Position numbers and translations under genes: made by a program | Notes under the pieces: model-generated | What the model was told of the DNA's origin: nothing | Databases searched by the model: none | The model's input: only the letters and a program-made list of their open reading frames with translations | Shown here: piece after piece, positions 1 through 64,000 of the stretch | How the letters are laid out: every line of letters starts with the position of its first letter | Position numbering within the stretch: the stretch's first letter is position 1 | DNA from: Rebecca billardiae RCC1528 | Taxonomy: Eukaryota > Protista > Haptophyta | Length of the DNA: 64,000 nt | Direction of reading: 5' to 3' | Assembly: GCA_965240325.2 (NCBI GenBank) | Contig: OZ251254.1 | Coordinates: forward strand, 744,001 to 808,000

Positions 1-461
1 AGGGCGGCTCCGCCGCCGCGCCCTCACTCCACCTCACCCTCGCCATCGCCACCGACGCGTTCCACGTGCCGTGGGCGCTCGGCGCGAGCGCCGCGCCGAG
101 CGTGCCGGCGCACGACTTCCTGGCGCGCGCGCTCGCGCAGGCCGTGTCGGCGCGCGCCGAGGCCTCGCTGGACGCGCGCCGCACGGTGCGCGTGGGCGGC
201 GAGCCGCGCGCCGCGTGGGTTGAGCGCGTGCGCGCCGAGCTGCACGCGGCCGTCGACGAGCTGCTCGGCCCCGACGAGCGCGGCCTCTTCCTGCCGCAGC
301 TTGAGGACAGGCTGGACGCGGTGCTGCAGGTGGGCACGCTCGACCTGCTGCCGCCCCCCGGCGCGGAGCGCGCTGAGTTTGAATACTTGCCCGCCCAGGG
401 TCACGGCGCATGCGCGGAGGCGCGCGCTGATGAGCCTGACTCTGATGCTGTCGGCAGATGA
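1..461 (+). CDS. 3' end of a hypothetical protein (runs off the left edge)
   Basis: Open frame with GC3-rich codons (...WVERVRAELHAAVDELLG...LEDRLDAVLQVG...) ending at TGA 459-461; no recognisable motif. Confidence 0.5.
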   Translation, partial: GGSAAAPSLHLTLAIATDAFHVPWALGASAAPSVPAHDFLARALAQAVSARAEASLDARRTVRVGGEPRAAWVERVRAELHAAVDELLGPDERGLFLPQLEDRLDAVLQVGTLDLLPPPGAERAEFEYLPAQGHGACAEARADEPDSDAVGR

Positions 462-650
462 CGACGCGCCGCGTCGCGCGAGACGCCGCCCCGCGGCGGG
501 CTCCAGCAGTCCCCCAGCGTGGCGGCCGAAGGCCTGGCGCTGTATATATAGTGCGTGCATGCGCGTGACCACTGAAGTCTGAACCAGTCGCGGATACTTA
601 TATTACTTTGTCGGCGCCGCCTGCCCGCCAGCAGTCGCGCGCGCGAGCTA

Positions 651-1584
651 CATAGGGCGGGTCGTCTCAACAATTAATAATCGTCACATCATTCTGACGA
701 CGACTGAGCTGCACGCCACTGCTCACCCTGCCCCCCTGGGCTGATCCAGGCGGCCCCCACGACCTGTGCACGACGGTTTCACGACGACCCGCAGCGGCGT
801 CAGCAGCCCCAGCGCGTGTCAGGGCTGGACGGGCAGTTCGGGGCGGCAGCACTCCCGCAGCAGCGCAATAAGCCTGAGGGCGTATCATAGCAGCCTGTCG
901 CCTGTCGCAGCGCTGGCCAGATCCTGCTGCCGCATGCAGGCTTGTCGTCGTCATCACTGGTCGCGGGCCGTGTGCCCACACAGATCGATCAGGCGCGGCC
1001 TAAGCTATATAAATAGTGCGTGCGCTGCTTGGCAGTGGATCTGGTAACTCCCCTAGGGAGGGCTGCCATGCCACCTGGGGCGGGGCCAGCTCTGAGTGAG
1101 CTCATAGCAGGATGCAGCTGCTGTGGCACAGTGATGCCCATCCCGCCGACCCGCGCCCCCACCGCTGCGCAAGGTCACCTCGGTCGCGGGTCAGCTCCCC
1201 TGCACTGGGAGGCCAGCCCGCAGCAGCACCCGCTGACACACCCCGAGGGTGGCCAGCCACCCGACTAGTGAGGGGGCTGGAGTGGGGCTGGTGCAGCCAA
1301 GAGCTCTGCAGCCTAGCTGCTGGTGGCTGGCCTGCATGGATTTTCAAGCTGACCACCCACTGCTGCCTGCCGCACCCCTTGCTGCAGGCCACCTGGGCTG
1401 CTGCACATGCGCACTCTGGATGGCACCACGGCCCAGCATGGAGAGCTGGCCAAGCAGCCACCCACTCGTCAGAATGGCCAGGGAGTGGGCTGTGCTTGAG
1501 ACCACATCTAGCCAGGCAATCAAGTGCTCACATGCCTGTCCAGTGGCACAAACAGAGATACAGCGCTAATTGTTGAGACCCCTG
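651..1584. mobile_element. Degenerate non-autonomous Tc1/mariner-like TIR element
   Basis: 13-bp perfect inverted repeat GTCTCAACAATTA (664-676 / 1567-1579). Right end reads TA|CAGGGGTCTCAACAATTA on the minus strand; left end TA|CATAGGGCGGGTC-GTCTCAACAATTA; TA on both flanks. Confidence 0.55.
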
Positions 1585-2352
1585 TAGTAGTAGCGGCCGT
1601 GCGCGTAACTGATGGCGCGGCGGATATTAATATCGACGATCACCGCTGAGCTCGCAGTCCGGCGCGGCGGCGGTGACCCTGAATGTCCGGCCGTACGTCC
1701 GCCGAGTATATAGTCCGCGGCGGGCGCGCGCGCATCTGCCGCCGATCCGCGCGCGATCATATAGCAGATATATATATATATATCTATCTATATCCGGACG
1801 ACGATCGATCCCGCGGTAACGTGCAGCGTCCTGGGCTAGCGCCGCGTGCAGTAGTTGATTAGCGCGTAGTAGTCGCGTCCGTATATTCAGCGCCATCACG
1901 CGCTTTGACTCGCTGATACTATACGACTAGCGTATTCGCTAGCTAGCACTACCGCCAGCCGCGCAATTGTACTGATGCTTATTGTAGCGCAGTCTAGTAG
2001 TTACGTCGATTACGTCGTCGTCGGCCGCGGGTCCCGGCTCCGGATCTATACTGTCGTAATAATACCGTCTCAGATGCGCCGGCTGTACAGTACGACAGTC
2101 ACGTCCCGGGTAGGCCGCGGGTACGCGGAGAGTATCGCGGCTGTCCGGTCCCGATGAGTTCACCGAACCGCGTGCTGCCGCGCGGCTGCTCAGAACTCAG
2201 AAGCATGCGCCGAGCAGTCATCTCCATGATGGCGGCAGCGGCGCCGCTAGGCGCTACTCCGCGCTCGGCCGTGCGCCGGCCGGCCCGCGGGCGCCCGCCT
2301 GACCGCGCTGCTGCTCGGCTACCGATACTGCTGTGATATCAGCATCGCGATG

Positions 2353-2380
<28 letters not shown>
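2353..2380. repeat. (TA)n microsatellite, left flank of the 2381-4559 element
   Basis: Pure AT dinucleotide run. Confidence 0.95.
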
Positions 2381-4691
<2,311 letters not shown>

Positions 4692-4763
4692 TGCGATCAA
4701 CGACGTCGTCGCGTATAGTTATAGCCCGTGCGGCGGCGCATATCAGCCACGTACTAGCTACTG

Positions 4764-6218
4764 CTACGGCGCTGCCCCCGGCCCTGCCGTCGGCAGCCCG
4801 CGCCGGGCTGACACGGGCCGGCGGCCCGGCGGAAGCGGGCCGCGCCTGTCTCGGGGGCGAGGCCGCGCGGCGCCGGGCATCCCGCGCAGCGCGTGGTACA
4901 GCGGGGTGAAGAAGGTGTTGTCGTAGAAGACGGGCGTGTAGCAGAAGTGCGCGCAGTCGCAGCAGCCCTGCCGCAGCACGAGCGGCGCGCCCCTGGGCCG
5001 CGCGCGCGTCTCGCCGCGCTCGCGCCGCAGCCGGTACGCGCAGAGCTCGGCCTGGTGCATGTCGAAGCGGCGGAGCGTCGCGTTGAAGAAGGGGAGGACG
5101 CGCACGTGCCGCGCGCGCCGCTCGCGTACCAGCCGGTGCAGCGCCTCCGTCGCCCGCGCGGCCGGGCTCTCGCCGACCGTCGCCGGGTCGGGCGGCGCGC
5201 AGCACCGCTTGGGCAGCCCGGACGGCCCGTGCGCCGCCGCGACGTCCTCCCAGCCGGCGGCGGCGGCGGCACCGCCGGGCGCGGCGCCGTCGGGCGGGGC
5301 GGGGCGGACGGTGATGTTCCACACCCGCTTGAACGCGCGGTAGTACTCCATCTTCGTGAACGCCAGCGCGTGCGGCTCGCGCACGAGCGCGAGCCTGCGC
5401 GTCGGCTGCGCCTCCGCCCACGCCTGCAGCCTGTCGACCACCAGCCCCATTTCATACTCGTACCACGGGACGATCTGGGCGTAGTGCATCGGGTTGTACG
5501 CGACGACGACGACGTCCGTGCCGCCGAGCATCCGCTCGAACGCCCGCCCCTTCGCCGCGCACCCGCTCTCGCGCACGCGCGCGAACAGCGCCTCCTTGTC
5601 CTTGGGCGCGCGCTCGCCGTCCGCCCCGTCGCAGCCGCCGTTGTCGGCGGAAAAGCGCGCCCAGCCCCAGTGCCGCCACTGCCGCGTGCTGAGCGGGCCG
5701 GGCGGCGCGGTGCGCGCGCGCGCGCACGCGATCGCGCCGGACAGCTGCCGCGCCACCGACGCGCCGACCACCGTCACCACGCGCGACGGCCCGAGCAGAG
5801 GCGCCACGTCCTCGAGCGTGTGTGTCCCGGCCGTGCGCGGCTCGAACGGGTCGACCGTCGGCCAGTCGGCGTCGCGCGTGCGCAGCCGGCACTGCTCGAG
5901 GGCGCGGCGCGAGGCGTGGGTGCTCGGCACCGCGCCAGCCGCCGCGAAGTCGCGCGCGAGCCCGAAGAAGGACGCGGAGATGCACGGCGGGCCGCCGTCC
6001 GCGGGCGCGCAGTGCACCGCCACCTCGCTGAGCGCGTCCAGCTGCGCGCGCAGCGAGAGGCCGGCCTCGGCGGCGCAGCGCGCGCGGGCGGCCCTCACCG
6101 CGGGCAGGGCTGCGACCTCGGCGCCGGCGTCCGAGTCGACGGCCGACGCCACGCCGGCGCGAGCGGCGGCGACGGCCAGCAAAGCCGTCCGCATGAAGCG
6201 CCGCGCCGCCGCCGCCAT
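4764..6218 (-). CDS. PC-esterase / trichome-birefringence-like (SGNH-fold) acyl-esterase or O-acetyltransferase
   Basis: N-terminal hydrophobic leader ([16 protein letters not shown]; alternative ATG 6194); [13 protein letters not shown] matches the GDS block (D to A, Ser kept); C-terminal DCAHFC matches DCxHWC. Confidence 0.75.
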
Positions 6219-6223
6219 CGCTA

Positions 6224-8468
6224 CTCGGGCCGGGGGTTTGGCGGTAGCGAAATTTGTAACTTTAACAAACTGTTTCAGCTTCGTCGGCGTGCGCTATTTT
6301 GAGCGCGCGCCTATGAAGGCAGCTGCTATTCAAAGGCGAGTCGCCTATGAAGCCGGCTCCTATGTGTCAATACCTTACGGGTACTTGGGAGCGGGCGCTC
6401 ATATGGCTCACCAGGCCGCGAGGCTGCGCCATGCCGCCCATCTGCACGTCGCCGAATCGGCCGCAAATCGGATGCGAGCGGCGAGGCGGAGGACGGCAAA
6501 CATTCGCCATGAGCGTGGTGTCGATCCTTGTTGCGTGCGCCACCGTCGTGCTTGCTCCCGCCGCCGGGAAGCAGGCGCGCAAGCTGCCGTCCACGCAGGA
6601 GGACAATTCCAATCGTTCAGCGCGTGCGCCGAGCTGTCGATCCAAGTACATGGCGGGTGGGCGACCCTCTCGCCGTTCGTGGACGCTGCCATACCGTACT
6701 GCGCGAACTCTTGCTGCTACCTGCTCGGCCCAGCTGGCACGAAGGTGGGGCGCGAGGCGTTCTACTGGCAGATGTCTGGCAGTAGACACCCTGACCTCGC
6801 AGCTGATGCTTCCCTCAGTGTGCTGTCCCAGTTGACAGACATGTCGTGGCTTGCGTCTCGGGGACAGGCATTCATCTCCAGTAGCGCTTCGCCGAGCTAC
6901 GCCCTGCGCAAGCCGCCTCAGTGAGCGCCGCTCTGAAAGCCTCACCGACCTCTGCGTTCTGTCGCGTAGTGATCTCAAGCGTGCGATGCGGTTGAGCTGC
7001 TTGCGCACGGCGTGTAGCTCGAGCTCGCGCGGGGCTTGGCGAAGCACACGTACGTGCGGAGAGCCGCACTGCTCTCGGCCTACGCCGCGCTCGTCCGCGC
7101 GATGGGCGCGGGCACGCTCACCGGTCAGCGCGCGCGCATGAGCTGCGTGCGCTGATCGCCGGTGAGCTCAGAGCTGCGCGCGCTGCCGGCAGTCATCCCT
7201 GAGAGTGCTGCGCGGCGAGCGGCGGGCGAGGCGCCAGCGGCAAATCTCGCACTCGTCGACTTGGCGTTCATCATGCTGCCCCCGCTGCCGCCCGACGCGA
7301 TTGGCCTGCAGCTGAGGTCGCCAGGGCGACGCTGCGCCCGCTCCTAGGCGCAACCGCGGCGGCTGAGGACGAGTCCGGAGTCGACGGGATGCAGTATGAC
7401 TATGAGTAGTCGCTGACCGTTGACGATGATGCTACGCGTACTACTATACTGACGATTTTGACGCACTGCTGGCCTCGGCGGCCATCAGCTGAGCCTGCGC
7501 GTGAGACTTGTTTCGCCCACTGCTGCCATCCGCCGCCGGATATGTGACTACGTGTGAGCCGAAGATTAGCACTTGAGCTGGGCGCCAGCCCGATCGAGAG
7601 CAGCCTGAGCCTGAGGCCGGGCCCGGACGGGCGGACAGTCTGACCAGCTGCAGACGACTCGACGATCAGCTGCTGACAGATGATCACGGCGACATGATGA
7701 CGATGGGCGCAGTCGCGAAAGGCCCACCTGTCACAGCCTACTGCAGGATGCGCAAAGGGGTGGTCAGCATTAGATATCTGCTAAGGTGACAGGAGCTGTA
7801 GCCGCGGGCCGCAGCGCGGCGCGCAGCGCGCATGCATGCACGCGCGCCTGACAGATGCTCCGGGCACGAATGATTGCCCTCAGCTCGACCCAGACGAGTT
7901 GAAGCATGGCAGAGTGGTGCCGTGCACACGTTCACATCGATGGCCTTGCGACCATACAGTCTTGCCATGTACGCCCGCGAGGTCAAACCACAGCTGTGGC
8001 TTTGGATCAGGTCCGCCGAGCACCACCGCGGTACAGGCCCAAGCCTTGGCAGTGCGAGCAGTCCTCTTGAGTTCGGCGAACTGGAAAGCCTGCATCACCT
8101 GGCCCACAGTGCGCAGCATCGCGAAGCTGTGGGCCAGATTGATCCCCGCGCGAACAAGACCAAGGGCAATGCTCACTACGTGTGAGCAGGTGCTGATTCT
8201 CCTACGGCACCCGCTCGGGAACTTGTGCCCCGGTCTCGACATCCGGGTATCGCCCGGATCATGGGCCGGCGCATTGACCGCCGCGCCGCCCGTCCCATCA
8301 ACGCAACAATCGCAGCTGCGGCCTGCTTGCACCTCCGGTCCCGCGTCCTCCCCCGGCGCGGCCATCACCGTCGTGCGGCTGGATCGCGTCCGCCACAGTC
8401 GCGCGATTTTCCGAAAAAGCGGCCGCCGATTTTTCGGAAAATCCGTACCACCAAACCCCCGGCCCGAG
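6224..8468. mobile_element. 2.2-kb non-autonomous TIR DNA transposon with TA flanks (Tc1/mariner-like)
   Basis: TIR CTCGGGCCGGGGGTTTGG(C/T)GGTA at 6224 and reverse-complemented ending at 8468; TA on both sides; no transposase recognised inside. Confidence 0.8.
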
Positions 8469-9147
8469 TAGGTACTGCATTCGTGTGGCCGTGGCGGCCG
8501 AAAGTCCGAAACTGTTGATTTGCCCACAGTCAGTTAAGACCATTATCAGTTGCCATTCCCGCGTGCGCACACGGGCCCCCTCCTCGGGCGGAGCACGAGC
8601 GCGCCGCGCCGCTGGCGACAGCACGCGCCGCGCCGGTGCACCGGCGCGCGTAATCGAGCAGCGCGCTCCGTCGAGCACTCTCGCGACGAAGCAGCCGCCC
8701 GTGCAGCAGCCGGCGCGCGGCGCAGCGGGCTGGCCGATGGCGGCGGCGGCCGCATGCATGAACCTCGGCCCGGCCATCGGGAATAAACCCGTGCTCACCG
8801 CCCGGACCACGATGACGATGCAAACCCATGGAACAGTGAGTGACAGAGCATCATCAATACGGGCCTGATGATATTGGCTGACGATTGGTGCCTACAGTTT
8901 ACTGCTATACGTGTCTATAAGACGAATAATAATAATATTATAAGACGGGCTACGCACTCCGACCGCGACTCACAGACAGTAGTCACTACAGTAGTGACTG
9001 TGAGTCTGACAGTACGGTCACAGTCACTGACACAGCTCACTCTGCTCCGAGGCAGGCGAGACAGTAGGTAAGCTAGGAGTAGGATCGCGCCGCCGTCATG
9101 CAGTCGGCAGCCGCCTGCATGCCGGGCTCGTCGTAGGCGCGGCCTCG

Positions 9148-10647
9148 TCACGCCTGAGACTCGCACCCGCCTCGTCCGCGTCTGCTGCTGCTGGCGCGCT
9201 CCGCCCATCGCGACAGAGCAGGGCCACCGAAGCGGCGCTCGCACGCGCGCGCGATCGCCAGCCTCGCGTTGCGCACGCCGTCCTTGGCCTTGCTCACGAA
9301 CGCGTCCGCGCCCATCGCCGTGAACGCGCGCCGGTCGAGCGTCGACTCGTTGGCGGAGACGACGCACGCGACCAAATTGGCCTCCGCCTCTGGCACGGTC
9401 GCGCGCACGTGCTGGATCACCTGCGCGCCCGTCGGCACGCCGACGCCGAGATCGTAATCTGAGAAGAGGACCACAGGGCCGGCGCGCACGAGCTCGGCGA
9501 GGGAAAAGGCGTACGCGCGCAGCGTGCGCAGGGCCTCGGGGTCATCGTCGCGCGTCTCCACGGGCGGGATCATCGTCGGCTGCACCCCGGCCTCGCACAG
9601 CTGCGCCAGCACGCGCGCGCGCACGATCGCGCGCGTGACGCGCGAGTCGTCGACGATCACGACTGCGGCCTCGAGAGGGAGCCTGAACCCGTCGAGGCTC
9701 GCGGGGTCGATCGTGCACGGCTGCGCGAGCGGGAGCGTCAGCGTGGCGAGGACGCGCGTGCGCGTCGGAAGTGCCGGCGGCTCGGCGCCTGCGCTCCCCT
9801 TCGCGCTGTCGCCGCCGCCGTCGAGGCGAGCGACGTGGGGCAGCACCATCGGCCGCAGCAGGCACCTGTGGACGGCGTCCGGAGAGCCAACCACTGAGGC
9901 CGCAGCCGAGCTGGCGGCCGTGTCAAGCGCTCGCCAGTGAACTTGCGCGCCGAGGGCATGGGCGCATGCGTCAAGAAGCTCCTCGTAAGCTGCCGGAGCG
10001 TAGACGCTCCCTGGCGGCGGCAATGGTGCGCGCGCCTCCGGCTCCGCCGCGGGCGCCGCGTCCGCCGCCGCCTCGGCGACGCTCGCGCACAGCGTGAGAA
10101 CGCGCCGCTCGAGCTGCACGCTCAGCGCGGGGGTGGAGCGCTCGGGGGAGGACATGGACGCGAGGCTGGAGAGCGCTTTCGTGGCCATGCCGACCAGCAT
10201 CACGTCGACCTCCACCGTCTCGTCCTGTGGCGCGCCGGCCGGGCGCTCGACTCGCACGCCCGGCACCGCCGCGCAGATCGAGTCGATCAGCTTGCTCGTC
10301 TCGAGGCCTATGAGCTGCGGCTCGTAGTCGCGCTGGAGAACAGCGCTGGTCGCGATGGCTACCCGCAGGTGCTCGACGGCATCCCAGAGCTCACTCGATA
10401 CGCTCGCGAGCACATGGCCGATCGACGCCGCGGCTGGCTGCTCTGCGCGCTCCGCGAGCGGCGAGGGGCTGAGCCCGTCGACAAGCGCCGCGGCCCGCAC
10501 GATCGGGTTGTACACGGAGTCCTGCAGCGAGAGCAGAGCGGCGGAGCCATGGCTCGCGGCATGCGCGGGCGGTTCCCGCAGACTCGCCGTCGTGTCTCCG
10601 CTTGGCGAGGACGTTTGGACGGCGTCGTTGTCGCCTCCGTCCGACAT
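9148..10647 (-). CDS. Receiver-domain protein with degenerate histidine-kinase-like N-terminal region
   Basis: Receiver motifs: VVIVDDS, phospho-acceptor-like LFSDYDLG..PTG, CVVSAN, GADAFVSK. Upstream LQDSVYNPI resembles a HisKA H-box (HELRNPL) without the His. Confidence 0.7.
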   Translation of the reverse strand: MSDGGDNDAVQTSSPSGDTTASLREPPAHAASHGSAALLSLQDSVYNPIVRAAALVDGLSPSPLAERAEQPAAASIGHVLASVSSELWDAVEHLRVAIATSAVLQRDYEPQLIGLETSKLIDSICAAVPGVRVERPAGAPQDETVEVDVMLVGMATKALSSLASMSSPERSTPALSVQLERRVLTLCASVAEAAADAAPAAEPEARAPLPPPGSVYAPAAYEELLDACAHALGAQVHWRALDTAASSAAASVVGSPDAVHRCLLRPMVLPHVARLDGGGDSAKGSAGAEPPALPTRTRVLATLTLPLAQPCTIDPASLDGFRLPLEAAVVIVDDSRVTRAIVRARVLAQLCEAGVQPTMIPPVETRDDDPEALRTLRAYAFSLAELVRAGPVVLFSDYDLGVGVPTGAQVIQHVRATVPEAEANLVACVVSANESTLDRRAFTAMGADAFVSKAKDGVRNARLAIARACERRFGGPALSRWAERASSSRRGRGGCESQA

Positions 10648-11274
10648 GATGTGGTGCGGTCCTCGTTTCGACGAACAAGGCGCGTGGTGGCCAGGGTCAG
10701 GGACGCACTCGCAGGCTTGGTGGGGCAATTAAGTTATAGTTCTTGGTGGAGGCGTGCGATACGATACCGTTAATACCGATACGTATCTGTTCGGGTTTTT
10801 GTTGCTGTTCGGTATTCATACATTCGAGTTCCTTCTCCAGGGAAAATAAGCGGGTAGACTGAAGCAGATTGCTGAGTGATTGAGTGATGAGGGCACGATG
10901 TCATCCGGCATCAATCATCCCAATACAATCCGCCTGGCGATTGGTTGATGATGGAATCATTTTTTTCACAAACGGTTCCATATGGGTAACATCAGAGTAA
11001 CGACCACATGTACCGCCGCTATCGATAGTCACACATACAAGAAACCTGGGCCAATGAAACTGAGCCAAAACCTGAAAACCTGAGAGTTGAATATATATAT
11101 TAACGACGTGGTATGCAACGGGCAGGCGTCAGATGACGAAAGGGCACGATCCCATGATGCCATTAATAATGTAGGCGTTCGTCATCAGGGGAAACGTCAA
11201 ACGTGGACACCACCTTTGCCCTTTGCTTGCCCTTTCCTTGGTCCGACTTCCGGCTCTCACACTCCCAACATCGT

Positions 11275-12012
11275 ATGACAAGCGCACACCTCGACAAGGC
11301 GCGCGACGAGGCGCCGAAGAGGCGCTGGCGTCCAGGGCCGGCTCATCGTGCCGTTCTCGAGGCTGTGTTCGCCCACTGCCGTATGCCCAGCGCCTTTGTC
11401 ATCGAGGAGCTCGCCAACTCGCTGCGCGTGCAGCCGCGGCAGGTGCGCATCTGGTTTCAGAACAAGCGGCATCGGCAGCGCAGCAAGCACGACCGGGAGG
11501 CGCTGCCTTCGCCCATGCGGCACGAGCAGACAGCGGAGGAGCTGATCTTGCGCCTGCGCTGTTCCACGCGCGTGGCGCTCTTCGGGCCGCACGGCGCGTG
11601 CTTGCCGCCCTCGCAGCATGCCGAGCTGGCCGTGTCTCCTCCTCCGCCTCCCGCCCTGCCGCATATGCGGCAGCACAACCACCACGGTGGGAAGTCGTCC
11701 AACCCGCACGCACTTCTCGCGCTGTGGGCAGCCGGGCAGTTGCCAGGCGCCGCGCACCCACCACCGTCTCTGGTGCCCGCTGGCATCCCTGTCGAGACCG
11801 CTACTGTCTCGTGGCCACCGGCGGCAGAGGAGGCAGCGCGGGCCGCGCCGCCGCCTGCGGCGGCAGGACCGGCTTCGGCGGCCCCGTCCTGGCAGCAGGC
11901 ACCGCCGCCGCCGTCACCGCCGGGCTTCACGGCGCTGCTTCAGCGCGAGCTGCAACGATCGATCGAGGAGAACTACGCCGCGATAATGGAGCAGGTGCGG
12001 GCTTCTGTCTAA
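11275..12012 (+). CDS. Homeobox transcription factor
   Basis: KRRWRP...LEAVF...P...EELANSL...RQVRIWFQNKRHRQRSK: homeodomain with WFQNKR helix 3 (Q50); Pro/Ala-rich tail. Confidence 0.92.
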   Translation: MTSAHLDKARDEAPKRRWRPGPAHRAVLEAVFAHCRMPSAFVIEELANSLRVQPRQVRIWFQNKRHRQRSKHDREALPSPMRHEQTAEELILRLRCSTRVALFGPHGACLPPSQHAELAVSPPPPPALPHMRQHNHHGGKSSNPHALLALWAAGQLPGAAHPPPSLVPAGIPVETATVSWPPAAEEAARAAPPPAAAGPASAAPSWQQAPPPPSPPGFTALLQRELQRSIEENYAAIMEQVRASV

Positions 12013-12438
12013 GGGGCGCCCGCCTCTGCACACTCAGTAACCGCGCCTCGCCGGCGGCGTGCCGCGGACCGCGGTCCGTGCGGACTGTGGGTCGTCACGG
12101 CGGTGGCGCCGGCGGCTCGGGTACGGACTATATATACGGTCTGTTGCTCCGAGTACGTCGTCTGATGACTACAGTCGATTAGATCGCGCGGAACCGGTAC
12201 GGACTGTAGTAGATAGTGCACGGCCACCGGCGGACCCGATGCCACCCGCGCGTGAAACTGAAAGCCGCGTGACTATCTGTCATCTGACGCTCGCGGCGGA
12301 TGATCTTCATCTGCTCCACTACGCACGGGACGCGTGGACGGGCGGGGCCAGTGCTGCCGCGTTGCACAGCGGTGCCACCCAGTGCACGAGCGCCAGGCGG
12401 CAAGCAGCATCGACGCGAGAACGCGTCGTCGCCACTCG

Positions 12439-15418
12439 TCATGCCTGCAGCATCCCACGGCGCCGCTGGCGCCGGCGGCCACGGCGCCGCAGCGAGTTGG
12501 CGGTGGCGGCCCCGGCGGGCGCGGGCTCTGGCGGCGGGCGCGCCGGCCCGCAGCGCACGAGCGAGCACGCGTGCGCACGCGCCGCGGCCGCGTCCTCGCG
12601 CGCGGCCGCGTCGCGCGCGCGCGCGACGGACGGCGGGCTCGTGCCGTTGCGCCCGGCGGGTGGCGCGGGGCGCTGCTCGTCCGGGCGCCACAGCTGCGGC
12701 GGCAGCACCATGTTGAGCACGGGCGCGGCGCCGTGGAAGAAGGCGTCCTGCAGCCGCTCGGCCACGCCCGGCTCGAGCGGCACGCCCTTCGACTTGTGGT
12801 TGGGCAGCGGGCCGCCGCCAAACGCGCGCGCCTCGCACTTCTGCGCGCGCTTCGGGGGCAGCCTGTCCAGCTCGACGCTGAGGCCGGCGTGCTCGCCGAC
12901 GAGTGACAGCAGCTGCGGCGCGAGCATGCGCTTCATCGCCTCCGTCTCCAGCACAAGGAACTGCTGCGGCGGCCAGAGCGCCAGCCAGTTGCGCAGGTGC
13001 AGCCCGTACAGTGAGTTGCTCACGTAGTGGTAGTAGTCGTTGCGCACGCACTGCCCGTACAGCCGGCGGAACGCGCTCAGGCTGACGTGGCCGCTCACAA
13101 AGCGCGCCGCGCCGCCCGCGTTCTTGAGGCAGTTGTTCAGCATCCCCACCTGCTGGCTCACCGCCTTCTCGAACGAGTGCCCGCGGTGGAAGAGCCCTGC
13201 GGGGAATGCGCGCCCATGCGCACGGGCGCACCGAGCAGGCGAAGCGGCGCGCGGCGCGGCGGCGGCGACGTGCTTTGAGCGGGCGCGCCGCCGCCTGCCG
13301 GCCGCGCGCGCGGCGCGCGCGCGCGGCGCGCGCGGCTCCGCCCGCGCGCGCGCGCCGCGCTCCTCGTGCTGCTGCTGCTGCTGCGCACCTGTCCACGACT
13401 GCGCCATCGACCACTCCGAGTAGGCGCGCGCCACCGGGTCGCGCACCAGCACGACGAAGCGGATCGCCTGCGCACAGGCAGGGCGCGCACACACGGGCAG
13501 GCGCGCGGGGCGGGGCACGCGCGCGCATGGGCACGGCGGGGCAGCGCGGCGCAGCGCAGGGCGGGGCGCGTGAGCGCTGCGCCGTGCGTGCGCTGCACGG
13601 CCAGGCAGCCGCGCCGGAGGCCGGAGGGCGTGCCCTCGTGGCAGCACACACGCACACGCACACTGGCAGTGCGCACTCGTGCACGTGCGTGCGTGCGCGC
13701 GCTCACGCACACGCACACACACGCTGGCAGTGCGCATTCGTGCGTGCGCGTGCGTGCGCGTGCGCGTGCGGTGTGCGCGTGCGCGCGCGTTCACCTCTTT
13801 GCTCGGCGCCATGTCTCTGAGCAGCTTGGGCGCGGTGGACTCGGCCAGGTAGTACGGGCACGCGTCCATCCCGACGACGGTGGCGCCGTCCACGCCCGAG
13901 AGCGGCGGCGGGTACGCGCGCACGTCCGCGAGGTAGTAGTTGCCCAGCTTGCGCGCCGCCTTGTCCCGCACGCACCGCGCCGAGATTGCCATCTCGCGCG
14001 CGGGCTCAAACTTGCCCTCCATCGGCGGCCTGGGCGGGGGGCGAAGGGCGGGGTGAGGGCGGGCGGCGCGGCGGAGGGCTCGGCGGAGGGCTCGGCGCGC
14101 GGCCGGGCGCGCGCGCCAGCGCGCTCTCGCCGGGCGCCCCACCTGAAGCCGCACGCCTCGCCCACGCGCGCGTCCATCGTCCGCCACTTGTGCACCTCCC
14201 CGCGCCGCGCCACGACCGGGCAGCCCGAGCCGTCGGCCCCCGTGCCCGCGTGCGCGGCGCACGAGCGCAGCAGCTGGTCGGCGATCTCGATGGCGCCCGC
14301 CTGGTTGGGCACGCGCCCGCCGCGGTCGTTCCCCGCGTTCGCGCGCGACCAGTACGCCAGCGGCAGCCTCGGCCCCCTGTAGTACGCCACCCTCGACTCG
14401 ACGCCAGCCGGCCCGTGGTACATGGCGCGCGTGAGCACGTAGTTCTCCTTGATCTGGTGCACGTGCGCGATGGTGCGGTTGTCGCGGGAGAGGAGGCGGA
14501 TGCGCAGCGCGGGCAGGGCGAGGGTCTGCGGGGCGGGGCGGGCGCGCGCGCCGGAGGGCGCCGCAGAGGCTGAGCGCGAGCCGCAAGCGCGCACGGCGCC
14601 GCCGCGCGGCGCGCGGGGCGGCACACACGCGCACACACACGCGCACGCGCACGCGCCGCGCCGCGCCGCGGCCGCGTGCGCACCTTGCCCGCGCACGCGC
14701 CGCTCACCCACTGCCGCGGGTCGTCGGTGCCGCAGACGACCTCGGGGTGCAGCGCGCCCGCGAGGCAGTCGAACAAGAACGTCGAGCCGCCCTTCGACGT
14801 GCCCAGCGTGAGGAACGTTGGGAAGATTCCGGAAGTTTCCAGCGCGCCCGCCGGGCCGCGCTCGGAGGACGACGGCGACGGCGCGCCCAACGGGGCGGCC
14901 GTGGGCTCGGTGTTCGCGGCTGGCGCGGCCGTGTGCGCGGCGTGCGGGCGCGACGCGTCAGTCACGCCCTGCCGCGCCGCTCGCGCAGCCGCCCCGGCAT
15001 CCGCGCCGCCGCTGCCGCGCGCGCCGCCCGCCGCCGCCGACGCGCCGCGCGCTCGCGGCGCCGCGCCCGACTTGCGCGCGGCGGCAGCCCCCAACGGCTG
15101 GGCCGCGCGCGCGGCATCCGCCTGAGCACGGCCCGGCTGCGCGGCCGCATCATCCTGCAGCAGCTCCTCCTGCACCGCCTCGAGGTGCGAGCGCGGGATC
15201 GCGCCCTCGCCCGCCGCCGCCGTCGCCGCCGAGCCGCCGCCGCCCGCAGCCGTGGCGGTGGCCGGCACGTCCAACCCGGCGAGCGGGCGGCGGTCCTGAA
15301 CGGTCGCCCCGCCACCGCCCGAACGCACGGCGAGCAGCACCACGCCGCACGCCAGTGCCGTGAGCGCCGCCACGCGCCCCGCGGTGGGCGTGCCGCGTGT
15401 GCGCGCGGCGGCAGCCAT
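12439..15418 (-). CDS. Membrane-anchored PAPS-dependent sulfotransferase (heparan-sulfate 3-O/N-sulfotransferase-like), 5 exons
   Basis: N-terminal TM (VAALTALACGVVLLAV); 5'-PSB PTFLTLGTSKGGSTFL; 3'-PB FVVLVRDPVARAYSEW; SLYGLHLRNWL. Exons 15418-14684, 14525-14143, 14029-13795, 13467-13389, 13196-12439, all GT-AG and frame-consistent. Confidence 0.88.
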
Positions 15419-16510
15419 GATGGCCAGCCCGCCAATTAATTCGGGCGCGTTGCGGCGTTTGGCCGTGGCGGTCAAAACATGCGCGCGGCAAGACCGCCAC
15501 GGCGCGTGGCGGTCTGCCGCGCAACTACGCGGGCCGCGGGCGGGTTAGCGGATCGAGGCTCTTGCGTAAAATAGGGAGAGCTACTGTCACTGACTGATTT
15601 GGCGATGTGCTGCACTGCTGCTCGGAGTGACACGTGCATATCACTATCCGAGCCTCCCGCTAACCGAGCCGCCATCGGCATCGGTCAGTCCACGGTCGTC
15701 AGCTGCCGCTGCGCCACACAACGCTGATGCTGGCACCGGGGGCAAGTCGAACTGGCGATTGGAAATTGAAACGGCGCTGGGCCCGGCCTGCCTGTGGACA
15801 GCAACTGCTCCATCTGCCAATGAGCTTATGAGCAGCGCCCCGATAACTCGACATGCGGACTGCTCTGCTGCACTCGTCAGCTGTGGCGACGGGCAGTCGG
15901 TCGCCGGATGGGGCATCAGTGTAGTTGGTAAGCGTCAGTGGCTGAGTAGCGACGGCGAGCACCCGCTGGCTGAGGGCGCGCCAACAACCTAGGCTCTTGC
16001 TCTGAATGACGGTGGGCTTGCCTGCGCACCACATCGCGGATGCGGTCCGTCCGGACAGCGCGGATGTCAGACTGCCTAGTGATTGCCTGCTCGGGAGACG
16101 GTGAGACTTACTCGATCGCGGGAGACTCCAGGAGGCGCACGCAAGGCTGCGCACGCAAGGCTAAATGTACGAACGAGTGCATTCACCGGAGGCGGACAGG
16201 CTGAGACGCCCGCCGGAGTTGCCCGCTCGGCTCGCCCGACTCGCAGCGACGAGAAGATCACTTGATGTGAACAATTAATGCCTCTGAAAGGTATATGATT
16301 CCTTCATTCGCGCACGGTAATGTCAAATGTGCTTTTCCATCGGCGCTAATCATGAATGATGGCCTCATTGACGAATTACAACAATTATCGACCAAAGTTC
16401 AGGCTGCCCGGCTCATATTTCCACTCATCAGACGGAATTCGTGCCGACAGTATCAGAGTTGCATTGTTTGCCCCAAACAACCCACACATCGCCAAGCGTC
16501 GTCCACGCCG

Positions 16511-17446
16511 ATGGCCGCGGCCGTCGTCGAGATCGGATCGGACGCGGCGGCGCGCGGCGCGGAGAGCACGTTCGAGCCGGACGAGGCGCGGCTGGACGAG
16601 GCGCTCGCCGCCTCGCGCGCCGACTACGCCATCCTGTGGACGCTCCGTGTCGCGCGCGCAGAGGACGAGCGGGACGTGCTCGTGTGCGGCGCGTACCACT
16701 CGATCGACGGCGTGCTGATGGAGGGCTCGAGCACGATGTCGTTCGGGCCGGGCAAGGACATCGTCGGGCGCGTGTGGAGCACGGGAGAGCCCTTCTTCGC
16801 GCCCGCCGTCAGCGCGCTCGACGAGGTGCGCTTCTCGCGCAAGCAGCTCGCCATGTTCGAGCGCGTCCGCTCGATCGCCACGTTCAAGTTTGCCAACGGC
16901 GTGCTCGAGCTCGGGTGCAAGAAGGGCTGGGCGGAGCCGCCGTTCATCGACTACGCGGCGCTCGCCGAGCAGCAGTCGGCGCTGCCGCCCAACGCCCAGC
17001 TCACCCTCGACCTCCAGCGGCCGGGCCTGCTCGAGCGCGTGATGGCCGAGAGCGGCGGGCAGTACGCCATCTTCTACCTCTTCTTCGAGGTGGTGCAGGA
17101 GCTCAAGTGCCGGCTGTACGCGTCGGAGGACGGGCGGCTGATGAAGGAGAGCCGCACGTTCCCGTTCACCGTGGGCATGGGCGCGATCGGCAAGGCGTGG
17201 GAGGACAAGGCCTCCGTCTTCATCCCGGACGCGTGCGCGACCGACCCGCGCCGCTTCCTGCGGCAGCCGCTCGCTGAGGTGTACGCCGTGCACTCGATTG
17301 CGCTCATGTGCTTCAAGAACGGGATCCTCGAGTTCGGCACGCGCGAGCGCTGGAGCGCCGCGCCCGAGCTGCCGCTCGACGTGCTGCGCGCGCTCAGCGT
17401 CGAGCACGGCGGCGGCGGCGGCAGCCCGGACCGCGCCGACACATGA
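16511..17446 (+). CDS. Tandem GAF-like domain protein (bHLH-MYC N-terminal / NLP-GAF-like repeats)
   Basis: Two homologous ~130-aa repeats: DYAILW...SF.PGKDIVGRVW...F.RKQLA...SIA...NGVLELG and QYAIFY...F.VGMGAIGKAW...FLRQPLA...SIA...NGILEFG; strong codon bias. Confidence 0.75.
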   Translation: MAAAVVEIGSDAAARGAESTFEPDEARLDEALAASRADYAILWTLRVARAEDERDVLVCGAYHSIDGVLMEGSSTMSFGPGKDIVGRVWSTGEPFFAPAVSALDEVRFSRKQLAMFERVRSIATFKFANGVLELGCKKGWAEPPFIDYAALAEQQSALPPNAQLTLDLQRPGLLERVMAESGGQYAIFYLFFEVVQELKCRLYASEDGRLMKESRTFPFTVGMGAIGKAWEDKASVFIPDACATDPRRFLRQPLAEVYAVHSIALMCFKNGILEFGTRERWSAAPELPLDVLRALSVEHGGGGGSPDRADT

Positions 17447-18188
17447 CGCCAAGCGCTGCCACTCGTAGTCGGAGCCCGTGCTCCGCGCTCCGCGCGCCCG
17501 CGGCCCGCCGCGGCTGCCACCGGGACGTCGGCCGCGCCCGCAGGGCCCGGGCGCGCGGTGGGGGCCTAGCCCGCGCGCGCGCACGGGGTCCGGTGGGAAC
17601 AGGTGAATGCGGGCTCACCCCATCATCCGAACGTCGGCTCAGGCTGATCACTAACAGCAGCCTGAGACTGCGTTGTGTGAGCAGCTGAGAGTGAGACGAG
17701 GTCTCTAGATAGCTACCCCCATACTGTGGAATCTCAGTAGTACGACTACTATTGTAGCAAGGGCTGCCCTTGATTGTAGCGACTGGCAGTGAACGACACT
17801 GTTCTCATTATTCAACGACACAGCTCCCCATGAATCCATGATTCATGCTTCACAATTAGATATGATAGACACCTGTATCGATCTAGGCGGTAATATATCG
17901 TCAATGGCCTCCGCCAACCAATCATGATTGGGCAGTTACCCCGCCCGGTAAATTTACCTGCCATCTATCTGTAGTATAGATGTTGAAGCCCCGAACTCTG
18001 AACCGGGGTGCGGTTCCTATTCGCCGATTACAGCGATACCTCGTACCCATATGCAAGCAGCGGATAAAGGCTACCTTGACGATGAGATCATCGTCATTAC
18101 TGTCTTGAGAAGCGACGGCGCCCGCCTGCGCAAGTGGCGAGCCCCGGCCGTCGCTACGGCAGCACGAGGTGCCCCGGAGGCGCGCGCG

Positions 18189-21100
18189 ATGGGCCGGCAA
18201 TCCGGCCGCGTGCAGCCGGAGGTTGCGAGTCGTGGCGATAGCAGCGCGGCTGGCCGCGCCCCCAGCTCCGCCGGCACCGCCGCCGGGTCGAGCGGCGCGC
18301 GCGCGACGGCCGAGAGCGACACGTCGGCCGCGCGGACGCGTGCCGAGCGTGCGCCGGGCGGCGGCGTCCTCTCCATGCTCGGGGCGCGCATGCGACCCAC
18401 TCGACGACGCTCGACCGGCCCGGAGGGCTTCTTCATCGTCACCGACCCCGGGCCGGACCCCGACGACATCAAGGGTGCGCGCGGCGCTCGGCCGCGCAGC
18501 AGCCGCCGGCAGCCCTCGGCTGCCGCTGCTGCTGCGGCGGACTGCGCGCGTGTCCACTCGCGTGGCGTGCGCGCAACCTTCCCACCCAACGCCCACCCCC
18601 GCCCGCCGCCCCCCCCACCCGCGCGTGCGCCCCCCAGCCCTGCTGATCGCCGCCATTCTGCACCGGCAGCGGCAGATTCAGCTGCTCGGCGTCGTGGCCA
18701 ACGGTGCGCGCGCACAGCCGCACACGGGAGGGGGGGGGGGGTGCGTGGGTGGGCGTGGCCCGGGCGTGGCGGCGCCGCTGACGCGCTCGGCTCGCCTCGC
18801 GCGCGGCGTGTGCACGCGCCATGCAGGCGGTCAGCAGGCGCCGATGCGCGCGCGGCTTGCGCGTTGCATCCTCGACCACGTCGGGGAGGCGGACGTGCCC
18901 GTGGCGGTGGGCAGCGCGGGACAGCCGTACAGCGCACAGGCGCACGAGTACAGGTGCGTGTGCGCGCGTGTGCGCCGCCGCTGCGTGCGTGCGTGCGTGC
19001 GAGCGCGTGCGCGCGCGCGGCCCCTCCCCTGTGTCTGTCTGCGCAAAGGCGCAGGCCCGGGGCACGCCCTTGCCTGCGCGCGCGGCGGCCCTTGCCTGCG
19101 CGCGCGGCGCCGAGCGCTGACGGAGCGCGCCCCGCCGCGTGCCCCGCGCACCGCGCGCAGCATCGCCGGCTTCGACGCCGTCTCGGACGCGCGGCTGCTC
19201 CCCGACGGCTCCGCGCTGCTCGCCCGCTGCCTCCGCGCCGCGGGCCCCAAGTCTGTCACCGTCGTGTGTATCTCGTCGATGCGAGATCTGGCGGACGTGA
19301 TGACCCAGGTGGGGAGCTGGCTGGCTGGCGCGCGCGCGCGTGCTGGCGGGGGAGGGGCGTGCGCGCGCGAGGCGGGGTGCGGTTGGTCGTGCGGTGCGGC
19401 GCGGCATGCCCCGCGGCTGCGCAAGCGCTCACCACGCGCGCGCGCGCTGCCGTGCGCGCCGCCCCGCCCCGCCACGCGCCGCCCCGCGCCGCCGCGCGCC
19501 GCCCCGCCCCGCCCCGCGCCGCCCCGCGCCGCCCCGCCTCGCCGCCGGCCCCGCTACTTGCGCGCTCGCCCCCCGCAGGAGGCCTCGCTCGTGCTGGAGA
19601 AGGTCCGGCTGGTCGCGGTGCAGGGCGGGCTGGAGCCGGACCCCTCGAGGCCGTCCGGGTACCGCGCGGACTCGTCCGTCAACAACGGTGCGGCTGCGGG
19701 GGTGCGGCTGCGGGGGTGCGGCTGCGGGGGTGCGGCTGCGGGGGTGCGGCTGCGGGGGTGCGGCTGCGGGGGTGCGGCTGCGGGGGTGCGGCTGCGGGGG
19801 TGCGGCTGCGGGGGTGCGGCTGCGGGGGTGCGGCTGCGGGGGTGCGGCTGCGGGGGTGCGGCTGCGGGGGTGCGGCTGCGGGGGTGCGGCTGCGGGGGTG
19901 CGGCTGCGGGGGTGCGGCTGCGGGGGTGCGGCTGCGGGGGTGCGGCTGCGGGGGTGCGGCTGCGGGGGTGCGGCTGCGGGGGTGCGGCTGCGGGGGTGCG
20001 GCTGCGGGGGTGCGGCTGCGGGGGTGCGGCTGCGGGGGTGCGGCTGCGGGGGTGCGGCTGCGGGGGTGCGGCTGCGGGGGTGCGCCCGGCCCGCGGCTCA
20101 TCCGCCCTGCGCCCCGCCCTTGCGCGTGCCGTGCACACACCCGCGCCCGCACGCACGCCAGGCTTCGACCTCGCAGCGGCTGAGCTGGTGTACAGCTTCT
20201 GCTTCGAGCGGGGCGTGCCCATGACCGTTACTTCCCGTTACGCGGTGCCGCTGCTGCCGATGCAGGTGCGCGCGGGCGAGGCGGCGGCGCAGCCAGCGCG
20301 CGCCCGCCCGCTCGGCGCGCTCGCCCCGCGCCCACCGCACCTCGCCCCGCCGCCGCCCCCTCCGCGCCGGCGCGGTGCGCGCGCGCAGCTCGCCGCCTCG
20401 TTTGCCGAGCGCACGCGCTGCCCCGTGATGGCCTACCTGGCGACGGCGCAGTTCCTGGGGCTGGAGGGGCTGTGGCTGAAGCTGTGCGAGGGCAAGCTGC
20501 CCGCGCGCTGCACCAAGGGGTGGTACTTTGAGACCTTCTGCGGCGTGGGCGCGGCCGAGTTTGAGAAGCGCGGCCTCGGCGGCCAGCTGGGGCCTCACAC
20601 GCGCATCAGGCAGCACCTCAACGGGTGCGGAGCGCTGCGTGTGCGAGCGTGCGCTGTGTGCGCGCGTGTGTGCGTATGTGTGTGCGCGCGTGTGTGCGTA
20701 TGCGTGTGCGCGCGTGTGTGCGTATGTGTGTGCGCGCGCGCGCGTGTGTTCCGCGGCAGCAGCGCGCCCGCTCATCACGCGCCGCCGCCCGCGCGCGCGC
20801 CGCCCCCTGCCCGCAGCTTTGTCAAGCCGTACGACGTGGTCGCGCTGATGACGGCGCTGCCGCTCACGCGGCACGCGCTGCTGCCGCCGGCCGCGCCGTG
20901 CCGCGTGCAGGTGAACGGCGTGTCGCACGCGCTGCTGCTCTCGGCCGCGCACGGCGTGGACGCGGCCGTGGTCGTGAAGCTGCTGCGCGACACTTACCAC
21001 GAGGTGGTGCTGGCGACGCACGCGGGCGGGGACGTGACGGGCGAGGGCGGCGGCGCGGAAGGCGGCGGGCTGCCGCGGCGCGCGTCTGTGCGTGCGGCCG

Positions 21101-23790
21101 TCGCGGACGGCGAGCGCGGCGGCGCGCACGCGGCCGCGTGGCGAGGCGGCGGCGGCGCGGCGGGCGCGGCGCGGCGGCGCGGCGGCGGCGCGAGCGCGCG
21201 CCGCCTCTCGCGCGCGCTCGGCGGCGGCGGCGAGCTGAGCGCGCGGCCGCGCGCCGCGGCCGAGGGCGGCGGCGGCGGCCGCGGCCGCGGCGGCGGCGCG
21301 CCCGCCGCCCCGGCCAAGCCGGGGGCCTCCGCCGCCGCCGCCGCCGCCGCCTCCGCCGCCGCCGCCTCGCGAGCGTCCACCGCCGCGGCCGAGCAGCGGC
21401 TGGAGCGGCTGCGCGACACTTCGGTCTTCTCCGACCCCGCGCTGCTCTTCGCCGCACAGCAGCAGCGGCGGCGGGGACAGGCTGACGAGGCGGCGGGCGG
21501 CGCGGCGGGCGCGGGCGGCGGCGGTGCGGCGGGCGGCGGCGGTGCGGGCGCGGCCGGGGCGGCGGGCGGCGGTGGCGGCGGCGGCGCCGACGCGCGCCAC
21601 CGCCTCAGCCTCGACGGCGCGGTCGCGCTCGACGGCGCGGCGCTCGCGGCCGCGCTCGCCGCGGCGGAGGGCGAGAGCCGCCCCTCGCCGCCGCCTCTCT
21701 CGCCCTTCCGCTCGCGCAGCGCGTCGCTGAGCGCACGCGGCGGCGGGCGGCGGCCGAGCGGCGCGGGCGCGCTGTCGCGCAGCCCGTTTGGCGGCTCGCG
21801 CCGATTCCGCAGCGAGAGCGCCGAGCTGCCGCCCTCCGCCGCCGCGTGCGCCGCGTGCGCGGAGCCGCCCGGCCGCGCGCCCCCGTTCGCGCCCGCGCGC
21901 GCCGCGCCGCCGCCCACCGTGGGCTCAGAGCTCACTCCAGACGAGACGTTGTTCCTGCTGCGGCGCGCGCTCGGCGACGCGCACCGGCGGCACGCCAAGA
22001 CGACGATCCCGCTCGCGCGCGCGGGCACGGCGCTGCTGCTGCTCGGCGCGTGCGCCGCGGCGGCGGACGGCTTTGGCACGGAGGCCGCGCTGCTGCGCGC
22101 CGCACCCGCCGCCGACGCCGCCGACGCCGCCGCCGACGCCCCGACGGCGGCGCAGCTGCGCGCGCTCGGCGCGGCGGCGCTCGCGCTGCGAGTGCGTCTG
22201 TGCGCGTGGGCGGTCGCGCGGCTGCTCGGCGTGGGCACCGCCGTGGCCGCGCTGCACCCCACCGAGGCGCACGTGGGCGCGACGCGCGCGCTCGGCGGCG
22301 CGCTGTGCTGCGCGCTCTGCCTCGCGTGCGCGCGCGCCGCGGCGCTCGCGCTGCGCGCGGCGGCGTGCGGCCGCGCGGCGGCGGGCGGCGGCGGCGCGCG
22401 CGCCGAGCAGCGCGCGCGCGGCTGGGCGGGCGGCGCCGAGGGCCCGGCGGCCGCGCAGTGCGTGCTGCTGCCGCTGCCCGGCGGCGCGGACGGCGCGGCC
22501 GCCTCGCTCGGCGTCGAGTGCGCGTGGCTGTGCGCGTGCGCAGCGCTGCTCTGCGCGCTCGGCCTCGGCGGCGCGGCGCTGCGCGCGCGCCCGCCACGCG
22601 ACCTCAGCCGGCGCCGGCTCGACGGCGCGTGCGCGGTGGCGGGGCTGTGGGCGCTGGGCGTGGCGGCGCGCGAGGGCGCGCTGCTGCTCGCCGCGCCGCG
22701 CGCCGCGCAGCTCGACGCCGGCGGCGGCGCGCACGTGGCCGCGCTCGGCGGCGCGCTCCTTGGCCTGCGCGCCCTCGCGGCCGTGCTCGGCGTGAGCGTG
22801 GGCGTGTGCGCGCTGCGCGGCCGCGCGCGCGCGCGGCTGCAGTCTCGCGTCGCGGGCGCTCTCTCGTCGGGCGGCCGTCTCGCCTCGCTCGCGCCCCTGC
22901 TCGGCTTCGGCACCGCGCACGAGCTCGACCCCGCGGAGGTGTGCGCGTGCGCGGAGGGCGGCCTGCAGAGCCTGCTGCTGGAGCGCCGGGCCTTCTCGAG
23001 CGCGCCCGCGGCGGCGGCGGCGGAGGCGGAGGCGGAGGCGGAGGCGGGGCTCGGCGCGAGCGTCGCGCGCGCCGCCGCGCGCAGCGCCGCCGCGCCCTCG
23101 CCGCGCGCCGCCGCCGCCGCGCCCGGCCAGCGCGCGCGCCGCCCAGCACCCTTCTCCTTGTTCAGGCCGCCGCCGCCAGGCTCAGAGGCGGCGGCGGCGG
23201 CGGCGGAGGATGCAGCGGCGCGGCACGCCGCGGCGCTCGGCGGCTGCGCGCACGCCGCGCCCTTCTCGCTCTGCGCCGGCAGCGCCTCTGCCTCCTTCAG
23301 CGCCAAGTGCGGCGCCGCGCTCGCGCTGGGCGCAGTGCTCGGCCGGCGCGGCGGCGCGGAGGGCGGGCGCGCGCCGCGCCGCCACTCCGATCCGCGCGGC
23401 ACCGGCGGGGGCGCGGGGGCGGGGGGCGGCGCGGGGGGCGGCGGCGGCCTCGGCGCGATGCCGCCCGGCACAGCCCTCGCGCTCGGCGGCGGCGGGCGGC
23501 ACGGCTCGCCCCGCCGCTGCTCCGCGCCGCCGCAGCGCGCGGGCGGCGGCGGCGGCTGCGGCGCCGAGCTCGGCGGCGGCGGCGGGTGCGGGTGCGGCGG
23601 CGCGTGCGGTGGTGGGTGCGCGCACCCACTAGCCGACCTGTCGCTTCTGTCGGAGGAGGGGGCGGAGGAGGGGGCGGAGGAGGGGGCGGCCGAGCTGCCC
23701 GCGCAGGGCGGAGGCGCGGCGGACGTCGACGCCGCCTCCGCCCTCGACGAGTGGAGCGTGCCGGCCTCGCCGCAGCCCGCGGACGGCGGC

Positions 23791-23821
<31 letters not shown>

Positions 23822-25540
23822 CGCGGCGCGGCCGCCGCGCCGTTCAACTCGCCCGTCGCCGCGTCGCGGCTGCTGCGCGGCGCGGTGCACGCGCGCTTCG
23901 AGCGGCGCGCGCGCTCACTCGTCGACTGGCGCGCGGCCGAGGGCGCGGAGAGCGCGCCCACGTCCCCCGGGCCGCTCGACGACGGAGCGTGCGCCGCGGG
24001 CGTTCACGCGCTGCGCGGCCGCGGCGGCGGCGTTGGCGGCGGCGGCGGCGCGTGCGGCGGCGCGCGCTTTGGCGCGGTGCGCGCGCTGTCGGGGCTCGCG
24101 CCGCCGCCGCCGCCGCCCGCGGACGGCGCGGCGTCCGCGCCCGCCTCGCCCGCGGGCGAGCGCGGCAAGCAGGAGCGCCGGGAGTCCTTCCGGGCGGCCT
24201 CGCCCAAGGGCGGTACCTCGCCGCACGCGGCGGGCGCGGACGCGGCCGCGGCGGGCGGCGGCGGCGGCGGCGGGTGCGGGCGCGCGGGCAGCCGCTCTGG
24301 CGTGCTGATGCGCCGCTTCCGCCAGTCGTTCAACTCGACGCTCGGCGCGGCGACGGGCCGGCTGCGCCGCGCGCCGAGGCCGTCCGAGGAAGGCAGCGCC
24401 GCCGACTCGGAGGAGGCGGAGGGCTGGGCGGCCGCGCAGCAGCAGCTCGCGGCCGCGCAGCAGGCGGCGGCCGAGGCGGAGGCGGAGCGGCGCGCGGCGC
24501 TGCGGCGCATCGACTTTTACGTCGTGCACTCGAGGGGGGACGACGAGGGGGCGAAGCACCGCGCGCTGGAGCGCTGGGCGGCGGCGTGGGCGGCGGAGCA
24601 CGGCCGGCCGCCGCGCGTCTGGCTCGACTCGCGCTGCCAGCCGCCCGACGCGCCGCTGCGCACACAGCTGGCACACATGCCCACGCACGTCGGCCGCGCG
24701 CGCTCGCTGCTGCTGCTGCTCGGACCGACGCTGGCGGACCGGCTGTGGGCGGTGGCCGAGCTGTACGTGTGGTCGGTGCTCGGCGGCGCGGCGGCGGACG
24801 TGCACGTGCTCCTCGTCGCGCAGGGGCCGGCGCAGCGCCGCCTCGCCCTCGCGGCCATCGACACCTTCCACGTCATGTACGCTTCGCTCGGCGTGGCCGG
24901 CGCGGCCGCGGCGGCGAGCGCGCTCCGCGTCGCCGACCCGAGCGGCGCGAGCCTGTCCGCGCAGCGGATGGTGGCGACGGCGTCCGCCGCGGCGATGCTG
25001 GCGCGACGGTCGGTGGCGCGCGGCGGGGGCGGCGGCGCGCGCGCGGCGCGCGGCAGCTCGGCAGACGCGGACGCGGACTCCGACTCCGACTCCGACGCGG
25101 ACGCGGGCGCGGGCGCGGACGCGCTCGAGAGCGGAGCGGCGCCGCGTGCCTCCCGCTGCTCCGCCGCCGCGTCCACGCGCGCCTCGGCCGCCGACGACGA
25201 GAGCGGCGCCGACGGCGGCGCCCGTCGCGGCGGTCTGCGCGCCGCGTGCGCGCCGCTCGGCTGCCGGTGGCGCTGGGGGGCCGGCTGGGGGCCGTCCGCC
25301 TGGATGGCGGAGCGGCGCTCGCGCGCGTCCGCGCAGCGCGCGGCGCTCGCGGAGGAGGCGGAGGCGCACGAGCGCATCGTGCACATGGTCGAGCTCGCGC
25401 AGGTCTCGTGCTTCAACGAGGCGGTGCGCGCGTACATGCCGCTCGCCCGGGAGGCGGCCGAGCGCGCGGAGGCGGCGGAGGCGGCGGCGGAGGCGGAGGC
25501 GGAGGCGGCGGACGATGGGCCCGCCAAGACGCTGCTCTGA
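18189..25540 (+). CDS. Nucleoside-hydrolase-fold (XopQ/HopQ1-like) + about 6 TM + TIR-like fusion protein; 8 exons, one +1 frame shift near 23820
   Basis: Exons 18189-18474, 18638-18703, 18827-18953, 19161-19308, 19579-19687, 20162-20265, 20389-20624, 20817 onward splice in frame to give IVTDPGPDPDDIKALL...VVANGG...VPVAVG...VQGG...NNGFD...KPYDVVAL. Hydrophobic segments at 22020-22820. IDFYVVHS...VWLD...LLLLLGPTL.DRLWAVAEL at 24500-24790 (next frame). Confidence 0.78.
19687..20083 (+). repeat. 14-bp minisatellite (GGTGCGGCTGCGGG) x about 28, inside intron 5
   Basis: Perfect tandem array starting exactly at the splice donor. Confidence 0.95.
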
Positions 25541-25633
25541 CGGGCGGGTGGGCGGCCTCGCCCGCCTGATGGCTGATGGCCGATGAGGCGCCAGGGCCCA
25601 GAGGGGTAGTCTGCTTATAATTCTTCTTATTAA

Positions 25634-25717
25634 CTCTCTCTCTCGATCTCTCTCTCTCTCTCTCTCTCTCCCTCTCTCTCTCGATCTCTCTCTCTGTCTC
25701 TCTCTCTCTCTCTCTCT
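25634..25717. repeat. (CT)n microsatellite, followed by AT-rich tracts to about 25990
   Basis: Near-pure CT run. Confidence 0.9.
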
Positions 25718-26259
25718 AAGTCTAGCCGTCTCCGTACGGTCTCAGGCGGCTCCGTCAGGCGTCACACTCTCGTCTGGCTAGCTATAATAAATATAATATA
25801 TATATGAGGGGGGGGGGGACGACGGCGAGGAGCGCTGATCCTGGCGGTGTTTGTCTCTGCTGCTCGATCTGCTGCTACAGCTTGCTGACTCTGACGCCTG
25901 CCCGTTGCATACCACGTCGTTAATATATCGATTATAATATATAATATATATATATATTATAATATATATATTATATAATAATAATAATTATCGGCGGGGC
26001 GCACTCTTGACACGACCGCCACTAGCTGATATGCTACTCGACTACTCACGCGCGAGCCTGATGCGGCCGCCGGATGTTGCGGGATGAGCCGGCTAGGTCT
26101 CGTCACGACCGCGGCGAGCCTCGCTGGCGCTGCGGCGTCGGACCGTCCCGGGTGCCGCGCTCGGCGCGCCGATGCTGCTGACAGTATGATGACTCATCGC
26201 GGGAGGAAGTCAGCTGTGAGCTGGGGAACCTGCTGGCGGAAGGGTGAAGCTGAGCGCGG

Positions 26260-26841
26260 TCAGATGGTGAAATCACCGTCTCGGAGAAACGACGTGACTC
26301 GGCACGACGCGGCGTCATCATTGGACTTGGGCGCGCGCGGCACGGGCACGGTAAAGAAGTCTGATGAGCCCATGACGGTTGTGAATGGTGGATGCTGGTG
26401 GTCGGAGGTGTTGGTGTCCGGCGCAGTGGGTGTGTGCTCGACGTCGGGCCCATCGCTGACATGCATGCCGCGAAGGAGGTGGGTGGGCAGCCGCGGTGAC
26501 GGCCGGCAGCTCGCGTACTTCTTGACGCTGAGCCAGAGGGTGCCGAGCGCGAGGATGCACACGACGCCGCGCGCGGCAACCCCAGCGAGGGCGAAGCCCG
26601 CGCCGTTCGCCACCCTGAGCAGGTCAATGTGGTCGCACCGGCTGCACTCGGTAGGCCACGGTACGGCGCCAGGGCTGCCATCGCACACGCACAGCGTTTC
26701 GAGGCGGTACACCTCCATGCTTGCGTACAAGCCCACCGCGCCCCCGAGCAGGAGGAGGCCCGCGGAGAGCGTGAGGCAGCCGCACAGCACCGCCTTGTTG
26801 GCCGCCTCGATCGCCACCGTCTGCGTGACGCCTGCGGGCAT
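26260..26841 (-). CDS. Hypothetical small membrane protein (two hydrophobic regions around a Cys-containing loop); start uncertain
   Basis: VLCGCLTLSAGLLLLGGAVGLY ... CVC..ECSRC ... GFALAGVAARGVVCILALGTLWL; coding-like codon usage. Confidence 0.5.
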   Translation of the reverse strand: MPAGVTQTVAIEAANKAVLCGCLTLSAGLLLLGGAVGLYASMEVYRLETLCVCDGSPGAVPWPTECSRCDHIDLLRVANGAGFALAGVAARGVVCILALGTLWLSVKKYASCRPSPRLPTHLLRGMHVSDGPDVEHTPTAPDTNTSDHQHPPFTTVMGSSDFFTVPVPRAPKSNDDAASCRVTSFLRDGDFTI

Positions 26842-27516
26842 ACGCCGAGGACCTGGAAGGGGTGCGCGCACGGTCAGGCACGCAGCCCTCGGGAGCTTCA
26901 CGCGCAGCATCCGCAGCAGGTTGCGCGCCGGGGCTCGTGCACGCGCGCGCGCCGTACCAGAGCTACCGGGCTCGGCGGGCGCATGAGCATCAGTCCAGTC
27001 ACACACTGTACCTGGAACGCTCACGCTGATGCTCGTGGCGCGGGTGCTCTCCGTCGCCAGAGTGGACATGACCTCGCGCCTTCGGCTGGGTGCTGGCGCA
27101 CCCCTCGTCGGCGGTCGTCGCACCTTCCGCGCACCTCCTACCGTACAGGAAAATGAAAATAGATGATACTGTACGGTACCTTGGCTTCCTATTGGACGGG
27201 AGGGGCGGCGGGTGGGTAGAGCACTAGAGCAAGTGATTGTCCCGATTCGGGAGGGGATAATAGGCTTACGTTCGGAGGATTCGGGAGCGCTCCACTTCAC
27301 CCGAGCTGTGCGCTGATTCGCTGAGTACCAGCGCCAAAGCGTGTTTTTGAGTTTCAAAAACCATATACACCATCATAGTTTCCAATAATCAGACGTTCAA
27401 GGTCATGCACTCATGCCGGTCGGCCGAAGAGAGTCATACAATCGCGCAGCTTATTCAAACCGTTTTTTATGTTTGCTGCACCAGAGGTACCGGCCCCCCG
27501 GCGGGGCGGCCGTCGT

Positions 27517-27913
27517 CGGACTACTTCTATGATTTTTAAAAGACACAGGCACGAGGGCGCAGCTCTCCTGATTCGTCTGTCGAAGTACTGAATGGAGTTA
27601 ATGGCGGATGTCGGAGCGCGTTGGCCGCGGGTGAGGGAGTCGTCGTAACCGATGCTGATCACACGGTCACTGAGGTAGTAGGCGCCCGGGGATGCCGCTG
27701 TTTTGCAGTCGTCGTCGGCCTTGGTCATCATGTAGTTGCCCGCGTCGTCGTCGTCCGAGGCTGTTCAAGTTGATGCCGTAGTGCAGGTAGTGGATGTGGT
27801 CGCCCGGGCCGGTGTGCGCGGCCTAGTGGCCTTGCCGAGTTGAGGGAGTAGTCGCCCTTGCCGTTGAGGAAGTCGTCGTCCTTGCCGTTGAGGAAGTCGT
27901 CGCCCTGGCCGCA
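27517..27913. repeat. Dispersed repeat, direct copy of 32334-32729
   Basis: Near-identical from GGACTA.TTCTATGATTT through GTCGTCGCCCTGGCCGCAG. Confidence 0.9.
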
Positions 27914-28347
27914 GGCAATTTCAAAAGTAATAGGCGGGGGGAACCTCCCAAAAAGATTCTCCCCCCCCTAACTGCCAAGGCCGCGCTCATATAAATAATG
28001 TCATATTAAGCGATCGTGATTCAAGCGCTAGTGCTCTCGGCCACCAACGCCGACTTCGTGTCGACGATCCGCGGGCACTGCCGACGATACGAATCAGGAG
28101 ACCTGCGCCGTCCTACCTGTGTCATTAAATCGTCATCACAGAATGGGTCCCCGGCGGCGCGGGCTCCGTGCGTCACGATGCACTCGGTACCGAGGCGTCC
28201 CGACCGAGCGTGCCGCGTGGCGGGCGGCAGCCTTGGCAGAGCCAGAGTTCAGTGCGCGCTGCTCGACCGCGGCCAGCGCGCCACACTTGCTGGCCGCTCG
28301 CCCAGTCCGTACTCCGTAGTCGGCGCTCGCGCCGGCCGTCCGCGCCG

Positions 28348-31300
28348 TCACTGCGGCTGCGAGGACGGCTGCTGGCGCGCGGCGGCAAAGACCTCGCGCG
28401 TGAGCCACGCGAGCGCCTCTGCAGACGCGCTCTTGGCCATGAACGGCTCGGCGCGCTCGGACAGCGCGCACCCCTCGGCGGGCGCGCGCTCGTGCTGCTG
28501 CTGCTGCGGCGGCGGCTGCGCCGCGTGCGCCCCGCTACCCGGCTGCTGCTGCCCCGGCTGCACGACGGTGCCGCGCAGCTCGGCGAGCACGCCGTCCAGC
28601 AGCTCGTCCCGCTCGCCGCCCTCCTCGCCCATCTGCGCGAGGACGAGCAGCTGCGCGGACAGCTCGCAGATGCGCTGCTGCCGCTCGTCCGCCAGGGGGA
28701 GCGCGTCCGCGCTGCAGCCGCGCGACAGGCCGGCCAGCTCAGAGCCGGCGCTGTCGGCCGGGCGCGAGCACGCGGGCTCGGCGCCGGGCGGCTGCTGCGG
28801 CGGCGGCGGCTGCTGCGGCTGGCCGGACGAGACGGTGCGAGGCTTGGGCGGCGGCGCCATCTCCGCGTCCGGCCCCGCTGCGTACAGCGCTCGCGCCTGC
28901 TGCTGCAGCCCGAAAGTCGAGGCCGACGGCCGCAGCCCGCCACCGCCGCGCCGCCCGCCGCCGCCGCCGCCGCGCGCCGGCTCCTGCTGCTGCTGCTGCG
29001 CCTCCGCGCCGCCGTCGTTGTCGTTGTCGTTGTCGCCGGAGTCGGGCAGTGAGGTGGCGGCCGCCTCGAGCGCGTGCGCGTGCAACGAGTCGAGCGTACG
29101 CGGCAGCGCGTGCAGCTGCGGCGCGCAGCTGTGGATGTAGCCCAGCAGGTTGAGCTGCGTGCGCGTCGAGAGCGCGCGCAGCGGCTGCACGCGCGGGTCT
29201 GACTGGTCCTCGTCCGCGGAGCCGTCCGCCTCCGCCTCCGCGCCCGCGTCCGCGCCGCCGCCGCCGCCGTCGCACCGCCGCGCGGCGGCGTCGGCGGCGG
29301 GGGCGGGGGCGCCGTGCGCGCGGCCGCCGTGGTGGTGGTGCTGCAGCGCCGCGGAGGCGAGGTCGTCGAGGCTGCCATGTGTGTACTCGCCGCCGCCAAA
29401 CGCGCCGCCGCCGCCGCCGTGCTGCGGCTGCTGCGGCTGCTGCTGCGCGCCACAGCCAGCGCCTGCGTGGCAGCTCCCGCGCTGGGCCTCTGCCGCGCCG
29501 TAGCACCCGGCAGCGCCGCGCGGGGCAGGGCCGCCGGCCGCCGCGCACACGTGCGCTGCCATGCGCAGCCCGCCGCTCGGCGCCGCGCCGGCGCCGAGCG
29601 GCTGGGCGGGCGCGAGCAGCTGCGGCGCGGCGTGCGGCGCGCCGCCTCCGAGCATCATGCTGCCGCACCCGCCGCCCAGCGCGCCGCCCGCGCCCCCGCA
29701 GCCGTGGCCCAGCCGGAGAGGCGCGGGCGCGCACGGCTGCTGGCTGGTGTGCAGCGCGGGGCAGGACGCAGGCACCGCACACACGCCGCCGCACCCGGCG
29801 GCGGCGGCGCACGCGCCCACCTGCTGCGGCTGCGGCTGCTGCGCCGTCGGCACCGCGTGCGCGCACGCCGGCTGCTGCGCCGTGCCCGCTGGGAGGCCGG
29901 GCGCGCACGGCCGAGCGCCCCGCTGCGCAGCGTCCGGCGGTGGGCGGAGCAGCAGCTGCGGCGGCAGCGGCGGCAGCGGCGGCAGCGGCGGCAGCGCCGG
30001 CTGTGCAAACGCGCCAGGCATCAGCACGGCCAGCTGCTGCTGCCGCAGTGCCGCGGCCATCTGCGCGTGCGCGTGCGCCTGCGCGTGGGCGTGCGCGTGC
30101 GCGTGTGGGTAGCACGCGCTGCTCACGCCGCCCACGCCCGCACCCGCGCCCAGCGGGAGCGGCGCCTCGCCCATCGCGCCGCAGCCGGCGCTCGCGGGCT
30201 GCTGGCCCAGGCCGCCGCCCGCGCCCAGCGGCACGCCCGCGCCCGCGCCCAGCTGCCCCAGCCCCGGCAGCATCGACGGCATGGCGCCGCCCGCGCCCGC
30301 GCCACCGTACGCCGCCGCGCCCGCGCCGCAGCCGTGCGCGTAGGGCGCGCAGCCGTGCGGCGCGTAGGGCAGCCCCGCCGCGGCAGCGAGCTGGTCGACT
30401 CGAAGCCCGGCGGCGCCCGCGCCGCCGAGCGCGCCCGCGCCGCCGAGCGCGCCCAGGCCGGCCATGAAGGCGGACATGCCGCCGGCCGAGACGCCGGTCG
30501 GCAGGCCGGCCGCGCAGCAGCCGGCGGGGGCGGCGGCGGCGTGGGCGAGCGTCGGCAGCGCGGGCGCGGCCGCGAGCAGCTGCTTCTTGTGCTTGTGCGA
30601 CGCGTTCACGTTCACCATGCGCCGCTTGAGCGAGTGGTACCGGTTCTTGACCGCGTGCCCCGAGCGTCCGGGCAGCAGCTGCCGGATGCGGCACCACCGC
30701 TGCGCCCACAACGGCGCGCGCGGAGGGGCGGGCGGGCGGGCGGGCGGGCGGGCGCGGGGCGGGCGTGGGTGCGTCGCGCGGCGCATGTGTGTGTCGCGCG
30801 CCCCGCTCAGCCGCAGCGCTCGCCACCTCGCCCGCCACAGCGCGCGTGCGCGCGCGCCCAGCCCCGCGCGCCCAGCCGCCCTCCCGCGCAACCCACACCC
30901 TACCCTACCACCCTACCCGCGCGCACTGCAGCCTCGCCCTCCGCTCTCCCGCGCCCGCCTCCGCCTCCGCCTCCGCCCCGACCGCCTCGCCGCGCCCGCG
31001 CGGACTGCGCCCGCACCGCGGCCCCGCGCCACGCACCTGCCCGTGCTTTTCCACGTGCTGCAGGATCGCCGCGTCCTCCGCGGGCTCCCACTCGCCCTTC
31101 TTCACGTCGGGGCCGAGGTGGTTGAGCCAGCGCTCGCGGCACTGCCAGTCCTTGCGGCTGCCTGCGCGCCCAGGGGGACCAGAGGGGCGGGGCACACAGA
31201 GGGGGCGCGCACGTGGGCGGGCGGGCGCGCGGCTGAGCGCAGCGCGGCGCGGGCGCACGCGCTCTCGCCGCTCGCCGCGCGCCGCGCGCGCCGCACCCAT

Positions 31301-31802
31301 GTGCGTCGCGATCAGCGCCCACTGCTTTGCGCCCAGCCGCTCGACGACCTGCGCAGCGCGGCGCGGCAAAGCGCGGCGCGGCAAAGCGCGGCGCGGCGCG
31401 GCGCGGCAGTCGAGGCGGGAGTGCGCCCGCACGCGCGTGTGAGCCGTGCACGCACTGCGCGCGACGCGTGCGCGTGCACCCGTGCGCCCGGTCGACACCT
31501 GCCGCGGTGGCGGCGCCGAGCGAGCAACACACGGCCAGCGGACGGCGCGGCGCTCCGCCGCCGTCCATCCACTCGTGCGCCGAGGGCGGGGCGCGCGGCG
31601 GGAATGCCCGGTTGCATGCGCGTGTCCCGACGCAGCGCACCTCGGTCAGCTGCTCGTCCTCCGCGGCTGTCCACGTGCGGCGCGCCGACTGGCCCCTGCC
31701 GTTGGCATGGGCGTCGTCGGCCGCGCCGCCGTCGGCGCCGTTGGCGCCGCGCGCCTCCTCCTCGTCCGCGCCGGCCATGACCGCGTCGTCCTCCTCCCGC
31801 AT
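28348..31802 (-). CDS. R2R3-type Myb transcription factor, 4 exons
   Basis: Exons 31802-31641, 31348-31297, 31161-31037, 30699-28348 splice to WTAAEDEQLTEVVERLGAKQWALIATHMGSRKDWQCRERWLNHLGPDVKKGEWEPAEDAAILQHVEKHGQRWCRIRQLLPGRSGHAVKNRY; long Q/A/G-rich tail. Confidence 0.93.
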
Positions 31803-32333
31803 GGTGTGCCCGTCCGTGCTGGGCCGTGCCGGTGCCACGGGCTGACTCGAGGCGGGTCTCGCGCGCTCGCGCCGCGCGGACGGCCGGGGGACGCGGCCCG
31901 CGGCGGGTGCTCGAGCTCTGGCCATGTGGATGGCTCGCCCTTTGGTCGCGAGTTGCCGCCGCGGCGGCCAGAGATCTGATCTGATGAGATCGTGGCGAGT
32001 GGACCGATCGGCTGCTCAGCTTCGCGATCTCCGATCGAGAGCGGGACGGGGAGGGGAGATCGATGAGAGCAACGCCGCTAAGTCGATTATATAATCAGGC
32101 TGAAGCTCATGAGAATGATGACTAAATTAATAAGGCTGAAGGCTCATGAGAATGATGATGCGGGTGTGTTTGATGGCGGAGGAACTGAGAAAGTGAGAAG
32201 ATCCCGCTTCCAAACACGTTCCATGGTCGTTCAACGCTTTTCCGATTCTCGTCGCCATATGGTTTTGAATGATTATATATATTGTCGTCATCGTCGCAAT
32301 CTGAATTGCCAACGGTTCGCGGTTTGTGCCGCC

Positions 32334-34245
32334 GGACTAATTCTATGATTTAAAGACACAGGCACGAGGGCGCAGCTCTCCTGATTCGTCTGTCGAAGTA
32401 CTGAATGGAGTTAATGGAGGATGTCGCTGGAGCGCGTTGGCCGCGGGTGAGGGAGTCGTCGTAACCGATGCTGATCACACGGTCACTGAGGTAGTAGGCG
32501 CCCGGGGATGCCGCTGTTTTGCAGTCGTCGTCGGCCTTGGTCATCATGTAGTTGCCCGCGTCGTCGTCGTCCGAGGCTGTTCAAGTTGATGCCGTAGTGC
32601 AGGTAGTGGATGTGGTCGCCCGGGCCGGTGTGCGCGGCCTAGTGGCCTTGCCGAGTTGAGGGAGTCGTCGCCCTTGCCGTTGAGGAAGTCGTCGTCCTTG
32701 CCGTTGAGGAAGTCGTCGCCCTGGCCGCAGAGGAAGTCGTCGCCCTTGCCGTTGAGGAAGTCGTCGTCCTGGCCGCTGAGGGTGCCTGCGCTGCCCAACC
32801 GGGCGCGTCTGGCGCGCCAGCGCCGCGCGCGGCTCTACGCCAGCGACGGCGGCACGGCGGCAGCCAGGTCACGGGGGGGGTCGGCGAGGGACGCGGTGCG
32901 AGCCTGCTTGGCCGGCTTGGCGTCGCTCCCGCCAGCGGAGGAGGGCCCATCCTCCTCCGCCGGCGTGGACGGCTCGGTCGCCGCGCGCTTGCCGGCTGCC
33001 GCGGCGCCGGGGGGCAGGACCAGGCGGTAGTTGGACTCCCCGAGCGCCGGCCTGGCCTGTTGCACCTCGGGCCCGTCCGACGGCGCGGCCGCGGTTGGCG
33101 GCTGGGGTGGCGGGATGGCATCGTCGGAACCCTCCCCCTCGGGCTCCTCCGCCTCCGGGCCGGCGGGGTCCGCCGCCTGTTGGTCGGCCGGCTGAGGAGC
33201 AGGGCGGCGCGCAGCGGCGGGCGGCGCGGGCGGCACAGGCGGCGCGGGCGGCACGCCCCACAGGTTGTGTGGGACGCGGGCGGCGCCGGCGATGCGGCGG
33301 CTCGGCTTGAGCGGCGCGAAGAAGATGGGGTGCTCGGGGTCGATGGGCATGAAACGGAGGCGGAGGAAGATCAGGTTCACACCGCCGGAGTAGATGTTGG
33401 TCTCGACGTGCTCACCGTTGGTCACGTACTTGTTGATGTCGGGCACGATCTGCTCGTAGAGGGCCCTGTGGAACTGCACGAGCGTCATCGTGGGGCTAAC
33501 CGGGAGCGTGAGGGACACGTCCTTCGCCTGGGTTGCGAGGTCGGCCGCCGACAGCTGTGCGCGCCTGATTTCACACCATGTTCCCACTTGCAACGAAGCT
33601 GAGTAAACTCAGTAAAACCACCCGGATTAATTGGGGCGGAGTTCGCGCGGGATCAGTGACCGACCAACTGCGGCACCCGGCGAGGTCGCGCTCTTGCGCT
33701 AGCACCCACACGGCGGTTGTGGCATCCCACCATCTGGACAGGGGTAGCTCATGTCGCGTCGTCGGCCGACTCTTCCCGTCTGAGTGCGTGGGGCAGGCAT
33801 ATGCAGCGTGACACGCGCGTTGGTGAGGTGGGCACGTGTGGCACCGCGGTAGAGCCGCCTTCAGTGCGGGTCCTCCGACAGGAGCGGAGGAACAGAGGCC
33901 AGCACACGTCGAGCAAGGGCTATCCAGATACTGCGAGCGCACCATGCGCAGTGCGCCATCAAGGTCGATGACAGGCTCGTTATTGCGCACGGCAATAAGT
34001 GTAGGGTCGGCGGCTCCAAGCGCCGCATGCGGCCTCCGCGGGCGCGCCCGGTTCTCGGCGTGCGCGCGCGACCGTGGAAGGTCAGGAAACTGCATTCGTT
34101 TCCACTGCCAACGCAACGCCGCGTGTGTGCGCGCGTGTTGGCACGGCACGAATGCCCGGGTTGAACGTGATGTCGCCAGTAGCGCAGTTGCTTGGCAGCG
34201 TAACTAGGCGGTAAGGGCCCGCTTCCGCCTTCGGGCACTAGCCTA
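32334..34245 (-). mobile_element. Probable repeat-family element with an unclassified ORF (32835-33593) and a 24-bp tandem repeat; boundaries uncertain
   Basis: Left about 400 bp duplicated at 27517-27913; coding-like ORF without an in-frame ATG at its 5' end; no termini confidently found. Confidence 0.4.
32649..32780. repeat. 24-bp tandem repeat (GTCGTCGCCCTTGCCGTTGAGGAA), about 5 copies
   Basis: Visible period 24; about 3 copies in the 27.85-kb duplicate. Confidence 0.85.
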
Positions 34246-34587
34246 GCCGCGTCAGGACAGTCAGGGACCGTCCGCGGGCTAAGTGACGGGGCGGGATTTC
34301 AGAGAGCGGCGGCCAACTGCGGACGAATAAGAGCTCGCTCGTCATCTTCCGAAGGCAACCGAATAGGCTATTGTGAGCAGGGTTTGCTACTGCGTTCCGA
34401 AGTCTGCTTACGCGTTATTCAGCAGTGATGACTGTGTGAAGAGTCGTGAACACTGTCACTCGATACTGTCACACGACGATTCACAGTGACACAGAAATTC
34501 ACATCACGTTGACGTTACCTTCATCTATATATATATAATCTATATATTATAATATAATTATTACTAACCATGCGCAGTCCGATGTTA

Positions 34588-36984
34588 TAGGGGGTCCATC
34601 AGATTAAATTGATTGGATTTCTTTTCTTTTCCTTTTCAGAACTTGTTCGGCGTGTTTTCGCGATCGGCAGATTCCAAATCCGCGCTCGGCTTGCCCCGGC
34701 GCGGGAGCGGAGCTCTGGACGGGGTCGGCGAGGCTGATGGCCCTCGTCGACGGCCGTCCGCTCGCCGTTGGGCGCGCCCACCTCGGCGCAGGCGCCTCGC
34801 CGAGCGGCTGGGCGGCTGCGGACAGGTAGCCATGCTTCGTGTGGACCGGGCTCTCGCTGGGAGTCGCTGGCCGGTCGACGCTCGTGCTTCATGATTTGAA
34901 TCTGCGTGCTCAACGTGTGCTGCCCGCGACCAAGGAGCGCGTCCTAGGAGCACGTGCAGGCGAGCAACGCGGAGACGAACATGCGCAACGCGGTGGGATA
35001 GGCATCGGCAACGACTCGACGCTGTCTCCTTCCCCACCCGACGCTGCCTTCTCGCCCTCGGACGTGCCCGCGACGCCTCTGCCGCAAGGGCCAGCTACCG
35101 CCGACCAACTTGCGGACCGCTGTGCCGGGCATGACGAGGTCCAAGGCGCGGCAGATGATGATGCACGCGTGCCCATGGATGTGTGCGACCCGCCCGAGGT
35201 CCCCGCCGGCACCGCCGAGGGGCTCGCCTCCTCCGCGGACGGCCTCGGCTGTGTGCAACCGTGCAGGCCCGAGCTACGGCCTGACGTCAACGTCAGCGCG
35301 CAGCAGCTCGAGGAGACGGCGGTGGCGGCGCGCGCCATCCACGTGCTGTAGCCCTTGACCGGTCGGCTCGTGGCCGGCACTCGCCCGCGGTACGCATCGG
35401 TGCTCAACTTCATGCTCCTCGACCTCCTCCGCACGCTCATGGACCTCATGCTCGAGAACTTGAAGAAGCACAAGCCGTTGGTCAGAGTGTTCACCCCGGC
35501 GTGCGCCCAGACCGCGCGCGACGGTGGGACGAAGAAGCCCAATGCGCTCGCGCTCGTCTGCGCGGATGCGCTCGGCATCTCGGCGCGCCACGACTCGCCG
35601 CTGCTGGAGGTGATCGGCATCTGGCTGATGACCGTGCACAGGTGGTGGAAGGGCAAGAACAAGGACATGGAGCGCATCCTGAGCCGGAAGCAGGGCGCGT
35701 CGGCGGCGGAGAGGAAGGCGGAGCTGGATGCCGACGACACGTCGCTGGGCGCCGGCGACGACAGCTGCCCCTTCCGCGACCTCTACTCGCCCCCCGACGC
35801 CGGCGCGCCGCGCGCGTCCGCAGCAGGCCGCGTGCAGGTGCCGCTGCACGAGCAGCGCGTGACTCCTGCTGAGCACGCGGTCATCTTGGAGCAGCAGGTG
35901 CGCCTGACGGAGCAGCAGGTGGAGCTGGACTCGTCGCGCAAGGCGACCGCGCGCGCCGTCGCCGACGCTGCGCGCGCCAGCTTGCGCGCCGACGCAACCG
36001 AGCGCAGCGCGCGCGGGGGCACAGATCGCGCTGCGGCCGAGCTGGCTGCCATGGCTGCCGACTGCGTCCAGTTCGAGCGCGAGAGGAGAGCGGCGGAGCT
36101 CGAGGGCGAGCGCGCGGCGAAGCGCGCGCAGTCCGCCGCAGTACCGGTGGACCGGTGACGGCCTCGCGTGGGCTGGGGTACGACGAACGGCGACGACGCC
36201 GGTGACACAGAGCACGGGCACGGAAGTCGCCGAACGGCCGCGGCAAGCTCGGCGACGGCGATGACTGCTAGTCTGCGCACGCAAGCGTCGATGGCGGAGG
36301 ACTCCTTCACGACTATGGGGATGGTGGCATGCTCAGAGGTGCGCTTGGTAGTGTGCTTCGGCACGCAGCCCGCCGCCCGCATCAGGTCCGTCCGGGCCTG
36401 CTGCGGGACGGTTTGACGGTGGCATGAGCCCGCCGTCACTCCGCGCGGCGGCGCGGCCTATTCGGATGACCCAGCACGAATAGTGAACAAGGTACCCCCA
36501 TATTGACACCACCCTGAATATATATTTAAAACCCACCCGCCCTGTATAATAAACGGGTGGGTAAGTGCATATATACGGGTACATGTCTCTAATTAAGTGG
36601 GTAACATGCTCGATCTTGGAGTAGTTTTTCACCGACCTCTACGCGCACTCATCGTGCCTGCTAAAATTCAGCAAGTCCACCTTAATTTTGTTGGGGCGGG
36701 TTGCAACGGTTATGAATAAGTAAGTCCGACGACATACCGTCATTTAGCCGCCATAACAAGTCGTTGACGTTTGGCTGAATCTGTATGTGACACAGTGGCG
36801 CAGCTGGCGTGCGCGCACGACCGCGCAACGACGCGCGCGGAGTCGGTTTTGGGTGCTTCTGACGGCTGGGCTGGGTTCCAGGACATATTTGTCGGTGCCT
36901 CCGCAAGCGCCACGCTCGTCAGACACCTAAATCGCATGGTTGTCGAAAATCACAATTCAGTGGGCTGCTGTCATGGACCCCCTA
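34588..36984 (+). mobile_element. 2.4-kb TIR DNA transposon with 7-bp TSD; diverged relative of the 43949/46259 elements
   Basis: TIR TAGGGGGTCCAT (34588-34599 / 36973-36984); TSD GATGTTA (34581-34587 / 36985-36991); 36150-36860 aligns in reverse to 46380-47020. Confidence 0.88.
34839..36158 (+). pseudogene. Transposon-internal ORF with an in-frame TAG at 35349-35351
   Basis: ORFs 34839-35351 and 35355-36158 are in the same frame, with coding-like codon bias and a C-terminal coiled coil; no DDE motif recognised. Confidence 0.55.
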
Positions 36985-37130
36985 GATGTTATTGCACGGC
37001 CGTACTGAATTACCGTTGCTCACAGAGTCACAGTCACTCACCGAGTCACCGTCGTCCGTCACTCTGAGTCTGACCGAGCTAGACGCTAGAGTAGTCGCTG
37101 CCGCCAGCGTCCGGACTGCCGCCCATGCCG

Positions 37131-38912
37131 TCAGCTCAAGGCCGCGCGCGCCACCTTGCTCGAGAGCGCGGGCCTCGCGACGAAGTCGGCGATGTGCGCG
37201 GACGAGCGGTCGTCCACGAGCGAGGGCCTGCTCGTGCCGCGCAGCGCGTGCAGGTCGTCCCACAGCCGGCCGTCGTGTGCCGTGGGCTCGGGGCGCGAGG
37301 CGTAGCGCTGGCGCATGAGCAGCGTGTTCACGCGCAGCCCCGGGTCGTCTGCGTTCACGCCCAGCTGCGCGATCGCGTACGCGTTCTTCGAGAGCATCGC
37401 CTCCACCGCCTCGAAGCCGCCCAGGTCGGGCGGCGGCACCCTGCGGCCAATGGCGGTGCGGGACGGGGCGGTGCGGTGGCGGGCGGCGCGCGCGCGCACG
37501 GGCCGGATGGCGTGAGCGGCGGCGGGGGCGCAGGCGGCGGCTTGAGCGGGGCGCGCGGGGCGGCGCGCGCGCCCGCACCTCGGCGCGCTCACGTGCAGCC
37601 TGCAGCCGCAGAAGATCACGCCCTCCAGCTGGCTGAGCGCCGCGGCCGACGCCGCGGCCGTGTGGAACTGCACCACCAGCGCGGGCGAGCGGTGGCCCGC
37701 CGCGTCTGTGCGCCAGAAGACGCGGCGCACGGGGCCAAAGCGCTCGCCCAGCACGTCGCGCTGGAAGCGCGCGAGGTCGGCGGTCGGCGGCACGCCACTG
37801 ACGAGTACCGAGCCCGCCATGCGCTTTGGCTCCGGCAGCTGCGCCATCCGGATCGGCTTGAAGGTGCGGCCGCGCTGCAGCGGCGTCGCCGCGGCCGCCT
37901 GCGGCCGCGCGCGCACGGGCGCGGCGCGCCGGGGCGAGGGTGCGCGCGCGCGTGCTGCGGTCACGGCGGTGCCCCCGCGCGCGAGGCCGCGCCCATGGGC
38001 GCCCATGGGCGCGGCCACCCCCCCCCATCCACCACGCTCGCCACCCGCCACCCCGCCCGCCCCCGCCGAGCGCCACCGCCCGCCCGCCCGCGCCGCGCCG
38101 CGCACGCGTGCACCTTTGCAGTCAGTGTCGGGAAGAGCAGCCGCAGCTGCCGCGCGCGGTGCGCGCGCTCGACGGCCACGGCGCGCTGCACCGCGCCGAA
38201 GGGCACGGGCGCGCCGGGTGGCAGGCCGGCCTGCTGCCGCAGGTACTCAAAGAAGGCCTGGCGGTGGGCGCGCCGGCGCGGAGGGCAGGGCCCCGGGCGG
38301 AGGGACGGGCGGCGCGATGAGCGGAGCGGGCGGCGCGGCGCGGCGCGCGGCGCGCGGCGCGCGGCCGGCGGCGCGCGCCGTGCTCGCGCGCGCCTGCAGC
38401 TCCTTGCGCGTGTAGTTGTACAGGATGGAGCGGAGGTGGCGCGCCTCGCGCAGCACCTCCTCCTGCGCCTGCACGCTCAGCGTCGCCTTCTCCCCCACGT
38501 ACACCGCCAGCAGGTCCGCGCGCTCCTCAGACTCCAGCAGCATCTCCAGCTCGGCGCGCGTCACGACGTGGCGCGCGGAGGCGCGGCCGCCCATCAGCTG
38601 GCCGTCGGTGAGCGGGCCGTACTGCGCGAAGACGAACAGCCGCGCCGCCGACTTTGGGTGGTGGATCGTCACCGGCTTCGTCGGGAAGCAGAACTCGAGC
38701 AGCTCGGCCTCGGACACGGGGCGCTCGTCTGCCGACGGGTAGATGGGCGGCAGCGTGGCGGCGGTGGGCGAGGCGCCGAGCTCGTCGTCGCCGCGCGTGA
38801 GGCCAAAATCGCCCACGCCGGAGGCCGCCTCGGAGATCACCGACTTCTTCGACTTGGCCGTGCCCGGGCGCGAGCGGTCGCGCGAGCGCGAGCCCTTCGA
38901 GCTCGCCGGCAT
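37131..38912 (-). CDS. Multi-exon protein with an RRM-like domain
   Basis: SVLVSGVP...ERFGPV..V.......ALVVQF.T...AAAALSQLEG..F.G.RLHVS is an RRM pattern; first intron 38393-38258 is GC-AG (KELQ|AFFEYL); two further GT-AG introns. Confidence 0.7.
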
Positions 38913-39389
38913 GCTGTCAGGCAGTCGTTACGCGCCTTCGTCGGCGGCCGAGCTGCGCTGTCTCACTCATTCCGGATGGCTTGGCCGTCAGCTAGCGACG
39001 ATCAAGACCGTAGTCACAGACACAGCCCGGCTGTCTACAGTAGTGTCACTGTCGTCATGATATACGTAGTTCATTTGACGGCTCCCGGACGGCGGACGCC
39101 CAATGAGTCACTCCTGAGCTCAAAGCGGGGAGGAGTCCGGCACTCGGCAGGCGACAGGCGTGCCCGACTCGTGCGAGGGGCGCGTGCTGCAGCGTCGCCG
39201 CCACGCGGGCCTCACGCGGACACGCACGCCCACGGGCCCGCCCCGCCGCTGCGGTCTGACGAGTGTGCCCACTGTCCGGCTGCACTGCGACACTCTCGCG
39301 AGTGCAGCGGCGTCTGCAGCCGACTGCACGCCCTCGGCAGCCTCAATCCAAACGGCAGCGGGCATAGCCGGCCCTACGGACTGGCCGCC

Positions 39390-40859
39390 TCACGCGCGCG
39401 GCGCGCTCGCCGGCCGGCGCGCCGCGCCGGCCGGCCTCGGCGGCAGCTCGCGCGGCTGAAAGCTGCCAAGCCCCGGCCGCTCCGGGTCTGGCGTGAAGCG
39501 CGCGTTGAACGAGCTGCGCGCGGCGCGCGGCGCGGGCGCGTACGCGGCCGGGCCGGGGCTGGCCTCGGCGGCTCGGCGCGCCCTCGCCGGGCCCGGCGCG
39601 TACCAGTCGACGGCGAAGAAGTTGGGCGCGCTCGCGCGGAGCAGCTCGTCGCGCGCCTCGCGCCCGCCGCCATGCCGCGCGCTCAGCGGCGCATGGCCGC
39701 CGCCGCCCCCGGCGCTGCCGATCGCGTCCACGCTGCTCGGCGGCGGCGGCTGCGGCTGCGGCGGGCGCGCGGCCTCGCGATCGGCCGCGGCGCCGCGGCG
39801 GTGTGGCGCGGGTGCGCCCGCGTGGTCGACCACGGCCCCGGCATGCGCCCACGCGCCCGGCGGCGCGCGCTCGGCCGGCGGCGCGCGCGGCGGCGCCCAC
39901 CCGCCGCCGCACGCTGCGGGCGCGCCGGGCTGCGCGCCGCCCCAGCCGGCGCAGGGCGCCCAGCCCGTGGCGGCGGCGGCCTCCGGCGGCGGCGGCGGCG
40001 GGTGGGGCGAGCGCACGGGTGGCGGCGCGCCGAGCGGCACGTACGCGTAGAGCACTGGGTACGGCGCCGCGCCGTGCAGCATCGGCGGCGGCGCGGGCCC
40101 GCTTGGCGCACACGCGCCGAGCGGCGGCGGCGCGGCGCCGAGCGCGCCGGCCGCGGCGGGATGCGGTGCAGGCTCCGGGCGCGCCGCCCAGCCGGGTGGC
40201 GAGGGCGGCCAGGGGGCGCCCCACAGCTCACGCTCGGGCGCGGCGGGCGGAGACGCGGCGCGGCGCGGCGGGCTCGGCGGCTCGGCGGCGCGGCGGCGCT
40301 CGGGCGGCGCCGCGGGCTCGGCGCGCGCGGCCGCGCCGCCCGCCGGCCTGGCGGCAGCGGCGGCGCTCGCGCCCACCGCCGCCTCGACGCTGCGCTCCAC
40401 GTGCGCCGTGAGCGCGGAGAGCGCGGACTCGAGACGCGCGCAGCGCGCGGTGAGCTCGTCGAGCTCGCGCTCGGCGGGGTGCGCGCTCGGTGCCTCGGCC
40501 GGCCTCGCGCCGGCTGATAGCTGCGGCGCGGACGCCGAGAGGCGCCGGCGCGCGGGCGGCGCGCCGGCGGGGCGCGCACGGGGGGCACGCGCGTCGGTCG
40601 CTCTCGCGGGCACGCGCGCGAGCTCGCGATCGCTCGCCGTCGCCCTCTCGTGTCGCGCCGGCGTGGCGTCCGTCTGGCGCGCGCGCGGCACGGCACTCGC
40701 ACCGCCCGCCGAGCGCGGCCGCGCCATGGGCATGCGGTGGGCGGCGCGCGCAGCGGCGCGCTCCTCCGCCTGCCAGTGTTCCACATCAATCTGCGCCGCC
40801 TCGGCTCGCCGTGCCGCGGGTGACCCCGGTGGGGGCCGCGTGAGCGGCCGCCGCTTCAT
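39390..40859 (-). CDS. Hypothetical Pro/Ala-rich protein with a coiled coil
   Basis: ERELDELTARCARLESALSALTAHVE heptads; ordered-looking C-terminal PNFFAVDWY; divergent from the RING gene. Confidence 0.55.
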   Translation of the reverse strand: MKRRPLTRPPPGSPAARRAEAAQIDVEHWQAEERAAARAAHRMPMARPRSAGGASAVPRARQTDATPARHERATASDRELARVPARATDARAPRARPAGAPPARRRLSASAPQLSAGARPAEAPSAHPAERELDELTARCARLESALSALTAHVERSVEAAVGASAAAAARPAGGAAARAEPAAPPERRRAAEPPSPPRRAASPPAAPERELWGAPWPPSPPGWAARPEPAPHPAAAGALGAAPPPLGACAPSGPAPPPMLHGAAPYPVLYAYVPLGAPPPVRSPHPPPPPPEAAAATGWAPCAGWGGAQPGAPAACGGGWAPPRAPPAERAPPGAWAHAGAVVDHAGAPAPHRRGAAADREAARPPQPQPPPPSSVDAIGSAGGGGGHAPLSARHGGGREARDELLRASAPNFFAVDWYAPGPARARRAAEASPGPAAYAPAPRAARSSFNARFTPDPERPGLGSFQPRELPPRPAGAARRPASAPRA

Positions 40860-41365
40860 CGCGCCGAGGGCTCGCGGAGCCGGGACTCGGGCCGCCACGC
40901 TGAGCAAGCCCGCGGCTTTTTCAAACGAACGCGAATTTCGAGTTTTGACTTTCGATTATTGCTGCCGGCCTGCCGCGATTTTTGTTTCGGGCGCCGTTGC
41001 CGATCGAGATTTCCCGGACCGGATCCGGCGCGAATACAATAGCTAACCCGGGCCCAATTGATGAATGATGATGCGAAAGTGGGTAATGCCGGTACCTGTA
41101 GGAGACGAAGGGTACCCGCTGAGACCACTTCCTCGTCGAGTCCGTCCGTGTGCGCACTCTGCAGTGCGTCGGCGCGCGCACATTGCTCTTGGACCTCCTG
41201 GCAGTCCTCCGCGCGCAGTGTCCTCCCCCGGCCCAGGTGGTGGCCAGTGCGCCGCCGGGGAGAAGCCGGCTCTGCCCTGGCGGTGGCGGTGCAGGCCTGT
41301 CCATCCAACCAAGCGGCGGCGCCAAACGTCGCGGAGGCGCCCCGCGCGCACGCCAGCCGGCGCCG

Positions 41366-43523
41366 ATGCCGACCCGACGCCGCGAGCCGGAGGACGACTC
41401 CGAGAGTGACCCGCCGCCGCCGCCCCAGCGCCGCGTCCGCTTCGCCACCGGCCAGATCCTCGTGCCGCTGCGCTCGCTGCGCGCGGCCGCGGCCGCGGCC
41501 GATGCGGGCGGCGCGAGCGGCGCGGCCGGGGCGGACGGCGCGCCCTCGCCCGCCTGGCGCGGCGGCTCCGAGTCGGAGCCCTCGCCCGGTGCCCCCTCCC
41601 CGCCCGACTTCTTCCCCGCGCTGCCCGAGGGCCTCGCGGGCCTGCCCCACTTCCACATCCAGCTGATGAGGGCGCCGCTGCCGCCGCTCTTTGGCGGCGG
41701 CGGGCTGGGCTCGCCCTCGGGCACGTCGGACGGCGAGCCGCCGAGCGCCTCGCCCTCGCCGCTCCCTCGCGCGCCGCGCGCCGCCGCGCGCGACGCCTCC
41801 GCCGGCACCGACGCGCCCGCCGACTCGCCCGGCGGCGGCGGCGGCGGCGCGGGCTCGCCGCCGCAGCCGGCCGGCATCCGCTTCCAGCACGGCAACGTGC
41901 GGATCGAGCTGCAGTTCGCGCCGAACGGGCTGAACTCGCAGCTCGAGTCGTTCCTCGCGATGCCCTCCGGCGCGCTCGCCGAGCTCACCGCCGCCGTCCT
42001 CGGCTCCGCCGCCGGCTCGCTCTTCCCAGAGCTGCCTCCGCGCGGCCTCACTGACGCGCAGTGCGAGCAGCTGGGCACGGCGACGTTCAAGGCGCCGCCG
42101 CTGAGCGTGGAGAGCGCGGCGGGGATGAGCGTGGCCGAGGTGCGCCGCCGCGCCGCAGCACCGCGCCGCAGCACCGCGTCTCAGCACCGCGCCCCGCGCC
42201 GCGCCCGCCGCGCCGCCGCCGCGCGCTTGCAGCTCAAGCGCCTGATGGCTGCCCATGGCGTGGACTGTCACGGCTGCATCGAGCGGCAGCACCTGCTGGA
42301 GAGGATCGAGCAGGAGGCGCGCGCGCGGCCGAGCGCGGCGGAGGACGAGCCGGCCGCTGCCCCCGGCTCTCCGCGCGCGTGCGTCTCAGAGCCGCACGAC
42401 TGCTCGGTGTGCATGAGCGCCTACAGGCACAACGAGTGCGCGCACCGCGCACGCAGCACGCAGCACGCAGCACGCAGCACGCAGCACGCAGCACGCAGCA
42501 CGCAGCACGCAGCACGCGCAGCACGCAGCACGCGCAGCACGGCCGGGGCGCGCGCGGGGCGCGGCCCGTGCGGACGCGCGTGGCTGACGCCAGGCGCCCT
42601 CCCGCCGCCGCCGCCGCCGCCGCCGCCTTGCGCAGGGTGGTCACCGTGTTGCCGTGCGCACCCTCGCACGCCTTCCACTCCGAGTGCATCCGCACGTGGC
42701 TCGGGCGGCACCGCACGTGCCCGCTGTGCCGCACGGACGTGTGCGCGCTGCTGCCCGGCGGAGCGGAGGGCGCGCCTGCGGCGGAGGGCGAGGGCGAGGG
42801 CCCGGCGGCCGGCGTGCTGCCGCCGCTGCCCGGGCTGCCGCCGCTCGACGCGCACGTTGCCCCACCGCCCGCGCCTTCACGCGAGAGGCCGCCCCGGCAG
42901 CCGCGGACGGCCGCGCAGCCGCCGTCGCTGGCGGGCGCCGAGCAGCCCGCGCCCGCGGCCGGCGTGCCCGCGGCCGGCGTCGGCCCGTGGCTGGGGGCGA
43001 TGCGCGCCGCGCCTCCCGAGGGGCCGGCGTCGCCGCAGGACGCCGAGGTAGCGCCGCCGGCCGAGCCGCCCGTGGCGCTGCGCACGCGCTCGACGCGCGC
43101 GCGCGCCGCAGCCACCGCCTCGCTGCCGCCGCGCTCGCAACCGGCGGCCGTGCCGGCGCCGGCCGCGCTGGGCGCGCCGAGCCGCGCGATCGGGCCGTTG
43201 CCGGTCGCGGCCGGCTCCGAGCTGGCGGCCGGCTGGGCGGGCGCGGCGGCGCCCGCGGCAGATCCGGTGCCCATCTCGGCGCTGCCGCCCGCCGAGCTTC
43301 GCGCCGCGGGCGGGCCCATGGCGCGCACGCCCGCGGCCGGGGCGCTCGCCTCCGGGTGCGCTGCGCGCGCGGCGGCCGGCGCGGCGCGCGTGCCCGCGGC
43401 GCGCCCTGGCCGACGCGCCGCCGCCCTTACTCGCGACCCCGCGCGCTCGCGCGCGCGCGCGCAGCGGCAGGGGCGATGCTGGCGCGCCCTCGCCGGCCGA
43501 CGGGCAGCAGCCCGCGCGCATGA
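41366..43523 (+). CDS. RING-H2 E3 ubiquitin ligase with a SAP/HeH-like helical domain; 3' end uncertain (43523 or 43896)
   Basis: Introns 42140-42232 and 42436-42635 give MSVAELKRLMAAHGVDCHGCIERQHLLERI and CSVC...EVVTVLPCAPSHAFHSECIRTWL...CPLC. Confidence 0.85.
42450..42540 (+). repeat. 7-bp tandem repeat (CACGCAG)n in RING gene intron 2
   Basis: About 12 units, degenerate at the right end. Confidence 0.9.
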
Positions 43524-44423
43524 CCGCGCCGCAGCGCATCGCGCGCCTGTTCGGCCGGCAGGCGCTGGCCGCCGCGCAGTGGCTGGCCGGCCGGCGCGAC
43601 GGCGCGCGCAGCGCCGGAGGTCAGGATGGCGGCGGCCGCGCGTGACGGATGACCCCACGCATGCGCGCGTCCGTCCATCTACGCACACAGACCCAGCGCC
43701 GTGGCCTCGAGCCGCCGCGCCTACATGGCAGACACGCGGCGTCACCCACGTGGACCGAACGGCCGAGCCGAATTGTGAACCGTCGGCGGATCACAAGCGC
43801 GCCGCCGCGGCGCCGCCGCGACTCGTCACCCCGCGGGCCGAAAGTATCGCCCTTTGCCAGTCGGTGATGACTCGTCGGAAGCCGATGGCCGTCTAAGCAG
43901 GATTTTCCCACTACCTAGTACCTTATTAAAAGCAGTTAAAACTTAAATTAGGTGGGTCCCTCCTGGCAACCCGGCTCTTGGAAAAGGCGTAACGTCCGTA
44001 TTTCATACGCAGGCCCCTGAGGGAGGGACCTGCGCAGGTTCCTGATACGGAAGGTCCCTAGTGTGACAGATTGTCGTCTGTCAGTGTCTGAGTGCACGAC
44101 GCGGTCTGAGCGCGCGCGCGCGCGGCGCGGCGCGCGCGCAGCGCGCGCCGACGCAGTGTCTGGTGAGCTGAGTTGCGTTGCTGGTGGAGCGGCGCCGCAG
44201 GCGCGCGCGGCGCGCAGAGCCGCGCGCTACACGCCAAAAAGACGCGCGAGGCCCTTACGATGCAAATGCTTCAATCCGCACCTCGATCCGAGTTGATGGT
44301 GAAGAGTTATGGCTGTTTTCGTGCGCGCTGGCCCGCAGGGGCGGCGGGCGCGGGGCTGCGTGATGTAGACCTCGATGCCGACATTGGCGCAAGCGACAAG
44401 CGCAGGGCGCTCACTGCGCAGGC

Positions 44424-46135
44424 GTGAGCACGGGGCAGGGGGGTGTCAGCACACGCGCGCCGGCGCCGTGTTGGGCGGCGGGCGCGCCGCGCGCGTGCCA
44501 CCGTGCACCTTCGAGATGTCAGCGGGCAGCTTGGACCCTCCGCGCCCGTGCTTCTGCACGACCTTGCTCTGCTCGGCGCGGTTCCGCGTGGCCGCGGAGG
44601 TGTGCGTGAAGTGCCACGCCCTGCCCTTGAAGTGGATCGACAGCGCGCGATCGAGGAAGGGGATGCACTCGGCGAGGTGCGGCTTGGGCGCGCGTTCCAG
44701 CAGACCACTGCTTCCTCGACGCCCGCCTTGAACGAGAGGTGGCGCCCCGGCGTCGCGCAGCGGTCCCACACGCCTCCCATGCCCTCGACGACCGCCTCAG
44801 ACGCGCCCTTGAGCGCGCAGTGCTGGAAGAGGTAGAGGTAGCTGAGGCAGCACTCGTAGAACTTGGGAAGAGAGAAGACGTCCTGCGCGAGCACGGCCGA
44901 GCTGGTCGCCCCGAGCCACCGCGCGCGGTGCAGCTCACTCGCGTCGATCAGCAAGCGGCAGAGCGCGTTGAACTCGCCGACGACCACCTCGTCTCGCGGC
45001 AGCGTGATGCCGTGCCACCGGGAAGCAGAGTCGGGCGCGCCGACAAAGTCGGCGACGGTGCGCGCGCCGCGCGCGGAGCCGGAGGGCGTTCCGACAGACG
45101 GGCGCGCCCAGCCGGCGAGGGTGCGCAGATGTCCAGCAGCATGAGCGCGGTACTGCTCGCCCTCGACGCTCAAGCTGGCCATCTTGCGCAGGTCGAGGCA
45201 GCCCGCCATCGCAGCGAGCAGATGCTCGGCGCTGCCCTGCTGCCGAAACCTGCGCAGCTCGTAGTTGTCAGCGATCCGCTTCGCCATCTCGGCGACGCCG
45301 TTCAGCGCGAACTTGATCGCGCGCCGCGCCTCCTCCGCTTTGGGCTTCGACTCGATCATCGGGAACTCGCGGCGGAAAGCTGCGCCGAGCCGCAGCTCCG
45401 AGGGCAGCGTCAGCGAGATCGCCTTGTGCTCGCGAATCAGCTGCGGCGTGCAGTTCTCGAGGTCGGCCATGTTGGCGCGCAGGGACTCGAGAGCGGGCAC
45501 GCCAAGCTGCTGCGAGCCGGCCGGCGCGGGCATCACGCGCGACACGTCGCCTCGGCGCAGGTCGCCAGCGAGTTGACGCCTTGACGGAGGAGCTCGATAA
45601 AGGCGCGAGGGGCAGCATCGCACTCCCGCAGCAGTGAGTTCACCTCTTGCTCAGGGAGGGACGCGTCGACGGCTCATCTGCTCGCTGGTGCGCGCCATCT
45701 GCATGAGCAGCGACCCGTGGCTCGAGGGCGGCAGCAGTGCGTGTGACGCGTCATCACCGTTGCCGTCGCTGTCTGCTTGAGTCAAATCTAGTGCGTCGGC
45801 AGCAGCGCAGTCGTCGGCCGCGCTCGCCCGCGGCCCTGGCGGCGTCCAGCTGGGCTGTCTCGCCCGCGGCTCTGGCGGCGTCCAGCTGGCGGACTGGACG
45901 TCGCCGGATTCGTCGATGCGCCGGCGCCTCGGGTCCGCGCGCGCTGCGTCCGCAGCACCTGCATCGTCATCGTCAGAGTCCGCGTCCTCGATGGGGTCGG
46001 ACGCGAGCTCAACCGCGCCGCGCTTGAAGCCGTGAAACGCAGCGAAAGCTTGCTGCTGCCTCGAGAGTAGCGCCTCGTAGGCTGCGCACAACCGCCTGTG
46101 CTTCGCCAGGTTCTTCCCGAACCCGGGCGCGGCCG
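44424..46135 (-). pseudogene. hAT-like transposase remnant
   Basis: C-terminal ASEAVVEGMGG...RHLS...EEAVVCWN/AP resembles the hAT S..E..FS...R..L...N.P region, with a frameshift near 44695; upstream KNLAKHRRLC may be the end of a BED-type finger; lies inside an 8-bp-TSD element. Confidence 0.6.
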
Positions 46136-46258
46136 GCCGCGGAAGTTCTGAAGTACCGTGTACGGTCCGTTGGTTCAGTAAGTAGTGTCTGACGACGTAC
46201 GACTGTCTGTCAATCTGTTATCTATCATTATCGATTGTCAATGTAGATCTCAATTAAG

Positions 46259-48210
46259 TAGGTGGGTCCCTCCCAACTGGGGCGATATTCTGGCGCACTC
46301 AGAATGACGTCCTAGATTTTGTCTCTCACCCAGAATCGACGCCATAAATGCGTCCCATCGGGGCGGAGCAAAAGTTTCGACCTCAAAACCTACTCCGCGT
46401 GCCGTCGCGCGGCCGAGCGCGCGCGCGCCGCGCCAGTAGTGTCACATAGAGATTTTGCGAAGCGTCACTTCATGGTTATGGTGGCTAGATGGCGACATGC
46501 GATCGGAATTACTTATTGACAACCGTTGACACCCGACCGAACCATTTTATGAAGCAAAGAGTGGGGCTCTATGCTGTGCGCTGATACCTCCAACAAACTA
46601 CAGCAAGATCGAGCATAATACTCACTTCATATATAGCCACTTACCCGTATATAGTATGCGTGTTACCCACTTTATATTGACCGTGGATGCGGTTCACTAT
46701 ATATTCAAATTCGTTCCGATATGTGGGTACGTTTGTTGGGTCATCGAATAGGCGCCGCGCGACGCGGACACAGGCAACCCGGGCCGCAACCGGACTGCCT
46801 GCGAGTGGCAGTGTTTGTGGCGGGCTGCGTGCCGAGGCACACACCATCGCCCGCCACCGAGCATGCCACCGTCGTCACACGGGAGCCCTCCGCCGTCGAG
46901 GCTGGACTATCAGCCAACGCCACCGCCGGAGCTTGCCGCGTTCGGCGGCTTCCGTGCTCGTACTCCGCGTGTCACCGGTCGTCGTATGCCCACCCGCGTG
47001 AGGCCGCCACCAGTCCATGACTACCGCAGCTGCAGCCCATGCCGCCGACGATGCCTCCTACCATCTTCTCGCCAGGCAGCAATACGATAGGTTCACCGAC
47101 GCTGCTGCTAGGCTGAGAGCACTCAGCCAGTTGGCCGGCGAGACGTCAGATGGTTGAGCTGCTGGCCTAGCCATCACGTTGCGGCTTCCGCTCGCTCAAG
47201 TACACCCAACGTGACGACGAGAACGTGCCGGGCAATCATCAGACATGCGTCTGAGGGGTCTACTACGCCTAGCCGTAGAGTTGCTGAGTACGAGTCTTCG
47301 CAGACCACAAGCGGAACGAGTGGGACCACCCAGTGGCAGGAGCAACAGCGTGGGGTGGCACCCGCGCCTGTCAACGCGACCGCGTTCTGTCAAGAATGGA
47401 CCCATATCCTGCGACCACCCTCGAGCACCACAGGCTGTGCCCACACTCGGCATAGGGAAGGATCGCTGAGCGCCTGCTGCCGCTGTCAAAGGCCCTGCTG
47501 ACCTTCCTGGCGCTGGATCGTGCACACGGATGGCAAGTCGGCGTGCTCGCCGCACATCGCGGCGGCTTCTCAGCATCCCAAGTCCTCAGTGCACCCATCC
47601 TAGGCCTGCTGGTCGATGATTGGTACCAACCCCCACCAAACACGCCCTCTCGGAAGTCGCCAATCGCTTACATGGCTCCCCGAGAGCCCGGGGCTGGCTG
47701 TCGTGCGTTCTCACGAGCAGCTTGCGCACAGCCCAAATGTCACCTTCACGGTGCGTTGAGCTGCTCAAGATGGCGGGAGCGTCAAGAGCATGCCCGTGCA
47801 CGACACTGACCCATGCCTCCCGTCGCCTGACCCGCATGTGGCAAAAACTGACCCTGCTCGAAGGCACGGGTCGAACACCCGCCGATCGATTCAAGTTGTC
47901 TGTACGCGTCTAGCCGGGCGAGAGTCAAACATGCGGGCACGTGCCAGGCGGGGGATGTGTGACCACGGATCCCATCCGTGAGCACGCGCAAAGCGCTGGA
48001 GCGCGCGATAGGTGTTGGCTGTGGTCTACCCGACACACGGCGGCTCGGTCGCGCTGGAGAGGCGCTCCGACATCGTCGGGAGCGTTCAGATCGGACCTCG
48101 GCCGGCGGCCCGGCGATTTTCCCGAGCCGCGCCCCGCGCGAAAAGAAATCCGGCGAGAAAACCCGGTAAATGTTTAAAAGACCGCTGGAAAATCGCCAGG
48201 GACCCACCTA
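46259..48210. mobile_element. Element III: second copy of the element I family, inserted in element II
   Basis: TIR TAGGTGGGTCCCT at both ends; perfect 7-bp TSD AATTAAG (46252-46258 / 48211-48217). Confidence 0.92.
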
Positions 48211-50376
48211 AATTAAGGCACAACCGCACAAGAGTTGAGAGTGTGTGACTTGTACGCTGCGAGTCTGCGACCGTGCGACACAGTTACGGCATTACGCGCA
48301 ACCCGTTGGCCGTTACGCCCGTTAGGCCGTTACGCTGGCAGGTCCCCTGAGGCTGAGCGCCCACAGTGTACGCAGGTCCCTCAGCAGATTCCAAGAGCCG
48401 GCTGGCAACTGGGGCGATATTCTGGCGCACTCAGAATGACGTCCTAGATTTTGTCTCTCACCCAGAATCGACGCTATAAATGCGTCCCATCGGGGCGGAG
48501 CAAACGTTTCGGACCTCAAAACCTACTACTCCGCGTGCCGGCGTCGCGCGGCCGAGCCGGAAGGGCGCGCGCGCCGCGCCAGTAGTGTCACATAGAGATT
48601 TTGCGAAGCGTTACTTCATGGTTATGGTGGCTAGATGGCGACATGCGATCGGAATTACTTATTGACAACCGTTGACACCCGACCGAACCATTTTATGAAG
48701 CAAAGAGTGGGGCTCTATGCTGTGCGCTGAAGTACCTCCAACAAACTACAGCAAGATCAGAGCACATTACCCACTTCATATATAACCACTTACCCGTATA
48801 TAGTATGAGTGTTACCCACTTTATATTGACCGTGGATGCGGTTCACTATATATATTCAAATTCGTTCCGATATATGTGGGTACGTTTGTTGGGTCATCGA
48901 ATAGGCGCCGAGCGACGCGGACACAGGCCGAACCGCCGGGCCGCAACCGGACTGCCTGCGAGTGGCAGTGTTTGTGGCGGGCTGCGTGCCGAGGCACACA
49001 CCATCGCCCGCCACCGAGCATGCCACCGTCGTCACACGGGAGCCCTCCGCCGTCGAGGCTGGACTATCAGCCAACGCCACCGCCGGAGCTTGCCGCGTTC
49101 GGCGGCTTCCGTGCTCGTACTCCGCGCGTGTCACCGGTCGTCGTATGCCCACCCGCGTGAGGCCGCCACCAGTCCATGACTACCGCAGCTGCAGCCCATG
49201 CCGCCGACGATGCCTCCTACCATCTTCTCGCCAGGCAGCAATACGATAGGTTCACCGACGCTGCTGCTAGGCTGAGAGCACTCAGCCAGTTGGCCGGCGA
49301 GACGTCAGATGGTTGAGCTGCTGGCCTAGCCATCACGTTGCGGCTTCCGCTCGCTCAAGTACACCCAACGTGACGACGAGAACGTGCCGGGCAATCATCA
49401 GACATGCGTCTGAGGGGTCTACTACGCCTAGCCGTAGAGTTGCTGAGTACGAGTCTTCGCAGACCACAAGCGGAACGAGTGGGACCACCCGATGGCAGGA
49501 GCAACAGCGTGGGGTGGCACCCGCGCCTGTCAACGCGACCGCGTTCGTGTAGAATGGACCCATATCCTGCGATCACCCTCGAGCACCGCATACTATGCCC
49601 ACACTCGGCATAGGGAAGGATCGCTGAGCGCCTGCTGCCGCTGTCAAAGGCCCTGCTTATCTTCCTGGCGCTGGATCGTGCACACGGATGGCAAGTCGGC
49701 GTGCTCGCCGCACATCGCGGCGGCTTCTCAGCATCCCAAGTCCTCAGTGCACCCATCCTAGGCCTGCTGGTCGATGATTGGTACCAACCCCCACCAAACA
49801 CGCCCTCTCGGAAGTCGCCAATCGCTTACATGGCTCCCCGAGAGCCCGGGGCTGGCTGTCGTGCGTTCTCACGAACAGCTTGCGCACAGCCCAAATGTCA
49901 CCTTCACGGTGCGTTGAGCTGCTCAAGATGGCGGGAGCGTCAAGAGCATGCCCGTGCACGACACTGACCCATGCCTCCCGTCGCCTGACCCGCATGTGGC
50001 AAAAACTGACCCTGCTCGAAGGCACCGGTCGAACACCCGCCGATCGTTTCAAGTTGTCTGTACGCGTCTAGCCGGGCGAGAGTCAAACATGCGGGCACGT
50101 GCCAGGCGGGGGATGTGTGACCACGGATCCCATCCGTGAGCACGCGCAAAGCGCTGGAGCGCGCGATAGGTGTTGGCTGTGGTCTACCCGACACACGGCG
50201 GCTCGGTCGCGCTGGAGAGGCGCTCCGACATCGTCGGGAGCGTTCAGATCGGACCTCGGCCGGCGGCCCGGCGATTTTCCCGAGCCGCGCCCCGCGCGAA
50301 AAGAAATCAGGCCAGAAAACCCGGTAAATGTTTAAAAGACCGCTGGAAAATCGCCAGGGACCCACCTACTTAAAAA

Positions 50377-52145
50377 CTCAGCCCTGGCGGGCGGGGGGGT
50401 CGGCGGGCCGTGCCAGTGCTGTCGCAAATATTTCCCCAGCGGGTTCGCGCCTTTATTTATAGCGGTTTGACGGGCAGGATGACTACGAATAATAACAATG
50501 CGACATCATACCGAGATATGATTGTGAGCTACCCGACTCACTGACGAATAATAACGCGACAGATGACTCTGGTGCGAGCTCAGCGACAGTGTGATTGCGC
50601 GTGTATTCCTGCACCCACTGTGATGCTACTCGTCATCGTGCCGAGCCGCAAAGATGTCGGCCACCTTCTCCCACGCGTACACGCCCGCGCCCATGAGCAA
50701 GGTCCACACCCACGAGGGAACGTGCAGCACGCGGGGCGGGGCGAACAGCCCGTTGCTCCGCGCGAGTTCGCGTACGCGCTGCATGTGCCGCATCTCGACG
50801 GCGATGACGTAGTCGAGCGCCTCGCCGCCGACGAATCCGCCAGAGGAGATCGTGAGCATGTCCTCCTGCCGCCAGCTGAGATCGTGTGTTGCGAGAATGC
50901 CAATGTCCGCTCCGGGCACGATGGGCTCGGCGAAGGTCGCGTCGGCGTCGTGCACGGCCGCCACGCTGCGCAACAGCGCGTCCAGGTCCACGCGCTCGTC
51001 GGCGCTCGCCGTTCCGCGCGACAGGTCCGGCACTCGCACGTTCGGCGGTATTCAGGAGCTGTTGGCGGTGTACGCGCGCGCAGTGCGAGAGCGTGTGCCA
51101 CTCGCGATCAACGGTGGGCACGCGCTGCTCGAGCAGGCACACGAAGCGCAGCGCATGCGTCACCGGCTTCACGACGTTGGCCTCCTCCCGCAGCGCCCGT
51201 GCCATGGTGGAGGATGGCGCGGCGATCTTGCACGCTCGGCGACTCATTTCTCTGCGAACGAGCGCTTTGGCTCGGTCATAGCGCGCTGTCGCCTGCGTCG
51301 CCGACTCGCGAAGACGCGGTTCTTTCCACTTCTGCAACCCCGGGAGGTGCGTGCGGTGCGCGTCGTACGCCGCTTTGCGCTGCGCCTCCGTCGCATTGGC
51401 CACCGTCGACGCCATGCAGGCCGGGCGTGGGTCCTCGAGCGCCGAGCGATCTTTGGCCGCGAGCTCGCGAGCGCGAAAGATGATCGCTGGTCAGGAGTCC
51501 TGTGCGGTAGCAAACGGATTTGCATGCGCCCGACCTTGCCAACCGGGGCACGCGACAGTCCGGTGTGTGGATTCCGGTTATGGTGTTCAGAAGGCCGCGC
51601 CAAATCTTGCGTCGCGTGCGATGGCGCTTCCCGCCCGCGAGACGCCTCGTGATGAGGGCCGTTCCGCACCGAGCCCGACGCGCGACGGTGAATCGAGCGA
51701 GGCGGCCATCGTGCGCAGCGCTTGATGCTATGGCCGGTGCGAGCTTTCGACGTGCACGTCAGGCGAGGATCGCCCCAGGTCGCACGATCGTGTCGACGCG
51801 CCGAGCGTACCGCTCCAAACGCGTCGATTTAGCCCCCGTTCGACCTGCACGCGAGACGACGAGGGCAGCAATCGCGAATCGGGCGAAAACACCCCTCGGG
51901 AGTCTTCTCACGATGTCCGCTCCGGCGTTGGATTCGGCGCGCGCGGCCCACGCGCTCCGCGCCATCCAGGACTCTCTTTCGGCCGAGCGTCCCCAGTGGG
52001 AGCTGCGAGGGCGCCCGGTAGTGAGCGAAGCAACCCGGCAGTGAGCGAGGCGATTTTCTTTTCTTTGCGAGGCGATTTTCTTTTTTCCTTTTCTTTTTCT
52101 TATCCTTTTCCCGGGCACTACAAGGGGCGGACCTACGGCCCGCCA
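50377..52145 (-). mobile_element. Helitron2/Helentron-like copy A (deleted; partial Ulp1-like ORF)
   Basis: 5' TGGCGGGCCGTAGGTCCGCC hairpin; 3' ACGGCCCGCC, GCCC-GCCA-GGGC hairpin, then TGAG|TTT; homologous to 59468-63098. Confidence 0.8.
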
Positions 52146-53858
52146 TAACCTGTAGCGACAGCAGTCTGTACGTAAGGTCCAGGGAACAGGCTAAGCAGTA
52201 GCTCGATAGAGACCCTAGGTACCCCCCAACACGCGACTGGGGCGTAGTTGGCGCCCGAGCCCACCGGCGTCACCGCTGCTCCAGCGGCCGCCGATCGTCG
52301 CGACGCGCGCGCCGGTACGGCACGTCGTCACTCGCGCGTCGTGACCCGGTCGCGCGGACGAATAAAGGACCCCCATCATTGCTGCTGAAAATCGCAGTGA
52401 TCAGGCTCAGGAGGGCGGCCACGGCTTCCCTTTCGCCATCGAAGCCATCCGTGGCGTGCCTTAGGTATATACCAATGTACTCGCACAGCTCCGGCGCGGA
52501 GTTGATGCCATAAGCTGCTTGTCATGCCTGACGGTTGCGACACGCGTGTAGCTTGCGCCACTACTCACTCAGTGGCGCGGTGACTAAGAGCCTCTGATCT
52601 CTTGACCCAGGCGGCTCAGACCCGTGTCACCGACTGAGTCCCGCGACCGGGCCCGGCCGTGGAGTTTATACACGCAACAAGGGCTCTAGGAGTGAGTGGC
52701 TACTAGGCGGACTAGACACTAGTCACACTAGTGACTAGTGGCGCGGGACAGAGGCCTGAGAGCCTGTCTCGGATTGAATGAGTTAGTCGCGGCCTGCGCG
52801 GCGAGGCCGCCGGCGGGCGGGCGGAGCCGGATGTCAGAGTGACCGACGGCGACGGGAGCTTATTGATGACTCACACTGTCCCGCGTCCGCGGGCGGTTGG
52901 CCAGACCAGGCGGGCCGGACGTCGCCGCACGCTGGCATCGCCGGCACTAGCAACGGGCTTTCCGCTTTGTCGGAGCGGCCGGCGCGCGCAGGCGCTGCTG
53001 GCTGATGCTGGCTGGTGCGCGCGGTAATTAGTGACTGCGACGCGGTGCCAACTCCGCCCGAGAGCGATCCATCCGCCGTCAGCGGCACGCAGATGAAGTT
53101 GGTATGGCGGTGGTTGGTCTGACAAGCTTGGTGGCCGCGCGCATCACTGTTCCTCGGACTGCTCGGACAGGCGCGCTGCCTCAGAGTTCTGCGCTCGGGC
53201 GCGACGACGGCTCTGCCGGGCTGGCAGTGAGTCTGTCCGTGCAGTCTGGCTGTAGTCACTTACGACCGACCGCCGTCTCTGAGCTGGCTGGCGGCAGCAC
53301 TTGCGAGCGCCGCAGCACGCCGCGGCTGACCACGATCTTGTTCACCGCTCGACCGCCCATCTCGTCGCCAAAACCGTGCACTCATCCCTGCGGCGGTATC
53401 GAAATTCGTCGCCGGTTTAATTAAAGATCGTACCTGTACGACGCTGTCGTAATAGTGAACGTGACGACTGTGGATCCGACGGACGTCGGATGGCTGAGAT
53501 TAATAGCGAGTCGCGCAAGCTCTCTACTTCGTCGAACTGCGTCATCCTTGAAAACGTACAACGTTCGCATATGCGATGTGAATGATTGATGATGGGGTGA
53601 GAATTCGCGATCGGGGGCCCCAAGCGGAATCAACTAGGTGGGAAGATTCAATAGTTGGTACTGACGCGACGCAAACAGAGTTGGCCAATTCTCGAAACAA
53701 CAAACGTGCAAGTTTTCCCCGTGACCTACCCATGCGGGGAAGCGGGTGGCGATACGGCGGACGCTGATTGGCGGAGGTGGATGCGGAGGGAATTTTGCGA
53801 TTGCCCAATTATTGGGTTCTTGGGGTGCCAACGTCCAAGTCGGCCCTCCCCCACAACG

Positions 53859-55622
53859 ATGCCGCTTCGGCGCGCGTACCCGTTTTTCGCGGGAGAGCGA
53901 CAGACGCCTCCCCCGCCAAAGCTCTCGAGCGAACCGCGAGGTCGCCAGCTCCACGCCATGTCGCCACGGGTCGCCCGCCGGGTGAGCTCGGACGGGGGCG
54001 CGAGCACCGAGGTCGAGGCGGACCCGAGCCACCAGCCGAACCACGTCGCCGCCGCGCCGTCGGCGGAGGACGAGCGCATGCTGCGCAACGAGAAGAAGCG
54101 CGTCGGCGCGCTGCCGGCGCACAAGTCCAAGCGCCAGTGCGCGCGGCCAACCTCGGAGGTGGAGGCACTGCGTGCCGAGCTCGAGCTCTCGCGAGAGGAG
54201 CTGCGACGCGAGCGCCTCAACGCGACCCAGACCCGCTGCGAGCTCGCTGCCGCGCGCCGTGCCGAGACGCGCGCGAGCCCAGCAGTCGCCGGAGCGCACA
54301 AGCCCGACCCGTGCCGCGCGCAGGCACCCACGGCCACGACGGCGGTGGCGTCCGGCCACGCCGCGACGCAGGGCGCGGCCCTCCTCGCCGCACGCCTGGC
54401 GGCGCTCTCGCACTTCGTGTGCTGCTTCGAGTACGACGACAGCTCGCACGACGCGGACGGCGAGTTGTACGCCGAGCCTGACGCGCAGCAGCGCCGCGCG
54501 CTCGCAGCCGGGGTGCCAGCACCCGCCGGCGCCGCGGCAGGCGGCGGTGGCGGCGGCGGCGGCGGCGGCGTTGGCGGAGGCGCGGTGGGCGTCGCGGGCC
54601 CCGCCGCGCGTGCGCCTGACTGGGCGCCGGTCACGGACCCGGACGCGCTCGCGGCGCTGACCGCGCTTGTGATTGGCGCGCAGAGCGCCGTGTACTACAC
54701 GCTCGGCGCGCACGCGTACGAGGCGCGCGCCGACGAGCGCGCCGCCGGCGCGGGTGTGCTCTGGCCACCGCCGCTGCGGCAGACCAACCTGACGTTCGGC
54801 ACGACGCGCGCGCTGCGCGTGCGGCTGGCGCCCAACCCGGCGCGCACCGGCTCGCTCGTGCCGCTGGCGGCGCCCAGCGCGCACAGCGACGCCGTCGCGC
54901 CGCCGCTGCCGCCATCGCCGCCGCCCGTCGCGCCGCCGCTGCCACCGCACGCGCCCGGCGCCGCGTACGAGCGGCTGATCCGCGCGGTGTGCGACGCGCC
55001 CCGCGCGGCGGAGCACCCGGGCGCCGGCCTGCCCGCGGACGCGCAGCTGCCGTGCGTCGAGCTGCCGCTCTCGCTGCTCGAGGAGCTCGTGCGCGCTGCG
55101 CCGCTCGAGCAGGCCGTGCTGCCGTGCGCGGCGCTCGCTGCGCTCGGCAACGCGTTCCGGCCTGGGCTCGCGGCGCGCGGGTACAGCGCGCGCGGCTGCC
55201 GGCTGTGGCTCAAGCCCGGGCTCTTCCGGCAGTGGCTCGCGCTGCTCGAGAAGCTGCGCGCGCGCGGGCACGAGCGCGCGCGGCTGTACGTGTGCTTCCA
55301 CGGCTCGAGCGCGGCCGCGTACGACGCGATCGAGGCGGACCCGATGGGCTTCGACTGCTCGCGCCAGACGCACGGCGCGCAGTGGGGCCACGGCGTCTAC
55401 TTTGGCGACGCGGTGCTCACGGAGCGCTTCAACGCCGAGCGGCGCGGCACGTGCGCCGCCGCGCTCGTGCTCGCGGACGAGGTCGACCAGAACAGCGGCC
55501 GCTGGGCGGCGAGCGCGTACGCGCGCACCGGGCCGAGCGCGGCGCTCAGCACCTTCCAGGGCGGGCTGGTCGCGCACGACCACCGGCACATCCTGCCGCT
55601 CGGCAAGCTCGTGCCCCTCTAA
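53859..55622 (+). CDS. Coiled-coil protein with a C-terminal PARP-like ADP-ribosyltransferase domain (start 53859 or 53958)
   Basis: YVCFHGS...AI...GFD...GAQWGHGVYFG and terminal LVAHD..HILP follow the PARP/ARTD catalytic pattern; EVEALRAELELSREELRRERL coiled coil. Confidence 0.72.
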   Translation: MPLRRAYPFFAGERQTPPPPKLSSEPRGRQLHAMSPRVARRVSSDGGASTEVEADPSHQPNHVAAAPSAEDERMLRNEKKRVGALPAHKSKRQCARPTSEVEALRAELELSREELRRERLNATQTRCELAAARRAETRASPAVAGAHKPDPCRAQAPTATTAVASGHAATQGAALLAARLAALSHFVCCFEYDDSSHDADGELYAEPDAQQRRALAAGVPAPAGAAAGGGGGGGGGGVGGGAVGVAGPAARAPDWAPVTDPDALAALTALVIGAQSAVYYTLGAHAYEARADERAAGAGVLWPPPLRQTNLTFGTTRALRVRLAPNPARTGSLVPLAAPSAHSDAVAPPLPPSPPPVAPPLPPHAPGAAYERLIRAVCDAPRAAEHPGAGLPADAQLPCVELPLSLLEELVRAAPLEQAVLPCAALAALGNAFRPGLAARGYSARGCRLWLKPGLFRQWLALLEKLRARGHERARLYVCFHGSSAAAYDAIEADPMGFDCSRQTHGAQWGHGVYFGDAVLTERFNAERRGTCAAALVLADEVDQNSGRWAASAYARTGPSAALSTFQGGLVAHDHRHILPLGKLVPL

Positions 55623-55724
55623 CCGGCCGGTGCCGCCACCGCAGGCGAGCCGGTGGGCCGGGCGCCCGTACAGTCGGCTTCCGAGCACCGAGCGCGTGGC
55701 AGTGGCGCCGGGGGATATACCATA

Positions 55725-57239
55725 TGGCGGGCCGTAGGTCCGCCCCTTGTAGTGCCCGGGAAAAAGATAAGAAAAAGAAAATAAAGAAAAAAGAAATTCG
55801 CCTCGCCAAGAAAAGAAAATCGCTTCGCTCACTACCGGGCGCCCTCGCAGCTCCCACTGGGGACGCTCGGCCGAAAACATCTTCCGCATGGCGCGGAGCG
55901 CATGGGCCGCGCGCGCCAAATCCAACGCCGGCGCGGACATCGTGAGAGGATTCCCTAAGGGGGTTTTCGCCCGATTCGCGATTGCTGCCCTCGTCGTCTC
56001 GCGTGCAGGTCGAACGGGGCCCAAATCGACCCGTTTGATGCGGTACGCTCGGCGCGTCGACACGATCGTGCGACTTGGGGCGATCCTCGCCCGACGTGCA
56101 CGTCGAACGCTCGCACCGGCCATAGCATCAGACGCTGCGCACGATGGCCGCCTCGCGCGATCCACCGCCGCGCGTCGAGCTCGGTGCAGAAAGGCCCTCA
56201 TCACGAGGTGTCTCGCGGGCGGGAAGCGCCATCGCACGCACGGGACGCAAGATTTGGCGCGGCCTTCTGAACTCGATCGCCGGAATCCGCGCACCGGACT
56301 CAGTCCTCGCTCGCGGTCCGGTCCCTCAGCCGAAGCCCACGTCCGGCCTGCATGGCGTCGACGGTGACCGATGCGACGGAAGCGCAGCGCCACGGCGTAC
56401 GACGCGCAGCGGACGCACCTCCCGGGTCTGTCGCCGTGGTAGCAACCGCGTCATCGCGAGTTGGCGACCCTCGCCGCAGCGCGACACAGACAAGCCCGTG
56501 ATGCCATCCGCAGAGAGATGAATCGTCGAGCATGCAACATCGCCGCGCCATCCTCGTCCATGGCGCAGGCGCTGCGGGACGAGGCGGAAGTCGTCACGCC
56601 GGTGACGGATGCGCTGCGATTCGTGTGCCCGCGTGAGCAGCGCTTGCCCACTCTCGATCGCGAGTGGCACACGCTGTCGCTGTGCGCACAGCTCCTCGTG
56701 CCGCCGAGCACACGAGCGCCAGACCTGTCGAAGATGCGAAGAGCGACGACCGCGTGAACGTCAACGCGCTCGTGCTCAGCGTGGCGGCCGTGTACGACGT
56801 CAACGCGACCTGCGCCGAGCCCATCATGCCTGGAGCGGACATCGGCAAGCATCCTCGCGACGACCGCTCTCGGCTGGCAGGAGGACATGCACATGATCTA
56901 CTCTGGCGGCTTCGTCGGCGGCGAGGCGCTCGATTACGCCATCGCGGTCGACATGCGGCACATACAGCGCGTACCCGCGCTCGCGCGGAGCAACGGGCTA
57001 CCCGCCCCGCCCCGCGTGCTGCACATTCCCTCGTGGGTGTGGGGCCTCGCTGATGCGCATAAGAGTACAGACTGAGACGTGTGACACGTCGGGGAGCCAA
57101 CTTCACGTGTCACTGGTCCTTGCACTCGACTGTCCGTCACCCACGGCCACGAGCGAATGTGGAAGGACGCGAACCCGCAGAGGATACATTGCGACAGCAC
57201 TGGCACGGCCCGCCGACCCCCCCGCCCGCCAGGGCACAG
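55725..57239 (+). mobile_element. Helitron2/Helentron-like copy B (more diverged, deleted)
   Basis: Same 5' and 3' terminal structures; ends GGGCACAG|TTT; Ulp1 N-terminal part broken by stops and frameshifts. Confidence 0.8.
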
Positions 57240-57258
57240 TTTATATAGTATCATTCAA

Positions 57259-59458
57259 TGGCGGGCCGTAGGTCCGCCCCTTGTAGTGCCCGGGAAAAAG
57301 ATAAGAAAAAAGAAAAAGAAAAAAGAAAATCGCCTCGCAAAGAAAAGAAAATCGCCTCCCTCACTGCCGGGTCGCTTCGCTCACTACCGGGCGCCCTCGC
57401 AGCTCCCACTGGAGACGCTCGGCCGAAAACATCAGACGCATGGCGCGGAGCGCGTGGGCGGCGCACGCCAAATCCAACGCCGGCGGGGACATCGTGAGAA
57501 GACTCCCGAGGGGGGTTTTCGCCCGATTCGCGATTGCTGCCCTCGTCGTCTCGCGTGCAGGTCGAACGGGGGCCAAAGTCGACCAGTTTGGAAGTACGCT
57601 CGGCGCGTCGACACGATCGTGCGACCTGGGGCGGTCCTCGCCCGACTTGCACGTCGAGCGCTCGCACGAGCCATAGTATTAAGCGCTGCGCACGACAACC
57701 ACCTCGCGCGATCCACCGTCGCGCGTCGGGCTCGGTGCGGAAAGGCCCTCATCACGAGGCGTCTCGCGGGCGGGAAGCGCCATCGCACGCGAAGCAAGCT
57801 TTGGCGCGGCCTTCTGAACTCGATCGCCGGAAACGGCGCACCGGACTGTCGCGTGCCACAACTTCTCAAAGCCGGGCGCATGCAAATCCGTTTGCTACAG
57901 CTGTACCAGTTCCCGGCCAAGCCGAAGGGCCGGCCCTTGTCCCGGCGATCATCTTTCGCGATCGCGGCCAAAGATCGCTCTCAGCTCGGCGCTCGCGGTC
58001 CCTCACAGCCGAAAGCCCACGTCCGGCCTTCAGCATGGCGTCGACGGTGACCAATGCGACGGAGGCGCAGCGCAAAGCGGCGTACGAGGCGCAGCGAACG
58101 CAGCTGCCGTGTCTGTCGCCGTGGCAGGAACCGCGTCTTGGCGAGTCGGCGGCCCTCGTCGCACAGCGCTACAGTATGACCGATCCCAGAGGCGCATCCG
58201 CCACGAGCTGAAACGCCGAGCGTGCAACATTGTCGCCCCATCCTCCACCATGTCACGAGCGCTGCGGGACGAGGCCGACGTCGTGAAGTCAGTGGCACAT
58301 GCGCTGCGCTTCCTGTGCCTGCTCGAGCAGCGCGTGCCCACCCTCGATCGCGAGTGGCACACGCTCTCGCACTGCGCGCGCGCGCACCGCCCGGACAGCT
58401 CCTGATACCGCCGAACGTGCGGGTGCCGGACCTGTCGCGCGAAGCGGCGAGCGCCGACGAGCGCTTGGACCTGGACGCGTTGTTGCGCAGCGTGGCGGCC
58501 GTGCACGACGCCGACGCGACCTTCGCCGAGCCCATCGTGCCCGGAGCGGACATCGGCATCCTCGCGACACACGATTTCAGCTGGCGGCAGGAGGAGATGC
58601 TGTCGCGTTATCCGTACAGCGCCGAGATTACGCGGGCTCTGCGATCCATGGCGAGCTTGTGACTTGGGGCGGCGACTCGCGCAGCAGTTTGGCCGCTCGA
58701 TGTACGAGTTCGCGTCCGGAGGAGTACGCGCGGCATGCAGGCTGCCGCCAGTGGGTACTGGCTACGAGTCCAAGCCCGCATGACCCTCACATCTCGAGTC
58801 TGCACCCTGCCGTTCGCTGTGTCAAAGCAGCCGCAACGAACAAGCGTCGTTGAGTGTCGATTGGCTGCGCGAGCGCGGTCTCGCCCCGCCCAACCCAAGT
58901 GTGTGCGAGTGAGCATGTGTCTTGAGCATGTGGCGTGCGTTGACGCCATCCGCGACGGCCGACATGGCCATGGAGCGCCCGCATCACTCGCCTGCACCGT
59001 GCCCTTCATAGCCTACGGGAAGCTCCGCAAATCTGTTGATTTTGCTCTTTTTTGCCCGTTGGAGTCATCTTCTTCGCTTGGTTCTTAGTGCACTGAAAAC
59101 CCTATTTTAAAGAATGAATTTTAGCGCGCGCGGGCGGCAGCGGAGCGCAACCAACCCGCGGAGTCGGGAGTGTCCGAAGGAGATCTCCGAGACGCTAAAT
59201 GTGAGCCAATTCTTGTCGCCTGCGCACCAACCTTGCGCCCGGGACCGACCATTAAAGTTGAGTGAGTCTCCCGTGAGTCTCCCGGCGCTGTACGGTTATT
59301 ATTCGTCAGTGAGTCAGGTAGCTCACCATCATCTGTGTGTCGCATTGTTATTCGTCATCCTGCCCGTCAAACCGCTAAATAAAAGGCGCGAACCCGCTGG
59401 GGAAATATTGCGACAGCACTGGCACGGCCCGCCGACCCCCCCGCCCGCCAGGGCAGAG
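57259..59458 (+). mobile_element. Helitron2/Helentron-like copy C (deleted; contains a MITE)
   Basis: Same termini; ends GGGCAGAG|TTT; shares its deletion junction GAGATGCTGTCGCGTTATTATTCG with copy E. Confidence 0.82.
58612..59295. mobile_element. 684-bp piggyBac-like MITE with TTAT TSD
   Basis: 13-bp TIR CCGTACAGCGCCG; TTAT duplicated (58608-58611 / 59296-59299); the empty site is visible in copy E (about 63255-63275). Confidence 0.88.
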
Positions 59459-60202
59459 TTTAATATATGGCGGGCCGTAGGTCCGCCCCTTGTAGTGCCC
59501 GGGAAAAAGATAAGAAAAATAAAAGGAAAAAAGAAAATCGCCTCGCAGAGAAAAGAAAATCGCCTCGCTCACTGCCGGGTCGCTTCGCTCACTACCGGGC
59601 GCCCTCGCAGCTCCCACTGGAGACGCTCGGCCGAAAACATCAGACGGATGGCGCGGAGCGCATGGGCCGCGCGCGCCAAATCCAACGCCGGCGCGGACAT
59701 CGTGAGAGGACTCCCGAGGGGGGTTTTCGCCCGATTCGCGATTGCTGCCCTCGTCGTCTCGCGTGCAGGTCGAACGGGGGCCAAAGTCGACGCGTTTGGA
59801 GGCACACTCGGCGCGTCGACACGATCGTGCGACCTGGGGCGGTCCTCGCCCGACTTGCACGTTGAGCGCTTGCACGGGCCATAGCATCAAGCGCTGCGCA
59901 CGACAACCACCTCGCGCGATCCACCGTCGCGCGTCGGGCTCGGTGCGGAAACGCATTCATCACGAGGTGTCTCGCGGGCGGGAAGCGCCATCGCACGCGA
60001 CGCAAGCTTTGGCGCGGCCTTCTGAACACCATAACCGGAATGCACACACCGGACTGTCGTCGCGTGCCCCTGTTGGCAAGGTCGGGCGCATGCAAATCCG
60101 TTTGCTACGGTCGGTGGTGTTCCAGAGCAAGCGCTCGTCTTTCGCGCTCGCGAGCTCGCGGCCAAAGATCGCTCGGCGCTCGGGGGCCCACGTCCGGCCT
60201 GC

Positions 60203-62556
60203 ATGGCGTCGACGGTGACCAATGCGACGGAGGGGCAGCGCAAAGCGGCGTACGACGCGCACCGCACCTCCCGGGTTTGCAGCCGTGGCAGGAACCGCGT
60301 CGTGGCGAGTCGGCGGCCCTCGTCGCAGCGCGCTATCACAAATCCCAGGTGCGCATCTGCGACGAGCTGAAACGCCGAGCGTGCAAGATCGCCGCGCCAT
60401 CCTGGTCCATGGCACGGGCGCTGCGGGACGAGGCCGACGTCGTGAAGCCAGTGGCACATGCGCTGCGCTTCGTGTGCCTGCTCGAGCAGCGCGTGCCCAC
60501 CGTCGATCGCGAGTGGCACACGCTCTCGCACTGCGCGCGCGTACAACGCCAACAGCTCCTGATACCGCCGAACGTGCGTGTGCCGGACCTGTCGCGCGGA
60601 GCGGCGAGCGCCGACGAGCGCTTGGACCTGGACGCGCTGTTGCGCAGCGTGGCGGCCGTGCACGACGCCGACGCGACCTTCGCCGAGCCCATCGTGCCCG
60701 GAGAGGACATTGGCATCCTCGCGACACACGATCTCAGCTGGCGCCACGAGGAAATGCTCACGATCTCCTCTGGCGGATTCGTCGGCGGCGAGGCGCTCGA
60801 CTACGTCATCGCGGTCGAGATGCGGCACATGCAGCGCGTACGCGAGCTCGCGCGAAGCCACGGGCTGCCCGTCCCGCCCCGCGTGCTGCACGTTCCCTCG
60901 TGGGTGTGGACCTTGCTCATGGGCGCGGGCGTGTACGCGTGGGAGAAGGTGGCCGACATCTTTGCGCTCTTCGACCTGAACGAGTACGACGTGCTCTCCT
61001 TCATCATCAACCAGGACGGCAACCACTGGGCGCAGGGGGTCGTGGACTTGCGCCGCGAGATCATCGAGTACCGCGAGCCCCTGGGCGGAGGCGACATGAT
61101 CGAGTTCGTCTCGAACGTGCAGCTGCTGCTCGCCGACGCGCACGAGGCCCAGCAGCAGCGCACACCGCGCACATGCGCGCAGCGCGACCCCTCCACGTGG
61201 CGCGTGTTCGAGCGCGCGCGCGAGCTGCCGTTGACGATGGCGCGGCAGGTGCCGGGCACGGTGCACTGCGCGGTGCTCGTCTTCGCGTACGTCCTCGACA
61301 CCGTGCGAGGCCACGCGCCGTGCGGCATGAGCCAGCCCTTCGACCCCAAGGAGTGGCGGCGCTTGATGCTACTCACGGCGCTCACGGGCAAGTCTTTTGC
61401 CGACGTGGCAGGGACGTGCGCGCAGCCCGACGCGGTGGCGACGTGTGTCAAAGGCGCACGCGAGTCGGCGCGCTCGCATCCGTCGCCGCATATCGCGCAA
61501 CGCGCCTCCGACCCCGCGCTCGCCGCGGAGACCAACGCCGCGGACGCGACAGCGAGCCCAGCCGCCCCCATCGCCGGGCTCCCAGCCGTTGCCGACGCCA
61601 TGCGCGTGGACATGGAGGAGTCGTGCGACGCGCTCGATGACGCCGTCGCGTCGAACCGCGGCACGGCGCCGCCGCGGCACTCGCTCGCAGGCGCCAGCGC
61701 ACGGCTCGGCGCCATCCGCCCCGCATCCCACGCCGAGCGGCGCAGCGCCCGTGGGCGCCTTGCAGCCGGGCGCGCCGCCGCGCGCCGACGACCACGTCGC
61801 CGAGGAGCCGCTGAGCGACGACCAGGCCGACGCCACCGGCGTGACCAGCATGGCGGCGCCGCCACACTCGCGCGTGCTGCGCTCGCAGACGTCGGCGCGC
61901 GACTCGGCGCTTTCCAGACCGCACCCCACGCCGAGCGGCGCCGCCCCCTTGGCCGCCTCGCAGCCCGGCGCGCCGCCGCCCACCGACGGCCACCTGGTCG
62001 GCGACCCGATGAGCGACGACGAGGCCGACGCCACCGGCGCGACGGGCATCCCGCCGCCGACTCCGGACTTCGACCCGTCGCAGCACGTGCAGGGGATGAT
62101 CCACGCGAACACGCACTCGTGCGCAGCGATGCTCACCTTCAGCCGCGGCGAGGAGAAGCACGCCGTTGGCATGTGCACCGTGTGCCTGCAGGTGCGCAAC
62201 ATTGGCCACGACTCCGGCGCCGATCTGAGCGCACGCCCAGGGTTCAACACGGTCATCGCCGCGCCGTGGGACTGCCAGCCGCGCGCGCAGCGCTATCCGG
62301 GCGCGCCCAAGTCGCGCGTGATGTGCAAGATCTGCATGGCGCTGAACACCAGCGCGGCGCGGCGCCGCACGCCGGACAACAACGAGCTCAAGGCACACCC
62401 CTACTCGGGCTTCTCCAGCCCCGCCGGCGACATGTCCAGCGACCTCCACCACAACAACATGCACTTCCTGCCCGTGTCCGAGTACCTGCTGCCGTGCACC
62501 GAGTTCGAGCTGCAGCTGCTGGGCAAGTACGCGTGCGCCGCCACCTACGATTTTAA
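60203..62556 (+). pseudogene. Ulp1/SENP-like (C48) cysteine protease followed by a Cys-rich DUF6570-like region; frameshifted and truncated
   Basis: IINQDGNHWAQGVVDL...IEYREPL...RQVPGTVHCAVLV gives His, Glu (for Asp), Gln, Cys; then CTVC...CKIC...NNMHFLPVSEYLLPCTEFELQLLG. Frameshifts near 60265 (4-bp deletion relative to copy A) and about 61700. Confidence 0.72.
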
Positions 62557-62626
62557 TATAAAGACCGGGCCCATTACACTGATTTCAAATAATATAAAGA
62601 CCGGGCCCATTACACTGATTTCAAAT
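62555..62626. repeat. 36-bp tandem duplication at the ORF truncation point
   Basis: AATATAAAGACCGGGCCCATTACACTGATTTCAAAT x2. Confidence 0.9.
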
Positions 62627-63098
62627 AATAATAACCGTTAGAAATCAACATAGAGAGACAGAGAGACAGAGAGACAGAAATCGGTAGGATGCACTGACTT
62701 CCAGACGACCTGAACAAATAATGAATCAGGACATCACACTCCGCCACAACTTGAACTGTTTTCGTGTTTAGCTCCAAGGACAAACCGTCACCGTCAGGCG
62801 CACACGGGCACGCCGCCGTCGCACGCCAATCAGTTGGCAGTGCGTGCGCGCAGTCGAAGGCTCGGCACGATGACGAGTAGCACAGTGGGTGCAGGAATAC
62901 ACGCGCAATCACACTGTCGCTGAGCTCGCACCAGAGTCATCTGTCGCGTTATTATTCGTCAGTGAGTCGGGTAGCTCACAATCATCTTGGTATGATGTCG
63001 CATTGTTATTCGTAGTCATCCTGCCCGTCAAACCGCTATAAATAAAAGGCGCGAACCCGCTGGGGAAATATTGCGACAGCACTGGCACGGCCCGCCGA

Positions 63099-64000
63099 AC
63101 TCTGCCCTGGCGGGCGGGGGGGGTCGGCGGGCCGTGCCAGTGCTGTCGCAATATTTCCCCAGCGGGTTCGCGCCTTTTATTTAGCGGTTTGACGGGCAGG
63201 ATGACGAATAACAATGCGACACACAGATGATGGTGAGCTACGACCTGACTCACTGACGAATAATAACGCGACAGCATCTCCTCCTGCCGCCAGCTGAGAT
63301 CGTGTGTCGCGAGGATGCCGATGTCCGCTCCGGGCACGATGGGCTCGGCGAAGGTCGCGTCGGCGTCGTGCACGGCCGCCACGCTGCGCAACAACGCGTC
63401 CAGGTCCAAGCGCTCGTCGGCGCTCGCCGCTTCGCGCGACAGGTCCGGCACCCACACGTTCGGCGGTATCAGGAGCTGTCGGCGGTGCGCGCGCGCGCAG
63501 TGCGAGAGCGTGTGCCACTCGCGATCGAGGGTGGGCACGCGCTGCTCGAGCAGGCACAGGAAGCGCAGGGCATGTGCCACTGGCTTCACGACGTCGGCCT
63601 CGTCCCGCAGCGCTCGTGACATGGTGGAGGATGGGGCGACAATGTTGCACGCTCGGCGTTTCAGCTCGTGGCGGATGCGCCTCTGGGATCGGTCATACTG
63701 TAGCGCTGTGCGACGAGGGCCGCCGACTCGCCAAGACGCGGTTCCTGCCACGGCGACAGACACGGCAGCTGCGTTCGCTGCGCCTCGTACGCCGCTTTGC
63801 GCTGCGCCTCCGTCGCATTGGTCACCGTCGACGCCATGCTTAGAAGGCCGGACGTGGGCTTTCGGCTGTGAGGGACCGCGAGCGCCGAGCGATCTTTGGC
63901 CGCGATCGCGAAAGATGATCGCCGGGACAAGGGCCGGCCCTTCCCGTTCGGCTTGGCCGGGAACTGGTACAGCTGTAGCAAACGGATTTGCATGCGCCCG
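63099..64000 (-). mobile_element. Helitron2/Helentron-like copy E (tail-to-tail with D; runs off the window)
   Basis: Reverse complement of copy C without the MITE; 3' end GGGCAGAG|TT. Confidence 0.82.

Follow-up and report, generated by a model that had tools for sequence, protein, structure and literature searches.

Does one gene of an alga join a nucleoside hydrolase of the kind found in the bacterial effectors XopQ and HopQ1 to a TIR-like domain across a membrane, and what would such a protein do? The question is raised by a locus in a 64,000-nucleotide stretch of the Rebecca billardiae RCC1528 genome (GCA_965240325.2, contig OZ251254.1, positions 744,001–808,000, forward strand), hereafter the window; coordinates are window positions, and the gene found here is called the window copy. 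A sequence-only reading of this DNA had listed the motifs TDPGPDPDD, NNGFD and YD, about six hydrophobic helices and a DFYVVHS/WLD/RLWAVAE domain, all of which we find on the + strand.

Gene structure

The + strand from 18375 to 25540 holds an intron-rich gene with eight exons and seven GT-AG introns of consistent phase, ending in a TGA at 25538–25540 and carrying one frame change in linker 2. The gene had been placed from 18189 onwards, but the start codon is likely at 18375. Exon A (18375–18474) contains this codon and the Asp cluster TDPGPDPDD (18441–18467, frame 0), and the hydrolase domain continues through exons B (18638–18703), C (18827–18953) and D (19161–19308). Exon E (19579–19687) ends with SSVNN and the first base of a Gly codon, and exon F (20162–20265) completes NNG and continues with FD, such that the NNGFD motif is interrupted by an intron at 19687/20162. 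This fifth intron (19688–20161) is mostly a perfect 14-base tandem repeat, with 28.4 copies at 19687–20084. After exon G (20389–20624), again hydrolase domain, the last exon opens with the end of that domain, including KPYD (20817–21030), and runs on through linker 1 (21031–21945), a low-complexity coding sequence rich in Gly, Ala and Arg.

All seven introns have the form GTG(C/G)G...CAG with matching phases, a continuous open reading frame (ORF) of Diacronema lutheri is collinear with the window exons (tblastn E values of 4e-13, 2.5e-11 and 4.7e-41), and G+C at codon position 3 is 0.93–1.0 along the predicted frames. Because the exons lie in the order of the D. lutheri ORF, with fitting intron phases and position-3 composition, the locus is a gene; homology, the phases of the splice sites and the periodicity of the codons rule out chance ORFs in G+C-rich DNA. 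Beyond the gene, the locus is not syntenic with its D. lutheri counterpart. In the searches below, window exons were used one by one, and full-length natural relatives took the place of the joined protein.

The hydrolase domain

Sequence comparison and modelling support the N-terminal domain as a probable XopQ/HopQ1-type (HLP) nucleoside hydrolase that resembles XopQ more closely than it does the canonical enzymes. Its Asp cluster follows the variant pattern DxxxDxDD, not DxDxxxDD. When a relative is aligned with XopQ, the two DxxxDxDD clusters coincide, as do the NN..D and YD positions, the last corresponding to the KPYD of the window copy at 20821–20835. Among members having the YD column, Y is present in 21 of 25 and D in 20 of 25. 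The hydrolase residues are kept in 12 of 14 family members, and the window copy keeps all of them. By sequence, XopQ is the best solved relative of the family (E values of 8.9e-21 and 1.8e-32 for relatives, at 28% identity over about 310 residues), with canonical hydrolases at 1e-3 or not matching. Fold comparison gives the same order: the model of relative P0019, with pLDDT above 90 for residues 17–365, matches more than 100 hydrolase chains at E ≤ 1e-3, XopQ with an E value of 1.8e-17 and a TM score of 0.77 and canonical hydrolases at 5.4e-8, P0019 standing in here for the window domain. The XopQ-type assignment proposed from sequence is thus borne out, with XopQ far ahead of canonical enzymes for the relatives in both kinds of search.

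The Pfam profile PF01156 found no match in the window exons or in single-frame readings, and no single exon, all being short, matched the PDB significantly, the best hit being XopQ at an E value of 1.3. For this reason the assignment of the window domain rests on its 37–60% identity to relatives. Collinear relatives exceed the Pfam gathering score of 34.2 used as the PF01156 cut-off (35.5 bits for D. lutheri, 38.9–43.4 for P0002 and 48.0 for P0007), and 16 of 30 relatives match at E ≤ 0.01. In about a third of long relatives the hydrolase domain is slight or absent, in at least one of them owing to a truncated gene model, and two relatives have lost Asp-cluster residues while retaining the fold.

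The membrane domain and its topology

Between the soluble domains lies a membrane domain (21946–22815) formed by a juxtamembrane helix and six hydrophobic segments (22006–22815), followed by a conserved segment (22888–22995) with an LAPLLGFG motif and further helices. The model of a full-length relative has six membrane helices, in agreement with the six hydrophobic segments of the window copy and with the multi-pass linker proposed earlier. As the helix count is even, there is no room for a signal peptide, and the loop charges follow the positive-inside pattern (11.5 versus 4.1 K+R per protein), we infer that the hydrolase and TIR-like domains both face the cytosol, as the sequence-only reading had it.

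This receptor-like layout, with the membrane domain between two soluble domains, would also suit a sensor, in which the XopQ-type domain serves mainly as a binding site for a ribosyl or ADPR-type ligand, made by host or pathogen, whose binding gates the TIR-like or membrane domain, by analogy with the ligand-binding modules of Thoeris effectors. The XopQ crystal structure 4p5f holds ADPR in its pocket (bioRxiv 10.64898/2026.06.15.732069), and the two relatives with an intact fold and a degraded Asp cluster point the same way. XopQ itself, however, is a fast enzyme (bioRxiv 10.64898/2026.06.15.732069), and the window copy, like 12 of 14 relatives, retains an unbroken Ca-binding Asp cluster together with NN..D and YD, as expected for an enzyme. 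We regard a sensor as unlikely and favour a catalytic domain.

The TIR-like domain

The core of the C-terminal domain (24461–24886) contains strand A with DFYVVHS (24512–24532), the WLD motif (24620–24628), strand C (24704–24727) and a helix with the conserved Glu, RLWAVAE (24740–24772). An in-frame, low-complexity stretch of about 160 codons, absent from relatives, follows (24887–25369); no consensus intron that keeps the frame fits it, because the sole consensus pair of donor and acceptor shifts the frame, and its use would delete conserved residues. Conserved helices close the domain (25370–25537); a relative's model shows them packed against the TIR-like core.

The AlphaFold model of the window's C-terminal domain (pLDDT 89.1, pTM 0.81) retrieves TIR domains in nearly all of its best 50 PDB fold matches, with probabilities of 0.9–1.0 and TM scores of only 0.4–0.5. 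The top structural matches are NAD-cleaving plant TIRs, and among viral matches a TIR/WD40 protein ranks first. A profile search of the PDB found the TIR of TLR15/TLR2 at an E value of 0.012 and also that of SIGIRR, with the conserved Glu aligned to the Glu of TLR TIRs. This residue is kept in 60 of 71 and in 23 of 30 family members.

Profile libraries place the sequence less firmly. The TIR_2/TIR profiles (PF01582/PF13676) do not match the window domain at E ≤ 10, nor does the HET profile (PF06985); among 71 relatives, 10 match TIR_2 (best E value 0.005) and 8 match HET weakly (best E value 0.0019), in both cases under the Pfam cut-off. HET domains are themselves regarded as TIR-like and have a conserved Glu (PMC9153377). 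The anti-phage models of PADLOC gave no match for the window domain, P0003 or P0019, and one relative matches ThsB at an E value of 0.054. A search of proteins within a limited length range, with the C-terminal ORF as query, returned nothing, the relatives being longer or shorter than that range. Models and fold searches therefore support a domain that is TIR-like by fold and whose sequence is intermediate between TIR_2 and HET, reaching neither cut-off: of the TIR assignment proposed from sequence, the fold and the aligned Glu stand, whereas profile membership does not. The TIR/HET-like family to which the domain belongs is large and unnamed, with about 1,200 cluster representatives, and is missed by current profile libraries.

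The domain might instead be an adaptor or death domain that works by oligomerisation, as HET domains of fungi and TLR TIR domains of animals do, without nucleotide chemistry. The ribosyl substrate of the hydrolase would then be unrelated, and the fusion would do no more than tether the hydrolase to a membrane. HET matches are about as frequent in the family as TIR_2 matches, the top PDB sequence matches are adaptor-type TIRs, and the PADLOC defence-system models match none of the domains tested. Yet most members keep the catalytically placed Glu, the closest folds are those of NAD-cleaving plant TIRs, and the accompanying hydrolase comes from the only subfamily with a known action on a TIR product, which makes an adaptor role doubtful and leaves an NAD-cleaving TIR-like domain as our preferred reading.

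A frame change between the membrane and C-terminal domains

In the window copy, the reading frame switches once, within a triplet-repeat tract of the low-complexity linker 2 (22996–24460). We sought an intron accounting for this change, but no GT-AG intron fits and there is no room for one, and this part of the D. lutheri orthologue lies within one exon. Both observations would suit a pseudogene or a two-product gene, in which the sense reading stops after the membrane domain and the TIR-like part is either untranslated or translated from an internal start. Against this, coding periodicity continues downstream, every conserved residue is still present, the frame of the C-terminal domain is free of stops, and triplet repeats rich in G+C, such as the one that holds the change, often suffer assembly errors. 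We consider a broken or divided gene highly improbable.

Recurrence of the fusion

The order of hydrolase, membrane and TIR-like domains recurs in Pavlovophyceae. In MMETSP transcripts of Pavlova gyrans and of another MMETSP strain it occupies a single ORF marked complete, so the three parts form one protein in these relatives. The earlier proposal of a single transcript thus holds for relatives, while the window copy retains its one frame change. Taken together, a gene of this pavlovophyte-type haptophyte encodes a membrane protein with an XopQ-type hydrolase, six helices and a TIR-like domain. Independent loss of one site, Asp cluster or Glu, is seen in some relatives, which indicates that there is no strict coupling between the two; a search for joint loss of both active sites found none.

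We found no description of this fusion in the literature, in keeping with the novelty claimed from sequence. An algal HLP clade including haptophytes was already reported in 2018, in a study that took the hydrolase domain alone, with no mention of membrane helices or of a TIR-like domain (PMC6019455). What is new is the fusion; the algal HLPs were previously known.

Proposed function

The reading we prefer, at a probability of roughly 0.5, is that of a membrane protein carrying a putative TIR-like maker of an ADPR-type signal and a putative XopQ-type eraser in cis, both in the cytosol. The TIR-like domain would cluster in the membrane and then cleave NAD+ to an ADPR-type cyclic signal, possibly similar to 2'cADPR. 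The XopQ-type domain of the same chain would hydrolyse this signal as XopQ does, and the membrane domain may be an anchor or clustering device, or the effector itself. With the eraser on the same chain as the maker, the protein would set a threshold and turn itself off. The make-and-erase reading is strengthened by the substrate of XopQ, found only in 2026: XopQ cleaves 2'cADPR, a TIR product, to ADPR (bioRxiv 10.64898/2026.06.15.732069). Within the HopQ1-like family this activity is known from the bacterial XopQ only.

The fusion thus raises the possibility that algae have a switch for immunity or cell death that limits itself. More tentatively, and at odds we would put well short of even, pavlovophytes may possess a self-resetting TIR unit, complete on one membrane protein, in which a writer and an eraser of a 2'cADPR-type signal flank a gated six-helix effector, with XopQ and HopQ1 being copies of an ancient host signal-terminating enzyme and not a pathogen invention. 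The joining of XopQ-type and TIR-like domains in a free-living alga offers independent genomic evidence for one shared pathway, and suggests cADPR-isomer signalling in haptophytes. Eukaryotic HopQ1-like proteins gain a candidate role, which would be to end a TIR signal on the host side or to set its threshold.

Comparison with known systems

The algal hydrolase domain shares its fold, the Asp cluster DxxxDxDD, NN..D and YD with XopQ, HopQ1 and HLPs, but its gene is cellular, contains introns and has no secretion leader, and the domain shares its chain with a TIR-like domain and six membrane helices. As in the TIRs of plant NLRs, SARM1 and Thoeris/SPARTA, the C-terminal domain has a flavodoxin-like order of strands and helices with a Glu in the helix past strand C. 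As opposed to these NAD+-cleaving TIRs, to which it is 9–18% identical, it falls under the Pfam cut-offs, carries extra C-terminal helices and lies C-terminal to a membrane domain, with a partner that is not an NLR, SAM or Argonaute protein. Fungal HET domains (PF06985) have a similar ..HSW.. / WLD.xC.. / LW..E pattern, which is reflected in the weak HET matches of some relatives; the algal family, however, is non-fungal, has no member at the HET cut-off and lacks NACHT/WD40 or allorecognition partners. If the inferred activities hold, the protein resembles the pairs formed by plant TIRs and XopQ, or by Thoeris and phage cADPR-degrading enzymes, in combining a TIR-type producer with a hydrolase of its product. 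In the known pairs, producer and hydrolase come from organisms that oppose each other, whereas in the alga one host polypeptide would carry both.

Gene structure and hydrolase domain

Long open reading frames (ORFs) alone carry no meaning in this region, because its G+C content is 78–85%. A three-frame reading of the window places every motif quoted in the earlier sequence-only reading on the forward strand; the gene start proposed there, 18189, is not upheld, and the likely start codon lies downstream, at 18375. Protein searches identified as relatives the Diacronema lutheri protein KFE25_006283 (P0001) and P0002, a protein of 1,506 residues from a 4.6-kb assembled contig. D. lutheri is the closest relative, with 70–78% nucleotide identity in conserved stretches, and the pieces of the window align in the same order and without gaps in coverage to its ORF (L002:9380–10249). 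This alignment and the splice signals define, all on the forward strand, exons 1 (18375–18474), 2 (18638–18703), 3 (18827–18953), 4 (19161–19308), 5 (19579–19687), 6 (20162–20265) and 7 (20389–20624), and a last exon that begins at 20817. All seven gaps between exons open with GTG(C/G)G, close with CAG and preserve codon phase; only the last intron is common to the window gene and D. lutheri. Third-position G+C is 0.93–1.0 along the predicted frames throughout the gene.

Intron 5 contains a perfect 14-base tandem repeat (19687–20084; 28.4 copies, 100% identity) that begins exactly at the splice donor, so that every unit repeats the donor-like GGTGCGG. Two further introns carry short tandem repeats, of a 24-base TG/CG-rich unit in 3.5 copies (20651–20738) and of a CG-rich unit of 10–20 bases (19454–19554); introns filled with repeats seem to be characteristic of this genome. 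Directly 3′ of the stop codon G+C drops sharply, and beyond lie a (CT)42 microsatellite and an AT-rich repeat (25634–25717, 25921–25991); together these probably mark an intergenic region. The upstream neighbour (16511–17446, forward strand), an ORF of one exon, has two stretches of the bHLH-MYC_N (GAF-like) type (PF14215, E = 5.9e-13).

Exons were searched singly, with natural full-length relatives as stand-ins for the joined protein in searches and folding. The window's own pieces gave no Pfam match and its single exons are too short for a search against the PDB, but collinear relatives pass the PF01156 cut-off. The best solved relatives of the hydrolase domains of D. lutheri (E = 8.9e-21) and of P0019, a relative represented by an MMETSP transcript (E = 1.8e-32), are the XopQ structures 7jlu_B, 4kl0 and 4p5f, whereas canonical hydrolases appear at E = 1e-3 or are absent. 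Fold ranking of the full-length P0019 model agrees, with XopQ at 1.8e-17 (TM 0.77, 28% identity) and canonical enzymes at 5e-8 (13–17% identity). The algal Asp cluster, NN..D and YD align onto those of XopQ, and all key residues are present in the window copy (9/9) and in 12 of the 14 relatives with a whole domain. The proposed XopQ/HopQ1-type assignment is thus borne out, the relatives being nearer XopQ than canonical enzymes by both sequence and fold.

Hydrolase Asp residues are lost in P0002 (L001, Logan SRR21130513) and in a further relative, P0007, and the TIR-like Glu is lost in P0002 and another relative, P0155, leaving P0002 with neither site. Such relatives may be inactive, regulatory paralogues.

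Membrane and TIR-like domains

The P0019 model shows six long helices (residues 503–708) flanked on either side by disordered linkers. Hydropathy scans give 4–7 hydrophobic segments in relatives, mostly 5–6; in the window (22006–22815) five segments are clear and a sixth is weaker, and these are collinear with the P0019 helices. The domain matches no known membrane family. Lys and Arg number 11.5 per protein in predicted cytosolic loops versus 4.1 in other loops, and there is no room for a signal peptide because the hydrolase fold begins about 20 residues past the start codon. The helix count, loop charges and lack of signal-peptide room thus predict a cytosolic location for both soluble domains, as first proposed. 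Arg residues occur in several of the window's hydrophobic helices (22160–22815); they may serve a function, as in a pore or voltage sensor, or may simply result from the extreme G+C codon bias.

An exhaustive search with the C-terminal domain (24461–25537) returned 1,198 cluster representatives at E ≤ 1e-3, many of them proteins of 700–1,300 residues that end in this domain. Pfam matches of short relatives are weak (TIR_2 in 10/71, HET in 8/71); HET is considered TIR-like, with a conserved Glu (PMC9153377). The TIR-like assignment is upheld by fold and Glu alignment: the profile of the 71 short relatives matches the TIR domains of TLR15/TLR2 and SIGIRR, with the Glu aligned to theirs and retained in 60 members, and the window's own domain, modelled with the relatives' alignment (pLDDT 89.1), has alternating strands and helices whose PDB fold matches are almost all TIR (RPV1, RUN1, RPP1, Roq1, MAL, AbTir, SARM1 and SPARTA). 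Among viral proteins, a TIR/WD40 protein of Tetraselmis virus 1 matches best. Ahead of the conserved terminal helices, the window carries about 160 low-complexity codons (24887–25369) that are absent from relatives and that no consensus intron accounts for.

One protein in relatives, with a frame change in the window

Membrane and C-terminal parts occur in all 30 long relatives aligned, about 18 of which have a near-complete hydrolase domain. MMETSP transcripts with ORFs marked complete (P0019, and P0153/P0160 from Pavlova gyrans) bear out a single transcript in relatives. Two D. lutheri paralogues and one protein of Pavlovales sp. CCMP2436 are further relatives; the MMETSP, D. lutheri and Pavlovales proteins are all annotated as hypothetical. 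The D. lutheri model KFE25_006283 is N-terminally truncated, beginning at an internal Met (JAGTXO010000002.1). An entire XopQ-type domain lies unannotated directly upstream, in the same frame of one uninterrupted ORF (L002:9380–10249), and the database protein therefore hides the architecture.

The single transcript is qualified in the window copy by one frame change. Coding periodicity shifts frame once in the linker between membrane and C-terminal domains (22996–24460), within a triplet-repeat tract and without any stop codon. An intron cannot be accommodated there, and the corresponding part of the D. lutheri gene is a single exon. Downstream, the periodicity persists and every conserved residue is retained, so that an old pseudogene is less likely than an assembly error in the G+C-rich repeat or a change of very recent date.

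Proposed mechanism and relation to known proteins

XopQ and HopQ1 act on 2′cADPR, a TIR product, by hydrolysing its O-glycosidic bond, a reaction that requires two conserved Asp residues (2026 preprint, bioRxiv 10.64898/2026.06.15.732069). Read most simply, the fusion would hold together, at the membrane, the producer and the degrader of one ADPR-type signal. Alternatively, the hydrolase domain may be a sensor, or the TIR-like domain may have a non-enzymatic role. Consistent with the initial impression that the architecture was new, a literature search found no description of hydrolase, membrane and TIR-like domains in this arrangement; HopQ1-like proteins had been noted earlier in algae, including haptophytes, as isolated domains only (PMC6019455).

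Follow-up and report, generated by a model that had tools for sequence, protein, structure and literature searches.

What kind of transposon has accumulated in the last part of this 64,000-nucleotide stretch of Rebecca billardiae DNA (the window), and is the Ulp1-like protease encoded there part of its transposition machinery? Five copies of one family had been proposed for 50377–64000, and BLAST against a full-length copy recovered all five, named here A–E, within 50375–64000. Positions in the list below refer to the full-length element.

52145–50375, − strand: copy A, non-autonomous; positions 1–1509 joined to 9139–9405.
55725–57241, + strand: copy B, non-autonomous; positions 1–589, 725–1467, filler of about 100 nt, 9330–9405.
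57259–59460, + strand: copy C; positions 1–1301, unrelated filler of 693 nt (58602–59294), 9229–9405.
59468–63098, + strand: copy D; positions 1–3099, filler (62546–62699), then 8965–9382.
63098–64000, − strand, continuing to 64604 past the window: copy E; deletion type as copy C, 1301 joined to 9222.

Identity to the full-length copy was 92.5% and 94.9% for copy A, 95.3% for copy D and 80–90% for copy B, the oldest of the five. Copy D holds the 5′ UTR, Ulp1, linker, Cys-rich region and the start of DUF6570. Its 3′ end is short by 23 nt at the junction with copy E, which is itself cut at position 11 of its 5′ end (64604), where it adjoins the 3′ end of another copy. Copy D has lost 4 nt at 60263 and 11 nt at 61682, two frameshifts that disrupt its coding frame. 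Copies A–E are internally deleted derivatives, none of which encodes a working protein. The family had been described as carrying Ulp1; within the window this holds for copy D, frameshifted as it is, and does not extend to the other four copies, which lack the domain.

The copies share the following terminal features.

59468–59487, + strand: 5′ terminal hairpin and left inverted repeat (also 55725–55744, +; 57259–57278, +; 52126–52145, −).
59424–59433, + strand: right subterminal inverted repeat ACGGCCCGCC, 25–34 nt before the ..AGAG end (also 57205, +; 63087, +; 50402, −; 63126, −).
59443–59458, + strand: 3′ mini stem-loop GCCC-GCCA-GGGC, then AGAG; invariant in 20/20 copies retrieved from elsewhere in the genome.

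The exact 20-mer TGGCGGGCCGTAGGTCCGCC occurs four times in the window (52145, −; 55725, +; 57259, +; 59468, +), against 0.02 expected from shuffles. The preliminary description of a 5′ terminal hairpin agrees with a stem of 8 bp and a DNA folding energy of −7.6 kcal/mol (z of −2.1). Nine exact occurrences of the 10-mer ACGGCCCGCC were found in the window, all inside 50.4–63.2 kb. Five are the 3′ subterminal sites listed above, as claimed for all five copies, and the remaining four are the complement within the 5′ termini. Allowing one mismatch gave 23 sites against 27.7 expected, and only the exact, clustered copies are therefore counted. The inverted-repeat pair GGCGGGCCGT / ACGGCCCGCC is 10 nt long and invariant in all copies, the right repeat being identical in all 20 retrieved copies. 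The 3′ GCCC-GCCA-GGGC hairpin stands as a conserved motif and lacks energetic support, since its stem is only 4 bp and folds no better than shuffles, leaving conservation as the sole support. Within this stem-loop, the 5′ TGGCGGGC recurs in inverted form a second time, as GCCCGCCA.

Copies A, B, C and E end in ..GCCCGCCAGGGC(A/T)(C/G)AG, followed by TT(T). An A had been reported before each visible 5′ end, and it precedes TGG in 4/4 window copies and in 25 of the 26 examined genome-wide. The flanks thus read ..A then T-GGCGGG on the 5′ side (25/26 copies) and ..GAG then TTT on the 3′ side (all regular copies). The proposed lack of a target-site duplication was borne out in the six copies with both flanks read, which show no consistent direct repeat. 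Two 5′ partial duplications, in copy C1 and at L026, suggest that the terminal T is part of the element; insertion would then more likely be at A|T, within A/T-rich or (TA)n DNA. Searches around copy A and the full-length copy C10 found no empty site. The flank of copy A is part of a low-copy repeat whose other copies begin at the insertion point. Copy C10 is inserted in the middle of a 30-nt palindrome that is intact once elsewhere, with a match limited to the 16-nt arms. The ends are orientation-specific and copies are stacked head-to-tail.

Genome-wide, at least 394–417 end-matching candidate copies were found in the GC-rich, 72-Mb genome. Four are full-length copies of 9.4 kb with single open frames of 2736–2873 codons that run from Ulp1 through the helicase. 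The autonomous element is 9,405 bp long and encodes one protein of 2,709 residues, in which the order of domains is Ulp1/C48 protease, duplicated low-complexity linker, Cys-rich zinc-finger-like segment, DUF6570, Y2 HUH Rep and SF1B helicase. These copies supply the Rep and helicase that the preliminary description had expected of a full copy, with no DDE transposase or reverse transcriptase. Copies C1 and C10 are 99.9% identical across 9.3 kb and have different flanks; from this near-identity at different sites the family has apparently been active recently. Across three full-length lineages, ω for the whole ORF was 0.27 (p of 2e-12). Pfam gave no match to an AP-endonuclease (Exo_endo_phos) in the 2,873-codon frame, and the ORF stops about 115 residues past helicase motif VI. 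Of the proposed Helitron2/Helentron class, the Helitron2 part can be kept; a Helentron sensu stricto, with its endonuclease, was rejected, since the AP-endonuclease is missing.

The region between the protease and Rep is partly preserved in copy D.

61682–62059, + strand: two tandem units of about 198 nt, a duplicated Pro/Ala-rich linker (repeat finding, 81% identity).
62114–62548, + strand: Cys-rich zinc-finger-like segment (from 62114) and the start of DUF6570 (from 62453).

The duplicated linker is also present in the full-length copy. Copy D retains only the first 30 or so residues of DUF6570, the rest having been lost to the internal deletion. In the full-length protein, DUF6570 (PF20209) matched residues 756–857 with an E of 1.1e-4 and 23.1 bits, just below the cut-off of 24.3, and the domain was found in 18/22 aligned homologues (best 2.1e-14). 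The Cys-rich region had been equated with DUF6570; the domain is indeed matched, and the Cys-rich stretch is a separate, zinc-finger-like segment just upstream of it. DUF6570 upstream of Rep is a marker of HLE2 (PMC11417382).

We compared the Rep and helicase regions with known proteins. Rep motif I lies at 1176, the two histidines at His1283 and His1285, and the tyrosines at Tyr1563 and Tyr1567. All three motifs, FVFFS..AE..W, IHSH and YVCDYAFK (YxxxYxxK), are intact and conserved across a 50-sequence family alignment. The element protein had no direct match to Pfam Helitron_like_N or PIF1, PDB sequence searches with the Rep and helicase regions gave no match, and Foldseek with the Rep model gave none at E ≤ 0.001. 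A phmmer search of 1.84 billion representatives returned 138 matches. Among 49 aligned homologues, 30 match Helitron_like_N (PF14214) and 10 match DUF6570. Among the long homologues, DUF6570, Helitron_like_N and PIF1 (PF05970) occur together in P0018, P0055 and P0089, DUF6570 with Helitron_like_N in P0003 and P0006, and DUF6570 with PIF1 in P0008. An OTU domain suspected by eye in the nearest relative, P0002 (GDGSCF motif), was dropped, as neither Pfam nor PDB searches bore it out. The AlphaFold2 model of Rep (pLDDT 81.8), compared with 48,161 PDB chains, was most similar to a Helitron transposase (7lcc_A; Z of 10.9, 272 residues, rmsd 3.8), followed by the HUH Rep 2x3g (Z of 6.5); the first match came only from an exhaustive VIA-align comparison. 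In ESM features, 27/30 matches of Rep were Helitron_like_N clusters. Because the direct Pfam, Foldseek and PDB sequence searches were negative, the identity of Rep rests on transitive homology together with one structural match.

Within the same genome, BLASTP and phmmer against three recognisable Helitron proteins revealed no real similarity, the marginal matches from these searches and a one-round profile covering the HUH motif only. Homologue searches with the Rep and Ulp1 regions, and with the Ulp1 domain alone, were blank, a result whose weight is limited by the length window and word index. A search for related loci on metagenome contigs, run with one alignment, gave no confirmed relative. 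The helicase region matched AAA_30 (37.3 bits, cut-off 27) and AAA_19 (28.2 bits, cut-off 25.1), with Walker A at 2148 and Walker B, motif V and motif VI also readable. It is a Pif1/RecD-like SF1B helicase, C-terminal to Rep in one protein.

The region is very probably a nest of defunct copies, each with an internal deletion, of a Helitron2-type (HLE2) element, whose autonomous 9,405-bp form encodes a Ulp1-RepHel protein and would move by rolling circle. By analogy with Helraiser, Rep would nick one strand at the 5′ terminus TGGCGGG.. (the 8-bp hairpin) and the helicase would peel the nicked strand 5′ to 3′. Recognition of the 3′ end would depend on the subterminal repeat that inverts the 5′ terminus, together with the short GCCC/GGGC stem. 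A single-stranded circle would be released and pasted, without target duplication, into A/T-rich DNA. Favoured targets would often be (TA)n or an A/T run immediately 3′ of a copy already present, a preference that would account for the head-to-tail stack B-C-D. Deleted copies, which keep both termini, would be mobilised in trans.

Two other classes of transposon were weighed against this rolling-circle reading. Replitrons, or other helicase-less HUH elements, are suggested by the missing direct match to Helitron_like_N and by the hairpin or palindromic ends of replitrons, which are known in algae and probably also in haptophytes (PMC10288648). Their transposase has one catalytic Tyr and no helicase (PMC10288648), whereas the protein here has YxxxY and, in the same chain, an SF1B helicase. 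Structurally it is closest to Helraiser, and Helitron_like_N and PIF1 are present in its homologues; the two tyrosines and the fused helicase led us to reject an assignment that is in any case highly improbable. It is equally hard to credit a cut-and-paste DNA transposon of the MULE, Zisupton or Ginger kind, with the short inverted repeats as ordinary TIRs, even though MULE and Ginger1 transposases are well known for their Ulp1 domains (PMC2836005). The 9.4-kb element yielded no DDE or other transposase domain of this kind, its right repeat lies 25 nt inside the end, the ends are orientation-specific in head-to-tail stacks, and no target-site duplication was seen in the six copies whose flanks were read on both sides. 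We rejected a DDE transposon for want of the DDE domain and the duplication.

We turn to the protease of the Helitron2-type element, present in the window only in copy D.

60607–61449, + strand: Ulp1/C48 protease domain of copy D (Pfam PF02902).
61024–61026 (His), 61075–61077 (Glu), 61246–61248 (Gln) and 61267–61269 (Cys), + strand: catalytic codons of copy D.

The domain exceeds the PF02902 gathering score (20.7 bits) both in copy D (E of 6.5e-5, 23.3 bits) and in the full-length copy (21.6 bits), where the corresponding residues are His276, Glu293, Gln350 and Cys357; the Ulp1-like assignment is upheld at the level of sequence. Alignment to SENP1 chains (E of 0.003) lines up the catalytic residues. 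His, Gln and Cys are kept, and Glu stands in place of the catalytic Asp, as is normal for the acid residue of other CE-clan proteases, adenain among them. The His-acid spacing of 17 residues is Ulp1-like, and Gln and Cys are 7 residues apart compared with 6 in Ulp1/SENP1. In ESM features, 27/30 matches were to C48. The structure model was poor (pLDDT 45.6, 7-row alignment), and the Foldseek matches obtained with it, of which the top 20 were all Ulp1/SENP (best E of 1.6e-3), for that reason lend weak support.

The protease would most likely act on the transposase, or on host chromatin or replication factors, by taking off SUMO or a different ubiquitin-like modifier. Alternatively, it may process the giant protein to which it belongs, and that the protease may counter SUMO-dependent silencing is a guess. 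We tentatively entertain the possibility that the in-frame Ulp1 functions within the transposase and is maintained there by selection, and that rolling-circle transposons repeatedly recruit ubiquitin and Ubl proteases (OTU, UCH, C48) which would free the transposase, or host replication or silencing factors present where the element inserts, of SUMO or ubiquitin.

A passively captured host Ulp1 fragment with no role in transposition seems unlikely to us. Capture of host domains is common in Helitron-like elements, and Peptidase_C48 is among the domains that HELIANO places usually in separate ORFs (PMC11417382). Here 4/4 full-length copies encode it in the same frame as RepHel. C48 was absent from every relative examined and hundreds of derivatives have been mobilised without it, which fits a dispensable passenger, as does the Asp to Glu replacement; the use of Glu in other CE-clan proteases, the retained His, Gln and Cys and the Ulp1-like spacing speak against it. 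The codon substitutions show a domain that evolved under purifying selection, as judged from an ω of 0.36 (p of 0.013) against 0.68 in the adjacent linker, from only 23 substitutions in three full-length lineages.

Comparison with known systems places the family close to Helitron2/HLE2 elements, such as FoHeli of Fusarium and the HELIANO families (PMC11417382). Shared features are a Y2 HUH Rep with SF1B helicase, DUF6570 upstream of Rep with no AP endonuclease, a short inverted repeat linking the 5′ terminus to a subterminal site near the 3′ end, with a stem-loop after it, the lack of a target-site duplication, and numerous non-autonomous derivatives with both ends. The inverted repeat is usually quoted as 12–16 nt and is 10 nt here; the flanks here read A|T..TT|T, which does not establish the T|T insertion expected of HLE2. 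Further differences are the protein of about 2,700 residues with a Rep and helicase too divergent for Pfam Helitron_like_N or PIF1, the strong 5′ hairpin paired with a weak 3′ stem, and the Ulp1 protease fused in frame at the N-terminus. Helraiser, the reconstructed bat Helitron (HLE1; PDB 7LCC) and mechanistic model of rolling-circle transposition, has its motifs in the same order, with two catalytic tyrosines, and likewise carries a Pif1-like helicase at the C-terminus. Among structures it is the closest to the Rep region, yet only 9% identical in sequence, and unlike the element it has 5′-TC and CTRR-3′ ends, an A|T target and no terminal inverted repeat, DUF6570 or protease. Replitrons are likewise eukaryotic HUH-Rep transposons of algae, copy-and-paste with hairpin-like ends (PMC10288648), but have a Y1 Rep. 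A ubiquitin or Ubl protease accompanies the transposase, as here, in OTU-, UCH- and C48-carrying Helitron-like elements, KI-MULE and Ginger1 (PMC11417382; PMC2836005), although MULE and Ginger use DDE transposases in place of RepHel, and C48 shares one ORF with RepHel here.

Since Peptidase_C48 is already among the accessory domains of Helitron-like elements (HELIANO, 2024; PMC11417382), the element is clearly a new family within a known type, and the understanding of how Helitrons move is unchanged by it. As a Helitron2-type family of a GC-rich alga, it has clear boundaries, apparently recent activity and hundreds of deletion derivatives. The transposase is too divergent for the standard Pfam Helitron models and is therefore missed by HMM-based annotators; the homologue set obtained from its protein could extend the Helitron profiles. 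Fused in frame as Ulp1-RepHel and under purifying selection, the protein is a further example of the recurrent, unexplained association of Ubl proteases with transposases and offers a construct for probing the role of the protease. If the protease is indeed a working part of the transposase, this lineage would allow a test, in a natural and recently active system, of how far a transposon depends on a Ubl protease.

The window is very GC-rich (60–85% GC), and a repeat search identified five blocks with long direct and inverted similarity to one another. The exact 20-mer TGGCGGGCCGTAGGTCCGCC occurs four times (52145 on the minus strand; 55725, 57259 and 59468 on the plus strand) against 0.02 expected. 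Exact occurrences of the 10-mer ACGGCCCGCC number nine and are confined to 50.4–63.2 kb, five as 3′ subterminal copies and four as the complement within 5′ termini. Matches to ACGGCCCGCC with one mismatch were not above chance in the window, so only the exact, clustered copies were counted. BLAST with a full-length copy from the same genome placed the five blocks as members of one family, as the preliminary description had it.

Family members in the window, placed by BLAST against the full-length copy.
Copy A: 52145 to 50375, minus strand
Copy B: 55725 to 57241, plus strand
Copy C: 57259 to 59460, plus strand
Copy D: 59468 to 63098, plus strand
Copy E: 63098 to 64000, minus strand, continuing to 64604 outside the window

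The 3′ ends of A, B, C and E read ACGGCCCGCC, GACCCCCCC, GCCC-GCCA-GGGC and (A/T)(C/G)AG, followed by TT(T). Copy D, which abuts the 3′ end of E, lacks its final 23 nt. The 10-nt left repeat GGCGGGCCGT is paired with ACGGCCCGCC, 25–34 nt from the 3′ end, and the terminal TGGCGGGC recurs a second time in inverted form as GCCCGCCA, within the 3′ stem. Hairpins had been described at both termini. At the 5′ end this holds, with an 8-bp stem of −7.6 kcal/mol (z −2.1). The 3′ GCCC-GCCA-GGGC stem is invariant across copies but has only 4 bp and folds no better than shuffles, hence its support comes from invariance and not from energy.

All five window copies are internal-deletion derivatives, which keep the first 1.3–3.1 kb and the last 76–440 bp, B having the shortest 3′ remnant. 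Only copy D retains the protease region; it lacks everything between full-length positions 3099 and 8965, and its reading frame is broken by deletions of 4 nt at 60263 and 11 nt at 61682. None of the window copies encodes a functional protein. The filler at the internal deletion of D includes, at 62553–62620 (plus strand), a 33-bp unit (ATATAAAGACCGGGCCCATTACACTGATTTCAA..) present twice in tandem and then (GAGAGACA)n-like sequence; this filler is shared by a second D-type copy outside the window. Between A and B lies a 655-codon open frame (53655–55622, plus strand) that shows an H-G-S...Y-F-G pattern and matches the PARP catalytic domain weakly (PF00644, E 0.047, below cut-off); it may belong to the host or be cargo carried by a different element. 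Elsewhere in the window, 18000–26000, 28000–32000 and 38000–44000 have 75–85% GC and strong AT skew; BLAST aligns them weakly with Ala/Pro-rich parts of the ORF of the element, and they are probably low-complexity coding sequence.

A protein search of the genome with the Cys-rich segment of D returned four loci with open frames of 2736–2873 codons, and these are full copies with HUH Rep and helicase of the kind that had been anticipated. The copy on contig C1 (3183744–3193148) spans 9,405 bp; a leader of 741 nt precedes its single ORF, which codes for 2,709 residues counted from the first Met (locus L001:1486–9612). It is 99.9% identical over 9.3 kb to the copy on contig C10, yet the flanks of the two are unrelated, which indicates very recent transposition. 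The C10 copy (L003/L004) also contains a 1,955-bp foreign insertion at element position ~9283, with ends AACTCACTCGGTAGACC ... GGTTATACAACC and AT on both sides, for which the C1 copy is the matching empty site.

Pfam models matched the whole frame only at AAA_30, AAA_19 and, weakly, Peptidase_C48. A PDB sequence search with the transposase gave no match, a word-indexed homologue search returned no relatives, and there was no similarity to three proteins from the same genome that are recognisably Helitron and match Helitron_like_N and PIF1. Exhaustive phmmer with residues 637–1827 against 1.84 billion representatives recovered 138 relatives, 13 of them below 1e-30. Among the long relatives are some with DUF6570, Helitron_like_N and PIF1 (P0018, P0055, P0089), with DUF6570 and Helitron_like_N (P0003, P0006) or with DUF6570 and PIF1 (P0008). 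Of the 49 relatives aligned to the Rep region, 30 match Helitron_like_N and 10 DUF6570. The alignment shows Rep motifs I (F-x-T/S-x-S-C-A-E-x-x-W), II (R-x-E-F-A-x-x-R-G-x-I-H-x-H) and III (Y-x-x-x-Y-x-x-K), all intact in the element (FVFFSRACAEYWW, IHSH and YVCDYAFK).

We built an AlphaFold2 model of the Rep region on the relatives' alignment (mean pLDDT 81.8). Foldseek gave no match to this model. In a structural search of 48,161 chains the Helitron transposase of Helraiser, 7lcc_A, ranked first (Z 10.9, RMSD 3.8 over 272 aligned residues), well ahead of another HUH Rep, 2x3g (Z 6.5), in second place and of an unrelated background at Z ~5. Helitron_like_N accounted for 27 of the 30 nearest clusters by language-model features. 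DUF6570, a proposed marker of the HLE2 clade (HELIANO, PMC11417382), had been suggested for this family; the segment after the Cys-rich region, scanned alone, scores E 1.1e-4 and 23.1 bits, under the 24.3 cut-off, and 18 of 22 aligned homologues match the domain. The helicase scores 37.3 bits to AAA_30, above the gathering score, with Walker A, Walker B, motif V and motif VI present. No AP-endonuclease, DDE domain or reverse transcriptase was found in the element's ORF, the last two being outcomes that would have spoken against a rolling-circle family.

The proposed Ulp1-like domain is supported by PF02902, which matches copy D at 23.3 bits and the full-length copy at 21.6 bits, both above the curated cut-off. 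SENP1 chains match the region at E 0.003; the catalytic His, Cys and oxyanion Gln align with identical residues (His276, Cys357, Gln350) and the catalytic Asp with Glu293. Glu serves as the acid residue in other CE-clan proteases. Ulp1 and SENP1 have a His–acid spacing of 17, as does the element, and a Gln–Cys spacing of 6, against 7 here. C48 clusters made up 27 of 30 ESM neighbours. The AlphaFold model of the domain is poor (pLDDT 45.6), and we count as weak support that Ulp1/SENP structures fill its top 20 Foldseek matches (E from 1.6e-3). Conventional C48 genes exist separately in the genome; the element's domain is only ~21% identical to them.

Substitutions were assigned on a three-lineage star of the full-length copies on C1, C15 and C16. 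The whole ORF has 66 synonymous and 53 non-synonymous changes (omega ~0.27, p 2e-12); omega is 0.22 for Rep, 0.19 for the helicase and 0.68 (n.s.) for the low-complexity linker. At 0.36 for the Ulp1 domain (p 0.013), albeit on a small count of 11 synonymous and 12 non-synonymous changes, omega argues that the protease was maintained while the autonomous lineage diversified.

Searching the 72-Mb, 41-contig assembly, in which the window is G000:C38:744001–808000, with the 5′ 333 nt and 3′ 179 nt gave ~400 candidate matches each, the best 40 at 94–100% identity. We fetched twenty 5′ and twenty 3′ ends from other contigs. All 20 of the former have ..AT directly before GGCGGG; in all 20 of the latter, ..GCCAGGGCAGAG precedes TTT and A/T-rich sequence that is often (TA)n. 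Several 5′ ends sit 6–28 nt downstream of another copy's 3′ end, so the B–C–D stack, with spacers of 19 and 9 nt, is typical. The nest continues beyond the window, with at least eight further fragments in the next 11 kb (64001–75234 in extended coordinates; L062 and L063, G000:C38:808001–820000), among them one more copy each of the A and D types. At G000:C5:2847744–2852332 and G000:C3:4502592–4507340, non-autonomous copies are arrayed in tandem with exact periods of 1,538 bp and 2,127 bp, respectively, which suggests that the arrays grew by amplification of element plus spacer and not by insertion after insertion.

T is probably the first base of the element, since the repeated unit of partial 5′ duplications in two copies (C1 and L026) begins with T, and in the C10 copy TGG is preceded by G instead of A. 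These tandem duplications, near 733–760 of L001 and in L026 (G000:C10:484115–484324), join ..GGCGGGCCGT to TGGCGGGCCGTAGG.. and ..GTAGGTC to TGGCGGGCCG.., and may have arisen by re-initiation or by slippage at the nick site. At two odd junctions beside the window, a 3′ end with only two T after ..AGAG is fused to an internal site of another copy. One of these sites is position 11 of E; the other is D's right inverted repeat as its reverse complement, a sequence resembling a 5′ terminus. The most economical reading is that the element starts at TGGCGGG.., ends in ..GAGT(T) and inserts, with no duplication, ahead of a T in DNA that is A/T-rich or (TA)n. Termini and targets share T's and genome searches found no empty site for family insertions, which leaves a margin of 1–2 nt on the cut positions; the junctions neither bear out nor contradict the T|T rule of HLE2. 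A perfect 28–30-nt palindrome, (C)AAAGGACCATCAAA|TTTGATGGTCCTTT(G), is intact on contig C30 (L064, G000:C30:485640–485667); the full-length insertion on C10 lies between its two arms, and another copy (L018) is preceded by one half.

On its RepHel and DUF6570 without an AP-endonuclease, we classify the element as a Helitron2-type HLE2 and not a Helentron in the strict sense. Replitrons, whose transposases have one Tyr and lack a helicase (PMC10288648), were likewise ruled out. The element resembles HLE2 (PMC11417382) in its short inverted repeats, stem-loop 3′ of the right repeat, DUF6570, RepHel and many non-autonomous copies. Of the 20 domains that Helitron-like elements are listed as carrying stably, Peptidase_C48 is one, in the group said to be encoded by separate ORFs (PMC11417382), and Ulp1 also occurs in MULE and Ginger1 transposases (PMC2836005). 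Particular to this element are the in-frame Ulp1 fusion, the protein size and the divergence of RepHel from Pfam models. The N-terminal 250 residues of P0002, a metagenomic relative 40% identical in the Rep region, have an OTU-like look (GDGSCFIYA...NHY) at the position of Ulp1; Pfam and PDB searches gave no support for an OTU protease.

The observation of a Helitron2/Helentron-like family with a Ulp1-like protease is thus confirmed and its interpretation supported. Since C48 was seen in none of the scanned relatives, most of which are fragmentary metagenomic gene models, the Ulp1–RepHel fusion may be lineage-specific. Several roles are possible for the protease: it may counter silencing, process its own protein or have been passively captured.
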